From: Candidatus Polarisedimenticolaceae bacterium
GTDB taxonomy: Bacteria; Acidobacteriota; Polarisedimenticolia; Polarisedimenticolales; DASRJG01
Length of the DNA: 64,000 nt
Direction: 5' to 3'
Assembly: GCA_036275915.1 (NCBI GenBank)
Contig: DASUCV010000009.1
Span: 223,198 to 287,197, forward strand
Part shown: positions 1 through 64,000 of the stretch, one piece after another
How positions within the stretch are numbered: the first letter of the stretch is position 1
How the letters are laid out: each line of letters begins with the position of its first letter
Notes under the pieces: model-generated
What the model saw: only the letters and a program-made list of their open reading frames with translations
Told to the model about the DNA's origin: nothing
Databases searched by the model: none
Program-made: the position numbers and the translations under genes

Positions 1-3000
1 GGGCGGATCGCCGGGATCACCGAGATGACATCGTCGTCCGGCTCCGGCTCGACGCAGGTCACGCTCCAGTTCGACCTCTCGCGCAACATCGACGCCGCCG
101 CCCGCGACGTGCAGGCCGCCATCAACGCGGCGCGCGGCCAGCTCCCGGCGAACCTGCCGGGCAACCCCTCCTACAAGAAGGCGAACCCCGCGGACGCGCC
201 GATCATGCTCCTGGCGCTCACCTCGGACACGGTCGAGCGCGCAAGGATGTACGACGTCGCCTCGACGATCCTGCAGCAGAAGCTCGCGGAGCTGCGCGGT
301 GTCGGCCAGGTCGTCGTCGGGGGCGGTGCGTTGCCCGCGGTCCGCGTCGAGCTCGATCCGGCGGCCGTCTACGACAGCGGCCTCGCGCTCGAGGACGTGC
401 GCACCGCCCTCGCGGCGGCGAACGCGAACCGCCCGAAGGGCGACGTGGGCGACGACAAGCGCCTCTGGTCGGTGACGACGAGCGATCAGCTCCTGAAGGC
501 CGCCGAGTACGAGCCGCTCGTCATCAGCGCCCACGGCAGCGCCGCGGTGCGCCTGGCCGACATCGCGCGCGTCACCGACTCGGTCGAGGACCTCCACGCG
601 ACCGGCCTCGCCAACGGCAAGCCCGCGATCATCCTCATCATCTTCCGGCAGCCCGGCGCCAACATCATCGAGACGGTCGACCGCATCCGCGGCGTGCTGC
701 CGCAGCTCCGGGCGTCGCTCCCGCACGGCGTCGAGCTGCAGGTCATGATCGACGCCACCCGGACGATCCGGGCGTCGGTGCGCGACGTCGAGATCACGCT
801 CTTGATCGCGATCGGGCTCGTCGTCCTCGTCGTCTTCGCCTTCCTGAGGAGCGCGCGCTCGACGTTCATCCCGAGCGTGGCGGTGCCGATCTCCCTGATC
901 GGTACGTTCGGCGTCATGTACCTCCTCGGCTACAGCATCGACAACCTGTCGCTCATGGCCCTGACGGTCGCGACCGGGTTCGTCGTCGACGACGCGATCG
1001 TCGTCGTCGAGAACGTCACGCGGCATCTCGAGGAGGGGCGGACGCCGCTCGATGCCGCCCTGATCGGCGCCAGGGAGATCGGCTTCACCGTCGTCTCGAT
1101 CAGCCTCTCGCTCATCGCGGTCTTCATCCCGATCCTCTTCATGGGCGGGATCATCGGCCGCCTGTTCCGCGAGTTCGCCGTCACCCTCTCGGTCGCGATC
1201 GCGGTGTCGCTCGTCGTGTCGCTCACGACGACTCCGATGATGTGCGCCATGCTGCTGCGCCCGCACGGCACGACGCGCCAGGGGCGTCTCGCCGCGGCCG
1301 GCGAGCGCGCGTTCGATTTCATCCTCCGCGTGTACGGGCGGGGGCTCGACTGGGTGCTCCGCCATCAGCCCCTCACGCTCGCGGTGACCCTCCTCACGAT
1401 GGCGGGCACCGCCGCGCTCTACGTCGTCGTCCCCAAGGGGTTCTTCCCGCAGCAGGACACCGGCCGCATGAACGGCTCGCTCGTCGCCGATCAGGACGCC
1501 TCGTTCCAGGCGACGAACAAGAAGCTCTCGGCCCTCGTGGCGACCGTCATGAAGGACCCGGCGATCGAGAGCGCCGCCGGCTTCATCGGCGGCTCTTCGA
1601 ACACCGGCCGCGTCTTCGTCGGCCTGAAGCCCACGAGCGAGCGGACCGCCACCCCCGATCAGGTCATCGCGCGCCTGCGCGGCAAGCTCTCCGGCGTCCC
1701 CGGCGCGACGCTCTACCTCCAGGCCGTCCAGGACGTCCGCGTCGGCGGACGGTTCGGGGCGGCGCAGTACCAGTACACGCTCCAGGGGGACGACCCCGAC
1801 GAGCTCTCGTCATGGGCGCCGCGCGTCTACGCGAAGCTGCGCAGCCTCCCCATGCTCGCCGACGTCAACACCGACCAGCAGAACAAGGGCCTGCGCGCCT
1901 CGCTCACGATCGATCGCGCCACGGCCTCGCGCCTCGGCATCACGACGCAGCGCATCGACGACACGCTCTACGACGCGTTCGGGCAGCGCCAGGTCTCGAC
2001 GATGTACACGCAGCTCAACCAGTACCACGTCGTCATGCAGGTCGACGAGAAGCTCTGGCAGAACCCCGACGGCTTGAAGAGCATCTACATCCCCTCCACG
2101 GACGGCGGGCTCGTGCCGCTGTCCGCCATCGCGCGGTTCGGGAGCGGGACGGCCCCGCTCACCGTCAATCACCAGGGGCAGTTCCCGGCGATCACGATCT
2201 CGTTCAACCTCCCGGTCGGCGTCGCCCTGGGAACGGCGATCACCGCCATCAAGCGCGCCGAGTCGGAGATCGGCCTGCCGTCGTCGATCCGCGGCAGCTT
2301 CCAGGGCACCGCGAAGGAGTTCCAGGCCTCGCTCGCCAACGAGCCGATCCTCATCCTCGCCGCCCTGCTCGCCGTCTACGTCGTCCTCGGGATCCTCTAC
2401 GAGAGCCTCATCCACCCCGTGACGATCCTCTCGACGCTTCCGTCCGCCGGCGTCGGCGCGCTGCTCGCGCTCCTCGCGACGAACACCGAGCTGTCGGTGA
2501 TCGCGCTCATCGGCATCATCCTGCTCATCGGCATCGTGAAGAAGAACGCGATCCTCATGATCGACTTCGCGATCGAGGCGGAGCGCAGCCAGGGCAAGAG
2601 TCCCGAGGAGGCGATCCGCCAGGCGTGCCTCCTGCGGTTCCGGCCGATCACGATGACCACGATGGCCGCGCTCCTGGGCGGCCTGCCGCTCGCGATCGGC
2701 GGGGGCACGGGCTCCGAGCTCCGGCGGCCGCTCGGCATCGCGATCGTCGGCGGCCTCATCTTCAGCCAGATGCTGACGCTCTTCACGACGCCGGTCGTCT
2801 ACCTCTACCTCGACCGCTTCCGTCTCGCGTGGGGACGCCTGCGCGGCAAGGCCGTCCTCCGCCCGGCGCTCTTCGCCGTGCTCGCGCTCCTCCTCACCGC
2901 GTGCGCCGTCGGGCCCGACTACAAGAGGCCGCCGGCGCCGACGCCCGACGCGTACAAGGAGCTGCCGCCCGGTGCGCAGACGCTGCGGCCCGCGAGGCCG

Positions 3001-4287
3001 GAGGACAGCCACGCGCGCGGCCCCTGGTGGGAGGTCTACGGCGATCCCGAGCTGAGCACGCTCGAGGCCCAGGTCGACGTCTCGAGCCAGACGATCGCGC
3101 AGGCCGAGGCCGAGTACCGGGGGGCGCGCGCGGCGGCGCGCCTCGCGCACGCAGGCCTGTATCCCACGATCTCCACGAACCCCTCGGTGATCCGCTCGAA
3201 GGGCGTTTCCCGGTCGACGCTCACCGCGTCCTCGTCCCCCACCACGTTCTATGAAGTCCCGGTGGACTTCTCGTGGGAGGCGGATCTCTTCGGCCGCCTG
3301 CGGCGGACCGCCGAGGAGGGCGCCGCGCAGGCGCAGGCCTCGGCCGCCGATCTCGAAGGCGTGCGCCTCGCGATGCACGCGGAACTGGCGGTCGATTACT
3401 TCGAGCTGCGCGGGCTCGATGCCGAGGCGAAGCTCTTCGACACGACGGTCGATGCGTACAACGTCGCGCTCGAGCTGACGAAGAACCGCTACGCCCAGGG
3501 CGTCGCTTCCGGCGTCGACGTCGCGCAGGCCGAGACGCAGCTCGAATCGACGCACGCCCAGGCGACCGACCTTCGCCTCCAGCGCACCCAGCTCGAGCAC
3601 GCGATCGCGGTCCTCATGGGGAAACCGCCCTCCGAGTTCTCGCTTCCACCCGGTCAACCGCTCGCCGAGCCCCCCGGCGTTCCCGTCGGACTACCGTCCG
3701 ACCTCCTCGAGCAGCGCCCCGACGTCGCCGCCGCCGAGCGGCGCGCCGCCGCAGCGAACGCCGCGATCGGCGTCGCCCAGGCGGCGTACTTCCCCTCTCT
3801 GACCCTCAGCGCGTCGGGCGGCTTCGCCAGCTCCGCGCTCGGCGACCTCTTCTCGCTTCCGAGCCGCTTCTGGTCGATCGGCGCGGCCGCGCTCGAGACG
3901 ATCTTCGATGGTGGACGCCGACGCGCGGCCAAGAACCAAGCGATCGCCGGCTACGATGCGTCCGTCGCCGCGTATCGCGAGAGCGTGCTCACCGCGCTGC
4001 AGCAGGTCGAGGACAACCTCGCAGCGCTCCGCGACCTCGAGGTGGAAGCCTCCGAGCAGGCGAAGGCGACCGCCGCCGCGGAGCGCGCGCTCTCCCTGGC
4101 GCAGAACCGCTACAAAGCCGGGATCACGTCGTACCTCGAGGTCGTCGTCGCGCAAGCGGTCGCGCTCGGCGACGAGCGGGCGTCGGTCGATCTGTCGGTG
4201 CGGCGCATGGTGGCGAGCGTCAACCTGGTCCAGGCTCTCGGCGGCGGGTGGAACGCGGAGGAGCTTCGCTCAGGACTCCAGAAATAG
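1..4287 (+). CDS. RND (HAE1, MdtB/MdtC-like) efflux permease, 5'-truncated by the window edge, continuing in frame without a stop into a NodT/OprM-type outer-membrane-factor lipoprotein
   Basis: Frame 1 is open from base 1 (GRIAGITE precedes the first ATG at 25), so the 5' end lies outside the window. The sequence is MdtC-like (SSGSGSTQVTLQFDLSRNIDAAARDVQAAINAA..., multi-TM pattern, ...TTPVVYLYLDRF). From about 2839 the same frame encodes a signal peptide plus lipobox (ALLLTAC) and AVGPDYKRP..., the hallmark N-terminus of NodT-family OMFs, ending ...LVQALGGGW. No stop codon lies between the two parts. Confidence 0.85.
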   Translation, partial: GRIAGITEMTSSSGSGSTQVTLQFDLSRNIDAAARDVQAAINAARGQLPANLPGNPSYKKANPADAPIMLLALTSDTVERARMYDVASTILQQKLAELRGVGQVVVGGGALPAVRVELDPAAVYDSGLALEDVRTALAAANANRPKGDVGDDKRLWSVTTSDQLLKAAEYEPLVISAHGSAAVRLADIARVTDSVEDLHATGLANGKPAIILIIFRQPGANIIETVDRIRGVLPQLRASLPHGVELQVMIDATRTIRASVRDVEITLLIAIGLVVLVVFAFLRSARSTFIPSVAVPISLIGTFGVMYLLGYSIDNLSLMALTVATGFVVDDAIVVVENVTRHLEEGRTPLDAALIGAREIGFTVVSISLSLIAVFIPILFMGGIIGRLFREFAVTLSVAIAVSLVVSLTTTPMMCAMLLRPHGTTRQGRLAAAGERAFDFILRVYGRGLDWVLRHQPLTLAVTLLTMAGTAALYVVVPKGFFPQQDTGRMNGSLVADQDASFQATNKKLSALVATVMKDPAIESAAGFIGGSSNTGRVFVGLKPTSERTATPDQVIARLRGKLSGVPGATLYLQAVQDVRVGGRFGAAQYQYTLQGDDPDELSSWAPRVYAKLRSLPMLADVNTDQQNKGLRASLTIDRATASRLGITTQRIDDTLYDAFGQRQVSTMYTQLNQYHVVMQVDEKLWQNPDGLKSIYIPSTDGGLVPLSAIARFGSGTAPLTVNHQGQFPAITISFNLPVGVALGTAITAIKRAESEIGLPSSIRGSFQGTAKEFQASLANEPILILAALLAVYVVLGILYESLIHPVTILSTLPSAGVGALLALLATNTELSVIALIGIILLIGIVKKNAILMIDFAIEAERSQGKSPEEAIRQACLLRFRPITMTTMAALLGGLPLAIGGGTGSELRRPLGIAIVGGLIFSQMLTLFTTPVVYLYLDRFRLAWGRLRGKAVLRPALFAVLALLLTACAVGPDYKRPPAPTPDAYKELPPGAQTLRPARPEDSHARGPWWEVYGDPELSTLEAQVDVSSQTIAQAEAEYRGARAAARLAHAGLYPTISTNPSVIRSKGVSRSTLTASSSPTTFYEVPVDFSWEADLFGRLRRTAEEGAAQAQASAADLEGVRLAMHAELAVDYFELRGLDAEAKLFDTTVDAYNVALELTKNRYAQGVASGVDVAQAETQLESTHAQATDLRLQRTQLEHAIAVLMGKPPSEFSLPPGQPLAEPPGVPVGLPSDLLEQRPDVAAAERRAAAANAAIGVAQAAYFPSLTLSASGGFASSALGDLFSLPSRFWSIGAAALETIFDGGRRRAAKNQAIAGYDASVAAYRESVLTALQQVEDNLAALRDLEVEASEQAKATAAAERALSLAQNRYKAGITSYLEVVVAQAVALGDERASVDLSVRRMVASVNLVQALGGGWNAEELRSGLQK
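2839..2904 (+). other. Internal lipoprotein signal peptide and lipobox at the RND/OMF junction
   Basis: Codons 2839-2904 read L-RGKAVLRPALFAVLALLLTAC: a basic n-region, a hydrophobic core, and the lipobox L-T-A-C with the Cys codon at 2902-2904. The only conceivable in-frame initiators nearby are CTG 2839 and GTG 2878. Confidence 0.7.
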
Positions 4288-5529
4288 CTCCCCGCTCGCC
4301 GGATCGTACGAGAACAGCTCCGCGTAGCGCCCCCAGTTGATGACGTTCTCCAGCTCCTCATCGGCGTGCTCGCCGTACTCGTCCTTGAATCGGTCGAGGA
4401 AGTAGCCGCGGTCGATGCGCTGGTTGTCGTCCTGCTGAAGCGCCTCGTAGATCTTGTTCACGACCGGGATCCGCAGCACGCGTCCCGCGATCAGCTCCTT
4501 GCGCGCGAGGATGCTCGCCTCGGCGTAGGCGGAACCCAGCGGTGCGAGCGAGAGGTCGCCCTCGGCGACCGTGAGCATGCCGAGCAGCTCGCCGAGTTCG
4601 ACGACGGGGAGGACGTCGTCGATCTCGAGGGTCAGCTCGGCGGCGAGGCGGTACAGGTCCGCGCGTCCGCCCTCGGCGGCGAGCTTCTCGACGAGACCGG
4701 CGAGCGCGTTCGGGCGTGCCTTCGGCAGGCGCCGTCCCGCCTGGCGGACCTCGCCCTCGGGCCTCGTCTTGCCCGCGACCGCCGCGTAGACGGTGTCGAC
4801 GATCGCCTGGAACGCCGTGTCCTTGCGCCGGCGTGGGTGGCGCAGCGTCACCGGGATCTCGACCACGACCCGTCCGGGGTCCTTCCCCATGACGACGATG
4901 CGGTCGGCCATGAGCACCGCCTCCTCGATGTTGTGGGTCACCATGAGGATCGCCTTCGTCGGGATGGCGTGCGACGACCACAGCTCGAGCAGCTCGCCGC
5001 GGAGCGCCTCGGCCGAGAGCACGTCGAGCGCCGAGAACGGCTCGTCGAGGCAGAGCAGCTCCGGCTCGACCGCCATCGCGCGCGCGAAGCCGACCTTCTG
5101 CCGCATCCCACCCGACAGCTCTCGGGGGTACGCCGCCTCGAAGCCGTCGAGCCCGACCATGTCGATGAGCTTGCGGGCGCGCTCCTCGCGCTCGGGGCGC
5201 GGGATGCCGCGGGCGCGGAGGGCGACCTCGACGTTCTCCTGCACGGTGAGCCACGGGTAGAGGGCGAAGGTCTGGAAGACGATCGTCGCGTGCGGGTTCA
5301 CGCCCTCGACCGGGACGCCGCGGTAGCGCACCTGCCCCTCGGTCGCGGGGCTGAGACCGGTGATCACGCGCAGGAGCGACGACTTGCCGCAGCCCGACGG
5401 GCCCAGGAGGCACACGAACTGTCCCGCATCGACCTCGAGCGAGACTCCGGAGACGGCGACGAAGAGCTTGGGGGGACGCCCGTACGTCTTCGTCACCCGG
5501 TCCACGTTGAGAAGCGCTTCTCCGCTCAT
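4270..5529 (-). CDS. ABC transporter ATP-binding protein (NitT/TauT-like) with a roughly 160-aa C-terminal extension (AAA-associated C-terminal domain type)
   Basis: Walker A GPSGCGKSS, Q-loop, signature LSGGMRQKV, Walker B LLCLDEPFSALD and H-loop VTHN are present. An extra C-terminal domain follows (...LYRLAAELTLEIDDVLPVVELGELLGML...). The 3' end overlaps the convergent RND-OMF gene by 18 bp. Confidence 0.9.
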   Translation of the reverse strand: MSGEALLNVDRVTKTYGRPPKLFVAVSGVSLEVDAGQFVCLLGPSGCGKSSLLRVITGLSPATEGQVRYRGVPVEGVNPHATIVFQTFALYPWLTVQENVEVALRARGIPRPEREERARKLIDMVGLDGFEAAYPRELSGGMRQKVGFARAMAVEPELLCLDEPFSALDVLSAEALRGELLELWSSHAIPTKAILMVTHNIEEAVLMADRIVVMGKDPGRVVVEIPVTLRHPRRRKDTAFQAIVDTVYAAVAGKTRPEGEVRQAGRRLPKARPNALAGLVEKLAAEGGRADLYRLAAELTLEIDDVLPVVELGELLGMLTVAEGDLSLAPLGSAYAEASILARKELIAGRVLRIPVVNKIYEALQQDDNQRIDRGYFLDRFKDEYGEHADEELENVINWGRYAELFSYDPASGELFLES

Positions 5530-5539
5530 GGCGTCTCCA

Positions 5540-7243
5540 TCATTCCATGCGGTAGCGCTCTTCCGCGAGCCGGTAGAGCCGCGCCCAGAACACCCGGTTG
5601 ATCAGGACCACGGTGCCGACGAGCGCCAGGGTGCCCGCGAGGAGCATCGCGTAGTTCGCGTCGGCCGTCGCGGCCGCGATCGTCGCGCCGACGCCGACGG
5701 TCTGGTGCGTCTCGCCGCCGAACTCCACGAACTCGGCGACGATGCTGGCGTTCCACGCGCCGCCCGAGGCGGTGATCGCTCCGGTGATGACGAACGGGAA
5801 GAGCGAAGGGAGGACGAGCGTGCGCCATCGCGCCGCGCGCGTGAGACGCAGGAGATCGGTCGTGTCGCGGAGGTCCCGCGGAATCGCCGAGGCTCCCGCG
5901 ATCACGTTGAAGAGCAGATACCACTGCGTCCCCATGAGCATGAGCAGAACCGCCGCCAGGTTGAGGCCGAACGGAAGGCGGAGCAGCACGATGAGGATCA
6001 CGGGGAAGAGCGCCGTCGCGGGGACCGCCGCCAAGACCTGCGCCGCCGGCTGGAGCACCCGCGCGAGCCGCGGCCTCGTCCCGATCACGTAGCCGACAGG
6101 GAGCGTCCAGGCGACGGCGATCAGGAGCGACGCGGCCACGCGCGCGAAGGTCGCGAGGAGGCCCGCGCCGATCGTCTCCCACGAGGCGAGCGACAGCGAG
6201 GCGAGGAGCGACGCGGCACGGACGGCGCCGTAGAGGACGATCGCGACGAGGACGGCCCCCGCGACCCACGCGGGCCATCGAGATTCCTCGCGCCGGGCTC
6301 TGGGCTTCGCGTCCACGGCGAGCGAGGCGCGATCCATCCGATCCCCGAGCGGCGCGATCACGCGCGTCCGGATCTCCGCGGCGAGCCGCGAGCCGTCGAG
6401 GGCGTCGCGGAACCACGACGTCTGCGGCTGCTCGCCCTCCACCGACTCGATCTTGAACTTCGTCGCCCAGGCGAGGAGCGGCCGCCACACGACCTGATCG
6501 AGGACGACGACGATGGCGACGAGCGTGACGACGCCGAGCAGCACCGCGCGAAGATCTCCCGTCGACGCCGCGGTCTGAAGGTACGAGCCGAGCCCGGGCA
6601 GGCGGAAGTCGTGCGACCCGACCTTGAAGATCTCCGACGCCATGAGGAAGAACCAGCCGCCGGCCCAGCTCATCACACTGTTCCAGATGAGGCCGATCGC
6701 GGCGAACGGCAGCTCGAGGACGCGCAGGCGCATCCACGGCGAGAGCCGGAAGATCGAGGCCGCCTCGCGGAGCTCGCTCGGGATCGTCGTGAGCGACTGG
6801 TAGAAGGAGAACGTCAGGTTCCAGGCCTGCGAGGTGAAGATGAGAACGATCGCCGCGACCTCCGCCGCCGCGCGCTGCGGGAGCACGGCGGAGAGTCCGA
6901 GGAGGACGACCGGGAGGAACGAGAGGATCGGCACGCTCTGGAGGACGTCGAGGAGCGGCATCAGGACCTTGCGCGCTCCGGGGTTCCTCGCCGCGGCGTA
7001 GCCGTAGGCCAGGCTGAACCCGAGCGACAGCGCGTAGGCGGCGGCCATCCGGCTCACCGAGAGGAGCGCGTACCACGGGAGCGCACCCGGCGACGTCGAG
7101 ATCTCCGGCCCCGCGATCGCCGTCGGCGCGAAGAAGGCGAGGCGGACGCCCGCATAGAGCAGCGCAGCGATCCCCGCGAAGATGAGGACGTCGGCGAGCG
7201 CCGGCCGCCGCGGAAGTACCGGTCCGAAACGCAGTCGCCTCAC
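5540..7243 (-). CDS. ABC transporter permease with duplicated transmembrane domains (NitT/TauT-type, 567 aa)
   Basis: The polytopic hydrophobic sequence contains two BPD-type permease halves (two EAA-like loops: ...ELREAASIFRLSPW... and ...DLRDTTDLLRLT...). It starts at GTG and overlaps the hemerythrin stop (GTGA). It lies 10 bp upstream of the ATPase gene. Confidence 0.8.
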   Translation of the reverse strand: MRRLRFGPVLPRRPALADVLIFAGIAALLYAGVRLAFFAPTAIAGPEISTSPGALPWYALLSVSRMAAAYALSLGFSLAYGYAAARNPGARKVLMPLLDVLQSVPILSFLPVVLLGLSAVLPQRAAAEVAAIVLIFTSQAWNLTFSFYQSLTTIPSELREAASIFRLSPWMRLRVLELPFAAIGLIWNSVMSWAGGWFFLMASEIFKVGSHDFRLPGLGSYLQTAASTGDLRAVLLGVVTLVAIVVVLDQVVWRPLLAWATKFKIESVEGEQPQTSWFRDALDGSRLAAEIRTRVIAPLGDRMDRASLAVDAKPRARREESRWPAWVAGAVLVAIVLYGAVRAASLLASLSLASWETIGAGLLATFARVAASLLIAVAWTLPVGYVIGTRPRLARVLQPAAQVLAAVPATALFPVILIVLLRLPFGLNLAAVLLMLMGTQWYLLFNVIAGASAIPRDLRDTTDLLRLTRAARWRTLVLPSLFPFVITGAITASGGAWNASIVAEFVEFGGETHQTVGVGATIAAATADANYAMLLAGTLALVGTVVLINRVFWARLYRLAEERYRME

Positions 7244-7731
7244 GGGAGTGGATTTCGCCGGGAGACCGCTCGCATCGCCTCTTCGGCCGTCCGGGGTACG
7301 TCGGGTCCGTCGAAATGGGGCGCGAGCTTGACCGCGGGATAGGCTCGCATCGCGTCGAGCGCTGCGGCGACGTCTCCGGCGGACAGGCCGTCGCAGCTTG
7401 CGTAGACGCCGCCCGCACCTTCCTCACGCTCGTTGTGACCGATCAGAATCGAGCGAATCTCTTCGATGATCGCGGCCGTGGGCGTCGGTACGAGGAGGAG
7501 CGCGAGTGCACCGTGCTCCCGATGCAGCCGGGCAATGATGGACTTGTCGATCTCACCTTTGATCGCCGGGAAGAGGATCTTCTCCTCGATCCCGATATGC
7601 CGCAGCAGCCCCGCGCGGAGATCCTCGTAGCTCGCACGATCGACCTCGCCGGACGGCGTCACCGCCGATGCGAGCAGCGCGTCGAGCCGCTCGTGATCGG
7701 CGGCGAGGAACTTGAGAATCGGTCCCGCCAT
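7240..7731 (-). CDS. Hemerythrin-like (HHE cation-binding) domain protein, 163 aa
   Basis: His/Glu ligand pattern typical of hemerythrin-like domains: AADHERLD, RHIGIEEKILFP, LHREHGAL, IGHNEREE. There is no signal peptide. A 4-bp overlap joins it to the downstream permease gene. Confidence 0.7.
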   Translation of the reverse strand: MAGPILKFLAADHERLDALLASAVTPSGEVDRASYEDLRAGLLRHIGIEEKILFPAIKGEIDKSIIARLHREHGALALLLVPTPTAAIIEEIRSILIGHNEREEGAGGVYASCDGLSAGDVAAALDAMRAYPAVKLAPHFDGPDVPRTAEEAMRAVSRRNPLP

Positions 7732-7755
7732 GCGGCGCGAGTATAGGCGCCGTGC

Positions 7756-9558
7756 TCAAGGCGAAGCGAGCATCCTGCCCAGCGCCAGCGAGAGGTCGGG
7801 CCAGTACGTGATCAGGAGCACGCCCCCGCCGAGGATCGCGAGGAACGGCAGCACGTGGCGGTAGAGCGCGGTCATCGGCTTGCCGAAGCGCGACGACGAC
7901 AGGAAGAGGTTCAGGCCGACCGGCGGAAAGAGGAACCCGAGCTCGAGGTTGGCGAGGAAGATGACGCCGAGGTGGACGGGATCGATCCCGTACGCCGCCG
8001 CCAGGGGGACGACGAGCGGCGTCAGGATGACGATCGCCGAGAACACTTCGAGCACGCTCCCGAGCACGAGGAGCACGACGTTCAAGACGAGCAGGAACAC
8101 GAGCGGCGAGTGGATGTGCGCCTGCACGGCCGCGAGCACCGCGTCGGGGATCTGCGCCTCGACGAGGTAGCCGGTCATCCCGAGCGCGCAGCTCAGGAGG
8201 AGGAGCACGGCGCCGATCATCGCCGAGCCGCGCACCAGCGTCTTCGGCAGGTCGCCGAGGGTCAGGTCGCGGTGGATGAAGACGACGATCACGATGGTGT
8301 AGATCACCGCGAACGCGGCCGTCTCGAGGAGCGACGCCCAGCCGGTCGCGAAGAGCACGATCATCGCGACCGGGATCGACAGCTCCCACTTCGCCTCCCA
8401 GGTCGCGGCGGCGGCTTCCTTCACGGAGAACGGCTGCTTGGACGCGCGCACGCGCTTGCCGACCGTCATCCCGTAGAGCGCGACGATGAGGACGAGGAGC
8501 GTGCCCGGCAGGAGGCCCGCGAGGAAAAGCTTCTCGGCGGGGATCTTCGAGACGACGCTGTAAAGGATGACGGGGAGGCTCGGCGGGAAGAGGAGGCCGA
8601 GGCTTCCCGCGGCGGTGACGAGGCCGAGCGAGAACCCTTCCGGGTAGCCGTCCTCGCGCAGGATCGGATAGACGAGCCCGCCGAGGGCGATGATCGTCAC
8701 GCCGGAGCCGCCGGTGAACGCGGTGAAGACGGCGCACACCGCCGCGACGAGCACCGCGACCCCGCCCGGCATCCAGCCGAGGAGCGCGCGGAAGAACCGG
8801 ACGAGCCGGTGAGCGGCCTGCGAGTCCGCGAGCAGGTAGCCGCACGCGGTCAGGAGCGGGATCGCGGGAAGGGTCGGCGACGCAACGAGGCGGTAGATCT
8901 CCGCGGTGACGGCGGAGACGGGCGTCCCGTCACGGAAGAAGAAGAGCGCGGCGAGGCCGCCCATCGCGGCGAAGACCGGCGCGCCGACGAGCGTCGCGAT
9001 GATGACGAGCGCCGCGAGCGGCAGGACGAGGTGCCGCGAAAAGTCGGGGGCCGCCCCGAGTGCGACGACGAGCGCGACCGCCGCGGCGGCGAGCGCGCGA
9101 CCGCGCCACGAGCGCCCCGCCTTCAGGACGTAGAGGAGCGCCATGCCGGCGAGCGCCGCGGGCATGACCGTCTCGCCGAGCCACTCGGGAGCGCCGAACG
9201 GGAGCACGCGCCCCAGCGTCCGGTCGGCGAGCACGACGCGCACCGCCGCGAACGACAGCACCGCCGCCACGGAGGCGGCGACGGCGTGCGTCAGGAAGTC
9301 GGCCGCGACGCGCAAGCGACCCTCGCCCAGGAGGACCGCCGTCGAGAGACGGAGATGCTCCCCGGCGGCCGTCGCCGCGAGTCCTCCGAGGAAGGTCAGG
9401 AAGAAGGTGAGAACCTGGACGTAGCTCGACGCGCCCGGAACGTGGAACCGCCCGAACGGCCGAGCGGCGAAGTCGATCATCGGAAGGAGCGCGAGCAGGA
9501 GGAGCGACGCGACGAGCAGCGCCTCCCACATCCGTCGCGCGAGCTGGACCGGCCTCAA
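7756..9558 (-). CDS. TRAP transporter fused small/large permease (DctQ-DctM fusion), 600 aa
   Basis: An N-terminal part of about 160 aa with 4 TM segments (DctQ-like) is fused to a DctM-like 12-TM domain (...FTGGSGVTIIALGGLVYPIL..., ...LGFLFPPVGLNLFLSS...). A 4-bp overlap joins it to the upstream binding-protein gene. Confidence 0.85.
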   Translation of the reverse strand: MRPVQLARRMWEALLVASLLLLALLPMIDFAARPFGRFHVPGASSYVQVLTFFLTFLGGLAATAAGEHLRLSTAVLLGEGRLRVAADFLTHAVAASVAAVLSFAAVRVVLADRTLGRVLPFGAPEWLGETVMPAALAGMALLYVLKAGRSWRGRALAAAAVALVVALGAAPDFSRHLVLPLAALVIIATLVGAPVFAAMGGLAALFFFRDGTPVSAVTAEIYRLVASPTLPAIPLLTACGYLLADSQAAHRLVRFFRALLGWMPGGVAVLVAAVCAVFTAFTGGSGVTIIALGGLVYPILREDGYPEGFSLGLVTAAGSLGLLFPPSLPVILYSVVSKIPAEKLFLAGLLPGTLLVLIVALYGMTVGKRVRASKQPFSVKEAAAATWEAKWELSIPVAMIVLFATGWASLLETAAFAVIYTIVIVVFIHRDLTLGDLPKTLVRGSAMIGAVLLLLSCALGMTGYLVEAQIPDAVLAAVQAHIHSPLVFLLVLNVVLLVLGSVLEVFSAIVILTPLVVPLAAAYGIDPVHLGVIFLANLELGFLFPPVGLNLFLSSSRFGKPMTALYRHVLPFLAILGGGVLLITYWPDLSLALGRMLASP

Positions 9559-10565
9559 TGCGGCTTCTGCGCCCGGTACTCGGCGGAGGACTTGACCGCC
9601 AGATCGAAGTCATCCGCCGGCATGTAGGCGCCGCGGACGAGCGGGTAGACACTCGACGGCAGCTTGCGCCACGACTCGAGATCGGCGGCGGTCGGCTTCA
9701 CGACGATCAAGCCCTTCGACTTCATCGCGTCGACGCTCTGGGCCTCCTCGGCCCGCGTCTTGTCGCGCATGCGGCGCGCCGTTTCCTTCGTCGCGGCGAT
9801 GATCGCCGGACGCACGTCGGCGGGGATCTTGTTCCACGTGTTCTTGTCGATGACGATCCCGCCGATGAGGAGCGCCCAGTTGACGTCGGTCATGTTCTTC
9901 GCCGAGGTGTACCACTGCATGAGCGCGGCGATCTGCGGCGTCGTGCAGATGGCGTTGACGAGTCCGGTCCCAAGCGCGGTCGAGATCTCGGTGGCGGGGA
10001 GCGGGATCGGATGGAAGCCGGCGCCCTTCCACAGCTCGATGTACTTGTCGTCGCCCGCCCAGGCGAAGAGCTTCGCCGTCTTCAGCTCGTCCGGAGAGCG
10101 CGCCGGCGTCTTGGTGAAGAAGTGCGCCCAGCCGGCGTCGATCCACGAGAGGACGACGAACCCCTTGGCATCGAACTTCGCCTCGAGGGCCGGCGTGATC
10201 TTGTCGGCGACCCAGTCGGCCTCGGCGTAGTCCTCGAACAGCATCGGGATCTGGAGCGCGAGGACGCCGCGGTCGATGTCGGCGAGGCCGGAGGTCGCGA
10301 GGAACCCCGCGTTCAGCGTGCCGAGGCGGATCTTGCGCACGACGTCGGCGTCGTCACCGGCGACACCGCCGGCGTAGAGCTTGAGCGTGACCTTCCCTCC
10401 CGAGACCTGCTGCCACTTCTGCCCCATCTCCGTGAGCGAGGTGTTCCAGGCCGATCCTGCGGGAACGAGGGTCGCCATCTTGACGACGACCGTGTCGGCG
10501 GCGCGAGCCGTTCCGATCGCGAGGACGAAAGCGGCTGCGAGGGCGAGGCACCGGATGGTTCGCAT
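9555..10565 (-). CDS. TRAP transporter periplasmic substrate-binding protein (DctP family)
   Basis: Signal peptide MRTIRCLALAAAFVLAIGTARA. DctP-like body (...KLYAGGVAGDDADVVRKIRLGTLNAGF...). It sits between tatT-like and dctQM-like genes. Confidence 0.85.
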   Translation of the reverse strand: MRTIRCLALAAAFVLAIGTARAADTVVVKMATLVPAGSAWNTSLTEMGQKWQQVSGGKVTLKLYAGGVAGDDADVVRKIRLGTLNAGFLATSGLADIDRGVLALQIPMLFEDYAEADWVADKITPALEAKFDAKGFVVLSWIDAGWAHFFTKTPARSPDELKTAKLFAWAGDDKYIELWKGAGFHPIPLPATEISTALGTGLVNAICTTPQIAALMQWYTSAKNMTDVNWALLIGGIVIDKNTWNKIPADVRPAIIAATKETARRMRDKTRAEEAQSVDAMKSKGLIVVKPTAADLESWRKLPSSVYPLVRGAYMPADDFDLAVKSSAEYRAQKPH

Positions 10566-10572
10566 GGTTCCA

Positions 10573-11487
10573 TTACTCCAGGAAAAGGTCGTCGATCTTA
10601 GCGAGAAGCCAGCGCGCGCGCCGCTGCGCGACGAGGTTGGCCAGGCGGTACTCCGGAACGGCGTCGGGATTCACCGCGAGCGCCGCGTCGATCATCTCGG
10701 TGAACTCCTTGCGATTCTGCGTCCCGACCGAGACCGATTCCGCGAAGGCGAGGTACGGCGCCGCCCTCTTCCCCTTGGCCAGATCGAGCGCGGCTTTCAG
10801 CTCGGCCCGCGCCTTGTCGATCGACCCGCCCGCCGCGCCGGCCCGGCCGCCTTCATAAGAGATGTAGTAGTCGTGGATCACCCCGTCGCCGTATCCGGGG
10901 TCGAGCTCGAGGGCCCGGTGCATCAGGCTCTCGGCGACCGGGAGGTTCACCGCCATGGCGGCGTCGGTCTTGTCCGTCGCGATCGCGAGGCTCCACGCGG
11001 CCGCGGTCCAGTAGAGAAGCGGGACGTCGGACTTCTTCATCCCGGCGAGCGCCGCGTGCGCATCGGCGTCGAGCGCCTTGCGCAATCCCGGGTGGTCGAC
11101 CTCGAGGCCGCGCATCCCGTAGCCGAGGGCGCGCCGGTACATCTTCATCGCGCGCTCACGGAGATGGGTGGCGCGCGCCACGTCTTGGTCCTGGACGTAG
11201 TCGGCTTCGCTCGCGAGGTACACGTAGGCGTACTGCGCGAACCCCGACGACGCGGCCAGGAGGAGGCCCTTGTGGTTCGGCGTCGTCTCGAGGAGGCCTT
11301 CGATCGTCTTCAGGGCGAAGGGGGTCGCCTCGCCGACGAACTCGGGATCGTCGTCGCTCGCGTAGGTCGTGCCGCCCGAGGCCAGCGCGTCCCCCACCTT
11401 CCCGGCGGCCCATTTCTTGATGGAACAGCCCGGCGTCGCGGCGAGGAGAATCGCCGTCAGGAGGAGGAGTGTGACTCGGCGGCGCAT
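10573..11487 (-). CDS. tatT: TRAP transporter TatT-component family lipoprotein (TPR-like)
   Basis: Lipobox LAATPGC. The sequence follows the TatT family pattern as I remember it: ...SDDDPEFVGEATPFALKTIEGLLETTP..., DVPLLYWTAAAWSLAIA, IHDYYISYEG, RLANLVAQRRARWLL. It lies 7 bp upstream of the DctP-type gene. Confidence 0.75.
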   Translation of the reverse strand: MRRRVTLLLLTAILLAATPGCSIKKWAAGKVGDALASGGTTYASDDDPEFVGEATPFALKTIEGLLETTPNHKGLLLAASSGFAQYAYVYLASEADYVQDQDVARATHLRERAMKMYRRALGYGMRGLEVDHPGLRKALDADAHAALAGMKKSDVPLLYWTAAAWSLAIATDKTDAAMAVNLPVAESLMHRALELDPGYGDGVIHDYYISYEGGRAGAAGGSIDKARAELKAALDLAKGKRAAPYLAFAESVSVGTQNRKEFTEMIDAALAVNPDAVPEYRLANLVAQRRARWLLAKIDDLFLE

Positions 11488-11508
11488 CGGAGCGCGCAGT
11501 CTAGCGCA

Positions 11509-13983
11509 CTACCCCGGCGCCTTCTTCGCAGCCTCCGCGATGGCGTGGCTGCGCGCCTTCGCGGCCGCCGCGGCGGTCCGATCCCCCGTCGTCTCGTAGA
11601 CCGCGGCGAGCGCGTCCAAGTCCTCGATGAGATCCGGCGAATCCTTCCCCGACGCCTTCTCGTCGATCGCGAGCGTGCGCTCGTACAGATGTTTCGCGGC
11701 CGTCAGGTCGCCCGCGGCGCGGTGCACGTCGCCGAGCGAGAAAAGGACCATCGACACCGCGGGGTTGTCCGGCCCGAACTTCTTCTCGCGGATGGCGAGC
11801 GCGCGCTCGAGCGGCTCCTTGGCGGCGGCGGGGTTGCCGGATTGGATCCGCGCGTAGCCGATGTTGTAGAGCGTCTGCGCGACCCTCGGATGGTCGGGAC
11901 CGTACGCCTTCTCCATCGTGTGCAAGGTCCGCTCGAGCATCGGGAACGCCTTGTCGAACTGCTCGAGCTGCGCGTACGCGAGCGACACGTTGCCGAGCGC
12001 CTCGATCACCTCGCGGCTCTCCGGGTCGAGGAACTTCTCGCGGATGGCGAGCGCGCGCTCGAAATTCGAGAGCGCGCGGTCCAGGTGGCCGGTCCGCTGC
12101 TCGAGGACGCCGCGGTTCGTGAGGAGATCGGCGACATCGAGCGATCCGTCGTCGCCCGCGGCGTGAAGGAGAGCGACCCCTTCGTCGAGGTCCTTCTTCG
12201 CCCCCTCGAGATCGTCGACGTCGGTCTTGACCGAGGCACTGTCGACGAGGAATCGTGCCCTCTCGGCCGGGCTCGCATCGGGGGTCGCGGCAAGGATGGC
12301 CCGTGCGCGTTCGAGCGGCGCCAAGGCGGCCTTGGACTCCTTCATCTCTCCGAGCAGCCAGCCGTAACCGGTCAGCGCGCGCGCCAGCGCGAGGCTCGGA
12401 GCGCCGGCGTCGAGGATCGCGATCGCCTCCTCGTATTCCTTCCGGGACGACGTGTAGTCGCCGAGTCCTTCGAGCGTCTTGGCGAGCAGGACCTTCCCTT
12501 CCGCGACCTCGGTGGCTCCTCCGCCGAGCTGCGCCGTCCGGACCTTGACGCTGTCCTCGATCAGCGGCCGCGCGCGCGCGTAGAGACCGAGCCGCTCGTA
12601 GACGTCGGCGATCGCCGCCATGAGACGCGCCCGTACCAGCGGATCCTGCGCCAGCTCGAGACGGATCCGATCGGCTCCGCGGTCCAAGATCTCGCGCGCG
12701 GTGATCTGCTCGCTTCGTGCGCGGTCGGGCTTGCTGACGTCGAAGAGCCCGACGAGGAAGTCGTAGGTGTGCTTCGCGGTGCCGGCTTCCTCGCGGGCCG
12801 ATTTCTCCGCCGCCAGGGCGCGCGCGAGGTTCCTCTCGGAGCGAATGTAGAGGAACGACATGCCGATCGCCGCGACGACGGTCAGAAGAACGACGACGGC
12901 GGCCGCCGCGAACGCGCCTCGGTGGCGGGCGACGAGCTTGCGGATCTGGTAGATCGTGCTCGGCGGATGCGCGAGGATCGGCTCGCTGGCAAGCCAGCGG
13001 CGCACGTCCTCGCCGAGGGCTGCGACGCTCGCATAGCGCTGCTCGGGGTCCTTCTCGAGCGCCTTACGCACGATCGTCTGGAGATCGGCGTCGGGACGTC
13101 CCGGCCCCGGCCAATCCTTGGCGAGCGGGCGCGGCTCGACCTCGCTGATCGTACGAATGGCGTCGGCGAAGACCGACGGCACGTCGTAGGGCGGCTTGTC
13201 GACGAGCATCTCGTAGAGGATCAGGCCGAGCGCGTAGACGTCGGTGCGCACGTCGACGGCGGCGGGGTTGCCTTTCACCTGCTCCGGGCTCATGTAGGGG
13301 ACGGTGCCGCGGACGACGCCGGCGACGCTCGCGGGCGGCGCGCCCTCCTGATCGGGGTCGGTGAGCCGTGCGAGGCCGAAGTCCAGGACCTTGACGATCG
13401 GTCGCGTCGCATACGAGGTGTCGCTGCCCCGCGAATGTGACGGAGCGGACTCCGGCGGCAGCACGATGAGGTTCGACGGCTTGAGGTCGCGGTGGATCAC
13501 GCCGCGCTGATGTGCGTAGTGGACGGCGTCGCACGCGGCGAGGATGATCTCGAGCCGCTCGCGGAGCGCGGCCATGGTCCGCGGCCTCTCGCCGTGCCGC
13601 GCCGCAAGCCACGCGTGAAGGGTCTCGCCGGGAACCAGCTCCATCGCGAACCAGTGGTGCCCGTCGTCCGTGCGCCCAGACTCGAGGATCGCCGCGATCC
13701 CCGGGTGGACGAGGCGCGCGAGCATATCGGCCTCGCGGCGGAAGAGGCGCACGTGCAGCTCGCTGGCGATCGCGCCGCCCCTCACGACCTTGAGCGCGAC
13801 GCGGCGCCTCGGCGTCTCCTGCTCCGCCTCGAAGACGGTGCCGAATCCTCCCTCGCCGAGCTTTCGCAGCAGGCGGAATCCGGGCACGGCGACGGCCGAG
13901 AGAGGGACGGAGCCCTCGGGAATCGCGACGCCTCCCGTCGTCGCGGTCGGCGGGTCGGCCTTCGGGAATTCGCGGCCGGTCAT
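11509..13983 (-). CDS. Membrane Ser/Thr protein kinase with extracytoplasmic TPR repeats, 824 aa
   Basis: Hanks kinase motifs GEGGFGTVFEA, VALK, HRDLKPSN, DFGLAR and SPEQ. One TM segment (AFAAAAVVVLLTVVAAIGMSFLYI). The C-terminal half has repeated TPR-like units (...ALxxxExALAIxEKxxGPDHP...). Confidence 0.9.
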   Translation of the reverse strand: MTGREFPKADPPTATTGGVAIPEGSVPLSAVAVPGFRLLRKLGEGGFGTVFEAEQETPRRRVALKVVRGGAIASELHVRLFRREADMLARLVHPGIAAILESGRTDDGHHWFAMELVPGETLHAWLAARHGERPRTMAALRERLEIILAACDAVHYAHQRGVIHRDLKPSNLIVLPPESAPSHSRGSDTSYATRPIVKVLDFGLARLTDPDQEGAPPASVAGVVRGTVPYMSPEQVKGNPAAVDVRTDVYALGLILYEMLVDKPPYDVPSVFADAIRTISEVEPRPLAKDWPGPGRPDADLQTIVRKALEKDPEQRYASVAALGEDVRRWLASEPILAHPPSTIYQIRKLVARHRGAFAAAAVVVLLTVVAAIGMSFLYIRSERNLARALAAEKSAREEAGTAKHTYDFLVGLFDVSKPDRARSEQITAREILDRGADRIRLELAQDPLVRARLMAAIADVYERLGLYARARPLIEDSVKVRTAQLGGGATEVAEGKVLLAKTLEGLGDYTSSRKEYEEAIAILDAGAPSLALARALTGYGWLLGEMKESKAALAPLERARAILAATPDASPAERARFLVDSASVKTDVDDLEGAKKDLDEGVALLHAAGDDGSLDVADLLTNRGVLEQRTGHLDRALSNFERALAIREKFLDPESREVIEALGNVSLAYAQLEQFDKAFPMLERTLHTMEKAYGPDHPRVAQTLYNIGYARIQSGNPAAAKEPLERALAIREKKFGPDNPAVSMVLFSLGDVHRAAGDLTAAKHLYERTLAIDEKASGKDSPDLIEDLDALAAVYETTGDRTAAAAAKARSHAIAEAAKKAPG

Positions 13984-16652
13984 GGCTTCGGGAGCTCCTG
14001 CGTCCAGTTCGACACCACGACGATCGGTGCCGCGCCTTCGGAGGCGAGCGTGTTGACCACGAACGTCGCGCCGTCCGCCGCCATGTCGAGCGTGGAGTAA
14101 CCGGGGCGAAGGAGCACGCGGAAGAGCGGCGTCTCGGCACCCGGCTGCATCGACCTGGCCGCGAGCGGGACGCTCACGATCGTCCCGTCGGAACGCCAGT
14201 AGACGAGCTCACGATCGCCGGGGCCCCACTGCGGCAGCACGCCGCCGTGGGGCGAGATCTGGATACGGCTTCCGTCGCCCGTACCCGGCGCAGGCGCGAT
14301 GAAGACCTGAGGCTGACCCCCGCTCACGACGCCGTACGCGATGAAGCGCCCGTCATGCGAGATGCGTGCGAAGCTCAGGTTCTTGGTGCCCGTGTCCAGC
14401 CACTGAATCGATCCCGTGCCGTCCGCGGACGCGACGCCGAGGCGGTCCGCGAGCGTGGTGTTCCAGTTGCCGGAGCCGACGAGGAGCTTGCGGCCGTCCG
14501 CCGACCAGTCGACGGGCCACAGGTCTTCCTTGTCGGCCTTGAGAACCGTGCGCCCCGGCCCTCCGTCCGAGGCCATGACCATGACCGCGTAATCCCCGGG
14601 CTGATGCGTCGTCGCGACGTTCTTCGTGTACGCGATCCACCGGCCGTCGGGTGAGAACAACGGAACGTCCTCGTCCTCGTCACCGGTGGTGAGCCGCCGC
14701 GCGGCGCCCCGCTCGATGTCGTACACGAAGATGTCGCCGCTCGGCGTGAGCTGCGAGGAGTAGGCGATCCGTTTGCCGTCGTGCGAGAGCCGCACGGCGA
14801 AGTGGTTCCCGACCTCCGCGACCTTGCGCAGAAGCTTGCCGCTGCGGTCGCGAATCTGGATCTCGCTTCCCTGCGTCCCTCCGGTGGGCTGGTAGACGAG
14901 GACTCCCTTCTCGGTCACCGACACGTTGGCCTTCCAGGTCGAAGGGTCGAATTGCACGCGATCGGCGGTCGGTCGCGGCTCTCCCGTGAACTCCGCCTTC
15001 CTGGGATCGAACGGCCGCGCGATGAGCACGCTGTCCTGCACGTAGAAGAGGTAGCCGCCCGCGTACTGCGCATCGGTCGCGCACGGGACGAGCGTGCGAT
15101 TCTCTTTGCCGTCGAGCGAAGCGACCCAGACCGAATTCTCCTGGCCACCGACGTCGTCGTGATTGCCGGCGTAGTAGAGCAGGTGCTTCCCGTCGGGAAG
15201 GAAGTGCGGCCACCGGTGCGTGGTTTGCTTCGACGAGGCGAGGGTCGTCGCGGGTTGCGGCGTTCCACCCATCGCGGACACCTGCTGGAGCGCCGTCCGG
15301 TAGTCCGGAGAGAACACGATGACGCCGGAGGCGCTCCACGTTCCCCCGCGTCCGCCCGGCGCGGGACAGATCGCCATGACCTGCCGCGTGTCGATGTCGA
15401 CGCGCTTCAATTTCAGATCCGCGAAGAAGCCGAGCGAGTGCCCGTCCGGCGACCAGAACGGGTAGGTGGCGCTCTCCGTGCCGGGGATCGGCTCGGCCTT
15501 CAGCGAGGCGAGATCGCGCAGCCAGATCGAAGCGCCGCCTCGGTCGTCGACGGCGACGAACGCCACGCGCTTGCCGTCGGGCGAGATCACCGGCGGTCCC
15601 GCGTTGTCGCCCCCAAAGAGGAAGAGCGCGCCCTCGGGCGGCGTGACGATCGTGCGCATGACGCGTGCATCGTCCCCGTGACGGAGCGCGAGCAGCGCGA
15701 ACAGGGCGAGCGCGACGCCGAGCGCGCCGACGATCCAGCCGGTCCAGGCGATTCGCGGTCGCTTCATCGTCGCGACCGGCGCCGCACCGGCGGAGCTGCC
15801 CTCGCCGATCCAACGAAGTTGCAGGCGGACGTCGTGCGCGGTCTGGATCCGCTCGTCGGGATCCTTGACCAGGCACATGCGGATCAGATGGTCGAGCGCG
15901 GGAGGCGTCGTCGGCATCAGCTCCGCCGCCGGCCGCGGCGCGTCGCGCATGATCGCCGAGATCAAGCTCGCCTGCGTGGCGCCCTCGAACGCGCGCTTGC
16001 CGGTCGCCATCTCGTAGAGCACGCAGCCGAACGCCCACAGATCGGCGCGCGCGTCGGACTCGCGCCCCTCGAGCTGCTCCGGCGCCATGTACTGGAACGT
16101 GCCGAGGATCGTCCCCTCCGCCGTGAGCGGCGCCGCCACCGTGGGCGAGCTCGTCATCTCGCCTGGGCGCCCGAGGCCGGTCGCGCGCGCCAGGCCGAAG
16201 TCCATGAGCTTCGCCCCGGACTTTGTGAGCATCACGTTCCCCGGCTTGAGATCGCGATGCGAGACGCCGGCGCGATGCGCCCGGTCGAGCGCGTCCGCGA
16301 TCTGGCCGCCGATCCGCAGCACGTCGGCGAGCGGCAGCGCCCCCTTCGCGAGCCGTTGCGCGAGCGTCTCGCCCTCGATCAGCTCCATGACGAGGTAGTC
16401 GGTGTCGCCCTGGCGCCCGACGTCGTGGAGAGTGCAGACGTTCGGATGGTTCAGCGAGGAGACGGCCTTGGCCTCGCGCTCGAACCGCGCGCGGATCTCT
16501 GGGTTCGACGAGAGGTGCTGCGGCAGCACCTTGATCGCGACCTCGCGGCCGAGCCGCGTGTCCTTCGCGCGATAGACCTCGCCCATCCCTCCCGCGCCGA
16601 GCGGTGATGTGATCTCGTAGGGGCCCAGCTGGGTTCCGGACGCGAGCGGCAC
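13980..16652 (-). CDS. Membrane Ser/Thr protein kinase with C-terminal TolB-like beta-propeller repeats, 890 aa
   Basis: Motifs GAGGMGEVYRA, VAIK, HRDLKPGN, DFGLAR and APEQ. TM segment WIVGALGVALALFALLAL. The C-terminus has repeated WD40-like/TolB units (...FSPDGKRVAF..., WSPDGHSLGF, FLPDGKHLLY, LSHDGKRIAY, FSPDGRWIAY, WSADGRKLL...). A 4-bp overlap joins it to the downstream kinase gene. Confidence 0.9.
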   Translation of the reverse strand: MPLASGTQLGPYEITSPLGAGGMGEVYRAKDTRLGREVAIKVLPQHLSSNPEIRARFEREAKAVSSLNHPNVCTLHDVGRQGDTDYLVMELIEGETLAQRLAKGALPLADVLRIGGQIADALDRAHRAGVSHRDLKPGNVMLTKSGAKLMDFGLARATGLGRPGEMTSSPTVAAPLTAEGTILGTFQYMAPEQLEGRESDARADLWAFGCVLYEMATGKRAFEGATQASLISAIMRDAPRPAAELMPTTPPALDHLIRMCLVKDPDERIQTAHDVRLQLRWIGEGSSAGAAPVATMKRPRIAWTGWIVGALGVALALFALLALRHGDDARVMRTIVTPPEGALFLFGGDNAGPPVISPDGKRVAFVAVDDRGGASIWLRDLASLKAEPIPGTESATYPFWSPDGHSLGFFADLKLKRVDIDTRQVMAICPAPGGRGGTWSASGVIVFSPDYRTALQQVSAMGGTPQPATTLASSKQTTHRWPHFLPDGKHLLYYAGNHDDVGGQENSVWVASLDGKENRTLVPCATDAQYAGGYLFYVQDSVLIARPFDPRKAEFTGEPRPTADRVQFDPSTWKANVSVTEKGVLVYQPTGGTQGSEIQIRDRSGKLLRKVAEVGNHFAVRLSHDGKRIAYSSQLTPSGDIFVYDIERGAARRLTTGDEDEDVPLFSPDGRWIAYTKNVATTHQPGDYAVMVMASDGGPGRTVLKADKEDLWPVDWSADGRKLLVGSGNWNTTLADRLGVASADGTGSIQWLDTGTKNLSFARISHDGRFIAYGVVSGGQPQVFIAPAPGTGDGSRIQISPHGGVLPQWGPGDRELVYWRSDGTIVSVPLAARSMQPGAETPLFRVLLRPGYSTLDMAADGATFVVNTLASEGAAPIVVVSNWTQELPKP

Positions 16653-16661
16653 CCGTGGACT

Positions 16662-18515
16662 CTAGCGCAACGACACGAACGCCATGTAAACGATCCCGGC
16701 GATTCCCGTCGCGCTCGCGAGGAAGAGGCCCCGATTCGCGGCGACGGCGACCGCGCCGGCGGCTCCCGACGCCTTGGCGCGCCGGGCGCGGAGGATGACG
16801 ATCGGAACGAGGAGAACGACATCGAGCACCAGCGGCACGAGCAAGAACCAGAACGGCTCGAGCCAGCCCCCCGAGAAGAGACCGGCCGTTCCGCCGGCGA
16901 CCGCGAGGTCCATGCCGCGCATGAAGAAGAGCAGCGCCACGCCGGCGACGGCGAGCGCGCCGCCCGTCTGCGCCGTGTAGGCGTCGTGCTCCGTCCGGTC
17001 CGGGCTCACCTGGGCGCCGGTGAGGCGGCTGTGGACGGCGCCGTAACCGACATAGATGACGAAGCCGAAGTTGAGCCACGCGGCGAAGCGGAGCCACGAG
17101 GTCGGCGGCAAGAAATAGATCAAGTAGAGACAGGAGATGATGCCGAGCACCGGGAGAACGATCCCGCCGGGAACGCGGAACGGCCTCGGACGATTCGGGT
17201 CCTTCCGCCGGAGCACGATCGTGCCGGCGCAGACGAGGATGAACGCGAAGAGCGTTCCGATGTTCGTCAGGTCGACCATCTCGTCGAGGCTCGCGACCGC
17301 GGCGAAGACCCCGACGAAGAGTCCGGTGATGATCGTCGAGATGTGGGGCGTCCGGAAGCGCGGGTGCACCTTGTAGAAGGCTGGCGGGAGCAGCCCGTCG
17401 CGCGCCATCGAGAAGAAGATGCGGGGCTGGCCGAGCTGGAAGACGAGGAGCACCGCCGTGTGCGCGACGACGGAGCCGAACGCGACGATGCCGACGGCGA
17501 AGCCGAGCTTCGGGCTCGCGTGCTGGAGGGCGAGGGTCAGCGGCTCGGCCTGCTGGCTCGCGAGCGTCTTCGTCAGATCGGGGTAAGAGATGAGGCCGGT
17601 GAAGACCGCCGCGACGACGACGTAGACGACGGTGCACACGGCGAGCGACGCGATGATCCCGATCGGGAGGCTGCGCTGCGGGTCGCGCGTCTCCTCGGCG
17701 ACGGTCGAGACGGCGTCGAAGCCGATGTAGGCGAAGAAGACGATCGCCGCACCGGCGCTGATGCCGACGAAGCCGCCCGGCGCGAACGGCGTCCAATTCG
17801 CCGGCTTGACCCAGTAGCACCCGACGACGACGAAGAACGCGAGGATGACGAGCTTGATCCCGACCATGATCGCGTTGAAGCGGGCGCTCTCCCGGATCCC
17901 CCAGACGAGGACGATCGTTATCGCGGCGACGATGAGGACGGCGGGCAGGTTGAAGACGATCGGGATGCCGAAGAGGTGCGGTGCCGCCTTGAAGACGGTC
18001 GAGACGCCCGACGCGTCGATCATGTGGGACGCGGTCCGGTAATCGGTCGAGAGCCAGTCGGGGATGACGATCCCGAAGCCCGCGACGAACGTCTTGAAGT
18101 AGTTCGCCCAGCTGATCGCGACCGCGATGTTCCCGACCGCGTACTCGATGATGAGGTCCCAGCCGATGATCCACGCCACGATCTCGCCGAGCGTCGCGTA
18201 CGCGTACGTGTACGCGGAGCCCGAGATCGGCACCATCGCCGCCAGCTCGGCGTAGCAGAGCGCCGTGAAGCTGCACACGACCGCGGGGATGACGAACGAC
18301 AGCATGAGCGCGGGCCCGGCGCCGGGCCGGTTCGCGTCGCCCGCCGCCGCGGTGCCGATCGTCGCGAAGATCCCCGCGCCGATGATCGCGCCGATCCCGA
18401 GCAAGGTGATCTGGAGCGGGCCGAGCGCGCGGCGGAGCTTGTGCTCGGTGTCTTCCGCGTCGCGCAGGATCGAATCCAGCGATTTGATCCGGAAGAGGCG
18501 GCCGCGCGAGCTCAC
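16662..18515 (-). CDS. Amino acid permease (APC superfamily, cationic-amino-acid-transporter-like), 617 aa
   Basis: APC signature regions ...LLGIGAIIGAGIFATIG... and ...CYAELAAMVPISGSAYTYAY... with 12-14 TM segments. The track ORF (to 19058) has 181 Arg-rich leading codons overlapping the upstream gene. GTG at 18515-18513 gives MSSRGRLFRIKSLD...; this start is less certain than the gene itself. Confidence 0.85.
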   Translation of the reverse strand: MSSRGRLFRIKSLDSILRDAEDTEHKLRRALGPLQITLLGIGAIIGAGIFATIGTAAAGDANRPGAGPALMLSFVIPAVVCSFTALCYAELAAMVPISGSAYTYAYATLGEIVAWIIGWDLIIEYAVGNIAVAISWANYFKTFVAGFGIVIPDWLSTDYRTASHMIDASGVSTVFKAAPHLFGIPIVFNLPAVLIVAAITIVLVWGIRESARFNAIMVGIKLVILAFFVVVGCYWVKPANWTPFAPGGFVGISAGAAIVFFAYIGFDAVSTVAEETRDPQRSLPIGIIASLAVCTVVYVVVAAVFTGLISYPDLTKTLASQQAEPLTLALQHASPKLGFAVGIVAFGSVVAHTAVLLVFQLGQPRIFFSMARDGLLPPAFYKVHPRFRTPHISTIITGLFVGVFAAVASLDEMVDLTNIGTLFAFILVCAGTIVLRRKDPNRPRPFRVPGGIVLPVLGIISCLYLIYFLPPTSWLRFAAWLNFGFVIYVGYGAVHSRLTGAQVSPDRTEHDAYTAQTGGALAVAGVALLFFMRGMDLAVAGGTAGLFSGGWLEPFWFLLVPLVLDVVLLVPIVILRARRAKASGAAGAVAVAANRGLFLASATGIAGIVYMAFVSLR

Positions 18516-18526
18516 GATTGCGGACT

Positions 18527-20362
18527 CTACCGCATTCCTCCTGTCAATCGTTCGAGCTCTTGCCGGATCGCGGGGTCGGACGGGCTCAGGCGCGCGCCTT
18601 CCTGAAGCTCCGATCGCGCCGCCTCGATCTCCCGCCGCTGGACGAGGAGCCTCGCGAGATTGACACGCGCGTCCGACTGCCTGGGGTCGATCTCGAGACT
18701 GCGGCGGAGGTGCGCGATCGCCTCGTCGGTGCGGCCCGTGTTGCCGAGCACCACCGCGATCCCGTCGTGCGCGAGGGCGTGCCCCGGGTCGATGCGCAAA
18801 GCCTCGACGAAGCTCGCCTCGGCTTCCGCGAGCTTGCCTTCGCGGGTACGCACGGCGCCGAGCGTGGCGAAGAGGTCCGCGTCGCCCGGCCGCGAACGCA
18901 CGGCCTGCGTCAGGGCCTCGTCCGCCTCGCCCTGCTTCCCCTCCTGCATGAGCAGGACGCCGAGGTTCGCGTTCGCGACGGCGTGCGCGGGGTCCAGCGT
19001 CAGGATGCGGCGATAAACGTCGATCGCCTCGACCCCTCTTCCGGTCCTCGAGAGGCACGCGGCCAGCCGCTCGAGGGCGAAGAGCGCGTCCGGACGAGAC
19101 TTCAGGGCTTCCCGATACTGCCCGATCGCCTCCGCATCGCGACCGCGCGCCGCGAGCTCATTGGCGAGGCCCATGCGCGCCAGCGCGTTCCCGGCGTCGA
19201 CCTCCACGGCGTGGCCGAACAGCGTGAGACCGTCGCGCCAGACCGCGGCCTGGCCGTAGGAGACGCACGCGAGCACCGTCAGCACCACGGCCGTGCTCCA
19301 CGCGAGCGTGACTCTCCGGCGGACGAGGTCCGCGACACCCCAGACCACGACGATGAAAAGGCCCACGAGAGGCACGTAGGTGTAACGATCCGCGCGGCTC
19401 TGCTCGCCGACCTGGACGATGCCGATCACCGGGACGAGCGTGACGAGGTACCAGCCGACGCCCGTCACGAGGTACGGGCGACGGAGGCGCCACGCGAGCA
19501 CGACCGCCGCGACGAGCGCGATGAGCGACACCGCGATCTGCCACTCCGCGATCGGGATCACGTAGGGGTAGTGGATCGACAGCGGATGAGGCCAGAACAT
19601 CTTCTCGGCATAGACGCCGTACGAGACGATCGCGTTCGCAGCGCGCGCACCGAGCGGGACGACCTGGAGCGATCCGACGATCGACCACTGCGCGGCGAGC
19701 GTGACCACGCACGACGCCGCGGACAGCGCGAGCAGCGGAAGCTTCTCGAGCAGGGCTCGCCTCTCGAGCGGCCAGACATCGAGGAGCATGAGCGTCAGCG
19801 GGAATGTGACGAGCATCGGCTTCGAGAGGAGGCCGAGGACGAACGCCGCGACGACCACCGCGTAGGCGCCGCCCGAAGGCCGTCTCACCCAGCGGAGGTA
19901 AGCGGCGATCCCGAGGAACCAGAACACCGTGCTCAGCACGTCCTTCCGCTCGCTGATCCAGGCGACGGACTCGACGTGAAGCGGGTGGAGCGCGAAGAGC
20001 GCCGCGACGGTCGCGCTCCTCGCGGCGGAGCGGGTCATCGCCGCCAGGACATGGAAGAGAAGGAGCGTCGCCAAGACGTGGAGGATGACGTTCGTCGCAT
20101 GGAACACCGCCGGCGAGCGCCCGCCGATCGTCGCGTCGAGCATCAGCGAGATCCACGTCAAGGGATGCCAGTTGGAGGCCTCGAACGTGCGGAACGCCCA
20201 CGCGACGTTCCCCGGCGTCAGACCGCCCAGCACATGCGGGTTCTTCGTGACGTAAGTCGGATCGTCGACGCCGGCGAAATCGAAGCCGACCGTTTGCGCG
20301 TAGACCGCGACGGTGGCGGCCGTCAGGCCGAAATCGAACCCGAGCGTGGACCGTCGCAGCAT
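18527..20362 (-). CDS. Polytopic membrane protein with C-terminal TPR repeats, architecture like TMTC/PMT-type (GT-C) O-mannosyltransferases (DUF1736-like region)
   Basis: The N-terminal half of about 400 aa has many TM segments and the conserved stretch ...DDPTYVTKNPHV...NWHPLTWISLMLD...FHATNVILHVL...ALFALHPLHVESVAWISERKDVLS.... The C-terminal part of about 200 aa has TPR units (...AIGQYREALKSRPD..., AIDVYRRILTLDPAHA...). The ATG at 20362-20360 was verified; the track ORF start at 20491 adds 43 implausible codons. Confidence 0.7.
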   Translation of the reverse strand: MLRRSTLGFDFGLTAATVAVYAQTVGFDFAGVDDPTYVTKNPHVLGGLTPGNVAWAFRTFEASNWHPLTWISLMLDATIGGRSPAVFHATNVILHVLATLLLFHVLAAMTRSAARSATVAALFALHPLHVESVAWISERKDVLSTVFWFLGIAAYLRWVRRPSGGAYAVVVAAFVLGLLSKPMLVTFPLTLMLLDVWPLERRALLEKLPLLALSAASCVVTLAAQWSIVGSLQVVPLGARAANAIVSYGVYAEKMFWPHPLSIHYPYVIPIAEWQIAVSLIALVAAVVLAWRLRRPYLVTGVGWYLVTLVPVIGIVQVGEQSRADRYTYVPLVGLFIVVVWGVADLVRRRVTLAWSTAVVLTVLACVSYGQAAVWRDGLTLFGHAVEVDAGNALARMGLANELAARGRDAEAIGQYREALKSRPDALFALERLAACLSRTGRGVEAIDVYRRILTLDPAHAVANANLGVLLMQEGKQGEADEALTQAVRSRPGDADLFATLGAVRTREGKLAEAEASFVEALRIDPGHALAHDGIAVVLGNTGRTDEAIAHLRRSLEIDPRQSDARVNLARLLVQRREIEAARSELQEGARLSPSDPAIRQELERLTGGMR

Positions 20363-20425
20363 CCCCGATGGAACTCTACCGCATCGTTCGGCGCTACGAT
20401 GGCTCGCCCTAGAAGGAGGAGTCCG

Positions 20426-22411
20426 ATGCTGCGCACGAGCGCCCTCATCTTGCTGCTCGCCCTCTCCCCGGCCCGCGCCGAGGACGTTCACCCGACGGCG
20501 ATCGACGTCGCCCGCCTACGCGCTGCGAGCGATCCGGCGATCTCCGCCGACGGACGCCTCGCAGCGTACGTCGTCCAGGAGCCGAAGCTCGATCCCGACG
20601 CGAAGCCGAAGGACGGCGACACCACCGCGGGATGGTCGAAGAAGGCGCGTGTCTACGTCGTGCCGACTGCCGGTGGGGCGCCGAAGGCGATGACGTGGGA
20701 AGCGGACAGCATCTCGGGCCTCACGTTCTCTCCCGACGGACGCTCGCTCGCCTTTCTCCGTAAAGAAGGAGACAAGACGCGCCTGCGCGTGCTCCCGCTC
20801 GACGGCGGCGAGGCGCGGATGGTCGATACCGGGAAGCTCGAGCCTGGATCGCTCGCGTTCACGCCCGACGGCAGCCGCATCGCGTTCCTCGCCCAGACGC
20901 CCGAGACCGACGACGAGAAGGCCGCGAAGTTCAAGAGCGGCGGCGCCGAGCATTACGGGCACGAGTGGAAGCCGTCACACCTGTGGACGGTCCCTCTCGA
21001 GGGCGGCGAAGCGGCGCAGGCGTTCCGCGGCCCGCAGCACGTGGTCGAGTACGCGTTCTCACCGAACGGGAAAAGGCTCGCGCTCGTCCTGGCGCCGTCG
21101 TCCGATCCGTACGATGCGTCGAACCTGCTGCGACCGGCGATCGCCGACGTGAGCGGAGACGTCGCACGGTTCCTCGACGACAAGCCGGCGAATCTCCAGG
21201 GGATCGCGTGGTCGCCCGACGGGAAGAAGGTCGCGTGGATGAAGGGGGTGGAGACCCTCTCCCTCCTGAACGACCTCGTCGTCGCGGATCCCGACGGGCT
21301 CGGACGGACGAACGCCGCCGCGAAGCTCGATCCGACCCTCCAGTCGTTCGCCTGGCGCGGCGACTCTTCGTCGCTCGTGGCGCTCGTCGGCGAGAAGACC
21401 CGCTCGCGCCTGGTTCTCTTGGCCGCGGACGGCTCGCGGGTGCGCGATCTCGCGGTCCCGCCCGATCGTGTGCTCAATCCGATCGTCGCCGACAAGACCG
21501 CGAGCCGGCTCGTGACCCTCTCCTCGACCTTCACCGAGCCCGCAAACCCCTCGTCCTACGACGTCGAAGCCCAGAAGCTCAGCGTCCTCGCCGACGTCAA
21601 CCCCGAGGCGGCGAGCTGGCCGCATGGCACGATCGAGGTCGTCACCTGGAAGAGCCCCGAAGGCGCCACGATCGAAGGCGTGCTCACGACGAGCCCGAGC
21701 GTTACGTCAGGGACCAAGCCGCCGCTCATCGTCATGCCCCACGGCGGCCCCGACTCGATGACGACGGTCGGCTTCTCGATCTGGACCTCCTACTTCGGCG
21801 CGCGCGGCTACTCGGTCTTCCGCCCGAACTACCGCGGCAGCACCGCGTACGGGCACGACTTCTACGCCGCGAACCGCGGCCGCCTCGGCCCGATCGAGTT
21901 CATGGACATCGAGAGCGGTGTCGATGCCTTGATCAAGTCCGGCAAGGCGGATGCGTCACGCCTCTTCTACGGCGGCTGGTCCTGGGGCGGCTACCTCACC
22001 GTCTGGACGATCGGCCACACGACGCGCTACCGCGCGGCGGTCGCCGGCGCGGCCGTCGTCGACACCGTGTTCCAGTACGTGACCTCCGACATCAACCACG
22101 GCATCGCGGCGGAGTGGGAGTTCAAGGGGAACCCCTGGAAGCAGCTCGATCACTTCGACGCTTCGAGCCCGATGCGCTCCCTCGGCAAGGTCGCGACGCC
22201 GACCCTCGTCATCCACGGCGAGTCCGACGACCGTGTCCCCTTCGCGAACGGCCGCATGCTGTACCGCGCGATCTCCGACATCGGCGGCGAGGTCGAGTTC
22301 TACGCCTACCCGCGCGAGCCGCACGGTTTCAGGGAGAAGGCGCACATCGTCGACTTCCTGACACGCTGGGCGGAGTGGTACAAGGCGCACGACGAAACTC
22401 ACGGGCCCTGA
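20426..22411 (+). CDS. S9 family serine peptidase (prolyl oligopeptidase / acylaminoacyl-peptidase type) with N-terminal beta-propeller, exported
   Basis: AGGAGGAgtccg precedes the ATG at 20426. Signal peptide MLRTSALILLLALSPARA. Propeller repeats (FSPDGRSLAF, FTPDGSRIAF, FSPNGKRLA, WSPDGKKVAW). Catalytic triad context GGWSWGG, HGESDDRVP and EPHGF. The upstream 636 codons of the track ORF are antisense to the previous gene. Confidence 0.9.
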   Translation: MLRTSALILLLALSPARAEDVHPTAIDVARLRAASDPAISADGRLAAYVVQEPKLDPDAKPKDGDTTAGWSKKARVYVVPTAGGAPKAMTWEADSISGLTFSPDGRSLAFLRKEGDKTRLRVLPLDGGEARMVDTGKLEPGSLAFTPDGSRIAFLAQTPETDDEKAAKFKSGGAEHYGHEWKPSHLWTVPLEGGEAAQAFRGPQHVVEYAFSPNGKRLALVLAPSSDPYDASNLLRPAIADVSGDVARFLDDKPANLQGIAWSPDGKKVAWMKGVETLSLLNDLVVADPDGLGRTNAAAKLDPTLQSFAWRGDSSSLVALVGEKTRSRLVLLAADGSRVRDLAVPPDRVLNPIVADKTASRLVTLSSTFTEPANPSSYDVEAQKLSVLADVNPEAASWPHGTIEVVTWKSPEGATIEGVLTTSPSVTSGTKPPLIVMPHGGPDSMTTVGFSIWTSYFGARGYSVFRPNYRGSTAYGHDFYAANRGRLGPIEFMDIESGVDALIKSGKADASRLFYGGWSWGGYLTVWTIGHTTRYRAAVAGAAVVDTVFQYVTSDINHGIAAEWEFKGNPWKQLDHFDASSPMRSLGKVATPTLVIHGESDDRVPFANGRMLYRAISDIGGEVEFYAYPREPHGFREKAHIVDFLTRWAEWYKAHDETHGP

Positions 22412-22441
22412 CTCCGTAGAAGCGAGCGAGGGAGGGTTTCC

Positions 22442-23710
22442 ATGTCCACGACCCGGCGTGAATTCGTGGCGACGATGGCTCTGGCATCGCTCGGCCTTGC
22501 CTGCAAGACGAAGTCGGACGGAGGCGCCGGCGCCCCGCAGGCGGCCGCAAAGAAGCGGATCCTCATCCTCGGCGGCACGGGGTTCCTCGGGCCGAAGACG
22601 GTCGAGGCGGCGCTCGCGCGAGGGCACGACGTGACGATCTTCAACCGCGGGAAGCGAGAGAAGACCCTCCCCTTCCCCTACAAGAACGTCGAGCACCTCT
22701 ACGGCAACCGCGATCCCCTGCTGCCCGCGGAGGACGACAAGGGACCGGACGGCAAGCTGTTGAAGCCGGACGCGACGCCGAAGGGGCTCGAGCAGCTCCA
22801 GGGCAAGACCTGGGACGCCGTGATCGACAATTCGGGCTACTACCCGCGCATGGTCAAGGCTTCCGCCGAGCTGCTCGCGCCGAACGTGAAGCAGTACATC
22901 TACATCTCGAGCGTCTCCTGCTACGCGAGCAACAAGACGGTCGGTGCCGACGAGACGGCGCCGCTCGCGACGATCCCCGATCCGACCGTCGAGACGATGG
23001 GACCGAACTTCGAGAACTACGGCGCCTTGAAGGGCTACTGCGAGAAGGCGACCCAGGATGTATTCAAAGAGCGCGCGGCGATCGTGCGGCCGGGCTTCAT
23101 CGTCGGCCCCGGCGATCCGAGCGACCGGTTCACCTACTGGCCGGTGCGGATCGCGAAAGGCGGCGAGGTCCTCGCTCCCGGATCGCCCGACGATCCTACC
23201 GAGTGGATCGACGTGCGCGACCTCGCGGATTGGCTCGTCAAGCTCGTCGAGGACGGAACGGCGGGGACGTTCAACGCCCTCGGCCCCGCGCCGCCGGCGA
23301 AGTGGGGCGACGTCCTCACGGCCTGCGTCGCCGGTGCGAAGAGCGGCGCCACGTTGACCTGGGTCTCCGCCGATTGGCTCCAGAAGAACGGCAAGGACGA
23401 GGACGCCTTTCCGATCTGGCTCCCGCCGACCGGCGACTCCGCCGGCTTCCACACGTGGAGCTGCGAGCGTGCGCGGAAAGCAGGGCTCACCTTCCGCCTC
23501 GTGAGCGACACCGTCGCCGCGACGCTCGCCTGGATCCCGGCCGAGATGGAGCGGCGGGTCAAGGTCACGAAGGAGATGCAGGACGCGGCGAAGGCCGCCG
23601 GGAAGGAGCCGCCGAAGATGGCGGACCCGAACGTGCTCCGGGCCGGGCCGACGGCGGCGCGGGAGGCCGAGCTCCTGGCCAAGTGGAAGGCTGCCCCGAA
23701 GTCCGCATAG
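22442..23710 (+). CDS. NAD(P)-binding epimerase/dehydratase-family (extended SDR) protein with a twin-arginine signal peptide
   Basis: The N-terminus MSTTRREFVATMALASLGLACKT has a Tat-like RR motif plus an h-region. Rossmann motif ILILGGTGFLG. SD GGGAGGG lies upstream. Confidence 0.8.
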   Translation: MSTTRREFVATMALASLGLACKTKSDGGAGAPQAAAKKRILILGGTGFLGPKTVEAALARGHDVTIFNRGKREKTLPFPYKNVEHLYGNRDPLLPAEDDKGPDGKLLKPDATPKGLEQLQGKTWDAVIDNSGYYPRMVKASAELLAPNVKQYIYISSVSCYASNKTVGADETAPLATIPDPTVETMGPNFENYGALKGYCEKATQDVFKERAAIVRPGFIVGPGDPSDRFTYWPVRIAKGGEVLAPGSPDDPTEWIDVRDLADWLVKLVEDGTAGTFNALGPAPPAKWGDVLTACVAGAKSGATLTWVSADWLQKNGKDEDAFPIWLPPTGDSAGFHTWSCERARKAGLTFRLVSDTVAATLAWIPAEMERRVKVTKEMQDAAKAAGKEPPKMADPNVLRAGPTAAREAELLAKWKAAPKSA

Positions 23711-23720
23711 AATTCGGCGA

Positions 23721-25064
23721 ATGAGCGACCACCGCCTCCGCGTCTACGAGTCGATCCTCGAGCTGCTGTCGAGCGAGGACAATCCCACGCCGATCGTCCG
23801 CCTGAACAAGGTGGTCCCGTACAAGCACACCCAGGTCTTCGCGAAGCTCGAGTGGTACAACCCGTTCGGCGCCGTGAAGGATCGCATCGCGGCGAACCTG
23901 CTCGCCGACGCCGAGAAGCGCGGCGCGATCACGCCCGGCACGACGACGCTCGTCGAGCCGACGTCGGGGAACACCGGCCTCGGCCTCTCGATGATGGCGA
24001 ACGCGAAGGGCTACAAGCTGCGCACGCCGCTCTCGAACAAGATCCCGCAGGAGAAGCGGGCGGCGCTCCGCTTCTTCGGTGCGGACGTCATCGAGCTGAA
24101 CGACGAGCTGTGCCCGGCGCCCGGCGCGCCCGAAGGCGCGATCGCGGTCGCCCGGCAGCTCGCGTTCATGCCGGACTTCCACATGCTCGATCAGTACCGG
24201 AACGAGGCGAACCCCGAGAGCCACTACAAGACGACGGGTCCCGAGATCTGGAAGCAGACCGGCGGCAAGGTGACGCACTTCGCCGCGGGGCTCGGCACCT
24301 GCGGCACGATCACGGGCACGGGGCGCTTCCTCAAGGAGAAGAATCCGGCGGTCAAGGTAATCGGCGTGCATCCGGCGGAAGGCCACGACATCCCCGGCGT
24401 GCGCAGCATCGTGCAGCTCAAGCAGACCGAGCTGTTCCGCCCCGCCGAGTACGACGCGATGGTCGAGGTCCCGAACGACGAGGCGTACGCGCTCTGCCTT
24501 CGCCTCGTCCGGGAAGAGTCGATCATCGCGGGCCCCAGCTCGGGCATGGCGCTCGCGGGCGCGCTCAGGGTCGTTCCCGACGAGCCGGGCAACATGCTCG
24601 TCGTCATCTTCCCCGACAACATCTTCAAGTACGCGTCGTCGGTCGTGCGCCATTTCCCCGGGCTCTTTCCGCCCGCGGAGGCGCCCGTGCCCGCCGGCGC
24701 GGCGCAGGTCTTCGCGCGGCTCTACGACGAGATGGTGCGCCACGCGAAGGTTTCGCGCGACGCGGTGGACACGACGGAAGCGCAGGCGTTGATCTCGAAG
24801 AACGCCCTCGTCATCGACGTCCGCGGACCGGACCGCTTCGAAGACGCGCACGTCGCGGGCTCGATCAACATCCCCCTCCTCGAGCTGGGAACCTCGGCGG
24901 GCCTCCCCGCCGACCGCGACCGGCCGATCGTCTGCGTCTGCGACGTCGGCAACATCTCCGCCAACGGTATGCTCTACATCAAGTCGCTCGGCTACTCGAA
25001 CGTAAAGAGCTTGAGCGGAGGGATGCGCGCGTGGGCGATGCAGGGGCTGCCGATCGAGCCGTAG
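23721..25064 (+). CDS. Cysteine synthase-family PLP enzyme fused to a C-terminal rhodanese domain, 447 aa
   Basis: CysK/CysM-like: PTPIVRLNK..., PLP-lysine motif NPFGAVKDR (Lys codon 23877-23879), TSGNTGLGL, GLGTCGTITG and GPSSG. The C-terminal part of about 100 aa is rhodanese-like (...VIDVRGPDRFEDAHVAGSINIP...) with an active-site loop CVCDVGNIS (Cys codons 24933-24941). Confidence 0.85.
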   Translation: MSDHRLRVYESILELLSSEDNPTPIVRLNKVVPYKHTQVFAKLEWYNPFGAVKDRIAANLLADAEKRGAITPGTTTLVEPTSGNTGLGLSMMANAKGYKLRTPLSNKIPQEKRAALRFFGADVIELNDELCPAPGAPEGAIAVARQLAFMPDFHMLDQYRNEANPESHYKTTGPEIWKQTGGKVTHFAAGLGTCGTITGTGRFLKEKNPAVKVIGVHPAEGHDIPGVRSIVQLKQTELFRPAEYDAMVEVPNDEAYALCLRLVREESIIAGPSSGMALAGALRVVPDEPGNMLVVIFPDNIFKYASSVVRHFPGLFPPAEAPVPAGAAQVFARLYDEMVRHAKVSRDAVDTTEAQALISKNALVIDVRGPDRFEDAHVAGSINIPLLELGTSAGLPADRDRPIVCVCDVGNISANGMLYIKSLGYSNVKSLSGGMRAWAMQGLPIEP

Positions 25065-26920
25065 GCCTGGCCCTTCTCGCCCTGGCCGCCTGGGCTCCCG
25101 CCGCAGGCGCTCCTCCGGTCGACCCCGAGCCCATCAAGGTCCCGAACCTCTCCGAGCAAGTCGAGGTCCGCCTCGTCACGATCGACGTCATCGCGCTGGA
25201 CGGCCAGGATCGGACGGTGCCCGGTCTCGGAAAGGACGCGTTCCAGCTCTACGTCGACGGGAAGGAGACCCCGATCGACACGCTCGACGTGGTCTGCGAC
25301 GACGCGCCCGCCCCCGAGCCGCGCACGAAGAAGTTCGGTGATTGGGCCAGCCCACCCGACCTTGCGTCCGGCACGCGGAGGATCGTGCTCGCGTTCGATT
25401 ATCTCCATCTCCCGACCGCGATCTGCCCCGACCTCGACCCGCCCGGACCTTGCATGCTCCACACGCAGGCTCTCGAGGCGTTCCGATCGGCGCTCGCCGC
25501 GAAGTCGGACATCCACGACGAAGAGATCATGGTGGTGGCGCTCACCGGAGGCCTGCGCGTCGAGCAGCCGTTCACGAAGGACCGCGCCGCGGTGCTCGAG
25601 ACGCTGCGGCGGATGGAGTACGACGTCACCCTGTGGAACGGCCATTTCGACCCACTGACCGAGTACGGGATGTTCCGCACACTTCGCGTGCTCACGACGC
25701 TGCTGCATGCGGTTCCCGGACCGAAGTCGGTCGTGCTCCTGACCGCCGGCGACGGACCGACCATCGACTACGACAACGATTTCATGAAGCTGTCCGCCTC
25801 CGCGAGCGACGCGCAGACGCGCTTCTATCCGGTGGACTGCCGCGGCCTGTCGTCGAGGCTGTTCGGACCTCCGGAGGGATGGTCGCGGCTCGCATCGGTC
25901 ACGGGTGGACGCGTGACGGCAGCGGTGAACGACTTCACGCTCGGCTACGCGCGGGCGCGTCGCGATCTCGGCTGCCGCTATACGATCGGGTTCTACGATC
26001 GCCACCCCGAAGAGAACAAGACCCACAGGCTGCGGGTGGACAGCGCCAAGTTCGGTCTGAAGATCTACAACGCGGCGTCCTACTCGTTCCCGTCCCAGAA
26101 GGTCCGGCGCGCGATGGCCGTCGAGGCCGCCTTCGTGGTTCCATCGATGTTTTCGGGCGGTGGGATGCGCGCCACGGTCTTCCCGCTGGCACCGCAGAGC
26201 AAGACGGCGTGGGACGCGCTCGTCGCGGTCGATTTTCCCGTGCCGCCCGAAGCACTCGCCGAGAATGCCGGCGCGCACGAGTTCGGGGTCGTTCTCGCGC
26301 GCGGTCGCGAGATCGCGAAGCAATTCTCGCGCACCGTGAAGCTGCGCCGAAAGGGCGAAGGGAACGGTCAGGCCGAGCACAGGCTCACGTTCCTCGAAGT
26401 CGCCTCGCTGTCACCCGGCACCTACGGGCTCACCGCGGTTCTCTCCGCGTCCGGCAACGCCGACCCGTTCACCGCTCACTCCGAGCTGACGGTTCCCGAG
26501 ATCCCCGCGCGCGGCCCGTTCATCGTCGGCCCGATCATCGGTCGTCCCGCCGGCTCCGATCTCGTGATTCTCGGAGGAGAGAACCTCCTCGGCGCGCCCT
26601 CGGACCTTGCGGGCGGACCCAAGAGCTTCCGTCCTCTGCTCGTCACCGAGTCCGACCGCAGCGAGCCGCTGTTCGCGCTCACGCGGGTCTGCGCGTGGAA
26701 GAAGGATGCGAAGAAGGGCCCCTGGCGCGTCACGCGCCGGATCGGCGGTGATGAGGATGTCACGCTCGACGACGAGTTCTCCGGGTCGCCGAAAGGCGTG
26801 GCCGCCTGCGCGCGCTACCTGGACATGATCCCGGTGGATCGCCTCGGCATCGGGTCCCACACCTTCACGGCGACGGTGGGGGCGAGCTCGGGTGTCGCGA
26901 GGTTCCTACTGACGCCTTAG
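25031..26920 (+). CDS. Exported VWA-domain protein of the Acidobacteria-type VWFA-related family
   Basis: After a signal-like N-terminus (GLALLALAAWAPAAGA) the protein has the family-typical start ...EQVEVRLVTIDVIALDGQDRTVPGLGKDAFQLYVDGKETPIDTL..., then a VWA-like core (IVLAFDYLH...SVVLLTAGDG...). The start is assigned to GTG 25031 (GGAGGG 8 nt upstream), overlapping the previous gene by 34 bp. The start is uncertain. Confidence 0.7.
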   Translation: MGDAGAADRAVGLALLALAAWAPAAGAPPVDPEPIKVPNLSEQVEVRLVTIDVIALDGQDRTVPGLGKDAFQLYVDGKETPIDTLDVVCDDAPAPEPRTKKFGDWASPPDLASGTRRIVLAFDYLHLPTAICPDLDPPGPCMLHTQALEAFRSALAAKSDIHDEEIMVVALTGGLRVEQPFTKDRAAVLETLRRMEYDVTLWNGHFDPLTEYGMFRTLRVLTTLLHAVPGPKSVVLLTAGDGPTIDYDNDFMKLSASASDAQTRFYPVDCRGLSSRLFGPPEGWSRLASVTGGRVTAAVNDFTLGYARARRDLGCRYTIGFYDRHPEENKTHRLRVDSAKFGLKIYNAASYSFPSQKVRRAMAVEAAFVVPSMFSGGGMRATVFPLAPQSKTAWDALVAVDFPVPPEALAENAGAHEFGVVLARGREIAKQFSRTVKLRRKGEGNGQAEHRLTFLEVASLSPGTYGLTAVLSASGNADPFTAHSELTVPEIPARGPFIVGPIIGRPAGSDLVILGGENLLGAPSDLAGGPKSFRPLLVTESDRSEPLFALTRVCAWKKDAKKGPWRVTRRIGGDEDVTLDDEFSGSPKGVAACARYLDMIPVDRLGIGSHTFTATVGASSGVARFLLTP

Positions 26921-28473
26921 TGGGCCATCCCGCCGCCCTCGCGCTGGTGCGTCGGCTTCCGCATGAGCGGGATCAGTACGACCATCGCGATGAAGAGGCC
27001 GGAAAGGAACAGGAAGGCGTCGCGGTACGAGAGGAACGCGGCCTGGCGCTGGACGTCGCCCCAGACGGCCGCGAGCGCGCCGTTCGCGGCGGTCCACGCA
27101 TCGGCGCCCCGCGCCATGAGCGCGGACTTCGCCGCCGCCAGACGTTGCGCGGTCGCCGGGTCGAACGCATCGACATGGCCGCCGAGCTGCGCGACGTGCG
27201 TCTGCGTGTTGCGCGCGAGGATCGTCGTGACGATCGCGATGCCGAACGAGCCCCCGATGTTCCGCATGAGGTTGAAGAGGCTCGTGGCGTTCCCGATCTG
27301 CTCCTTGGGAATCGGATCGTTCGTCACCGTCGTGAGCGGGATGAAGATCATCGCCATCGCGGCGCCCTGCAGGACGAGCGGAAGGATGAAATCGCGCGGG
27401 CCGGCATCGAGCGAGAGGCGTGAGACGAGAAAGAGGGACGTCGACACGACGACGAGGCCGACGGCGAGGATCTTCCGGGGCTCGACGTGCGCCATGAGGA
27501 AACCGATCGCCGGCATCATGATGAAGGACGCGATGCCGCGCGGCACGTTGGTCAGGCCGGCCTGGAACGCGGTATAGCCGAGCAGCGTCTGCATGACGAG
27601 CGGCAGGAGCACGGTGCTGCCGAAGAGGACGAAGCCGAGCACGGTCATCAGGAACGTTCCCGTGGCCCAGGTCCGGTTCTTGAAGACGCGGAGGTCGACG
27701 ATCGGATGCTCCGCCGTCAGCTCGCGCCAGATCATCGCGACGATGCCGCCCACCGCGAGCACGAAGAGCGTCACGATGAGACGCGACGAGAACCAGTCGT
27801 CCTGCTGCCCCTTGTCGAGCATGATCTGGAGGGCGCCGATGCCGAGGACCAGGAAGCCCATCCCCCACAGGTCGATGCCCCCCTCCCGCCGCTTGATGTA
27901 GGGCGGGTCGAAGATGAAGATCTCCGTCATCGTGATCGCGAAGAGGCCGATCGGCACGTTGACGTAGAAGACCCAGCGCCAGCTCGCGTTGTCGGTGAGC
28001 CACCCGCCGACCATCGGTCCGAGCATCGGCGCGACGACGATCCCGAGGCCCCAGAACGCCATCGCCATCCCGCGTTTCTGCGGTGGAAACGATTCGAGAA
28101 GAATCGCCTGGGAGAGCGGCTGCAGCCCTCCGCCCGTCAGCCCCTGGATGACCCGGAAGACGATGAGAAAACCGAGGCTCGGCGCGAGGCCACAGAGGAA
28201 CGATGACGCCGTGAACCCGATCACGGAGGTCATGAGGAGCCGCTTGCGGCCGAAGTGGTTCGCGAGCCAGCCGGTCATCGGAAGGATGACGGCGTTCGCG
28301 ACGAGATAGGACGTCAGCACCCACGTCGCCTCCTCGTTCGAGGCGGAGAGGTTCCCGGCGATGTGCGGCAGCGACACGTTGACGATCGTCGTGTCGAGGA
28401 CCTCCATGAAGGTCCCCGCCATCACCGCGATGGCGACGAGCCACGGGTTGATCGCGGGCGTGGTGCGTTCCAC
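26917..28473 (-). CDS. MFS transporter, DHA2 (EmrB/QacA, 14-TM) drug-efflux family
   Basis: ...LDTTIVNVSLPHIAGNL..., ...GWLANHFGRKRLL..., ...VIQGLTGGGLQPLSQAIL...; 518 aa. It lies downstream of HlyD-type and TolC-type genes. Confidence 0.9.
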   Translation of the reverse strand: MERTTPAINPWLVAIAVMAGTFMEVLDTTIVNVSLPHIAGNLSASNEEATWVLTSYLVANAVILPMTGWLANHFGRKRLLMTSVIGFTASSFLCGLAPSLGFLIVFRVIQGLTGGGLQPLSQAILLESFPPQKRGMAMAFWGLGIVVAPMLGPMVGGWLTDNASWRWVFYVNVPIGLFAITMTEIFIFDPPYIKRREGGIDLWGMGFLVLGIGALQIMLDKGQQDDWFSSRLIVTLFVLAVGGIVAMIWRELTAEHPIVDLRVFKNRTWATGTFLMTVLGFVLFGSTVLLPLVMQTLLGYTAFQAGLTNVPRGIASFIMMPAIGFLMAHVEPRKILAVGLVVVSTSLFLVSRLSLDAGPRDFILPLVLQGAAMAMIFIPLTTVTNDPIPKEQIGNATSLFNLMRNIGGSFGIAIVTTILARNTQTHVAQLGGHVDAFDPATAQRLAAAKSALMARGADAWTAANGALAAVWGDVQRQAAFLSYRDAFLFLSGLFIAMVVLIPLMRKPTHQREGGGMAH

Positions 28474-28481
28474 GACGATCC

Positions 28482-29633
28482 CTACTTCACGAACACCGTC
28501 GGCACGACCGACATCCCGGGCCGGAGGCGGTGGTCCGGGTCCTGCCCGTCGTCGAGGACGATCTTGACGGGAAGCCGCTGCACGACCTTGACGAAGTTGC
28601 CGCTCGCGTTCTCGGGGGGGAGCATGCTGAACTTCCCGGCGGTCGCGCCGCCGATCGCGTCGACGTGCCCCGTGAACCGGCGCTTGTACGCGTCGACGTA
28701 CACCGACGCCTTCTGGCCGGGATGCATCGACCGGAGCTGGCCCTCCTTGAAGTTCGCCACGACCCAGACTTGATTGAGCGAGACGAGCGCCATCATCGGC
28801 TGACCCGGCTGAACGACCTGGCCCGGCTGGACGGTCTTCCGGCTGACGACGCCGGCGAGAGGCGCCGTGATCGTCGTGTAGCCCAGATTGAGCTTCGCCT
28901 GCTCGACGGCGGCGTCGTTCTTCCTCGCCACCGCCTCGGCCGATTGGAGCTTCGCGGCCGCCGCCTCCTTCTGATGCGGCGCCGACTCGGCCGCGGCGAG
29001 CTGGGCCTCCGCTTGCCGGACTTTCTCCTGTGCCGAGGAGACGCCCGCCTCCGCGGTCTGGATCGTCGCGGCCGCGCTCGTGTCCGCGGCGACCGCGGCG
29101 TCGTACTGCTGGCGCGAGACTTCGTCCTTGGCGACGAGCTGCCGGTACCGCTCGAGATCGGCGGCGGTCTTCGCGCGCGTCGCCTTCGCGTCCGCGAGTC
29201 GCGCGCCCGCGGCCTCCGCGTCACGCCGCGCGGCGCCGACCCCCGCCTCTGCGACCGCGAGCTGGCTCCCCGCGGTCGCCGAGGTGATCGGCACGTTCGC
29301 CTGGGCCGCCGCGGCCGCGCCCGACGCATCGGCGGCCTCGGCTTCCGCGCGGCGCAGCGCGACTTCGTAGTCCATGCGGTCGATCTTCACGAGGACCGCA
29401 TCGGCCGCGACGACCTGCTGATCCTGGACGGCGACCTCCTGCACGGTGCCCCCGACCCGCGGGGCGATCGTCACGATGTTCCCCTCGATCCACGCGTCGT
29501 CGGTGGACTCGCGCGTCCTCGCGTGGAGCCACCACGCCACGCCGACGATCGCGGCCACGAGCGCGCCGCCGCCGATGACGGCGATCGCGGCGCGCCGCCG
29601 TTTCGGCGTGAGCGCCGAAGGTTGCTCACTCAT
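28482..29633 (-). CDS. HlyD/EmrA-family membrane fusion (periplasmic adaptor) protein, 383 aa
   Basis: ATG at 29633-29631 gives MSEQPSALTPKRRRAAIAVIGGGALVAAIVGVAWW (TM anchor). This is followed by ...IEGNIVTIAPRVGGTVQEV..., an Ala-rich coiled coil, and ...LGYTTITAPLAGVVS...VWVVANFKE.... The first 100 codons of the track ORF are Arg/Ser junk. Confidence 0.85.
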   Translation of the reverse strand: MSEQPSALTPKRRRAAIAVIGGGALVAAIVGVAWWLHARTRESTDDAWIEGNIVTIAPRVGGTVQEVAVQDQQVVAADAVLVKIDRMDYEVALRRAEAEAADASGAAAAAQANVPITSATAGSQLAVAEAGVGAARRDAEAAGARLADAKATRAKTAADLERYRQLVAKDEVSRQQYDAAVAADTSAAATIQTAEAGVSSAQEKVRQAEAQLAAAESAPHQKEAAAAKLQSAEAVARKNDAAVEQAKLNLGYTTITAPLAGVVSRKTVQPGQVVQPGQPMMALVSLNQVWVVANFKEGQLRSMHPGQKASVYVDAYKRRFTGHVDAIGGATAGKFSMLPPENASGNFVKVVQRLPVKIVLDDGQDPDHRLRPGMSVVPTVFVK

Positions 29634-30966
29634 GCGGGGGCCCTCCCTCGTCCAAGAGGAACGTCGGGATCTCGTGCTCGGCGGTGCCGCGCGCCTTGGC
29701 GATCGCCATCCGCGACACGTTGTGCGCCTGGAGCGCCGCGATGTAATCGTCGGACGCCCGCGCGAGCGCGTCTTGCGCTTGAACCACCTCGAGGTTGCCG
29801 GCCACTCCCGCCTCGAACCGGTCCTGCGATTGCGCGACCTGCTCGCGCGCGAGGTCCAGCGCGTCCTTGGCGACGCGCACGCGCTCGTCGCTCGCGGCCA
29901 GGTCGAGGAGCGACGATCGCACGTCGAGCGCAACCCCCGCTTCCATGTCGGACAGGACGGCTTTGAGGCGTGACACCTCCGCGTCGTCTTGCATCACCTG
30001 GGCGCTGATCTGCCCCCCCTCGAAGAGAGGAAGGCGGAGCGCCAGCCCGAGCGTGTAGGTCCGCTCGAGGCTCGGCGCATCGTTGCCGATCACGCCGAAA
30101 TCGGCGTTGAGCTTGAGCGTGGGCACGCGCTGGCGGCGATCCGCGTCTCGCGCCGCCTCCGCTTGCTCGAGCCGGCTCTTCGTCTGCTTGAGGTCCTCGC
30201 GCGCGTCTTCCGCGTCCTTCAGCGTCGTCTCCAGCGAGACTTCGCCGGCGGGCTTGTAGACGAGCCCGTCCGAGAGCGTGAACATCGTGTCCAGCGGCAG
30301 CCCGATCGCGCGGGCGAGCGTGAGCTTGTCCTTCGCCGCCTGGTTCTCCGCCACGATCAACCGCTGGCGCTGCGCCTCGAGCTGGACCTTCGCGCGGAGG
30401 ACTTCGATCCCCGCGACGACCCCGGCATCGTTCAGGCGTTGCGCGTGCTCGAGGAGCGCTTTTGCCGCCGCCACCTGCTCTTGCGCCGCTTCGATCCGCC
30501 GCTCGTCGGACGCGGCCTGCAGGTACAGGTCGGTCGCGGCGACGACGACGGTCTCGCGCATCGCCGCGGCGCCGGACCGCGCCGCCTCCTCGCCGAAGCG
30601 GGCCGCTCGCTTCTGCCCGAGAGCCTGGAGATCGAGGACCGACTGCGACAGGTAGAGCCGTGCGTCGACGACGTTGAACGGCCCGACGAGAGGCGAGCCG
30701 CCCGCGGGCGCCGGGAATCCGTACGCCGCGAGGTCGATGATCTGACGCGATCCCGAGAGTCCCGCGCTGAGCGACGGCAGAAGGCGCGCGCGCGCCAAGT
30801 TGTCGGCACCCTCTGCGGTCTTGACCGCCTCACGGCTCGTGATCGCGGAGAGGTTGAAGTCGAGCGCGCGTGACACGGCGTCCGCGAGCGACAGCTGCAA
30901 CGGCTCCGTCGCGTGGACGCCGGAGACGACGATCGCGGCGAGCATGATGTGGGAGAAGGTGCGCAT
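29626..30966 (-). CDS. TolC-family outer membrane efflux protein
   Basis: Signal peptide MRTFSHIMLAAIVVSGVHA. Two TolC-like repeats are present (...LSLADAVSRALDFNL..., ...LLPSLSAGLSGS..., ...YLQAASDERRIEAAQEQV...). An 8-bp overlap joins it to the adaptor gene. Confidence 0.8.
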   Translation of the reverse strand: MRTFSHIMLAAIVVSGVHATEPLQLSLADAVSRALDFNLSAITSREAVKTAEGADNLARARLLPSLSAGLSGSRQIIDLAAYGFPAPAGGSPLVGPFNVVDARLYLSQSVLDLQALGQKRAARFGEEAARSGAAAMRETVVVAATDLYLQAASDERRIEAAQEQVAAAKALLEHAQRLNDAGVVAGIEVLRAKVQLEAQRQRLIVAENQAAKDKLTLARAIGLPLDTMFTLSDGLVYKPAGEVSLETTLKDAEDAREDLKQTKSRLEQAEAARDADRRQRVPTLKLNADFGVIGNDAPSLERTYTLGLALRLPLFEGGQISAQVMQDDAEVSRLKAVLSDMEAGVALDVRSSLLDLAASDERVRVAKDALDLAREQVAQSQDRFEAGVAGNLEVVQAQDALARASDDYIAALQAHNVSRMAIAKARGTAEHEIPTFLLDEGGPPHE

Positions 30967-31009
30967 CTGCGACTGCGAACCACTCTAGCACCGCGGATCG
31001 ACGTCGCGT

Positions 31010-31462
31010 TCAGTCTCGGTTCAGGACGGCTTGGATCGCCTCGCCGAGGCTCGCGAGGAAGCGCGCGCGGTCGGCGCGGGAGAACGGCGCGGGTCCTCCG
31101 GTCGCGGCGCCCATCTGACGGAGCTGCTCCATGAGCTCGCGGCTGGCGAGCGCGCCGCCGATCGAGTCTTCGGTGAACAGGCGTCCGTCCGGCGCGATGA
31201 CTCGCGCGCCCTTGCTCAGGGAGCGAGCGGCCAGCGGAACGTCCGCCGTGATCACGATGTCCCCCAACTTTGCGTGCTCCGCGATCCAGTCGTCGGCGGC
31301 GTCGAGCGCCGACTTCACCCGCACGTGACGGATCCCCTGACGTGCGGGGACACGCAGCGGGCCGCCGGACACGACGACGACCTCGACCCCCCGGCGGAGC
31401 GCGATGCGGTAGACGTCGTCCTTGACCGGGCAGGCGTCGGCGTCGACGAGGATCGACGGCAC
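31010..31462 (-). CDS. YaiI/YqxD family protein (UPF0178, DUF188), 150 aa
   Basis: ILVDADACPVKDDVYRIA...VVVVS...DAADDWIAEHAKLGDIVITADVPLAARSL matches the DUF188 pattern. Its GTG start (31462-31460) directly abuts the helicase stop codon (31465-31463). Confidence 0.8.
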   Translation of the reverse strand: MPSILVDADACPVKDDVYRIALRRGVEVVVVSGGPLRVPARQGIRHVRVKSALDAADDWIAEHAKLGDIVITADVPLAARSLSKGARVIAPDGRLFTEDSIGGALASRELMEQLRQMGAATGGPAPFSRADRARFLASLGEAIQAVLNRD

Positions 31463-32818
<1,356 letters not shown>

Positions 32819-32868
32819 CGGCTGAGTCCTTTCGACGGGAGGGGGAAAGCCCGGATGCTAGCGCGTGC

Positions 32869-34518
32869 TCAGCGCGAAGAGCAAAGGGAGGCGACCGCCG
32901 CGGCGGGCTCGTTCGGGATCCGGAGGGCGGTGAGCCGAGGCGCGGCACGGACGTTCGCCAAGAACCGCGCGGGGGTCAGCGGTGCTCCGACCGCATTCTC
33001 GAGCTCGCGGAGCGGCGGGCACGCGAGCGCCCGGCGCGCGAGCCGGAGCTGACCCATCACCGCCTCGTCGGGGTAGCTCTCCTCGGGCGGAGCGTAGCGC
33101 GCGTAGGTCCAAATCTCGCCGATGCGCTTCTCGTGCCCCGGGCGGCCGCGCGCCGTCAGCGCGATGCGGCCGGCCATCGGGTCCGCGAGGCCGAGCATGT
33201 CGACGATGTGGACTTCCGGCCCCGAGAGATAGCCGATCACCCCGATGACGGGAACCGCTGCATAAACCGTGGCGCCGGCATCGGCGCGGAGCGGCGCCGT
33301 CTCGTCGGGCCGATCGAACGGATTCAAGAGGAGGACGCGGCGGCCCTCCTTCGCCAGGCCGGCGAAGCGGGCCCCGTGGCGGCCCAGGACGCATCCGAGA
33401 TAGTCGTCGGCTTCGACGGGGTTCGCTCGATGGGTGGTGTTGACGTAGTAACCGCGCTCGTCGGCGATCCCTTCGCCGCCGATCTTGCCGGGATAGGACA
33501 CGCGCAGCGCCGCCGCGCAGACGACCGCCCACAGGACCACCGCGGCGGCCGCGATCACGCGCTTGCCGGAAACCCTGACCGCGGCCGCCGGGAGCAGCGC
33601 GCAGAAGAGCGGGATGAGCAGCATCCGTGCGTGCATGAAATCGCCGCCGACGCGCACGACGAAGAGCGCATGGAGCGAAGCCGCGACGAGCGCAGCGGAG
33701 GTCCACGACCTCGACGCCTTGGCGGGAAGCGCGAGAACGGCGAGCAGGAACAGGGGCAGCGGGAGCAGGTAGGGAACGATGAAATCGGACAGGTAACGCC
33801 AGCCTTGCGGCCAGTTCGCGAGCGCCGCCTCTTTCGCGAGCGCCGTGTTCGGCACGAGCGACGCGTAGTAGCCCATGCGGACGATCGTGAGCGCGACCGG
33901 AAGCGCCGCCGCCAGCGCGCAGGCCGCCAACGCTCGCCAGGGCGCGCGGCGCGCCCCGGGCGCCACGAGGACGAGGAGGAACACGGCGCTCTCGATCGCG
34001 CAGTCGGGCCGCACCAGCGGTCCCAACCCGAGCAGGAGCGGAAGCCACACCGGCCGCACCGGGTTGTCGTTCCCGCGGCGAGCGAGCGCGAGCCAGACAC
34101 CGCCGAGCCACGCGACGGCGAGGCCGTTCTCGAGCCCCGAGGTCGCGAAGTCCCACGCGGGAGGAAGCGAGGCGTAGACGAGCGCGCCGAGCGGAATCAG
34201 CGACCCTTCGCCGCGCGTCGTGAGAGCGGTGCCGTAGGTCGCAGCGATGAGACCGGCGAGGGTCAGCAGCAGCGCAAGCGCGCAGGCTTCATCCTCGAGA
34301 CGGAACGGCGTGAGCTTGTCCGCGACGGCCAGCAGCCCCACCCAGAGCGGACTGGTGGCCGCCTCCACGCGCTCGCCGGCGTTGAACACCGGCCCGTTCC
34401 CCGCCTCGATCTGATGGACGACCCGCAGGTCGATGAATCCGTCGTCGCTCGTCCAGCGACGCCGCCACGCCATCACCGCGAGCAGCAGGATCGGGATGAC
34501 GAGGAGACGTCGTCGCAC
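32869..34518 (-). CDS. Polytopic membrane protein, candidate GT-C-fold glycosyltransferase, 549 aa
   Basis: About 12 or more hydrophobic segments. An acidic motif sits in the first predicted external loop (WTSDDGFIDLRVV...GERVEAATSPLW), as in GT-C enzymes. The C-terminal part of about 150 aa is soluble. The functional call is an inference from architecture only. Confidence 0.5.
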   Translation of the reverse strand: MRRRLLVIPILLLAVMAWRRRWTSDDGFIDLRVVHQIEAGNGPVFNAGERVEAATSPLWVGLLAVADKLTPFRLEDEACALALLLTLAGLIAATYGTALTTRGEGSLIPLGALVYASLPPAWDFATSGLENGLAVAWLGGVWLALARRGNDNPVRPVWLPLLLGLGPLVRPDCAIESAVFLLVLVAPGARRAPWRALAACALAAALPVALTIVRMGYYASLVPNTALAKEAALANWPQGWRYLSDFIVPYLLPLPLFLLAVLALPAKASRSWTSAALVAASLHALFVVRVGGDFMHARMLLIPLFCALLPAAAVRVSGKRVIAAAAVVLWAVVCAAALRVSYPGKIGGEGIADERGYYVNTTHRANPVEADDYLGCVLGRHGARFAGLAKEGRRVLLLNPFDRPDETAPLRADAGATVYAAVPVIGVIGYLSGPEVHIVDMLGLADPMAGRIALTARGRPGHEKRIGEIWTYARYAPPEESYPDEAVMGQLRLARRALACPPLRELENAVGAPLTPARFLANVRAAPRLTALRIPNEPAAAVASLCSSR

Positions 34519-34536
34519 GCGGCCGCGAAGATACTC

Positions 34537-34956
34537 CTATTCCACGACGCGGACGGCGGCGACCCGGCGCCGGATCCTCTGGGAATCGAGATCGACGAGC
34601 CTCCCGTCGACCATGTTCTTGACCCCGCGGCCGCTCGACTCCAGGCCCCAAACCTCCGCGAGATAGGTCGTGTCCCCGATCTCGACGAACACGAGCCCGG
34701 AGACTTCGGGGTCTTCCCTTTCGGGAATCTGAGTCGTGTCGCACAGGAGCTTCTCGCTCCCGTTCTTGGCCCTGACCGTGAGAGCGTTCGGGCTGATCGA
34801 GCCGGCGACGTCGATCAGGTAGTCTCCCGGCGGGAGGACCTTGTTCCCGACGTGGAAGGCGAACGGCACGTTCGCTTCGACCGGCCCCGACCAGCGGGCG
34901 AAGAGCGAAGACGTGAGGGCGAGAGCGATCGCGATCGGAACGGTTCGAATCTTCAT
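34537..34956 (-). CDS. Small secreted hypothetical protein, 139 aa
   Basis: ATG at 34956-34954 is preceded by GGAGGT. Signal peptide MKIRTVPIAIALALTSSLFA. The mature part is beta-rich (NVPFAFHVGNKVLPPGDYLIDV...). I recognise no family. Confidence 0.6.
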   Translation of the reverse strand: MKIRTVPIAIALALTSSLFARWSGPVEANVPFAFHVGNKVLPPGDYLIDVAGSISPNALTVRAKNGSEKLLCDTTQIPEREDPEVSGLVFVEIGDTTYLAEVWGLESSGRGVKNMVDGRLVDLDSQRIRRRVAAVRVVE

Positions 34957-35039
34957 GGTCACCTCCGTGACCCCGCTCACGGTGATGGTCCCACGGATGG
35001 CGGCGACGCGCCGCGCGCGATGCCCGCAATCGGCCCGAT

Positions 35040-36887
35040 TCAGGGATTTGCCGTCGCGCCCTTAGGGAGATCACCGAGGCGGAAGACCGCCGTCGTCTGG
35101 TTCTCGACGAGCATGACGAGCTGCGTTTGCAGAAATGCGATGAACAGCGATCGATCGCGGTCGAGCGCGGACTGCGGGTAGAGACGGTCGTCGAGCAGGG
35201 GGAAGAGGAGCTGCTGCTCGAAGTACTGGTTCGCGGCGTCCTTGCGTACGACGACGTGGGTCACCCCTTGCGCACGCAGCTCGTCGGCGAATTTCTTCGC
35301 GTCGCCGGCTTCGCGCAAGCGCGCGAGCGACGCCGGCACCTCGTAGTTCGAGTCCGCGATGACCTCCCGATCGAGAAAGAAGAAGCGATTCTCGAACATG
35401 CCGAGCACCTTGCCGCCCGGCGGAACCGCTCCGTTCAAAATCGCGCAGAGGTCGAAGTTCGTGTTGCGGCCGAGCAGCTCGTCCCGTGACGACGTGAAGA
35501 GGGCGGCGCGCGACACGCCCTGCGCGGGCTCGACCGGGACCGCGATCACCTGGAGGGCGCCGGCGGCCATGACGACCGCGGCCGCGGCGGCGACCAGCCG
35601 AGGGCGCCCGGCGAACCGCGCCACGGGAAGCATCGCGGCGATCGCCATCACGGGGACCCACGCGACGAGGAACCGTCCGACCTCGCCGCTGACCGCCCAG
35701 CCGGCGCATCCGAGGAGCGTCATCGCCAGGATTCGGCGCGAGCCCGGCCGATAGCTGCGCGGCATCAGGAGAGCGGCGAGGATGAGCGCGAGCATGACGG
35801 CCGAGAATCCGGGCCTCAGGAAGACGTCGCGCGCCGCGACCATCTCGAACGGAAGCCGGAGCGCGTCGCCGAGACTGCGGTGCAGGAGCGAGAAGTAACC
35901 GAAATGGCGCGAGAGGTGCAGCACCTGGACGTCGCTCAGGCCGCGTCCTCCGAACAGACGGTAGGCCATCGGATAGACGGGATCGCCGGTGAGCATGAAG
36001 CTCTTCACGAGCCACGGGGCGACGAGCAATCCGAACGGCACGAGCATCCGCACCGCAGGGCGAGCGGCGGCGAGGAAGATCGCGGCGCTGAAGATCCATC
36101 CTTGATACTTCGCGCCCGCCGCCGCACCGCAGCAGATTCCGGCGAGCACGAGCCATCGACGCTCGCCGTCCCTGACGAACCGGAGGAGCAGGGTCGCCGC
36201 CGCGAGGAGGAACGTCGCGATGACCGGCTCGACGTAGCCGCGGCCGAGGTGCCACTGCACGATCGGATTCGAGACGAAGAGAAGCGCGGCGAGCCCGCCG
36301 AGACCTCGGCCCAGCTCGTCGCGCACGACCGAGCGGAGCCCGATGAGCGTCCAGAAGTTGAAGAAGAGGTTGAGCGCTTTGGCGGCGGTGAAGTCGCCCC
36401 ACGCCATCGGGTAGGTGTACAGCAGCTCCACGAGATGGGGCATGTTCGCGTACATGCCCGGCTGATACGTCATGGCGTGATGCGCGAGGTAGAGCTTCGG
36501 GAGCGCCAGGTGGTAGACGTTGTCGTCGTGCTCGAGGACCGGCGCCAGCGCGAGCGGAATCGCGGCGATGACGACGGCGGCGGCGACGAAGAACGCAGCG
36601 TCGTCGAGGTTTGGCGAAAGGGATCGCCACGGCTTCGCGCGGAGAAGATGGACGGCGCCCGAGAGCGCCGGCACCCCGGTCAGAAGAACGAGCGCCGGCC
36701 GGTAGAGGAGATGCATCGCGCCCAGAGCGAACGCCGCATAGCCGAGCACGACGAACCCGAGAACCGCGGCAATGAACGCGGAGGTGAGCCGCGGGGAGAT
36801 CCTTCGGCCGATCTCCCATGCCGCCAGATGGCACGCGGCGGCGGCCAGGAGGTTGCCGAGATACGCCGCGAGGTCGTGGAGCGACAT
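35040..36887 (-). CDS. Polytopic membrane protein, second GT-C-like candidate, 615 aa
   Basis: More than 12 hydrophobic segments. Acidic loop motif ...PVLEHDDNVYHLALPKLY.... The C-terminal soluble part of about 130 aa reads (...VTHVVVRKDAANQYFEQQL...). Function is an inference. Confidence 0.5.
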   Translation of the reverse strand: MSLHDLAAYLGNLLAAAACHLAAWEIGRRISPRLTSAFIAAVLGFVVLGYAAFALGAMHLLYRPALVLLTGVPALSGAVHLLRAKPWRSLSPNLDDAAFFVAAAVVIAAIPLALAPVLEHDDNVYHLALPKLYLAHHAMTYQPGMYANMPHLVELLYTYPMAWGDFTAAKALNLFFNFWTLIGLRSVVRDELGRGLGGLAALLFVSNPIVQWHLGRGYVEPVIATFLLAAATLLLRFVRDGERRWLVLAGICCGAAAGAKYQGWIFSAAIFLAAARPAVRMLVPFGLLVAPWLVKSFMLTGDPVYPMAYRLFGGRGLSDVQVLHLSRHFGYFSLLHRSLGDALRLPFEMVAARDVFLRPGFSAVMLALILAALLMPRSYRPGSRRILAMTLLGCAGWAVSGEVGRFLVAWVPVMAIAAMLPVARFAGRPRLVAAAAAVVMAAGALQVIAVPVEPAQGVSRAALFTSSRDELLGRNTNFDLCAILNGAVPPGGKVLGMFENRFFFLDREVIADSNYEVPASLARLREAGDAKKFADELRAQGVTHVVVRKDAANQYFEQQLLFPLLDDRLYPQSALDRDRSLFIAFLQTQLVMLVENQTTAVFRLGDLPKGATANP

Positions 36888-36903
36888 GGCGGCCGCATCT
36901 TAT

Positions 36904-36952
36904 CGAGGCTTTGCCTCGCGGCGTACGCGGCCGGAGTCGGGCTCGCGTACGC
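36904..36952 (-). terminator. Two hairpins downstream of the GFA gene (possible terminator / 5'-UTR structure)
   Basis: CGAGGC-ttt-GCCTCG lies at 36904-36918 and is followed on the minus strand by AUAAGAU. GCGTACGCG (36921-36929) pairs with CGCGTACGC (36944-36952). Confidence 0.25.
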
Positions 36953-36966
36953 CTGCGATCAGCGGA

Positions 36967-37359
36967 TCAATGCGGGGGATATTCGGCGAACTGCGGTGCG
37001 CTTCCGCCGATCTCGTCCCACGGCGCCTTGTAGGCGACCTGGCAGTGGAACGCCGGCATGAGGGCCACATCCTTGAGGACGCCGGCGCTGACGTAGTACG
37101 TCTCGCCGCCGTCGGCGTAGATCCCCGAGCCGCAGTTGCTGCAGAAGTAGCGGTCGGCGAATTTCTCTTCGTGGTACTTCTTGACCAGCTCCTTGCCGCC
37201 GGTGATCTTGAACCCCGACGCGGGTGCGACGACGACCGTCGCGCCCTGTCCGGTCCAGCGCGTACAGCGGGTGCAGTGGCAGGTCCCCAGCGCGCCTGCG
37301 CTTCCCACGTCGAACGTCACCTTGCCGCAGAGGCACTTGCCGTGGATGACATCGCTCAT
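36967..37359 (-). CDS. GFA (glutathione-dependent formaldehyde-activating / CENP-V-like) family zinc protein
   Basis: The Cys pattern CLCGKV...CHCTRC...CSNCGS is typical of the GFA domain. SD GGGAGAG lies upstream of the ATG at 37359. Confidence 0.85.
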   Translation of the reverse strand: MSDVIHGKCLCGKVTFDVGSAGALGTCHCTRCTRWTGQGATVVVAPASGFKITGGKELVKKYHEEKFADRYFCSNCGSGIYADGGETYYVSAGVLKDVALMPAFHCQVAYKAPWDEIGGSAPQFAEYPPH

Positions 37360-37429
37360 CGACTCTCCCTTTGCGCGCCATGAAGCGCGACGGGCGATCC
37401 TACAACCAGAAGCATCGAACGTCGAACCG

Positions 37430-37807
37430 TCACCGGCTCTCCTTCTTCTCGCGGGCTCGGTCGAGGAAGACGGAGAGCGCCCAGGCCACGAGCGAGACGA
37501 CGATGCCTCCGAGGAACGCCGCGCCGAACCCTTCGACGTGGAACCCCAGCCCGAGCGACGTCGAGATCCAGCCGGTGAACCACAGCATGAACGCGTTGAT
37601 GACGAGGAGGAAGATCCCGACCGTGAGGAGAACCGCCGGCAGCGACAGCAGCGTCACGATCGGCTTGACGATCGTGTTGACGACGCCGAAGACGAGCGCG
37701 ACGCCCAGGAGAAGGACCGGATTCCCCTCGAACGAGATCCCCGGGATGAAATGCACCGCGACCCACAGGGCCGCGGCGTTGATGAGCAATCGCAGGAGCA
37801 GACGCAT
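37430..37807 (-). CDS. DUF360 / 'phage holin family IV'-type small membrane protein, 125 aa
   Basis: MRLLLRLLINAAALWVAVHFIPGI...VFGVVNTIVKPIVTLLSLPAVLLTVGIFLLVINAFML...; 4 TM segments. ATG 37807 has GAGGAGG 6 nt upstream, so the longer track start at 37837 is rejected. Confidence 0.75.
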   Translation of the reverse strand: MRLLLRLLINAAALWVAVHFIPGISFEGNPVLLLGVALVFGVVNTIVKPIVTLLSLPAVLLTVGIFLLVINAFMLWFTGWISTSLGLGFHVEGFGAAFLGGIVVSLVAWALSVFLDRAREKKESR

Positions 37808-37855
37808 GTTCGCCTCCTCGAATAAGGCGAACAGCATAGTGCAAGCACGTGCGCG

Positions 37856-38584
37856 TCAGGAGCCGGGCTCGTAGACGCGGCGAACGGAGACCGTGCGCGA
37901 GCCCTTCGGTATCTTGAGCGTGCGCGTGACCTGAAGGAGCGGTTTCCCATCGTCCAAGGGAACGAGGGTGTAGGTCTCCTCGAACGTCTCGCCCGACCCG
38001 AGCGTCGTGGCTTCGTGGAGCTTCTCGCCGTCCCACTGGATCTGGGATTGCGCGGTGGTCCCGAATCGATCGTCGAGATGCGGCTTGCCGTCCGCCTGCC
38101 AATTCGTCATGCGCCCGCCGGTCTCGACGATCTGGAACATGCTCTCGTGCTGCGCGACGACGATGCTCTCCGGCATCTCTCGCATGAGCGACATCGCCGC
38201 CTCGATCACGGCACGATCGGGCTCGGCGCCGCGCGAGCCCGACGAGCTCCTGCCGCCGGAGCCCCCGTGGCCACCGCCGCCACCCCATCCACCTCCGCCG
38301 ACGCCGCCGCCGTGGCCGCCGTGACCTCCGTGGCCACCGCCGTATCCGCCGCCACCGCCACCTTCGCCGCCTTGCTCGTTCTCGACTTGCGGGGTATGTG
38401 CCGCCGGCAACGTCGCCTCGGGGTCATCGCTGAGCTTCGTGTTGAGCGTCCAGCTTCCGGCGAACGGGCAAGGAGCGACTGCCGTTGGTGGGGTGAGGTT
38501 GGCCGAAACGACCGTGGTCCCGTCGGCTTGCGCGGAGGAGAGGACGCAGACGGCGAACGCGCTGCCGACGATCCATCTCAGCAT
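37856..38584 (-). CDS. Secreted hypothetical protein with a Gly/His-rich low-complexity segment
   Basis: Signal peptide MLRWIVGSAFAVCVLSSAQA. Residues 71-119 read QGGEGGGGGGYGGGHGGHGGHGGGVGGGGWGGGGGHGGSGGRSSSGSRG (nt 38228-38374). A structured C-terminal domain of about 120 aa follows. Confidence 0.65.
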   Translation of the reverse strand: MLRWIVGSAFAVCVLSSAQADGTTVVSANLTPPTAVAPCPFAGSWTLNTKLSDDPEATLPAAHTPQVENEQGGEGGGGGGYGGGHGGHGGHGGGVGGGGWGGGGGHGGSGGRSSSGSRGAEPDRAVIEAAMSLMREMPESIVVAQHESMFQIVETGGRMTNWQADGKPHLDDRFGTTAQSQIQWDGEKLHEATTLGSGETFEETYTLVPLDDGKPLLQVTRTLKIPKGSRTVSVRRVYEPGS

Positions 38585-38644
38585 GTGAGTCTCGCTCCGG
38601 CCCCCCGGAGTCGTGCACCAGCTTCCTACCGGGCGCTTAACGGC

Positions 38645-40411
38645 CTACGAACCGGGCGCGAGCTCCGGAGCCCGGTAGATCTCCTGACCGTCGAGGAGTG
38701 TCAAGAGAACGCGCGTGCGCCCGATCTCGTTCGGAGGAATCGCGAAGAGGTCGTGCTCGAGAACGACGAGATCGGCGGCCTTCCCTGCCTCGATCGTGCC
38801 GGTCTCCTTCTCGCGGAAGTCGATCCACGCGCCGCGACGCGTGTAGCCCTCGAGCATCGACTCGAGACTCACGCGCTCTTCGGGGATGAACGAGGACACG
38901 GTCGCGGCGTCGGGATCGCTGCGCGTCACGCCGACCTGGATCGCCGGGAGCGGATCGACGGTGGTCACCGCCCAGTCGCTGCCGAAGACGACGGCGGCGC
39001 CGGAGCGCGTGACGCTCCCGATGGGATAGATCCAGCGCGAGCGCTCGGGGCCGAGGATGGGAAGGGTGAGGTTCGTGATGTACGGATCCGCGAAAGCCCA
39101 CAGCGCCTGGAAGTTCGCGACGACGCCGAGCTTCGCGAAGCGCGGGATGTCCGCCGGGTCGATCAGCTCGAGGTGCGCGATCTGGTGGCGTGCGTCGCGC
39201 ACGCCGTTCTTCGCCTGCGCGCGCTCGAACGCATCGAGCGTCATGCGCACGGCGCGGTCGCCGATCGCGTGGACGTGCACCTGGAAGTGCGCCCGATCGA
39301 GCGCCTCGACCAGATCGTTCAGCGCGTCGGGCGTGTAGCGCGGGAGTCCACGCGCGCCGGTCGGGTCGCCGAGATAGGGCTCGAGGAGCGCCGCGGTGCG
39401 CGATTCGATGACGCCGTCGGCAAAAATCTTCGCGGAGCTCGCGGTCAGGCGTGGACCGCGCGTTCGGGCGCGAAGCGCCTCGAGCTTCGCAACTTGCCCC
39501 GGTCCCGCCTCCGGGTCGGTCTCGAGAGCGACGGAAACCTTCGCGGTCAGCTCGCCGGCGTCGGAGAGCTTCTGGTAGATCCCGAGGATTCCCTCGCTCG
39601 CATCCGCCTCGGTGAACGACGTGATGCCGTGGCTCGCCATCTCGTGCAGCGCGCGGCGAAAGCCTTCGGCGACCTCGGCGAGCGGCGTCGGGGGAAGGTG
39701 CTCCTCCACGAGGCCGGCCGCCGATTCACGCAAGGTTCCCGTCGGCTCTCCGGTCTTGGGGTCGCGCTCGATCCGGCCGTCCTGAGGATCGGGCGTGTCG
39801 CGCGTGACTCCGGCGATCGCGAGCGCCGCGGTGTTCACCCAGGCCGAGTGGCCGTCGGACGATGCGATGAGGGCCGGCCGGTCGCCGACGATGGCGTCGA
39901 GATCTTGCCGCCGCGGCCCTTCGGGGAAAACCGGGAGTTGCCAGCCACGGCCGCGAAACCAGTTCTTCTTCGGGTCGGCGCCGGCGGGGATCGGATGATC
40001 GTGCGCGCAGCGACGGAGCGTCTCGAAAGCCGCCTCCGGCGTCGCGCACTGCGCGAGATCGCACCAGCTCAGCTGGACGCCGGCCTCGACGGGGTGCACG
40101 TGCGCATCGTGGAAGCCGGGGAGCAGCATGCGGCCGGCGAGCGAGACGACGCGCGTCGAGGGGCCGATCCAGCGCCTCGCTTCGCCGTTGTCCCCGACGA
40201 AGACGATGCGGCCGCCCAACACCGCGACCGCCTCCGCGCGTGGCCGCGCGGGATCGGCCGTATAGATCGTCCCGCCACGGAAGAGCAGATCGGCGGCATC
40301 ATGAGTCGCGATCTGTGTCGAGGCACCGTCGCGGCGGGAAACGCCAGGCCCGGTGCAGGAGGCGAGCAGGACGAGGACCGTCGTCGAGGCGAGCCGTCGA
40401 GCGAGCTGCAT
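38645..40411 (-). CDS. Amidohydrolase-family metallohydrolase (Amidohydro_3 / YtcJ-like) lipoprotein
   Basis: Lipobox VLLASCTG. Metal-binding motif PGFHDAHVHPVEAG, later HVHAIGDRA, and AVVFGSDW near the C-terminus. Confidence 0.85.
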   Translation of the reverse strand: MQLARRLASTTVLVLLASCTGPGVSRRDGASTQIATHDAADLLFRGGTIYTADPARPRAEAVAVLGGRIVFVGDNGEARRWIGPSTRVVSLAGRMLLPGFHDAHVHPVEAGVQLSWCDLAQCATPEAAFETLRRCAHDHPIPAGADPKKNWFRGRGWQLPVFPEGPRRQDLDAIVGDRPALIASSDGHSAWVNTAALAIAGVTRDTPDPQDGRIERDPKTGEPTGTLRESAAGLVEEHLPPTPLAEVAEGFRRALHEMASHGITSFTEADASEGILGIYQKLSDAGELTAKVSVALETDPEAGPGQVAKLEALRARTRGPRLTASSAKIFADGVIESRTAALLEPYLGDPTGARGLPRYTPDALNDLVEALDRAHFQVHVHAIGDRAVRMTLDAFERAQAKNGVRDARHQIAHLELIDPADIPRFAKLGVVANFQALWAFADPYITNLTLPILGPERSRWIYPIGSVTRSGAAVVFGSDWAVTTVDPLPAIQVGVTRSDPDAATVSSFIPEERVSLESMLEGYTRRGAWIDFREKETGTIEAGKAADLVVLEHDLFAIPPNEIGRTRVLLTLLDGQEIYRAPELAPGS

Positions 40412-40435
40412 CCGTTCAGCATAGTAGGTGCCGGG

Positions 40436-42469
40436 CTACCTCGTCACCGTCGCCCAGAACGGCAGGTACCTCTTCGCGTCCTTCACGCCTTGCTCGGTGA
40501 CGAGAGTCCCCGTCACGTTGAGCTTCGTCAGCTTCGAGACCTGCTTCAGGTGGACGAGGCCGGCGTCGGTCACCTTCGTCCCCGAGACGTTGAGGCCGGC
40601 GAGGCCCGGAAGCCGGCTCACCTGGGCGAGACCGGCGTCGGTGATGCCGTCGTTCGACAGATTGATCGACTCGAGCCGTGACAGACCCGCGAGGTGCACG
40701 AGACCCGCGTCGGTCACCTTGGTGTCCGCGAGGTTGAGGGTCGTGAGGCCCGAGAGCGTCCCGAGGTGGACGAGGCCGTCGTCGGTGATCGCCGTCCCCT
40801 TGAGACCGAGATACTCGAGCGACGTGAGCTCTCCCAGGCGTGCGAGGCCGCCGTCGGTGATCTTGGTCCCCGAGAGGTTCAGGACACGCAGAGCCGGTAG
40901 GGTCTTCATGACCTCGAGCGCTGCGTCGCCGGTCGATGCTCCCATGAGGCCGAGGCCGTGGAGGTTGGGCAAGCCCTCGAGCGCACGGACGTCCTCGTCG
41001 GTCACGGCCGCGTTGCCGAGGCTCAACTCTTCGAGATCGCGAAGCCGGGCCAGCATCGGGATCACCATCGCGAGGTTCGTCGCCTTGTCCAGCCCCACGC
41101 CGACGATGCGCGAACCTTGGCGCTTGACGGTGCCTCCGGCGGCCTCGATCGCCGCCTGCGGCGTACCCGGCGCCGGCGCGCTCGCGCTCTCGGGCTTGCC
41201 TCCCGTCGGCGGAAGCCGGAACTCCACGTAGTCCGAACGGACCGGGCGCACGAGGCGCTCATCGCCGGGATAGGGCTCGTCCCTGAGGTAGTAGCTCACA
41301 CGAACCCGGCGGTCCTCCGGGTAATAGAAGGCGTGCCAGAACGTGCGCATCGGCGGACGGGAGGGATCCGCCGCCTGCGACATCTGCGCATCGACGTTCT
41401 GATGGAAGCCGCGGATCGTCTCGTCGTCGAGCCTTCCGGCGGCCAGCTTTTCCGTGAGGTACGCGTAGCGCTTGCACGTCGACCTCGCCTTCTCCGCCGA
41501 AGGAGGCTTGCCGTCCTCGAGCTGCTTGTGAAGGGTGAAGTTCGTCATGACGAGCGGCTGGCCCGGGTTCTCGACGATGTACTCCTTGTTGTGGACCTCG
41601 GAGTACTCCCACACGAACGCGTTGCCGTTGCGGTCGGCGATCAGGTAGTGCACCGGGACGTACTGGTAGTACTGCTTCGTCGCCTGGAGCGCCTGCTTCG
41701 CTTCGTCGACCGTGGCGCAGGTATCGAGGAGCAAGCGCAACGTCTGGAGCTCGCTCACCCCGACCGCGGGCTCCCGCGTCGGCTCCGTCTTCGCGTGGCT
41801 GAAGATCTCGTCGTCCATCGCCAGCGTGACGGTGAGCCCTTCGGAGTTGATGCCGTCGAGCACCCCGCTCAAGAGATCGTAGGCGACCATCGCGATCGAG
41901 GCGTATCCGCGATCGGGATGCAGCTCGAGGAGGTACGGCCGCGCCGTCGGATGCAGCATGCCGGGCGGAAGGAAGCCGAAGCTGAGCGCGCCGGTCGTGA
42001 AGTCGTAGTCGCGGCTCACGACGCTCTTGCCGTTCGCGGTCGATGCGGGCGGCAGATGCGCGATGGAGCATCCGGCGCGCAGATCGGTGTATCCGAGGCT
42101 CGTGAAGTCCCAGCCGTCGTCGTCGATCGACTTGCCGAACGCCGCGGCGACGCCCCGCATCCGCTCGAGCAGGATGGGATCGTTCCGCTCGAGGAACTTG
42201 CGCATCGCGCGCGCTTGCACGGGATCCTTGGCGGCCGGGAGTCGCACGCCGTAGCGTTCCTTCCCGAGCTCCGCGAGGGCGCGGCCGATCTGCTCGTTCG
42301 TCCCCCGCAGGACGAGGTGGCGCACTTCGAGGGAGTCGCTCGGTCCGCCGGCGATGACACGATCCTCCTCGATCACGCTCCCCGACGTGGCGGGAGACGA
42401 GCAGCCGTGGAGGCCCGCGAGCAGGACGAAACCGAGGCACGGGATCGCTTCCGCGAGGCGGCGAACCAT
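40436..42469 (-). CDS. Lipoprotein combining an Ntn-hydrolase domain (peptidase C45 / acyl-CoA:6-APA acyltransferase-like) with eight C-terminal 24-aa leucine-rich repeats
   Basis: Lipobox LAGLHGC. A Gly-Cys self-processing-type site ...DLRAG|CSIAHL (Cys134), followed by ...RDYDF..., ...GINSEGLTVTL..., ...YLIADRNGNAFVWEY.... The C-terminus has 8 copies of LxxLxLxGTxVTDAGLxHLxxLxx (residues 479-670). Confidence 0.7.
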   Translation of the reverse strand: MVRRLAEAIPCLGFVLLAGLHGCSSPATSGSVIEEDRVIAGGPSDSLEVRHLVLRGTNEQIGRALAELGKERYGVRLPAAKDPVQARAMRKFLERNDPILLERMRGVAAAFGKSIDDDGWDFTSLGYTDLRAGCSIAHLPPASTANGKSVVSRDYDFTTGALSFGFLPPGMLHPTARPYLLELHPDRGYASIAMVAYDLLSGVLDGINSEGLTVTLAMDDEIFSHAKTEPTREPAVGVSELQTLRLLLDTCATVDEAKQALQATKQYYQYVPVHYLIADRNGNAFVWEYSEVHNKEYIVENPGQPLVMTNFTLHKQLEDGKPPSAEKARSTCKRYAYLTEKLAAGRLDDETIRGFHQNVDAQMSQAADPSRPPMRTFWHAFYYPEDRRVRVSYYLRDEPYPGDERLVRPVRSDYVEFRLPPTGGKPESASAPAPGTPQAAIEAAGGTVKRQGSRIVGVGLDKATNLAMVIPMLARLRDLEELSLGNAAVTDEDVRALEGLPNLHGLGLMGASTGDAALEVMKTLPALRVLNLSGTKITDGGLARLGELTSLEYLGLKGTAITDDGLVHLGTLSGLTTLNLADTKVTDAGLVHLAGLSRLESINLSNDGITDAGLAQVSRLPGLAGLNVSGTKVTDAGLVHLKQVSKLTKLNVTGTLVTEQGVKDAKRYLPFWATVTR
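40460..41035 (-). repeat. Eight tandem 72-bp coding repeats (24-aa LRR units)
   Basis: Units: LEELSLGNAAVTDEDVRALEGLPN / LHGLGLMGASTGDAALEVMKTLPA / LRVLNLSGTKITDGGLARLGELTS / LEYLGLKGTAITDDGLVHLGTLSG / LTTLNLADTKVTDAGLVHLAGLSR / LESINLSNDGITDAGLAQVSRLPG / LAGLNVSGTKVTDAGLVHLKQVSK / LTKLNVTGTLVTEQGVKDAKRYLP. Confidence 0.85.
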
Positions 42470-42492
42470 GGATGCACCTCCTACTTGCTTTT

Positions 42493-42525
42493 TGACCCTA
42501 GGTCAGTATCATAACCAGTGGTTAT
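42493..42525. promoter_or_regulatory. Two inverted repeats (candidate TetR operators) in the 48-bp divergent intergenic region
   Basis: IR1 is TGACC-CTA-GGTCA at 42493-42505. IR2 is ATAACCA-G-TGGTTAT at 42511-42525, with perfect 7-bp arms, and covers both candidate start codons of the TetR gene (GTG 42518, ATG 42524). Confidence 0.45.
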
Positions 42526-43123
42526 GACACGTCAAGCGGAAATTCGCTCCCCCCGCGAGCGCTACCGGGACCAGCTCCGGCGCGACATCCTCGACGCCGC
42601 CCGCGAGGCGTTCGCTCAGGACGGCTACGAGGGGGTCTCGATGCGCAAGCTCGCCGAGAAGATCGGCTGCTCGCACGCCAACCTCTACCTGCACTTCAAG
42701 GACAAGGAGGCTCTCTTCGAGAGTCTGGTCGAGGAGAGCTTCGACCGGTTCGCCGACGGCCTCCGCAAGCAGATCGAATCGGCGAAGGGCGGCGATCCGG
42801 TCACCTTGCTGCGGAAGGCAGGACGCGCCTACGTGGAGTTCGGCGTCGCGAACCCCGGCGTCTACGAGTTCGCGTTCCTCATGCGCCGGCAAGGCGTGAG
42901 CAAGCCTCACGTCAGCTACGAACGCCTGCGATCGCTCGTGCAGCGCTGCGTCGACGAGAAGCGATTCCGCCATGCGAACGTCGATGCCGCGAGCCAGGCG
43001 TTATGGGCAGCCGGCCACGGGATCGCATCGCTTCTGATCCTTCGACCCACGTTCGCCTGGTCCGATCGGCGGAAGCTGATCGGCCAAGTGATCGACTCGG
43101 CGGTGGACGGCCTCCTGGCCTGA
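42518..43123 (+). CDS. TetR/AcrR family transcriptional regulator
   Basis: N-terminal HTH ...ILDAAREAFAQDGYEGVSMRKLAEKIGCSHANLYLHFKDKEALF.... 201 aa from GTG 42518, or 199 aa from ATG 42524. Confidence 0.85.
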   Translation: MVMTRQAEIRSPRERYRDQLRRDILDAAREAFAQDGYEGVSMRKLAEKIGCSHANLYLHFKDKEALFESLVEESFDRFADGLRKQIESAKGGDPVTLLRKAGRAYVEFGVANPGVYEFAFLMRRQGVSKPHVSYERLRSLVQRCVDEKRFRHANVDAASQALWAAGHGIASLLILRPTFAWSDRRKLIGQVIDSAVDGLLA

Positions 43124-43124
43124 C

Positions 43125-43841
43125 TCAGCCGTGAATCTTCACCTTGCCCACGACGCTCTGGAGGACGATCGCCGGCCCGCCCGACCCGAGGATGGCGCGG
43201 TAATCGGCCTCTCCGGCCTCGACGAGACGAAGCCCCGGGACATCGCTCTCGACATGGCCTGCCACGCTGTGCGCCTCGAGCTGTGCGTCGGTCGACGGAG
43301 TGACCTCGAGATCGATGCCGCCGGTGACGCTGCTGACGCGGATCCCGCGGTCGCCGATGCCGGCGACGCTGAGCTCGAGACCGCCGGCGATGGAGCTCAT
43401 CCGCGCCTCACGCACGCCCGCCAGCTCGACTCGGCCCGCGATGCTCTCGAGCTTCAGCATGCCGTCTGTGGCGCCGACGCGAAGCGAGCCGGCGATCGTT
43501 CTCAGGCTCAAGTCGGCGCTGCGCGGCACGGTCAGCTTGACCTGCTGCGATCCGCGGACGTTGTCGCACTTGCTCTCGGTACGGATTTCGACCTTGGTCG
43601 GTGACGGCTCGATCACGACCGCGCCACACGCGAGGTCCTCCTTCGTCGGCGCCGAGCGGACGATGTCGACGTCGACCTTGCCGTCCCCACCGATCGCGAT
43701 CTCGACCGGCCCGGCGATCCGCGAGACGTCGACGGTGCCCCCGTCGGCCAGATCGAAAGTCTTGGAGATGTGCTCTTGCTCCGTCGCGGCGGCGGGGAGT
43801 GCCAGAAGCGCGGCGAGAATCAACGACCCGGTGTGCCTCAT
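43125..43841 (-). CDS. DUF4097-type beta-strand-repeat exported protein (putative adhesin-like fold)
   Basis: Signal peptide MRHTGSLILAALLALPAAA. Repeated units of the form ...IAGSLRVGATDGMLKLESIAGRVELAG...SSIAGGLELSV...SSVTGGIDLEV...HSVAGHVESDV.... SD GAGGAGG lies upstream. Confidence 0.7.
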   Translation of the reverse strand: MRHTGSLILAALLALPAAATEQEHISKTFDLADGGTVDVSRIAGPVEIAIGGDGKVDVDIVRSAPTKEDLACGAVVIEPSPTKVEIRTESKCDNVRGSQQVKLTVPRSADLSLRTIAGSLRVGATDGMLKLESIAGRVELAGVREARMSSIAGGLELSVAGIGDRGIRVSSVTGGIDLEVTPSTDAQLEAHSVAGHVESDVPGLRLVEAGEADYRAILGSGGPAIVLQSVVGKVKIHG

Positions 43842-43895
43842 GAGAACCTCCTCGTTCGGGTAATACGACCCTCGAGGGTGGCCGGTTCGGTCTTC

Positions 43896-44495
43896 TCAGC
43901 AATCGGCGCAGTGGTCCTCGCCGCGCCAAGCCTCCAATCCCTCACGACCGATGAAAAACGTCATGATCAGAGCCGCGACGGGGTCGGCCCACCACCAGCC
44001 GAAGGCGGCGTTGAGGGCCATGCCGCTCAAAGCGGAGAGCGAGAGCCACCAGCAGGCCGTTGCCTGGAACGCGTCCGCTTCGAGCGCCCGGCTCTCGAGC
44101 GCCGCGGCGGCTCGGCGCTTGGCCCGAGCGAGCCAGATCATGACGAAGAGGGAGATAACCGTCAGAACGATTCCTACCGCCGAGGGATGCGGCCGCTCGC
44201 GGGTCCAGAGCGTCCACGCGGAGTCGGCGACGATGTAGCCCGCGAGGAGAAACAGCGACGCGCCCACGAGCCGTTGCGCCGGCCGCTCGAGCCGATCGTT
44301 CTCCGATCGTAGGCGCCAGATCATGACCCCGGCCGACGCGCTCTCGATGAAGCTGTCGATGCCGAAGCCCATGAGCGCGACGCTACCGGCCATCGCCGCC
44401 GCCACGACGGCGATCAACCCCTCGAAGAGGTTCCATGCGACCGTCAGGTATTCGAGGCGCAGGGCGCGAGAGATCAGTGCGGCCCGGTTCGCCAT
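43896..44495 (-). CDS. Small cation-efflux (CDF-like) membrane domain protein, 199 aa, without a cytoplasmic C-terminal domain
   Basis: ATG 44495-44493. ...LEYLTVAWNLFEGLIAVVAAAMAGSVALMGFGIDSFIESASAGVMIWRL... with 5-6 TM segments. The C-terminus ends GEDHCADC. The 498 upstream codons of the track ORF are Arg-rich and out of frame with the real upstream gene. Confidence 0.7.
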   Translation of the reverse strand: MANRAALISRALRLEYLTVAWNLFEGLIAVVAAAMAGSVALMGFGIDSFIESASAGVMIWRLRSENDRLERPAQRLVGASLFLLAGYIVADSAWTLWTRERPHPSAVGIVLTVISLFVMIWLARAKRRAAAALESRALEADAFQATACWWLSLSALSGMALNAAFGWWWADPVAALIMTFFIGREGLEAWRGEDHCADC

Positions 44496-44530
44496 CACAT
44501 CTCGAACCGTTCCCACTCCCGCAAAGTCCT

Positions 44531-45826
44531 TCAGCTGAGCCCGTTCTTTGATACGGTCGTCATGACGTCCACGAACCGGTCCAGCTCCTCGGGCGTCGTG
44601 TACACGTTCGGGGTGACGCGGAGGCCCTGGAACTCGTCGTGGATGATCGGGACGACGAAGATCTTGTGCTGGTCCATGAGGTGGCTCGCGAGCTTGCTCG
44701 TGTCCACGCCGTCGATCTTCACGTTGGCGATCGCGCAGGACTGCTTGCCGTCCAGTGCGGTGTTGAACCGAACGTTCGGCAGCGCCTGGAGTCTTTCCGC
44801 CCAGGAGTGGGTGAGATAGCGGAGGCGCGCTTCCTTCCGCGCGGCGCCGATGCCGTTGTGGAAGAGGATCGCCTCGCCGATGGCGAGCTTCATGGCGGCC
44901 GAATGCGTGCCGATCTCTTCGTATTTCCGGATGTCGCCGGCTTGCGTCTGATCGGCCGCCATGAGCGGCCAGATCTTGGCGATCTTGTCCTTCTTGACGT
45001 ACAGCAGGCCGGTGCCGATCGGGGCGCCGAGCCACTTGTGAAGACTCGTCCCGAAGTAGTCGCAGCCGAGGTCGGCGCGCTTGAAATCGAAGTGCGCGAA
45101 CGAGTGCGCTCCGTCGACGATCGTCTCGATCCCCTTCGCGCGCGCCATGTCGCAGACCGCCTTGACCGGCGTGATCTGCCCGGTGATGTTGATGACGTGC
45201 GAGATGAGGATCAGCTTCGTCCGCGGGGTGATCCCCGCCTCGAACGCCTCGGCGATCTTCATCGGGTCGGCCGGCGCGATCGGCACCTTGATCAGCTTCA
45301 GCGAGAGCTTCTCGCGCTGCTCGCGCTGCCGGAGCGTCGTGAGCATCCGCGGATAATCCTGCGTCGTCGTGAGGATCTCGTCCCCCGCCTTGAAGTCCAT
45401 CCCCATGAGCAGGGTCTCGAGCGACTCCGAGGCGTTGCGCGTGATCGCGATCTCTTCCCGGTCGCAGCCGAAGATTCCGGCGAGCCCGGTCCTGACGCTC
45501 TCGCACTGGGGCTCGAGGATCTGCCACATCGTGTACGCCGGGAGATCCTCTTGCTGCCAGGTGTAGCGCGCGAACGCTTCGGTGACGATGCGCGGCGACG
45601 GGCTGACGCCGCCGTTGTTCAGGTTGACGATCCCGCGCGTGACCGTGTACGCCTGCTGAACCGTGAGCCAGTAGTCTTCGTCGGCGGCCGCCTGCGCGGG
45701 AGTCAGGTGGGCGATGCTCGCCGCGGCGGCACGCACGTCGTCGAGGAGACCGCTCACCGTCGCCGAGGCCAGCGCGGCGAGGCCGACGCCCCGGCCGGCC
45801 TGAGCGAGAAAGTCGCGGCGATCCAT
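44531..45826 (-). CDS. Aminotransferase class V-fold PLP enzyme (isopenicillin-N-epimerase / cysteine-desulfurase-like) with a twin-arginine signal peptide
   Basis: ATG 45826-45824 gives MDRRDFLAQAGRGVGLAALASATVSG (Tat motif RRDFL). Class V motifs are ...ITRNASESLE..., ...IVDGAHSFAH..., and the PLP-lysine context FGTSLHKWLGAP. Confidence 0.85.
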   Translation of the reverse strand: MDRRDFLAQAGRGVGLAALASATVSGLLDDVRAAAASIAHLTPAQAAADEDYWLTVQQAYTVTRGIVNLNNGGVSPSPRIVTEAFARYTWQQEDLPAYTMWQILEPQCESVRTGLAGIFGCDREEIAITRNASESLETLLMGMDFKAGDEILTTTQDYPRMLTTLRQREQREKLSLKLIKVPIAPADPMKIAEAFEAGITPRTKLILISHVINITGQITPVKAVCDMARAKGIETIVDGAHSFAHFDFKRADLGCDYFGTSLHKWLGAPIGTGLLYVKKDKIAKIWPLMAADQTQAGDIRKYEEIGTHSAAMKLAIGEAILFHNGIGAARKEARLRYLTHSWAERLQALPNVRFNTALDGKQSCAIANVKIDGVDTSKLASHLMDQHKIFVVPIIHDEFQGLRVTPNVYTTPEELDRFVDVMTTVSKNGLS

Positions 45827-45858
45827 CGGCGTCGATCCTAGTACAATCCGTTCTCTCG

Positions 45859-46929
45859 ATGCGTTTCTTCTGCGCCGCCGCGCTTGCGCTCTTGATGTTC
45901 TCGTCGTCCTCGGCACAGCTGACGGAGGCGAACGCCGATCGCTTCGCGAAGCTCGCGCTCGCCTGCGTGCAGAAGGAGTATCCGAACAAGATCGCGCACG
46001 TCCTGAACTCGCCGGAGGATGTGAAGGCGCCCCACGAGCTGACGCCGGCCTTCTACGGCTGCTACGACTGGCATTCCTCGGTGCACGGGCACTGGCTGCT
46101 CGCCACGCTGGCGCGTCGCTTCCCGCAGGCGCCCTTCGCGTCCGGCGCGGTCGCCGCGCTCGAGGCGAACATCACCCCCGCGCACGTCGCCACGGAGGTC
46201 GCCTACCTCGATCGTCCGGGCAACGAGACGTTCGAGCGACCTTACGGGCTGGCGTGGCTGCTGCAGCTCGCGTCGGAGCTTCGCGGCTGGAACACGCCGG
46301 CCGGGCAAGCGCTCTCGTCCGCGCTCGCGCCTTTGGAGCGTGCGGTCGTCGGCCGCCTGAGCGCGTGGCTGCCGAAGCTCGCGTACCCGATCCGCGAGGG
46401 CGAGCACGCTCAGACCGCATTCGCGTTCGGCCTGATCCTCGATCACGCGCGCGCGAGCGGCGACAAGACGCTCGAGGCGCTCGTCACCGCCAAGATCAGG
46501 GACTTCTACGTGAAGGATCGGAGCTGCCCGATCGACTACGAGCCGTCGGGGCAGGATTTCTTGTCCCCCTGCCTCGCGGAGGCGGACGTCGTGCGGCGCG
46601 TGCTGCCTCCCGCCGAGTTCGCGAAATGGCTGACGGCGTTCCTCCCACGCATCCCGCAGACAGCGTCCGCCGCCTGGCTCCCGATCGGCGTCGTCACCGA
46701 CAGGAGCGACGGGAAGCTGGCGCACCTCGACGGCTTGAACCTCAGCCGCGCGTGGATGCTACGTGGGATCGCCGCCGGCCTTCCGCCCGCCGATGCGCGG
46801 CGGAGAGCGCTCTTGGCCGCTTCGGAGGTGCACGCGCGGAGCGGCCTCGCCGCGGTGACCGGCGAGCACTACGAAGGCGGACACTGGCTCGGCAGCTTCG
46901 CCACCTATCTCCTCACTTCTTCTCCTTGA
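45859..46929 (+). CDS. DUF2891 family protein (exported)
   Basis: Signal peptide MRFFCAAALALLMFSSSSA. The family-typical stretch is ...LACVQKEYPNKIAHVLNSPEDVKAPHELTPAFYGCYDWHSSVHGHWLL.... Confidence 0.7.
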   Translation: MRFFCAAALALLMFSSSSAQLTEANADRFAKLALACVQKEYPNKIAHVLNSPEDVKAPHELTPAFYGCYDWHSSVHGHWLLATLARRFPQAPFASGAVAALEANITPAHVATEVAYLDRPGNETFERPYGLAWLLQLASELRGWNTPAGQALSSALAPLERAVVGRLSAWLPKLAYPIREGEHAQTAFAFGLILDHARASGDKTLEALVTAKIRDFYVKDRSCPIDYEPSGQDFLSPCLAEADVVRRVLPPAEFAKWLTAFLPRIPQTASAAWLPIGVVTDRSDGKLAHLDGLNLSRAWMLRGIAAGLPPADARRRALLAASEVHARSGLAAVTGEHYEGGHWLGSFATYLLTSSP

Positions 46930-48061
46930 ACGGAGTCCGCCACAGCACGCTGCCGCTGTCGTCGAAGAGCACGAGAGACGCCGACGGACGCCGCAGCTCC
47001 TCGCTCCCTTCCTGATTCTGGAGCGCGATCGAGCCTAGGGACGCGCGCACGACCCCTTCGTCGTTGGAGAGATCGAGGAAGGGAGACTCCCATGACCGCA
47101 GGCCCAGCTTGGCGCGGACCACACCGTCGCTGCCCGCGAGCGCCAGGTAGGGACCCGCGTCGGCCGATGCGGCGAGCTGGGCCGCGAGCCGGCCATCGCG
47201 ATCCGTCAGGGACACGCCGACGCCGCCGTCCCGCGCGACGGTTGCATGGAGGCCGGATTGGCCGCGCTCGCCGGCCAGCTCGAGCGTGGGGACGCCTTCC
47301 GCGGTCGTCTGGATCAACGCGCGCACCTTGCCGGCGGGGTCGAGAAAGCTCAGGGCCGGCTCGCCGGTCGGGAATGCCATCAACATCGAGCGGGGGTGGC
47401 CATTGCCGTCGAAGAGCGCGATCCGCGGTGCGCCACCGGCGCTGGTCAACGACAGCCGCTCGGTCCCATCCGGATCGGTGAAGCCGACGCTGGGCGTGCC
47501 CGCCGTGCTCGTCCGCACGACGAATCGCGTCGCGCCGTCGAGATCGGCGATGTGGAGGCGCGCCGTATCGTCGGGCTGCAACTCGAGCCCGGCGACCGAC
47601 TTCCCCCGACGCGACAGGAGCGCAACGCCGGGGGCGCCGGTCGCGGAGAGGGCGAGATGGGCGCGCGGCGTCCCGGTCGGGTCGGAGAGCACGACCGATG
47701 GAGCGCCGTCGTCGCCCACCTGCAGCGCGGCCCGCACCTTGCCGTCGGCGTCGTTCAAGCTGAGGCGGGGCGAGCCCGTGTCCGTCGTGACCTCGAGCAG
47801 CATGCGCGTCGTGTCGGTCGCATCCCGGAAGGTCAGCTGGGGCCGGCCGTCGAGCGCGAACCCGAGCCGGACGCGCACGCGGCCGTCGGCGTCGAGGAGG
47901 TGGAACGCGCTCGCTTCCGAAACCGGGGCGATCACACGCGGCGCCGCCTGGGCCGCGAGCAGCAGGAGACAGGCGATCGCGAGCGTCGCGTGAACGGTCC
48001 ACCGGAGCCGCCGGTTCTCGCGCTCGAGACGATCCACGCGGTCGATCAACGAGTCGTTCAT
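46913..48061 (-). CDS. Membrane-anchored hypothetical protein made of about 14 tandem 22-aa beta-hairpin-like repeats
   Basis: N-terminus MNDSLIDRVDRLERENRRLR (coiled-coil-like) plus a TM segment (WTVHATLAIACLLLLAAQAA). Repeats of the form h-x-h-x-D-x-x-G-x-x-R-x-x-L-x(5)-G-x-P follow (for example LSLNDADGKVRAALQVGDDGAPS, VGFTDPDGTERLSLTSAGGAPR, LSFLDPAGKVRALIQTTAEGVPT). The repeat region is nt 46931-47905. Confidence 0.7.
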   Translation of the reverse strand: MNDSLIDRVDRLERENRRLRWTVHATLAIACLLLLAAQAAPRVIAPVSEASAFHLLDADGRVRVRLGFALDGRPQLTFRDATDTTRMLLEVTTDTGSPRLSLNDADGKVRAALQVGDDGAPSVVLSDPTGTPRAHLALSATGAPGVALLSRRGKSVAGLELQPDDTARLHIADLDGATRFVVRTSTAGTPSVGFTDPDGTERLSLTSAGGAPRIALFDGNGHPRSMLMAFPTGEPALSFLDPAGKVRALIQTTAEGVPTLELAGERGQSGLHATVARDGGVGVSLTDRDGRLAAQLAASADAGPYLALAGSDGVVRAKLGLRSWESPFLDLSNDEGVVRASLGSIALQNQEGSEELRRPSASLVLFDDSGSVLWRTPFKEKK

Positions 48062-48102
48062 GATGGCCTCCTCCGCGTCATTATCGGATAGGCTGGCGCC
48101 GC

Positions 48103-49071
48103 ATGACGCCGACGACCCTTCTCAGCCCCGCCGAGATCGACGACGCGCGCGAGCGGATAAGGCCCTTCCTTCCGTCGACGCCCCTGCGCCGGTCGTTCGC
48201 GCTCGCGCCCCACGACGCGTGGCTGAAGCTCGAGTGCTGGCAGCCGACCGGCTCGTTCAAGGTGCGCGGAGCGCTGAACCACCTTCTCTCGCTCACCGAG
48301 GACGAGCGGCGGCGCGGCGTCGTCGCGGCCTCCGCGGGCAACCATGCGCTCGGGATCGCGTGGGCCGCCGAGACGCTCGGTGGCCGTCTCCCGGTCGCGC
48401 TCTTCGTGCCCGTCGGCGCTCCGCGGGCGAAGCTCGAGAAGCTGCGCACGTATCCGGTGTCGATCCACGAGTCCGGGGCGACCTACGAGGATGCCCAGGA
48501 CGCTTCCATGCTCCATGCGGAGGCCGAGGGCGCCCACCACGTGCACGCGTTCGAAGATCGACGGACCGCCGCGGGACAGGGCTCGGTCGGACTCGAGATC
48601 CTCGAGCAGCTCCCGGGGGTCCGTCGCATCGTGGTCCCGGTGGGCGGAGGAGGTCTGATCTCGGCGATCGCGGTCGCCGTCAAGGAGCGAGCGCCGTCCG
48701 TCCGCATCGTCGCCGTGCAGGCCGAGGCCTCACCCTCCTTGTCGGAGTCGCTCGCGCGGAACGAGCCACTCCTCCGCTACGCGGCCCGGCCGACGCTGGC
48801 GGACGGAGTCGCCGGAGGGATCGGCGACATCGTGTTCCGGCACCGGCACCTGATCGACGAGGTCGTGAACGTGCCGGAGTCCGCGATCGAGCAGGCGATC
48901 GTGGAGCTTCTCGCGAAGGATCAGGTGCTGGCCGAAGGCTCCGGTGCCGTCGGGGTCGGCGCTCTGCTCTCCGGCCGCCTCGCGGCGAACGGCGGGCGCA
49001 CCGCGGTCGTCGTGAGCGGAGGCAACATCGACATCGCGCACGTGGCGCGCCTCACGAGCGCGCGACGATGA
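48103..49071 (+). CDS. Threonine/serine dehydratase-family PLP enzyme (catalytic domain only, 322 aa)
   Basis: PLP-lysine motif PTGSFKVRGALN, ASAGNHALG, and the glycine loop VPVGGGGLISA. There is no ACT-like regulatory domain. Confidence 0.85.
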   Translation: MTPTTLLSPAEIDDARERIRPFLPSTPLRRSFALAPHDAWLKLECWQPTGSFKVRGALNHLLSLTEDERRRGVVAASAGNHALGIAWAAETLGGRLPVALFVPVGAPRAKLEKLRTYPVSIHESGATYEDAQDASMLHAEAEGAHHVHAFEDRRTAAGQGSVGLEILEQLPGVRRIVVPVGGGGLISAIAVAVKERAPSVRIVAVQAEASPSLSESLARNEPLLRYAARPTLADGVAGGIGDIVFRHRHLIDEVVNVPESAIEQAIVELLAKDQVLAEGSGAVGVGALLSGRLAANGGRTAVVVSGGNIDIAHVARLTSARR

Positions 49072-49072
49072 G

Positions 49073-50779
49073 CTAGCGCGCCGGCGCCGTCTCCTTCGGC
49101 GGCAAGGGCTTCGGCATCGGCTTGCGCGGCAGCATCTCGGGGCGCGTCGCCGCGTCGTAGACGACCGACGCGAGAATCGCGGCCGCCTGCATGAGGTCCG
49201 CCGCCTGCACGTGGTCGTAGACGTCGACGTTCGAGTGGTGCGTTCGCGTCGAGTAGTCGAGGGGATCCTGGATGAACTGGAACCCGGGCAGCCCGACCGC
49301 GTCGAACGGAAGATGGTCGGTCCCGCCGGTGTCGTGAATCGAGATCGTCTTCGCGCCGAGGTCCTCGAACGGCGCGAGCCACGCCGCGAAGATCGGACGC
49401 ATCATGTCGTTCCCCTGCAGGTAGACCCCCCGGATCTTCCCGGTGCCGTTGTCGATGTTGAAGTACCCCGACAGCTTCGCGTGCTCGGGGAGCGTGCGCA
49501 TCGTGACCATGTCGGCGAAGTGCTTCGTCACGTAGCCGCTCGAGCCGAGGATCCCCTGCTCCTCGCCGGTCCAGAGGCCGAGGCGCACGGTGCGGTCCAT
49601 CTTGAGTCCGAGGGTCTTGAGGATCCGCATCGCCTCGAGGACGACCGCCGAGCCCGCGGCGTTGTCGGTGGCGCCGGTGCCGGAGTGCCACGAGTCGAGG
49701 TGCGCGCCGAGCATCACCACTTCATCTTTCTTCGAGCCGCCTTCGATCTCGGCGACGACGTTCTTCCCGTCGAGGTCCTTCTCGTCGAACGTCGCCTCCA
49801 TGTCGAGCGCGATCCTCACCGGGATCTTCTTGTCGACGAGGCGGCAGAGCCGGTCGTAGGACTCCGGGGCCAGCGAGATCCGGGGAGGCGGGATCGGCGC
49901 CCCGTCTTCGTACGAGCCCGCGGCCTCGGCGAAAAGGATGCCCCCCATGCCGCGCGAGTCGCCGGAGAGGACGGCCGCCACGCCTTCCTCTTTGAAGAAG
50001 GTGTTGAGGCGGTCGCGCGTGTGCCGGAGACGGTCGGACAGGTCGTTCCTGACCGCGAACGGCGCCGAAGCGAAGAGCTGCTCCCTCTTCTTGGGATCGT
50101 CGGGGAGACTCGTGATCGGCCAGTGGATCGGCAGCGCGGCGATGGGCTCCGGCGCCTTCTGGAGGTCGCCGAGCTCCTTCTCGTCGAGACGGTGGGATTC
50201 GGCCTCCGTCGGGAGCGTCATCTCGCGGGGCTCGGTGAGAAGGACGAACTTCCCATGGAGCTTGCCCTTGTTGTCGGCGATGTACTTCGTGATGTGCGCG
50301 TCGAGCTTCGCCGGATCGCGATCGTCGCGCTTCTCCATTTCCTGCGCGCCAAAGAGCACCGCCACGACCGGCTCGCCGCTCACGACCCCATTCGTCCCCG
50401 ACGACCACGCGAGCGGCACGCCCTGCAGCGGCGCATACACCGGCGCCTCCAGATTCATCGTGAACCGCTTGAGCGACCAGCCCCGGCCGAACTTCCCCCA
50501 CGTCTCCTGGTGGGCGTTGTCGATCCCCCAGGACTTGATCGTCCTGACCGCCCAGTCCGCCGCCGCGCGCTGTCCCGGTGAGTTCGTGAGCCGCGGCCCG
50601 TTGGCGTCGGTCAGGAAGAACAGATGCTCCATGACCTTCGAGCCGCGGAACGCTTCGTCCTTGATGCGGTGGACCGTCGCGAGATCGACCTTCTCGTCGC
50701 CGGCGAGCGCCGAGACGGGAAGAAGCGCGATGAGGAGCGCGACGGTGCGTCGCGCGAGGTACGAGCGTGATTGAGTCAT
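49073..50779 (-). CDS. M28 family metallopeptidase with PA (protease-associated) insert, exported
   Basis: ATG 50779-50777 gives MTQSRSYLARRTVALLIALLPVSALA. Zinc-ligand contexts are ...MLGAHLDSWHSGTGATDNAAGSAVVLE..., ...LWTGEEQGILGS..., ...TGGTDHLPF.... Confidence 0.85.
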   Translation of the reverse strand: MTQSRSYLARRTVALLIALLPVSALAGDEKVDLATVHRIKDEAFRGSKVMEHLFFLTDANGPRLTNSPGQRAAADWAVRTIKSWGIDNAHQETWGKFGRGWSLKRFTMNLEAPVYAPLQGVPLAWSSGTNGVVSGEPVVAVLFGAQEMEKRDDRDPAKLDAHITKYIADNKGKLHGKFVLLTEPREMTLPTEAESHRLDEKELGDLQKAPEPIAALPIHWPITSLPDDPKKREQLFASAPFAVRNDLSDRLRHTRDRLNTFFKEEGVAAVLSGDSRGMGGILFAEAAGSYEDGAPIPPPRISLAPESYDRLCRLVDKKIPVRIALDMEATFDEKDLDGKNVVAEIEGGSKKDEVVMLGAHLDSWHSGTGATDNAAGSAVVLEAMRILKTLGLKMDRTVRLGLWTGEEQGILGSSGYVTKHFADMVTMRTLPEHAKLSGYFNIDNGTGKIRGVYLQGNDMMRPIFAAWLAPFEDLGAKTISIHDTGGTDHLPFDAVGLPGFQFIQDPLDYSTRTHHSNVDVYDHVQAADLMQAAAILASVVYDAATRPEMLPRKPMPKPLPPKETAPAR

Positions 50780-50847
50780 CGAAAGCCCCCGGACGCCGGC
50801 CTTGCGGCGGGCACGAGGCGCGAGACTAACACGCTGCAATGGTGGGA

Positions 50848-50879
50848 GGCCGTGGGTGACGCCGCCGTCGCCCACGGCC
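50848..50879 (-). terminator. GC-rich hairpin downstream of the basic-protein gene (possible intrinsic terminator)
   Basis: Arms ggccgtgggtgacg (50848-50861) and cgtcgcccacggcc (50866-50879) pair at 13 of 14 positions, with a 4-nt loop. It lies 28 nt after the stop at 50907. No clear U-tract follows on the minus strand. Confidence 0.3.
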
Positions 50880-50906
50880 GACGATCAAAGGAGACCAGCG
50901 TCCCCT

Positions 50907-51215
50907 CTAGGCGCTCGGCGTCATCCCCATCGCCGCCGCGACCTTCTTGCGCACGGCTCGGCGCACGACCCGGGCGACCTTGCGGACCCGGCGAGCCTTC
51001 CTGCGGGTGGTCCTGCGGCCCGTGCGGGCCTTCTTGCGGGCGGTCTTACGGGCGACGCGACCCTTCCTGCGCGTGACCTTCCGGGCCACGCGGCCCTTCC
51101 TGCGTGTGACCTTTCGCGCCACGCGCGCACGCTTGCGCGCGACCTTTCGGCCGGCGCGGCCCTTCTTGCGAGCGACGCGTCGTGCGACCCGACCGGCTTT
51201 TCGAGCTACCGCCAT
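50907..51215 (-). CDS. Extremely basic Arg/Lys-repeat protein, 102 aa (histone H1-like / nucleoid-associated candidate)
   Basis: ATG 51215 is preceded by GGGAGGA 5 nt upstream. Counted composition is 32 Arg plus 16 Lys out of 102 residues, with no Asp or Glu. The sequence contains repeats (VARKVTRRKGR twice). The antisense ORF (50947-51282) lacks an SD and reads as an R/T/F/L mirror. Confidence 0.65.
   Translation of the reverse strand: MAVARKAGRVARRVARKKGRAGRKVARKRARVARKVTRRKGRVARKVTRRKGRVARKTARKKARTGRRTTRRKARRVRKVARVVRRAVRKKVAAAMGMTPSA
51056..51121 (-). repeat. Tandem 33-bp coding repeat (2 units, 29/33 identical) within a broader degenerate basic repeat
   Basis: Unit A is 51056-51088 (cgcgacccttcctgcgcgtgaccttccgggcca) and unit B is 51089-51121 (cgcggcccttcctgcgtgtgacctttcgcgcca). 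Each encodes VARKVTRRKGR. Confidence 0.85.
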
Positions 51216-51469
51216 CGAATCCTCCCGCCTTCTTTCGAAGGCTCGTACCCGCGCGCGGCTGGATGCATCGTGCGGTGTCTGATCGTAACAGCGAATGGAG
51301 GATTAGGACTGCCTCGCCAGCGAGAAGTAATGCTTCGGGTGCGACGGGGCGTACAGCTCCTTGAAGTAGATGCCGGCGCGGCGAACGCCGCGGCGGCCAT
51401 GATCGCGGGCATGAGCATGGACGATCCCCCTCGGTGGGGTAATACGTCCCGCTCGCGTTTTCGTTGCCG

Positions 51470-52153
51470 TCAGAGCGCGACGGTGAGCGCCTCGCCTTGC
51501 ATCACGAAATGCAGCGCCGCGCCCTTCGTCCGCGAGATCTGCAGATCGTAAGTCTTCGAGAGGTAGGTCTTCTTCGCGCCGTACACCTTGGCGGTGAGCC
51601 GGTGCGTCCCCGCCGCGACCTGGATCGGATCCCACGTCGTGGTCTGGGAGATGAACAGCAACGGTTTCTGGAACGGCTCGTTGAAGATCGGGGCGCCGTC
51701 GAGCAGGACGACGAGGTTCCCCTGCCTCAGCGTGCTCTTGATGCTGATCGTGATGGGAGTCGTCGGCCCTGCGGCCGTCGCGGCCGGCTTCGCCGTCGTG
51801 CTCGCCGCGGGGGTCGCCGGCACGGCGGCGAGCGGCGTCGCCGTCGAGCACGGGCCGAGCGCCGGGCTCGCCGTCGTCTGCCACTCACGAATCGACCGAG
51901 CCGGCGCCGGCGCGGATCCCGGCGCCGCGGCCGGCGTCGCCAGCGTGGCTCCTGCAAGCGTGCGTCCGGTCGGCGCGACCGCCGGATTCGCTGCGGGCGC
52001 GACGGGCGCGGGTGGCGCCGGCGGCGCCATCCACTCGCGAATCGATTGGGCCGGAGGCTTGGGGGCGTCGGGCTGATCGCCCGCGTGCGACGGCGATATC
52101 GTCGTGCCCAGCGCAAGCATCGACAGACCGGCGAGCATTCTCGTGCGGAGCAT
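51470..52153 (-). CDS. Secreted Pro/Ala-rich hypothetical protein with a C-terminal beta-rich domain, 227 aa
   Basis: ATG 52153-52151 has GGGAGGA 7 nt upstream. Signal peptide MLRTRMLAGLSMLALGTTISPSHA. A P/A/T-rich linker contains a duplicated motif (PAQSIREWM / PARSIREWQ). The C-terminal part of about 95 aa is ordered (...ITISIKSTLRQGNLVVLLDGAPIF...). The upstream 42 codons of the track ORF have low GC3 and are rejected. Confidence 0.6.
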   Translation of the reverse strand: MLRTRMLAGLSMLALGTTISPSHAGDQPDAPKPPAQSIREWMAPPAPPAPVAPAANPAVAPTGRTLAGATLATPAAAPGSAPAPARSIREWQTTASPALGPCSTATPLAAVPATPAASTTAKPAATAAGPTTPITISIKSTLRQGNLVVLLDGAPIFNEPFQKPLLFISQTTTWDPIQVAAGTHRLTAKVYGAKKTYLSKTYDLQISRTKGAALHFVMQGEALTVAL

Positions 52154-52346
52154 GGTGAGGTCCTCCCGTACGCGTCGAATATCGGCGTCCGAAGGGCGCC
52201 GCGCAGCCACGCTTTTCTTCACCGCGAGTTCAGGTTCGTTATCGAGGCGGGGTGTATTTTTGTGATTGGGCATCAGCACCTCGACGCCCCCGGCAATAGC
52301 GCATCGTCAGGGTCGTCACACGCGGATGCCGGGATGACAAGCGAAC

Positions 52347-52375
52347 TTGACAACCCCTGCGGGCGCCTCTACGAT
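52347..52375 (+). promoter_or_regulatory. Sigma-70-like promoter candidate for the XRE operon
   Basis: TTGACA (52347-52352), a 17-nt spacer, then TACGAT (52370-52375), 21 nt upstream of the ATG at 52397. It is flanked by further TGACAA/TTGAC copies at 52335, 52387 and 52392. Confidence 0.4.
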
Positions 52376-52396
52376 GCCATGGAAAGTTGACTTGAC

Positions 52397-52615
52397 ATGG
52401 CGACGACGATTCAAAACCGGGTCCGGGACCTCCGCACGGCTCGCGGGTGGACGCAGCAAGAGCTGGCGGATCAGGTCGGCGTGTCGCGGCAAAGCATCAA
52501 CGCGATCGAGTGCGAGCGCTACATTCCGAGCCTTCCCCTGGCGCTGACTTTCGCGCGGGTCTTCGCATGCTCGACCGACGCCATCTTCACGTTGTCCAGG
52601 AAGAAGGGATCATGA
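52397..52615 (+). CDS. Small XRE-family helix-turn-helix transcriptional regulator, 72 aa
   Basis: ...RVRDLRTARGWTQQELADQVGVSRQSINAIECERYIPSLPLALTFARVF... is a classic HTH_3 pattern. The stop overlaps the next start (ATGA at 52612-52615). Confidence 0.85.
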   Translation: MATTIQNRVRDLRTARGWTQQELADQVGVSRQSINAIECERYIPSLPLALTFARVFACSTDAIFTLSRKKGS

Positions 52616-52827
52616 GCCTCCTAGAACGGTTCGTCGACGAGAGATTCCTCACGCACCGGTTGCGCTCGACGAGCATCGCCGGAATGGCCGGAGTGCTGAC
52701 GGCGTGGGGCATCTTCATGTACCGCTATCTGGCGCAGAGCCGCTTCAGCGCCGATCTGTTTGCCGTCATCGCCGTCATGGCGGTCGCGAAGCTGGCGGCG
52801 ATGGCCTGGTTTTACTCGAGACACTGA
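52612..52827 (+). CDS. Small two-TM membrane protein, 71 aa, translationally coupled to the XRE gene
   Basis: MSLLERFVDERFLTHRLRSTSIAGMAGVLTAWGIFMYRYLAQSRFSADLFAVIAVMAVAKLAAMAWFYSRH has two hydrophobic helices and an ATGA overlap with the regulator gene. Confidence 0.55.
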   Translation: MSLLERFVDERFLTHRLRSTSIAGMAGVLTAWGIFMYRYLAQSRFSADLFAVIAVMAVAKLAAMAWFYSRH

Positions 52828-52837
52828 GGAGAACACC

Positions 52838-53044
52838 GTGATCCAGAACCCACGCACGATCTTCCGTCTCGCGATGGCGTCGCTCTTGGTCATGCTCGTG
52901 TGGCCGAGGGTGGTCGGTCCATTCTTGAAGCTCGGCACCGACTGGAGCGACGGCCTTCGCGGCCTTTTCCTCGGGCTGACGATCGGCTTGCTCTTCGTCT
53001 CGATGCGGCTGAAATCGCGCGGGCAGCGAGAGCAACGACCCTAG
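52838..53044 (+). CDS. Small two-TM membrane protein, 68 aa
   Basis: GTG 52838 has GAGGAG 6 nt upstream. [68 protein letters not shown] has two hydrophobic helices and a basic tail. The stop overlaps the convergent molybdoenzyme gene by 4 bp. Confidence 0.45.
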
Positions 53045-55236
53045 GTCCGCCCCGCCCACGAATACCCGCTCTTCGACAGCGGCAGCTTGCGGACCCGCTC
53101 GCCGGTCGCGGCGAAGATCGCGTTCGTGATCGAAGGCAGTACCGGAGGCAGCGCCGGCTCGCCGAGGCCGGTCGGCGGGTTGTCGCTCTCCAGGAAGTGC
53201 GCGTCGATCGCCGGCGGCGCCTCGGACATGCGCAGCGGCATGTACTCGGGGAGGCTCCCCTGCACGGCGCGCCCGCGGTCGAAGGTGATCTCGAGCCTCA
53301 TCACCTGGCTCAGGCCGTCGATCACGGAACCTTGTACCTGCTGCGTGGCGCTGCTCGGATTGATGATCGGCCGGCCGATGTCCATCGCGACCCAGACCTT
53401 GTTGACGCTCACCGCCTTGTTCTGATCGACGCTCAGCTCGGACACGATGGCGCAGTAGCCGTAATGGCAGAAGTGGCCGGCGATACCGAGGGCGGTTCCG
53501 TCGGGCAGCAATCTCGCACCCCAGCCCGCCTTCGAGGCCGCCAGTTCGTACACGCCGCGCATGCGCTTCGGGTTGAAGCGCGCCAGGGCGTTCCCGCCTT
53601 CTTCTTCCGGGAGCGGGGTCGCGTCGAGCATTGCGAGGCGGAACTGGAGCGGGTCCTTGCCGGCCGCGGCGGCCAGCTCGTCGAGGAACGATTGGATGAC
53701 GAAGCAGATGCCGTTGTCGCCCGGCGCGCGCAAGGCGCCGGTGGGGACGCCGAGCGGCATGACGGAGGAGTGTAGGGTGAAGTTCGGGATGAACCGCGCC
53801 GGGAACTGATCGCCGCCCATGCCCGCGGAGCGTGCGAAGCGCTCGCCCTCGCCGAAGCTGATGAAATGGTCGCGCCAGGCGACAGGCTTGCCGGCCGCGT
53901 CGACACCGGCCTTCAGATAATGGAAGCCGGCCGGGCGATAGAAGTCGTGACGCATGTCGTCTTCGCGCGTCCAGAGCAGCTTCACCGGGGCCTTCATCTT
54001 CTGCGCGATGGCCGCGGCCTCGACCATGTAGTCGTTGTTCAGCCGGCGGCCGAAGCAGCTTCCCATGCGCGTGAGGTGGATCGTGATGTCGCTCTCGGCG
54101 ACGCCGAGCGTCTGCGAGACCAGCTCCCGGCCGCTTTGCGGTGTCTGCGTCGGCGCCCAGATCTCGAGCTTCGATCCGTTGAAGCGCGCGGTGCAGTTCA
54201 TGACCTCCGCCGAAGCGTGCGCGAGGAACGGGTAGAAGTAGGCAGCTTCCACGGTCTTCGCGGCGGAGCCGAGCGCGGCGTCGACGTTGCCGTCGCTGCG
54301 CAGCGTGCGCGCGGGCGGCTTTCCCGACAGCTCCTCCGCGCGGCGCGCGAACTCGTCGGTGCTCTGGTCGGTCTTGGCGCCTTCGTTCCACTTCACCTCG
54401 AGCTTGCCGCGGGCCTTCTGCGCCGCCCACCAGCTGTCCGCGACGATCGCGACGCCGCCGAGCAATCCCGCGAGCCCGGATTGGCCTTCGATGACGAAGG
54501 CGCTTCTCACGCCCGGCATCGCCTTGATCGCGTCGAGGTTGGCCGAGACGACCTTCCCGCCGAAGACCGGGCACTTCTCGAAGACGGCCGCGAGCATCCC
54601 CGGCACGACGACGTCGATCCCGAAGAGCGGCTTGCCGGTGACGATCGCGAGGTTGTCGACGCCCGGAGTGGGGCGGCCGATGATCGTGAACGCCTTCGGG
54701 TCTTTGAGCGTGAGCGTCGCGAGATCCGGCGGCGACAACCGTGAGGCGCTCGCCGCAAGCTCGCCGTACGTCGCCGCGCGCTTCGTCGGGCGGTGCGTGA
54801 CGTGGCCCCCGGCCGTGGTGCACTCGGACTCCGGCACCTTCCACCGCTGCGCGGCGGCGCGGACGAGCATGAGGCGCGCCGCGGCGCCCGCCTGGCGCAT
54901 CGGCAGCCATTGGTTCGGCACCGCCACGCTGCCGCCGGCGAATTGATCGCCGTATTTCTCGTCGTAGTCGGCCTGCTCGACCCGGACGTCCTTCCAGTCC
55001 ACGTCGAGCTCGTCGGCGATCAGCATCGGCAGCGTCGCCTTGATGCCCTGCCCGACCTCGGGGTTCTTTCCGATGATCGTGATCGCCCCGCCGGCGTCGA
55101 TGCGCACGAAGGCGTTGAGGATGGAGGACGAAGCGGCCGAATCCTTGGCGAGCGTGTGGACGCCGAGCAGCATCCCGCCGCCGGCGATGGCGCTGACTTT
55201 CAGGAACGTGCGACGCGGGACCGCTGTGATCTCCAC
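53041..55236 (-). CDS. Xanthine-dehydrogenase-family molybdopterin-binding subunit (IorB / aldehyde-oxidoreductase large subunit type) with a Tat signal
   Basis: The N-terminus [30 protein letters not shown] is a twin-arginine signal. 731 aa with typical IorB-like blocks (...[18 protein letters not shown]..., ...CFGRRL..., ...[23 protein letters not shown]...). Confidence 0.9.
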
Positions 55237-55245
55237 GGCGGCGCT

Positions 55246-55701
55246 CTACGCCCGGCCCGAGGCCCTGCGCACCGCCTCGCGGATCCGCAGGTAGGTGCCG
55301 CACCGGCACAGGACGCCGTCCATCGCCGCGTCGATCTGCGCGTCGGTCGGCTGGGGCGTCCTCGCGAGGAGGGCGGCGGCCGTCATGATCTGCCCCGCCT
55401 GGCAGTAGCCGCACTGCGGAACGTCGACCGCCATCCATGCCTTCTGGACCGCATGCGTTCCGTCGCCCGAGAGCCCCTCGATCGTCGTGATCCGTTTCCC
55501 GGCGACGCTACCGACGGTCGTGACGCAGGAGCGCGTCGCCTCGCCTTCGACGTGCACGGTGCACATGCCGCAGACCGACATGCCGCAGCCGTACTTGGTG
55601 CCCTTGAGGTCGAGAACGTCGCGCAGCACCCAGAGGAGCGGCATGTCCGCCGGCGCGTCGACCGTCCGTGGCTGCCCGTTGACGTTGAGCTTGACCGGCA
55701 T
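55246..55701 (-). CDS. (2Fe-2S)-binding small subunit of the molybdoenzyme (IorA type), 151 aa
   Basis: ATG 55701 is preceded by GGGGGAGG. The two cluster motifs are [12 protein letters not shown] and CGYCQAG...CRCG. Confidence 0.9.
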
Positions 55702-55792
55702 CGCGTCACCTCCCCCGTCGAGGTTAACGCGAGTCGGACGAGGCAGCGAGCCGATGTCGTGCCGGCTCGCTGCCTCGTGATGACGAGCTAGC

Positions 55793-58700
55793 TTATGGAC
55801 AGGCGTTCGCGCTCGCCGCGATCTCCGCATCGCGGCTCTGGACCTGCTTCGGCGAGCCGTCGTCGTAGGTCCCGCCGCCGCAGACGTTCCTCACCCGGAC
55901 CAGGTAATAGAGCGGGCCGCCGGGCGGAATCGCGGCGCCGATGTCCCAGGACGTGCCGTTCAGGTTGGCCACTTCGCAGCCCGCGGACGTGAAGTTGCCA
56001 CCCGAGCTTCGAAGGTTGTTGATGTTGCCGTGCACGACGTCGTAGCCGCTGGCGCCTGCAATCGAGGTCCAGGAGAGCAGCGACTTCGTCGGCATGGTGA
56101 GCACCGGTATGCCGGTGGGAGGCGTGCCGGGATCGACGACGCCGTCGCAGTTGTTGTCGATGCCGTCGCACAGCTCCGGCATCCCCGGGTTGATGTTCGG
56201 GTTGTTGTCGTTGCAGTCCTCGCCGGCGGGGTAGCCGTCGCCGTCGGCATCCGTGAGGCACGTCGCGTCGACCTCGAGTGCCAGATCTCGGTCGATGTCG
56301 TCGTTGTAGGCGCCACCGTCGACCCAGGAGAAGCCGACGAAGCGGAAGCGGTACGGGTTCGAGCGAATCGCTCCCTCCGAGGCCGAGATCGCGTAGGCGC
56401 CGCCGCCGCTCCCAGGCTCCATCGTGGCGTAGATCGACAGCCAGTACGTCCCGGCCGACAGGCGTTGGGTGACGTTGAAGTTGGGCTCCCAGAGCTTGCC
56501 GTCGGCCCGATGGCCGAGCGATTGTCCCGGGACGACGCACGTTCCGCCCGCCGAACAGTCCGTCGCGGCGACGCACATCGTTCCCGGGCTGTTCGAGCAG
56601 TACGAGTGCACCGTCCAGTTCCCGATCATCGTCCCGGGATAGCCGGAGGCGTCGTGGTAGAGGTGCGCGACGGCATCCCATTCCTTCGACGCGTCCTGGA
56701 GGACGCCTCGGAACGCGGTGACGTCGCAGACCTTCCCCGCGGGCACCACGAAGTCCTCGGCGCTCTCGCGTGTCGACACGCCCGGAACGTCGACCGCCTG
56801 ACTTTGGGAGATGAGGTCGACCTCTCCGTTCGTCCAGAAGGTCCCGGGATTGCCGAGGTACTCGTACGCGCCCAGGTCGCAAGCGACCTCGGGATCGCGG
56901 AACATGCCGCGGACGTCGTTCGCCGCGCAGGTCGACGGTGCGCCGGCGTCGAGGGCCGGCGAGCCGGGCTTGACGCGCAGGTCGGACCCGGGAACGCGGA
57001 AGAGGGGATCGACGTTGAGGATGCCGGTGCCGCCGGGATACCCGCCCTGCACGATACTCGTCGAGACGGCGGCGGCCGCGCCGCTGATGTCGCCCCCAGT
57101 GTTCCCCCAAAGGATCGAGTTGCGGATCGTCACGGTGCTCGGCGTGAAGACGTAGATTCCGCCGCCGCTCGTCGGCGCGGAGTTCGCGCTGAGCGTGACG
57201 TTGTTGAGGCGCAGCGCGGCTTGCCAGTCGAAGACGCCGCCCCCGATGTCGGACGTCGCCTGGTTGCCCTGGAATTCGACGCTGTCGAGGACGACCGAGC
57301 CGACCGTGGTGCCCAGCCACGACGAGAGGCCGCCGCCGCGCGTTCCCTGGTTCGCGAGGAACCTGGAATTTTCGATGTGCGGCGTCCCGCCCTCCGTGAA
57401 GAGGCCGCCCCCTTCGCTGACGGCGGTGTTCCCCTGGAAGGTGATGAACGTGAGGCGAGGGCTTCCGTTCTCGTTCCACATCCCGCCGCCCTTGTTGTTC
57501 GTCGAGTTGTTCACGAGCGTGATGTGCTGGAGGCTCGGCGCGCCGCTCTCGTTGTAGATCCCGGCGCCCCTCTGGACGGCGAAGTTCTGCTGGACGACGA
57601 GCTGCCGCAGCGTCGGATAGCCTCCAAGGATCAGGATCCCGGCTCCGCGCTCGTAGGGGACCGTGGGCCCGTCGGCATGGCCGAAGCTCACCGTGAAGCC
57701 GTCGAGCACGGCGCTGTCGTCGATCGTCGCCGCCGCGCTGACGACGTTGTAGCTGTTGTCGCCACTCGTGGCGGCCGATCCGATGTTCCCCGACAGGATC
57801 GAGACATGCGCCTGCGGATCTCGAGTACCTCCCCCGTGCGGGTAGCCCCCGAGCATCGTCACGCCGTTCTTCAGCAGGAAGGCGCCGGTGCGGTCGCCCG
57901 AGTGCACGTGGGTGAAGGTGTTCCAGTCCGGCAGGTAGGTCCCTTCTGCGATGAGGATCCTCGCTCCCGGCGTCGCCAGCTTGATCGCTTCGTTGAGCTC
58001 CTTGAATGCGTTGGCCCACGAGGTCCCGTTGTTGAGCCCGGCGGCTGTGCTGTCCACGTAGTAGACCTGATTCATGGCATCGAGGGCGGCCTTCAAGTTG
58101 GGGAGCGGCCCGAGGTGGCGGGCCCCGGCCTGCGCCGTTCCCGTCGAAACGAGGAGGCTCTTGATCAGTGCCGGCGGGGCGGGCGTCTGGTTCTGCTGCT
58201 TGTGCGCCTGCTCGAGGAGCGCGACCGCGCCGGTGATCATCGGCCCGGAGCTCGAGCTGCCGCTGAAGTCCGAGCGGTAGTAGACGTTCTTCCCCTCGGC
58301 CGAGTAGAGGAACGGGCCTGTGGGATAGGCGCCGGTGGTCACGACGGAATCGCCCCAGCCCTGGAGATCGACCGTCGCGCCGTAATTGCTCCACGATTGA
58401 TAGCTGCGCGGCGTGGCCATGTGCGGCGACTGCCCTCCGGTGACGAGGAGCGCGCCCGAATCGTTCTGGAGGAGGAACGGCCAGTGGTTGTCGTTGCCGG
58501 TCGAGTACACGGGATCGTCGAGGTTCTGGCCGCCGTTGCCGGTGGTCTCCACGACGTTGATGCCGTTCGCGACGAGCGTCAGGATGGCGTCGTAGACGGG
58601 TTTCGACCATTCCATGGGGACGTAGTTCTGTCCACCGAACGGTCCGACCATCTGCTGCTCGATGAGCACGACGTCGCCGGCGGACATCGCGGCGCCGCAT

Positions 58701-59491
58701 TCCATGAGCGGACGGACCACGCTGTAGCCGATGTCCGTGGAGGCGCCGGCGAGGAAGCCGGAGACGCCGTACGAGATCCCCGTGGTGCCGGTACCGTCGT
58801 TCTTCGAGGCGATCTCCCCCCACACGCCGGTGCCGTGATCGTCGCCGAACGGATCCCAGGGGATGCGCCCGACGACGCTGATGGGCGGCAGGTCCACATG
58901 GTTGAAGTTGATCCAGTACTCGACGTCGCACACCTTGACGCCCGAGCCGGTCCAGCCGCGGGACCAGGCGTTGCGCGCATCGATCCCGTTCGGCGCGGCG
59001 TCGAGGTAGTCCTGGTAAGGGTTGGCCGGCGGCTGCGAGTAGTCGGGTGCCGTCGGCGACTCTACGGGCTTGGGCACGAAGTACGCAGCCTCGACGCTCG
59101 GGTAACGCTCGAGAATCTCCTTCGCGTGCACGGCGGTCATCCCCGGAGGGAGCTGCAGGCGGAAGTAATTGTTGAGATCGGGGAGCGGCTTGGTGCGATT
59201 CGCCTGACCGTTCTGGCGCAGGCGGTCGAGCACCTCTTCGGCGACCGAGTGCGTGCGATCCCAGCTCTCCTCGCCGAAGGCGCCGAGGATGCCCCGGAGA
59301 TCCGATTGGACGGAGGATTGGCCTCCGACATCGGTGGGGCGTCCCTGACGCAGGCGGACCGTCGTCCCCTCCTTGAACTTCACGTCGAGGAGATTCGGCT
59401 CGTAGCCGGAATCGATCACCGGAGGCGCCGCGAAGGCCAAGCCTCCGGCCAAGATGACGGACAGGACGACCGCGAGCTTCGTGATGTTCAT
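55793..59491 (-). CDS. 1232-aa secreted multidomain protein: propeptide, S8 subtilisin-like peptidase, right-handed parallel beta-helix region, beta-sandwich-like region, MopE-like Cys/Asp motif and a C-terminal domain
   Basis: ATG 59491-59489. Signal peptide [22 protein letters not shown]8 triad contexts are KVCDVEY (Asp), GDDHGTGV (His) and [12 protein letters not shown] (Ser). This is followed by ...[27 protein letters not shown]... and repeated GGG(I/L/M/V)-type beta-helix turns. [40 protein letters not shown] is encoded at nt 56132-56250. Confidence 0.85.
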
Positions 59492-59528
59492 GGGTCCACC
59501 CCCTTCTCGCGGGTCAATAACGGAAACG

Positions 59529-59557
59529 CTGACGCTTGTTACGGGGTGCGGTAAATT
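59529..59557 (+). promoter_or_regulatory. Sigma-70-like promoter candidate giving a very short or leaderless mRNA for the ECF sigma gene
   Basis: CTGACG (59529-59534), a 17-nt spacer, then TAAATT (59552-59557). The ATG lies 7 nt downstream and has no SD. Confidence 0.3.
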
Positions 59558-59564
59558 GACTCGG

Positions 59565-60305
59565 ATGGGAGGGAACGACGACGAATTTCGGGGAAAGAAG
59601 AAGCTCTTCCAGACGACGCAGTGGAGTGTCGTCTTGCGGGCGGGCTCGGGCGAGGCGGAGCATGCAAACGCCCTCGCCACCCTCTGCCAGGACTACTGGC
59701 GTCCCGTGTACGCCTACGTCCGCTGGCGCGGGTACGACGCCGAGGTGGCCCGCGATCTGACCCAGGGGTTCTTCGCCGCGCTCCTCGAGCGACGCGGCCT
59801 CGAGCTGGCGCGCAAGGAGCGGGGCCGGTTCCGGGACTTCCTCCTCACGTCGGTCAAGAACTTCCTCGCGCACCACCACGAGCGGGAGCAGGCGCTCAAG
59901 CGAGGAGGTGGCCGCTCTCCGGTCCGCCTCGACGCCGACCCCGAAGCCTCCCTCGCGGGAGTGCCCTTACCTGCCACCCACGAGACACCCGAGAAGATCT
60001 TCGAGCGGCGCTGGGCGATGACCGTCCTCGATCAGACGATGCTCGATCTCGCCGCCGACATGGAGCGCGAGGGGCGCGTGGAGCGGTTCGACATGCTCCA
60101 GCCCTACCTCGTGAGCGATACCGAGCCGCCCCACGCGGACCTCGCACGCGAGCTGAAGATGTCGGAGTCCGCGGTGCGGGTCGCGCTGCACCGGCTGCGG
60201 CACCGTTTCGGTGAGGCCCTGCGCGACCGCGTCGCCCGCACCCTCGAAGACCCGAGCCGCGTCGAGGACGAGCTGCGCTATCTCATCGGCCTTGTCGGCG
60301 CGTAG
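59565..60305 (+). CDS. ECF-type sigma-70 family RNA polymerase sigma factor, 246 aa, of the kinase-associated kind
   Basis: The ATG at 59565 was verified. N-terminus ...TTQWSVVLRAG.... Region 2 ...YWRPVYAYVRWRGYDAEVARDLTQGFFAALLE.... A long linker follows. Region 4 HTH ...HADLARELKMSESAVRVALHRLRHRF.... The longer track start (59454) overlaps the divergent gene and is rejected. Confidence 0.8.
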   Translation: MGGNDDEFRGKKKLFQTTQWSVVLRAGSGEAEHANALATLCQDYWRPVYAYVRWRGYDAEVARDLTQGFFAALLERRGLELARKERGRFRDFLLTSVKNFLAHHHEREQALKRGGGRSPVRLDADPEASLAGVPLPATHETPEKIFERRWAMTVLDQTMLDLAADMEREGRVERFDMLQPYLVSDTEPPHADLARELKMSESAVRVALHRLRHRFGEALRDRVARTLEDPSRVEDELRYLIGLVGA

Positions 60306-60319
60306 TAAGAAAAACTTGG

Positions 60320-63154
60320 TTACTGTCCCCTTACGACCTTCCGAACCTGATCGAACCAGTTGAGGATCTCCACGACACGGTCGCCCGGATACTGGGCGGC
60401 CACCGGCCTCACGCCGAGGAAGCGCTCGCCGTCGGCGGCGAACCCGTTCAGCTCGACGAAGTCCGAGGGGATCTTCACGAGATCCCTCGGTAGGCCGGCC
60501 GAGATCCCGCTCGCGGTCGCCGAGAGCGGGACGGACATGAGCCAACGATCCGGTCCTTCTTCGCGCACGTACACCAGCTCGTTCCCGCGAGGAGACCAAT
60601 GGGGCAGGGTGCCTCCGCCGCGCGAGACCTGCCACGTTCCGTTCCCCGTCGGCAGCGGCCGGATGTAGACCTCCCAGTGCCCACCGACGTTCGTCTGATA
60701 GGCGAGCCAACGGCCGTCGGGAGAAACGGCAGGGCTCGCGGGATTGGTCTCTCCGAATCCCGTGAGGCGCCGCGAGTCTCCGCCTTCCGTGCGTGTGAGG
60801 TAGATGGCATCCGGTGCCAAGTGGACGACTCCCGGCCCCTCCTCCGTGCGAACGACGAGTCTCGCGAATTCGCCGTCGACGTCGATCGGAAGACGCCGGG
60901 GCGCGCCGGTCCCATCGGCGTCGGCCGCATACAGGTGCAGGGTGGCGCCCCCTTCCGCGTCGGAGGAAACGAGCAGCTGGCGCCCATCGGGAAACCAGGA
61001 CCGGAGCGCGATATTTCCCGCGGACCTGGCACGGGTCGTCGATCGCCGGTCCAGGTCGTAGACGGCGACCGTGTCGGTGGCGCCGAACACCGTCGAAGCG
61101 ATCCGCGTCCCGTCGGGTGACAGGATCGGCCGGTAGTAGGGCTCCAGCGGAGCCCCCACGGACGTGACGTTCCCCCGCCGGTCGAGCCAGACGAGCTCGT
61201 TGCGCGCGATGTCCTCGCCTCCTGGGACGAAGACGATCGCCCCCGCATCGGAAGCGACGGCGAACTGCGCGGCGCCGCTGCCCGGCGACGTCATCACGTT
61301 CGACAGGATGCGGACCGGTGGCCCGGTGACTTTCTCAGACCGGAGGTCGAAGGGCACCGCCACGATGGCGCCGTCCCGCGCGTAGACGATGTGGCCGGTC
61401 GGGAGGTACCTGGCGAACGACCCGCCGCGAATGAGCGTCTTCCAGGACTTCGTGTCGAGGTCGAGCAGGGCGATCTCGCCTTCGTCGAACGACGTGATCC
61501 CTTCCTTCTTGATCGTGAAGAGCAGGTGGCGGCCGTCGGGAAGCGCGGACGGCCAGCGGTGGGACACCTCTCCCTTGGAGGTGTCGGGAACGGTGAGCGT
61601 CAGGGCCGCGCCACCGTTCTCTCCCACCATCATCAAGCCGGCTTTCGCCGCCGGAGAGAAGACGATCCCCCGTTGCGTCCAGGCGGCCCCCTTCATCCCA
61701 CCCACGCTGAGGTTCTCGGTGATGAGGGTCGGCGAAGCGCCGTCGAGACTGACCTTGTAGAGGCCGCGCCCGGAGAAACCGAGCCACTTGCCGTCCGGAG
61801 AGAAGAACGGGTCGAAGGCGGCGTTCGCCGCATCGGGTGAGGCCACACACCGGGTGGCGATCTCGTCGGCCCGGCGCACGCAGATCGACCAATCGATCCC
61901 GTTCGTCCGTGGCGTCTTTCCGAAGTAGGCGATCGTCATCCCGTCGGCCGTGACGGCCACGCTCGAGTGGTCCGAGGCGCGAAAGCCCGGGTGAGCCGGA
62001 TCGGTGACGTCGACCCTGAGCGGGATCACGGGCGCGTTGCCGGCGTGGATGTCCGGACCGGAGCGCGGGGCCCTCATCGCGATCGCCGCCGACACGACGG
62101 CGGCGACGACCGCGAGACCGGCGATGCTCCACGGGAAGATGTCGCGGCGGCGGCGTGGAACCGATTTCGTCGCGGCTACGGCGCCGGAAGAGGTCCACTC
62201 ACGCCCCTCGCGGACGCGCTCGAGCTCGATTCGCAGGTCGCCGGCATCGCGGAGACGGCGCGTCGGGTCTTTCTCCAGGCATCGCTCGATCAGCTCGCGC
62301 AGACGCGCCGGCGTGCGAGACGGAAGGGCCTCCCAGCTCGGATCCCACTCGATGATCCTGACGAGCACGTCCGTCGCGGTATCGCCCTCGAACGCGCGCT
62401 TCCCGGCGAGGCATTCGTAGAGCACGCAGCCGAGCGACCAGATGTCCGTGCGCCGGTCGACCGGGCGGCCGCGCGCCTGCTCGGGACTCATGTACGGAAC
62501 GGTCCCGATCACCATCCCGGGCTTCGTGAACTGCAGGCTCGCCGTCCGCGACAGACCGAGATCCTCGGCGGCCGGCTCTTCATCGAGCGCCTTCGCCAGA
62601 CCGAAATCGAGGATCTTCACCTTTCCGTCCGGCGTGATCATGACGTTCGAGGGCTTGAGATCCCGGTGCACGATCCCGCTCTCGTGCGCGGATTCGAGGC
62701 CGTCGGCGACCTGGGCGAACACCGACAACGCTTCGTCGATCCGCATGGGACCAGATTTCAGCCGATCGGCCAGCGAGTGCCCCTCGACGAGCTCCATGAC
62801 GAGGAAGTGCGTGTCGTCGTCGAGCTCCTCGAAGCCGTAGACGGCGGCGATGTTCGTGTGGTTGAGCGAGGCGGCGACACGCGCCTCGCGCCGGAACCGC
62901 GCGTTGCGCTCCGGGTCGTTCGCGACCCTCGCCGGCAGCACCTTGATCGCCACCTCTCGATCGAGACGGTCGTCGTGCGCTCGATAAACCTCTCCCATCC
63001 CGCCGCGTCCCAGACGCGAGACGATCCGGTAAGACCCGAGCTGATCGGGAGCCGACGCTTCGAGGCCGAGCCCGAAGAGACATTTGGGGCAGGGCTGGCC
63101 GGCGGGCCGCTCGGTGCCGCACTTCGCGCAACGGACGATCGGCTCGCTCGACAC
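60320..63154 (-). CDS. Membrane Ser/Thr protein kinase with an N-terminal Cys4 zinc-ribbon-like motif and C-terminal TolB-like beta-propellers, 944 aa
   Basis: The N-terminus is MSSEPIVRCAKCGTERPAGQPCPKC. Kinase motifs are GRGGMGEVYRA, VAIK, HRDLKPSN, DFGLAK and SPEQ. TM segment WSIAGLAVVAAVVSAAIAM. Propeller repeats are FSPDGKWLGF, LPDGRHLLF, LSPDGTRIAS, WFPDGRQLLV and VSPDGRWLAY. Confidence 0.9.
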   Translation of the reverse strand: MSSEPIVRCAKCGTERPAGQPCPKCLFGLGLEASAPDQLGSYRIVSRLGRGGMGEVYRAHDDRLDREVAIKVLPARVANDPERNARFRREARVAASLNHTNIAAVYGFEELDDDTHFLVMELVEGHSLADRLKSGPMRIDEALSVFAQVADGLESAHESGIVHRDLKPSNVMITPDGKVKILDFGLAKALDEEPAAEDLGLSRTASLQFTKPGMVIGTVPYMSPEQARGRPVDRRTDIWSLGCVLYECLAGKRAFEGDTATDVLVRIIEWDPSWEALPSRTPARLRELIERCLEKDPTRRLRDAGDLRIELERVREGREWTSSGAVAATKSVPRRRRDIFPWSIAGLAVVAAVVSAAIAMRAPRSGPDIHAGNAPVIPLRVDVTDPAHPGFRASDHSSVAVTADGMTIAYFGKTPRTNGIDWSICVRRADEIATRCVASPDAANAAFDPFFSPDGKWLGFSGRGLYKVSLDGASPTLITENLSVGGMKGAAWTQRGIVFSPAAKAGLMMVGENGGAALTLTVPDTSKGEVSHRWPSALPDGRHLLFTIKKEGITSFDEGEIALLDLDTKSWKTLIRGGSFARYLPTGHIVYARDGAIVAVPFDLRSEKVTGPPVRILSNVMTSPGSGAAQFAVASDAGAIVFVPGGEDIARNELVWLDRRGNVTSVGAPLEPYYRPILSPDGTRIASTVFGATDTVAVYDLDRRSTTRARSAGNIALRSWFPDGRQLLVSSDAEGGATLHLYAADADGTGAPRRLPIDVDGEFARLVVRTEEGPGVVHLAPDAIYLTRTEGGDSRRLTGFGETNPASPAVSPDGRWLAYQTNVGGHWEVYIRPLPTGNGTWQVSRGGGTLPHWSPRGNELVYVREEGPDRWLMSVPLSATASGISAGLPRDLVKIPSDFVELNGFAADGERFLGVRPVAAQYPGDRVVEILNWFDQVRKVVRGQ

Positions 63155-63174
63155 CGTGGGATTTTAGCGTGCCG

Positions 63175-63209
63175 GAGCGCCCCGCGCGGCTCGTCCGCAC
63201 GGGGCGCTC
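63175..63209 (-). terminator. Strong GC hairpin 4 nt after the msrAB stop (possible terminator)
   Basis: GAGCGCCCCG (63175-63184) pairs with CGGGGCGCTC (63200-63209), plus an inner GCGG/CCGC pair around a 5-nt loop. On the minus strand it is followed by CGGCACGCUAAAAUCCC. Confidence 0.4.
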
Positions 63210-63212
63210 ATT

Positions 63213-64000
63213 TCATTGCTTGCTCGTGAAGAGGCGCGCGAGCTCGCCGTATCCTTCCTTATCGAGATTCTCCACCGGGATGAAACGTAGGGCGGCCGAG
63301 TTCATGCAGTAACGCATCCCCGTCGGCGCCGGACCGTCGGCGAAGACGTGCCCCAGATGGGAGTTCGCGAGCTTGCTGCGCACCTCGGTCCTCGACATGG
63401 TCAGACTCCGGTCGTCCTGTGTCGCGATGTGCTTCGGATCGATCGGCTTCGTGAAGCTCGGCCAGCCCGTGCCCGAGTCGAACTTGTCGCGCGAGCTGAA
63501 GAGCGGCTCTCCCGAGACCACGTCGACGTAGATGCCGTCCCTGTGGTTGTCCCAGTAGGCATTGTGGAAGGGAGGCTCGGTCCCCTCCTTCTGCGTGACG
63601 TTGTACTGGAGAAGGTCGAGCTTCGCCCGCAGCGTCTCATCGGCCGGCTTCTTGAACCCATCGCCGGTCCATGCCGTGACCGACTTCGTGCGCCGATGGC
63701 AAGCGGCGGATCCGCCTTTCTCGACGTACTGCTGATGGTAGGCCTCCGCTTTCGTGAACGTCGCCGCCGGAACGATCTCGGTGACGACAGGTGCTGCGAG
63801 CTCACCCGACGACGCGAGCCGCTTCCGCGACGCTTCGGCCCGGGCCTTCTGGTCCTCCGTGAAATAGAAGATGACCGAGCGGTACTGGCTTCCGTGGTCC
63901 GGACCCTGACGGTCGGGAGTCGTCGGGTCGTGGATGCTCCAGAAGAGATCGAGCAGCTCGTCGTAGGAGACGAGCGCCGGATCGTACTCGACCTCGACCG
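63213..64000 (-). CDS. msrAB: Bifunctional peptide-methionine sulfoxide reductase MsrA-MsrB fusion, 5' end outside the window
   Basis: My hand translation upstream of the track ORF stays open to the window edge. It reads ...[45 protein letters not shown]... (MsrA), then ...[51 protein letters not shown]...[11 protein letters not shown] (MsrB). Confidence 0.9.

Follow-up and report, generated by a model that had tools for sequence, protein, structure and literature searches.

Three adjacent genes in the window (the whole 64-kb stretch of DNA that was analysed) probably form a three-part signalling module, in which a receptor kinase activates a sigma factor that has no anti-sigma gene and that in turn switches on a secreted S8 protease. 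The locus is a clear example of a kind of module that is already known, that of the kinase-linked ECF sigma factors, but it is not of the ECF43 type. We propose that the kinase (periplasmic PD40 propeller, one transmembrane helix, cytoplasmic kinase domain and a four-Cys motif) would sense an extracytoplasmic cue and activate the adjacent ECF-like sigma factor, most likely through direct phosphorylation. The active sigma factor, itself apparently made constitutively from a housekeeping-type promoter on a leaderless mRNA, would then bring RNA polymerase to a predicted promoter on the minus strand and so turn on S8 expression. The elements of the locus are as follows:

55793-59491, minus strand: gene for a secreted protease of the S8 (subtilase) family, 1232 aa; the sigma factor's proposed direct target
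59518-59542, minus strand: predicted ECF-type promoter GTAAC-N15-CGTTA toward the S8 gene (-35 box 59542-59538, -10 box 59522-59518)
59565-60305, plus strand: ECF-like sigma factor gene, 246 aa
60306-60319: the 14 bp that separate the stop codons of the convergent sigma and kinase genes
60320-63154, minus strand: receptor Hanks-type Ser/Thr kinase gene, 944 aa; its product is the regulator proposed for the sigma factor

Gene arrangement at the locus

The S8 gene (start at 59491) is divergent from the sigma gene at a spacing of 73 bp, and the open reading frame coordinates agree with the initial annotation, which had the sigma gene flanked by a divergent S8 gene and by a convergent gene for a 944-aa kinase 14 bp away. 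Its further claim that no anti-sigma gene lies between these neighbours also stands, since no such open reading frame is possible in the 73-bp or the 14-bp gap. A housekeeping-type -10-like hexamer, TAAATT (59552-59557, plus strand), ends 7 nt before the sigma start codon, and no Shine-Dalgarno sequence was seen before the gene. The same element, TA(C/A)A(T/A)T, precedes the sigma gene in five of six clade loci and the sixth has a looser TAAAGT, all of them 6-7 nt before the ATG or GTG. From the position of the hexamer and the lack of a Shine-Dalgarno sequence we suggest, tentatively, that the sigma mRNA is leaderless and the sigma factor non-autoregulated; the gene seemingly lacks an ECF-type promoter of its own.

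A divergent ECF-like sigma factor

The sigma protein is ECF-like but divergent. It scores below the cut-offs of the family models, with 20.0 bits against Pfam Sigma70_r2 (cut-off 24), 16.4 bits in a partial match to r4_2 (cut-off 25.7) and 35.7 bits against NCBIfam TIGR02937 (cut-off 42.9). Its sole PDB sequence match is the ECF sigma factor BldN (E = 0.007), and a Foldseek search with its AlphaFold model gave ECF sigma factors as the best match and as most of the top matches, all weak (best E = 0.15, TM 0.28-0.46) and none at E ≤ 0.001. No region 3 was detected. The linker runs from the end of region 2, near residue 109, to the start of region 4, near residue 162 (the latter extrapolated from the partial r4_2 match), and with about 50 aa it bears out the unusually long one described before. 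Disorder is predicted for linker residues 115-137, and KRGGG, D123 and T141-P142-E143 are near-invariant. The landmarks of the protein are:

Residues 15-21: FxTTxW(S/T) motif, N-terminus
Residues 61-68: region 2.2 octet, VARDLTQG
Residues 112-116: KRGGG, linker
Residues 141-143: TPE, linker
Residues about 190-225: helix-turn-helix, region 4

Most of the conserved Ser and Thr residues (T141, S200 and T226) lie at helix starts in the model and may be structural. The family to which the protein belongs is very large: it forms 6710 clusters when grouped at 50% identity, and its members come from Acidobacteriota, Verrucomicrobiota and Planctomycetota.

Linkage of sigma and kinase genes

A Hanks kinase is encoded at 77 of the 80 species-level loci of this family, at a distance of at most 400 bp in 63 and at most 1.5 kb in 72. 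Of the 77 linked loci, 49 have the order sigma>kinase, 21 have kinase>sigma, 6 are divergent, and in one the genes overlap. Other kinases number only about 10 in the flanking DNA of these loci, which totals roughly 1 Mb. Closer to the window, a convergent PD40 kinase of 765-945 aa is kept in all six close relatives with an identifiable neighbour (sigma identity 73-86%). A lack of linkage in relatives had been named beforehand as a ground for rejecting the proposed system; the linkage is in fact conserved at both levels. At locus L001 a kinase orthologue (53% identity) lies directly downstream of the sigma gene on the same strand, and the kinase gene has therefore been inverted in the window's lineage, yet retained. 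Sigma and kinase-domain distances are correlated (Mantel r = 0.75; maximum 0.18 in 2000 permutations), with species phylogeny as a confounder. No conserved small membrane-protein gene was found beside the sigma-kinase pairs. Functional coupling of sigma factor and kinase is thus well supported.

The kinase and its four-Cys motif

The kinase has the following parts:

63080-63130, minus strand: zinc-ribbon-like four-Cys motif of the N-terminus (C9, C12, C22, C25; CAKCG...CPKCLF)
62252-63031, minus strand: Pkinase catalytic domain, residues 42-301 (E = 4e-55)
62075-62137, minus strand: single transmembrane helix, residues 340-360, the sole strongly hydrophobic 19-residue stretch
60323-61954, minus strand: PD40/TolB-like beta-propeller region, about residues 400-944, extracytoplasmic and the presumed sensor

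All of the Hanks-type motifs are present, namely the Gly-rich loop (GRGGMG at 49), the VAIK Lys (K71), HRD (163-165, in HRDLKPSN), DFG (183-185) and (S/A)PE (SPE, 223-225), and by these motifs the enzyme is predicted to be catalytically competent; the catalytic residues are invariant in 60 of 60 partner kinases of the sigma family. Orthologues of the 944-aa protein give Tricorn_N/PD40 matches, and partner kinases across the family carry WD40, TPR and other repeat domains. The CxxC-[LIVMF] core of the four-Cys motif (the CPxCL part) occurs in 57 of the 60 kinases encoded beside a sigma gene; both Cys pairs could be seen in 18, because estimated start sites cut off some of the N-termini. It is found in none of seven kinases that are not beside such a sigma gene; two of the seven are in the 64-kb window, and one of these two is a PD40 paralogue. 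We regard the motif as a candidate sigma-docking element.

This specificity would also suit a kinase that acts as a membrane-anchored, anti-sigma-like partner, its cytoplasmic four-Cys element binding and sequestering the sigma factor until a signal or autophosphorylation releases it, with no need for sigma phosphorylation. The N-terminal extension of ECF43-type kinases is a different, helical one (PknS, PMC13147305), which fits a family-specific docking module, and those family members whose region 2.2 is canonical are perhaps intrinsically active and in need of restraint. We nonetheless think such a mechanism unlikely: the motif spans only about 17-25 residues, far below known anti-sigma domains, the invariance of the catalytic residues places catalysis itself under selection, and the sigma factor is phosphorylated directly in both tested systems, where PknT acts on EcfP, and PknS on EcfK, with some of the EcfK sites in its linker (PMC13147305, PMC8999054).

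The S8 protease and its predicted promoter

The 1232-aa product matches Peptidase_S8 (PF00082) at 31.8 bits, above the gathering score of 21.8, as well as Beta_helix (PF13229) and MopE (PF11617); besides a signal peptide it carries a beta-helix region and a MopE-type motif, and its candidate Asp-His-Ser motifs stand in that order at residues 187, 217 and 410, the catalytic residues being assigned by eye. The -10 box of the predicted promoter lies 26 nt before the S8 ATG, and GTAAC-N15-CGTTA has one match in the 64 kb, both strands included, against 0.01 expected. It fits both the consensus of the sigma family, cTGTAACCT-N10-tTTcc.T, and the Bryobacterales form, TGTAAC-N15/16-CCTTAT, and these promoter boxes recur across the family at equal spacing. 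Upstream of the S8 position it is kept, also at equal spacing, in L082, L084, L085 and L086; it is conserved in five of five clade loci whatever the downstream gene. S8 orthologues occupy the corresponding position in L082 and in the contig of P0002, and four close relatives have a secreted protein of about 145 aa there instead. Of the gene trio whose co-occurrence had been put forward as a check, the sigma-kinase pair is therefore conserved and the protease is not. The idea that the sigma factor drives the surface protease gains from a family-typical promoter that is unique in the window and conserved in relatives, and the S8 gene is a well-supported predicted direct target; recognition of GTAAC-N15-CGTTA by this particular sigma factor we infer only from co-occurrence.

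GTAAC is present in 33 of 46 sigma>kinase gaps (about 5 expected), and Bryobacterales loci have the promoter upstream of the sigma gene and upstream of a divergent secreted-protein gene. In many sigma>kinase loci, 33 of the 46, a family-type promoter thus stands between the two genes, and the kinase there is probably an output of the sigma factor as well. The kinase could then be simply a regulon member or act on other substrates, of which Hanks kinases usually have many, and control of the sigma factor could lie in its transcription or with an anti-sigma factor whose gene is not linked to it. For the present locus we find this account improbable, as the kinase gene of the window's clade is convergent and has no family-type promoter before it, but is still adjacent in the six close relatives; moreover, the pairs have no conserved small membrane-protein gene with them, and the seeming lack of an ECF-type promoter before the sigma gene argues for post-translational control.

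Region 2.2 and the ECF43 assignment

The initial annotation pointed to ECF43 and to an ECF43-style switch, in which phosphorylation of a region 2.2 Thr would restore an acidic patch, as in EcfP/PknT. We consider this very improbable, and the assignment does not hold. In ECF43, characteristically, DAED is replaced by an uncharged QTTA (STTA in EcfP), the third residue of which is the phospho-Thr (PMC13147305, PMC8999054). The stretch in question here is V61-A62-R63-D64, with Arg at the phospho-Thr position and Asp adjoining it; family-wide, position 63 is R, Q or E and D64 is 99% conserved. The suggested comparison of region 2.2 with EcfP thus came out in two ways, since the window's clade has indeed lost the acid at three of the four positions of DxxDxxQE/DAED that carry one (V61, R63 and G68), but Arg stands where the phospho-acceptor Thr should be. 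T66 does lie inside the helix, and the neighbourhood is that of ECF43 (a Hanks-type kinase gene conserved nearby and no anti-sigma gene), but BldN has a Thr at the T66 position too (AEDLTSE). DLTQE with its Thr is ordinary ECF sigma sequence. The fully canonical DAEDLTQE does occur in part of the family, in members that are kinase-linked nonetheless, and with D64 kept as well, a charge-restoring region 2.2 switch cannot explain the family-wide kinase link.

The match to PF07638 is likewise below the cut-off (16.2 bits against 21.1) and covers residues 85-220 only, and TIGR02999 is absent from the NCBIfam matches. The sigma factor thus has neither sequence character of ECF43, that is, an uncharged region 2.2 with Thr at the third position or a PF07638/TIGR02999 match; we take PF07638/TIGR02999-type sigma factors to be ECF43-type from their common Q(A/T)TALVHEA motif. 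An hhalign comparison of the sigma family with PF07638 gave a weak-to-moderate match (E = 9e-5, probability 59%), and both contain the segment RG(R/H)F...K(R/H)GGG...LD, where sigma-2 passes into the linker.

The earlier statement that a single ECF group has a link to kinases no longer holds, as ECF43, 59-62, 217, 267 and 283 are now listed (PMC7826278), and kinase-linked groups besides ECF43 are reported to retain a DAED-like acidic motif (PMC8999054). In ECF59 and the original ECF60 a Ser replaces a DAED acid and is the proposed phospho-acceptor (PMC8103513); the sigma factor here has no Ser in residues 61-64 (VARD), and Ser makes up 5% or less at family positions 61 and 63.

With three Hanks kinases in the 64-kb window, the adjacency might be fortuitous if this genome were taken alone, but coincidence among three functionally unrelated genes in a kinase-rich genome is practically ruled out by linkage conserved across relatives in several phyla, co-divergence of the pairs, the motif specific to the partner kinases and the conserved promoter.

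Candidate phosphorylation sites

For activation by the kinase, phosphorylation of the sigma factor and its acceptor residue are inferred, with EcfP and EcfK as precedents. Judged from the sequence, the acceptor is not the region 2.2 Thr of ECF43; candidates are T17/T18/S21, T66, S118 and T141. T17, T18 and S21 belong to the conserved N-terminal motif, which is modelled at pLDDT <60. S118 lies just after KRGGG, near the region of the EcfK linker sites. A bolder proposal, which we offer tentatively and with some doubt, is that the family as a whole uses a kinase-dependent switch distinct from that of ECF43, with phosphorylation of the near-invariant FxTTxW(S/T) or of the linker just after KRGGG, and with each kinase docking onto its own sigma factor through the four-Cys element, which would keep the many paralogous pairs of a genome specific. 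If true, this would be a second, mechanistically distinct phosphorylation control of sigma factors, thousands of Acidobacteriota, Verrucomicrobiota and Planctomycetota genes would use a non-ECF43 switch, and the locus described here would serve as a minimal test case, with one sensor, one sigma factor, one promoter and one target.

Comparison with known systems

The closest systems are EcfP/PknT of Vibrio parahaemolyticus and EcfK/PknS of Xanthomonas citri (ECF43). They too lack an anti-sigma gene, and next to the sigma gene stands that of a receptor Hanks kinase whose extracytoplasmic or repeat domain varies. Besides the segment in common with the PF07638 sigma factors, ECF43 has a conserved Thr close to the N-terminus (T5 of the PF07638 alignment) that corresponds to T18 here in a hand alignment, and in its kinases, too, the catalytic domain is preceded by an additional N-terminal element. 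That element is a helical bundle in ECF43, whereas it is the four-Cys motif here; region 2.2 is Q(T/A)TALVHEA in ECF43 and xA(R/Q/E)DLTQ(G/A/E) in the sigma family, so that Arg or Gln takes the place of the phospho-Thr and position 4 is an invariant Asp, and the present sigma factor is about 60 aa longer, with its linker of ~50 aa.

Classical ECF pairs (RpoE/RseA, SigW/RsiW, BldN/RsbN) have the two-domain sigma-2/sigma-4 fold that is predicted for the present protein as well. As at this locus, their promoters are bipartite, with AAC in the -35 box and a -10 box of the CGT type, and a regulator gene is retained beside the sigma gene. They differ in that the partner here is a predicted active kinase in place of an anti-sigma factor, and that the sigma factor of the window's clade is apparently not autoregulated.

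Planctomycetal ECF59-ECF62 and ECF217 were reportedly associated with kinases by Jogler in 2012 and Casas-Pastor in 2021, as a prediction from synteny only. Like the present family, these groups are kinase-linked, without anti-sigma genes and abundant in Planctomycetota. Many members of the present family also keep the DAED-like motif described for groups besides ECF43 (PMC8999054), and the Ser of ECF59/60 (PMC8103513) is the point of difference in that motif. Compared by their descriptions, the example here further differs from ECF59-ECF62 and ECF217 in coming from Acidobacteriota (Polarisedimenticolaceae) and in its unusual convergent gene order.

Gene layout and overall reading

The three neighbouring genes considered here lie in a window with a G+C content of about 69% and are as follows:

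55793-59491, minus strand: secreted S8 protease, 1232 aa
59565-60305, plus strand: sigma factor, 246 aa
60320-63154, minus strand: kinase, 944 aa

The protease gene begins with a minus-strand start codon at 59491-59489, one base away from the initial annotation's 59492; translation from 59492 is frameshifted and yields no domain hits, while the correct reading frame includes a Peptidase_S8 match, a beta-helix region and a MopE-type motif. The sigma sequence is identical to a hypothetical protein of a Candidatus Polarisedimenticolaceae (Acidobacteriota) metagenome-assembled genome. The intergenic gaps are only 73 bp between protease and sigma genes (59492-59564) and 14 bp between sigma and kinase genes, so no additional ORF fits between the three genes, and the claim that the sigma has an adjacent receptor kinase and no anti-sigma gene holds. 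Six relatives' loci with wider sigma-kinase gaps were also examined for a small anti-sigma-like ORF, and nothing consistent was found. Just upstream of the kinase start is a SelR/MsrB (methionine sulfoxide reductase B) gene or gene fragment (63213-63521, minus strand; Pfam E = 3.5e-35).

The locus is likely a kinase-coupled, ECF-like sigma system without an anti-sigma factor whose probable target is the protease, and it is not ECF43, the kinase-linked group that had been proposed for it; the earlier interpretation thus survives in its first two parts and loses the ECF43 identity and the ECF43 switch.

The sigma factor and its family

Every curated sigma model scores below its cut-off on the window sigma, the sole PDB sequence match is to the ECF sigma BldN, and the best structural neighbours of its AlphaFold model (mean pLDDT 74) are ECF sigmas with weak scores (best E = 0.15); the protein is ECF-like but divergent. 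Its region 2-region 4 linker is indeed unusually long, as first noticed, at about 50 residues that are mostly disordered in the model and within which KRGGG, D123 and T141-P142-E143 are near-invariant. The family is very large (6710 clusters at 50% identity with E <= 1e-30 in a profile search); it is very abundant in soil and sediment phyla, and unstudied.

Linkage of sigma and kinase genes

Since the window contains three Hanks kinases, adjacency in one genome alone proves little. We therefore searched for sigma relatives in a genome set with one representative per species, and used the best 80 of at least 593 loci; most of the 80 belong to Acidobacteriota, Verrucomicrobiota or Planctomycetota, and a few bear other labels. 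A Hanks kinase is present in 77 of these 80 loci, in 63 of them no more than 400 bp from the sigma and in 72 no more than 1.5 kb away, and contig ends cut off two of the three loci that lack one; only about ten further kinases are found elsewhere in the approximately 1 Mb of flanking DNA. The 77 gene pairs are arranged sigma>kinase (49), kinase>sigma (21), divergently (6) or overlapping (1). The convergent order of the window occurs in none of the 80 species-level loci, and a convergent PD40 kinase (765-945 aa) is kept in six close relatives whose sigmas are 73-86% identical; in a seventh (P0021) the convergent gene is truncated and its identity not assignable. In the nearest species-level relative (L001) the sigma gene is followed immediately, on its own strand, by the gene of an orthologous kinase (53% identity), and therefore the kinase gene has been inverted in the window's clade, yet has stayed next to the sigma. 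Over 60 pairs, the distances among the sigmas correlate with those among the kinase domains (Mantel r = 0.75, in part due to shared species history; maximum 0.18 in 2000 permutations). The linkage is conserved both across species and among the close relatives.

The sigma is not an ECF43 member

In ECF43 sigmas the acidic DAED of region 2.2 is replaced by QTTA or STTA, of which the second Thr is phosphorylated (PMC13147305, PMC8999054). We mapped region 2.2 through the BldN alignment and this published DAED/QTTA correspondence, which places V61-A62-R63-D64-L-T66-Q67-G68 of the window sigma opposite T-A-E-D-L-T-S-E. The position of the ECF43 phospho-Thr, which was expected to hold an acceptor Thr, is Arg in the window sigma, and the next residue is an Asp with 99% conservation across the family. 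In the PF07638 proteins that we retrieved, region 2.2 is exactly Q-A-T-A-L-V-H-E-A, and the PF07638 model gives the window sigma 16.2 bits against a cut-off of 21.1. On these grounds we reject ECF43 membership.

A missing acidic patch had also been anticipated. Across 347 family members the region 2.2 octet ranges from a fully canonical DAEDLTQE to the (T/A/V)ARDLTQG of the window's clade, so that three of four acidic positions are lost in that clade but not in the family as a whole, and a charge switch in region 2.2 therefore cannot account for kinase linkage in the family at large. The sigma family and PF07638 sigmas are distantly related, judging by an hhalign comparison (E = 9e-5, probability 59%) whose aligned segment is RG(R/H)F...K(R/H)GGG...LD and whose alignment of region 2.2 itself is unreliable in its gap placement. 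By our own count on the consensus, that segment presumably lies just before the linker phosphosites of EcfK.

The window locus is of a kind already known: where the initial annotation spoke of one kinase-linked ECF group, such sigmas are recognised from genome context in several, namely ECF43, 59-62, 217, 267 and 283 (PMC7826278). Direct phosphorylation has been shown in two ECF43 pairs only, and how non-ECF43 members are switched is an open question (PMC8999054). Besides correcting the ECF43 label, the value of the present analysis lies in regularities at the family level, which make that question directly testable. For such tests it supplies a partner kinase marked by a family-specific N-terminal element, a few candidate acceptor residues, the promoter prediction TGTAAC-N15-C(C/G)TT and one clear target gene.

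A four-Cys motif in the partner kinases

All Hanks catalytic motifs are present in the window kinase; a single transmembrane helix spans its residues 340-360, its C-terminal region is PD40/TolB-like, and its N-terminus bears a zinc-ribbon-like C-x2-C...C-P-x-C-L motif (C9, C12, C22 and C25). The core of this motif, Cx(1-2)C-[LIVMF] (CPxCL), is found in 57 of 60 sigma-adjacent kinases, always N-terminal to their catalytic domain, and both Cys pairs are visible in 18 of the 60, a count affected by approximate kinase start positions that removed the first pair in some. The C-terminal domains of these partner kinases differ (TPR, WD40, RDD or PD40). The four-Cys motif is absent from all seven kinases of the same loci and window that do not adjoin a family sigma. 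A tandem pair of Hanks kinases in the window provides internal controls that neither carry the motif nor adjoin a family sigma, and the first of these has the same architecture as the partner kinase; both are among the seven:

13980-16652, minus strand: Pkinase+PD40, 890 aa
11509-13983, minus strand: Pkinase+TPR, 824 aa

Sigmas of the PF07638/TIGR02999 type likewise lie directly upstream of kinases, but the N-terminal extension of those kinases is helical and replaces the four-Cys motif. Two of them (L088:5679-8732 and L090:5674-7749) share a conserved helical segment, IFxxAlE...R..yLd..C..D..LR.EVE.LL, which parallels the 81-residue helical N-terminal extension reported for PknS (PMC13147305). 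Because the kinases of different sigma families differ in their N-termini, we suspect that this element matches each kinase to its own sigma. A Limisphaerales locus (L014) contains three paralogous pairs of family sigma and four-Cys kinase inside 16.7 kb, a sign of tandem expansion that would require the pairs to be insulated from one another.

Candidate acceptor residues

By analogy with the ECF43 precedents EcfP/PknT and EcfK/PknS, we infer that the kinase would phosphorylate the sigma. The Ser and Thr residues conserved across the family are T17, T18, S21, T66, S96, T141, S200 and T226. Three of these (T141, S200 and T226) are at helix starts in the AlphaFold model and may be structural, and T66 occurs also in ordinary ECF sigmas (BldN alignment). 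Covariation of T66 with residue 68, examined as a sign of charge compensation, finds no support, since T66 persists alongside G, A and E at residue 68. The near-invariance of the FxTTxW(S/T) motif, combined with the low confidence of its model, would fit a docking or acceptor site. S118 comes shortly after KRGGG, near the location of the EcfK linker sites. At sigma residues 91 and 121 (window 59835-59837 and 59925-59927) Ser predominates in the family (66% and 65%, respectively), while the clade of the window has D91 and R121, and it departs from the family also at R63 and G68; these positions could carry or mimic charge.

A predicted family promoter, with the protease as likely target

Upstream regions were searched for shared bipartite motifs. 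Loci of Bryobacterales have TGTAAC-N15/16-CCTTAT ahead of the sigma gene and a second copy toward a divergent secreted-protein gene. Twelve kinase>sigma loci (Bryobacterales/Terriglobia) have both copies, one between kinase and sigma genes and the other facing away from the kinase toward a varying secreted-protein gene (~153-662 aa):

L017, L018, L020, L034, L036, L037, L039, L040, L060, L066, L069, L070

Among sigma>kinase gaps GTAAC is present in 33 of 46 (about 5 expected; for example L009, L016, L045, L062 and L074), with the consensus cTGTAACCT-N10-tTTcc.TcAGtA, and in these loci it appears to be the kinase gene and not the sigma gene that is sigma-dependent, a form of feedback that is unusual among ECF systems. 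The window has the following site, which fits both boxes of this consensus in register:

59518-59542, minus strand: GTAAC-N15-CGTTA, 26 nt before the S8 protease start codon

It is the single match in 64 kb on both strands (0.01 expected), and the promoter block and its spacing are kept in all five clade loci compared, while the remaining intergenic sequence is variable. The window site was missed by a strict position weight matrix derived from Bryobacterales promoters, the matrix being over-fitted to one clade, and we judged the site instead by consensus pattern, phylogenetic footprinting and the family-wide survey. In the literature, a search for ECF promoters of the TGTAAC type returned nothing relevant. 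Taken together, there is good indirect evidence that family sigmas recognise a GTAAC-type promoter, and the S8 gene is likely a direct target of the sigma, as had been proposed.

No copy of the family motif lies ahead of the sigma gene in the window. TAAATT is found 7 nt before its ATG without a Shine-Dalgarno sequence (59552-59564), and the equivalents in five clade loci (L081, L082 and L084-L086) have TA(C/A)A(T/A)T, or in one case the looser TAAAGT, 6-7 nt before the start codon, also without a Shine-Dalgarno sequence. This suggests a leaderless sigma mRNA from a housekeeping-type promoter, which would suit a sigma that is controlled post-translationally.

Of the gene trio, whose co-occurrence was to be checked, the sigma-kinase part recurs. 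In three of the five clade loci and in L001, however, the protease is replaced behind the promoter by a ~145-aa secreted protein of no Pfam family with the motifs VPFxF..G...PAGEY and RFLS:

L084:5479-5925, minus strand
L085:66-503, minus strand
L086:5481-5912, minus strand
L001, minus-strand gene with its promoter at position 924

The regulated gene has been exchanged in evolution, from a small secreted protein to the giant S8 protease, with the promoter kept. In L081 (sigma 72% identical) a conventional ECF sigma gene and a 318-aa gene, together at 6491-7974, lie directly upstream on the same strand and occupy the place of the divergent target gene.
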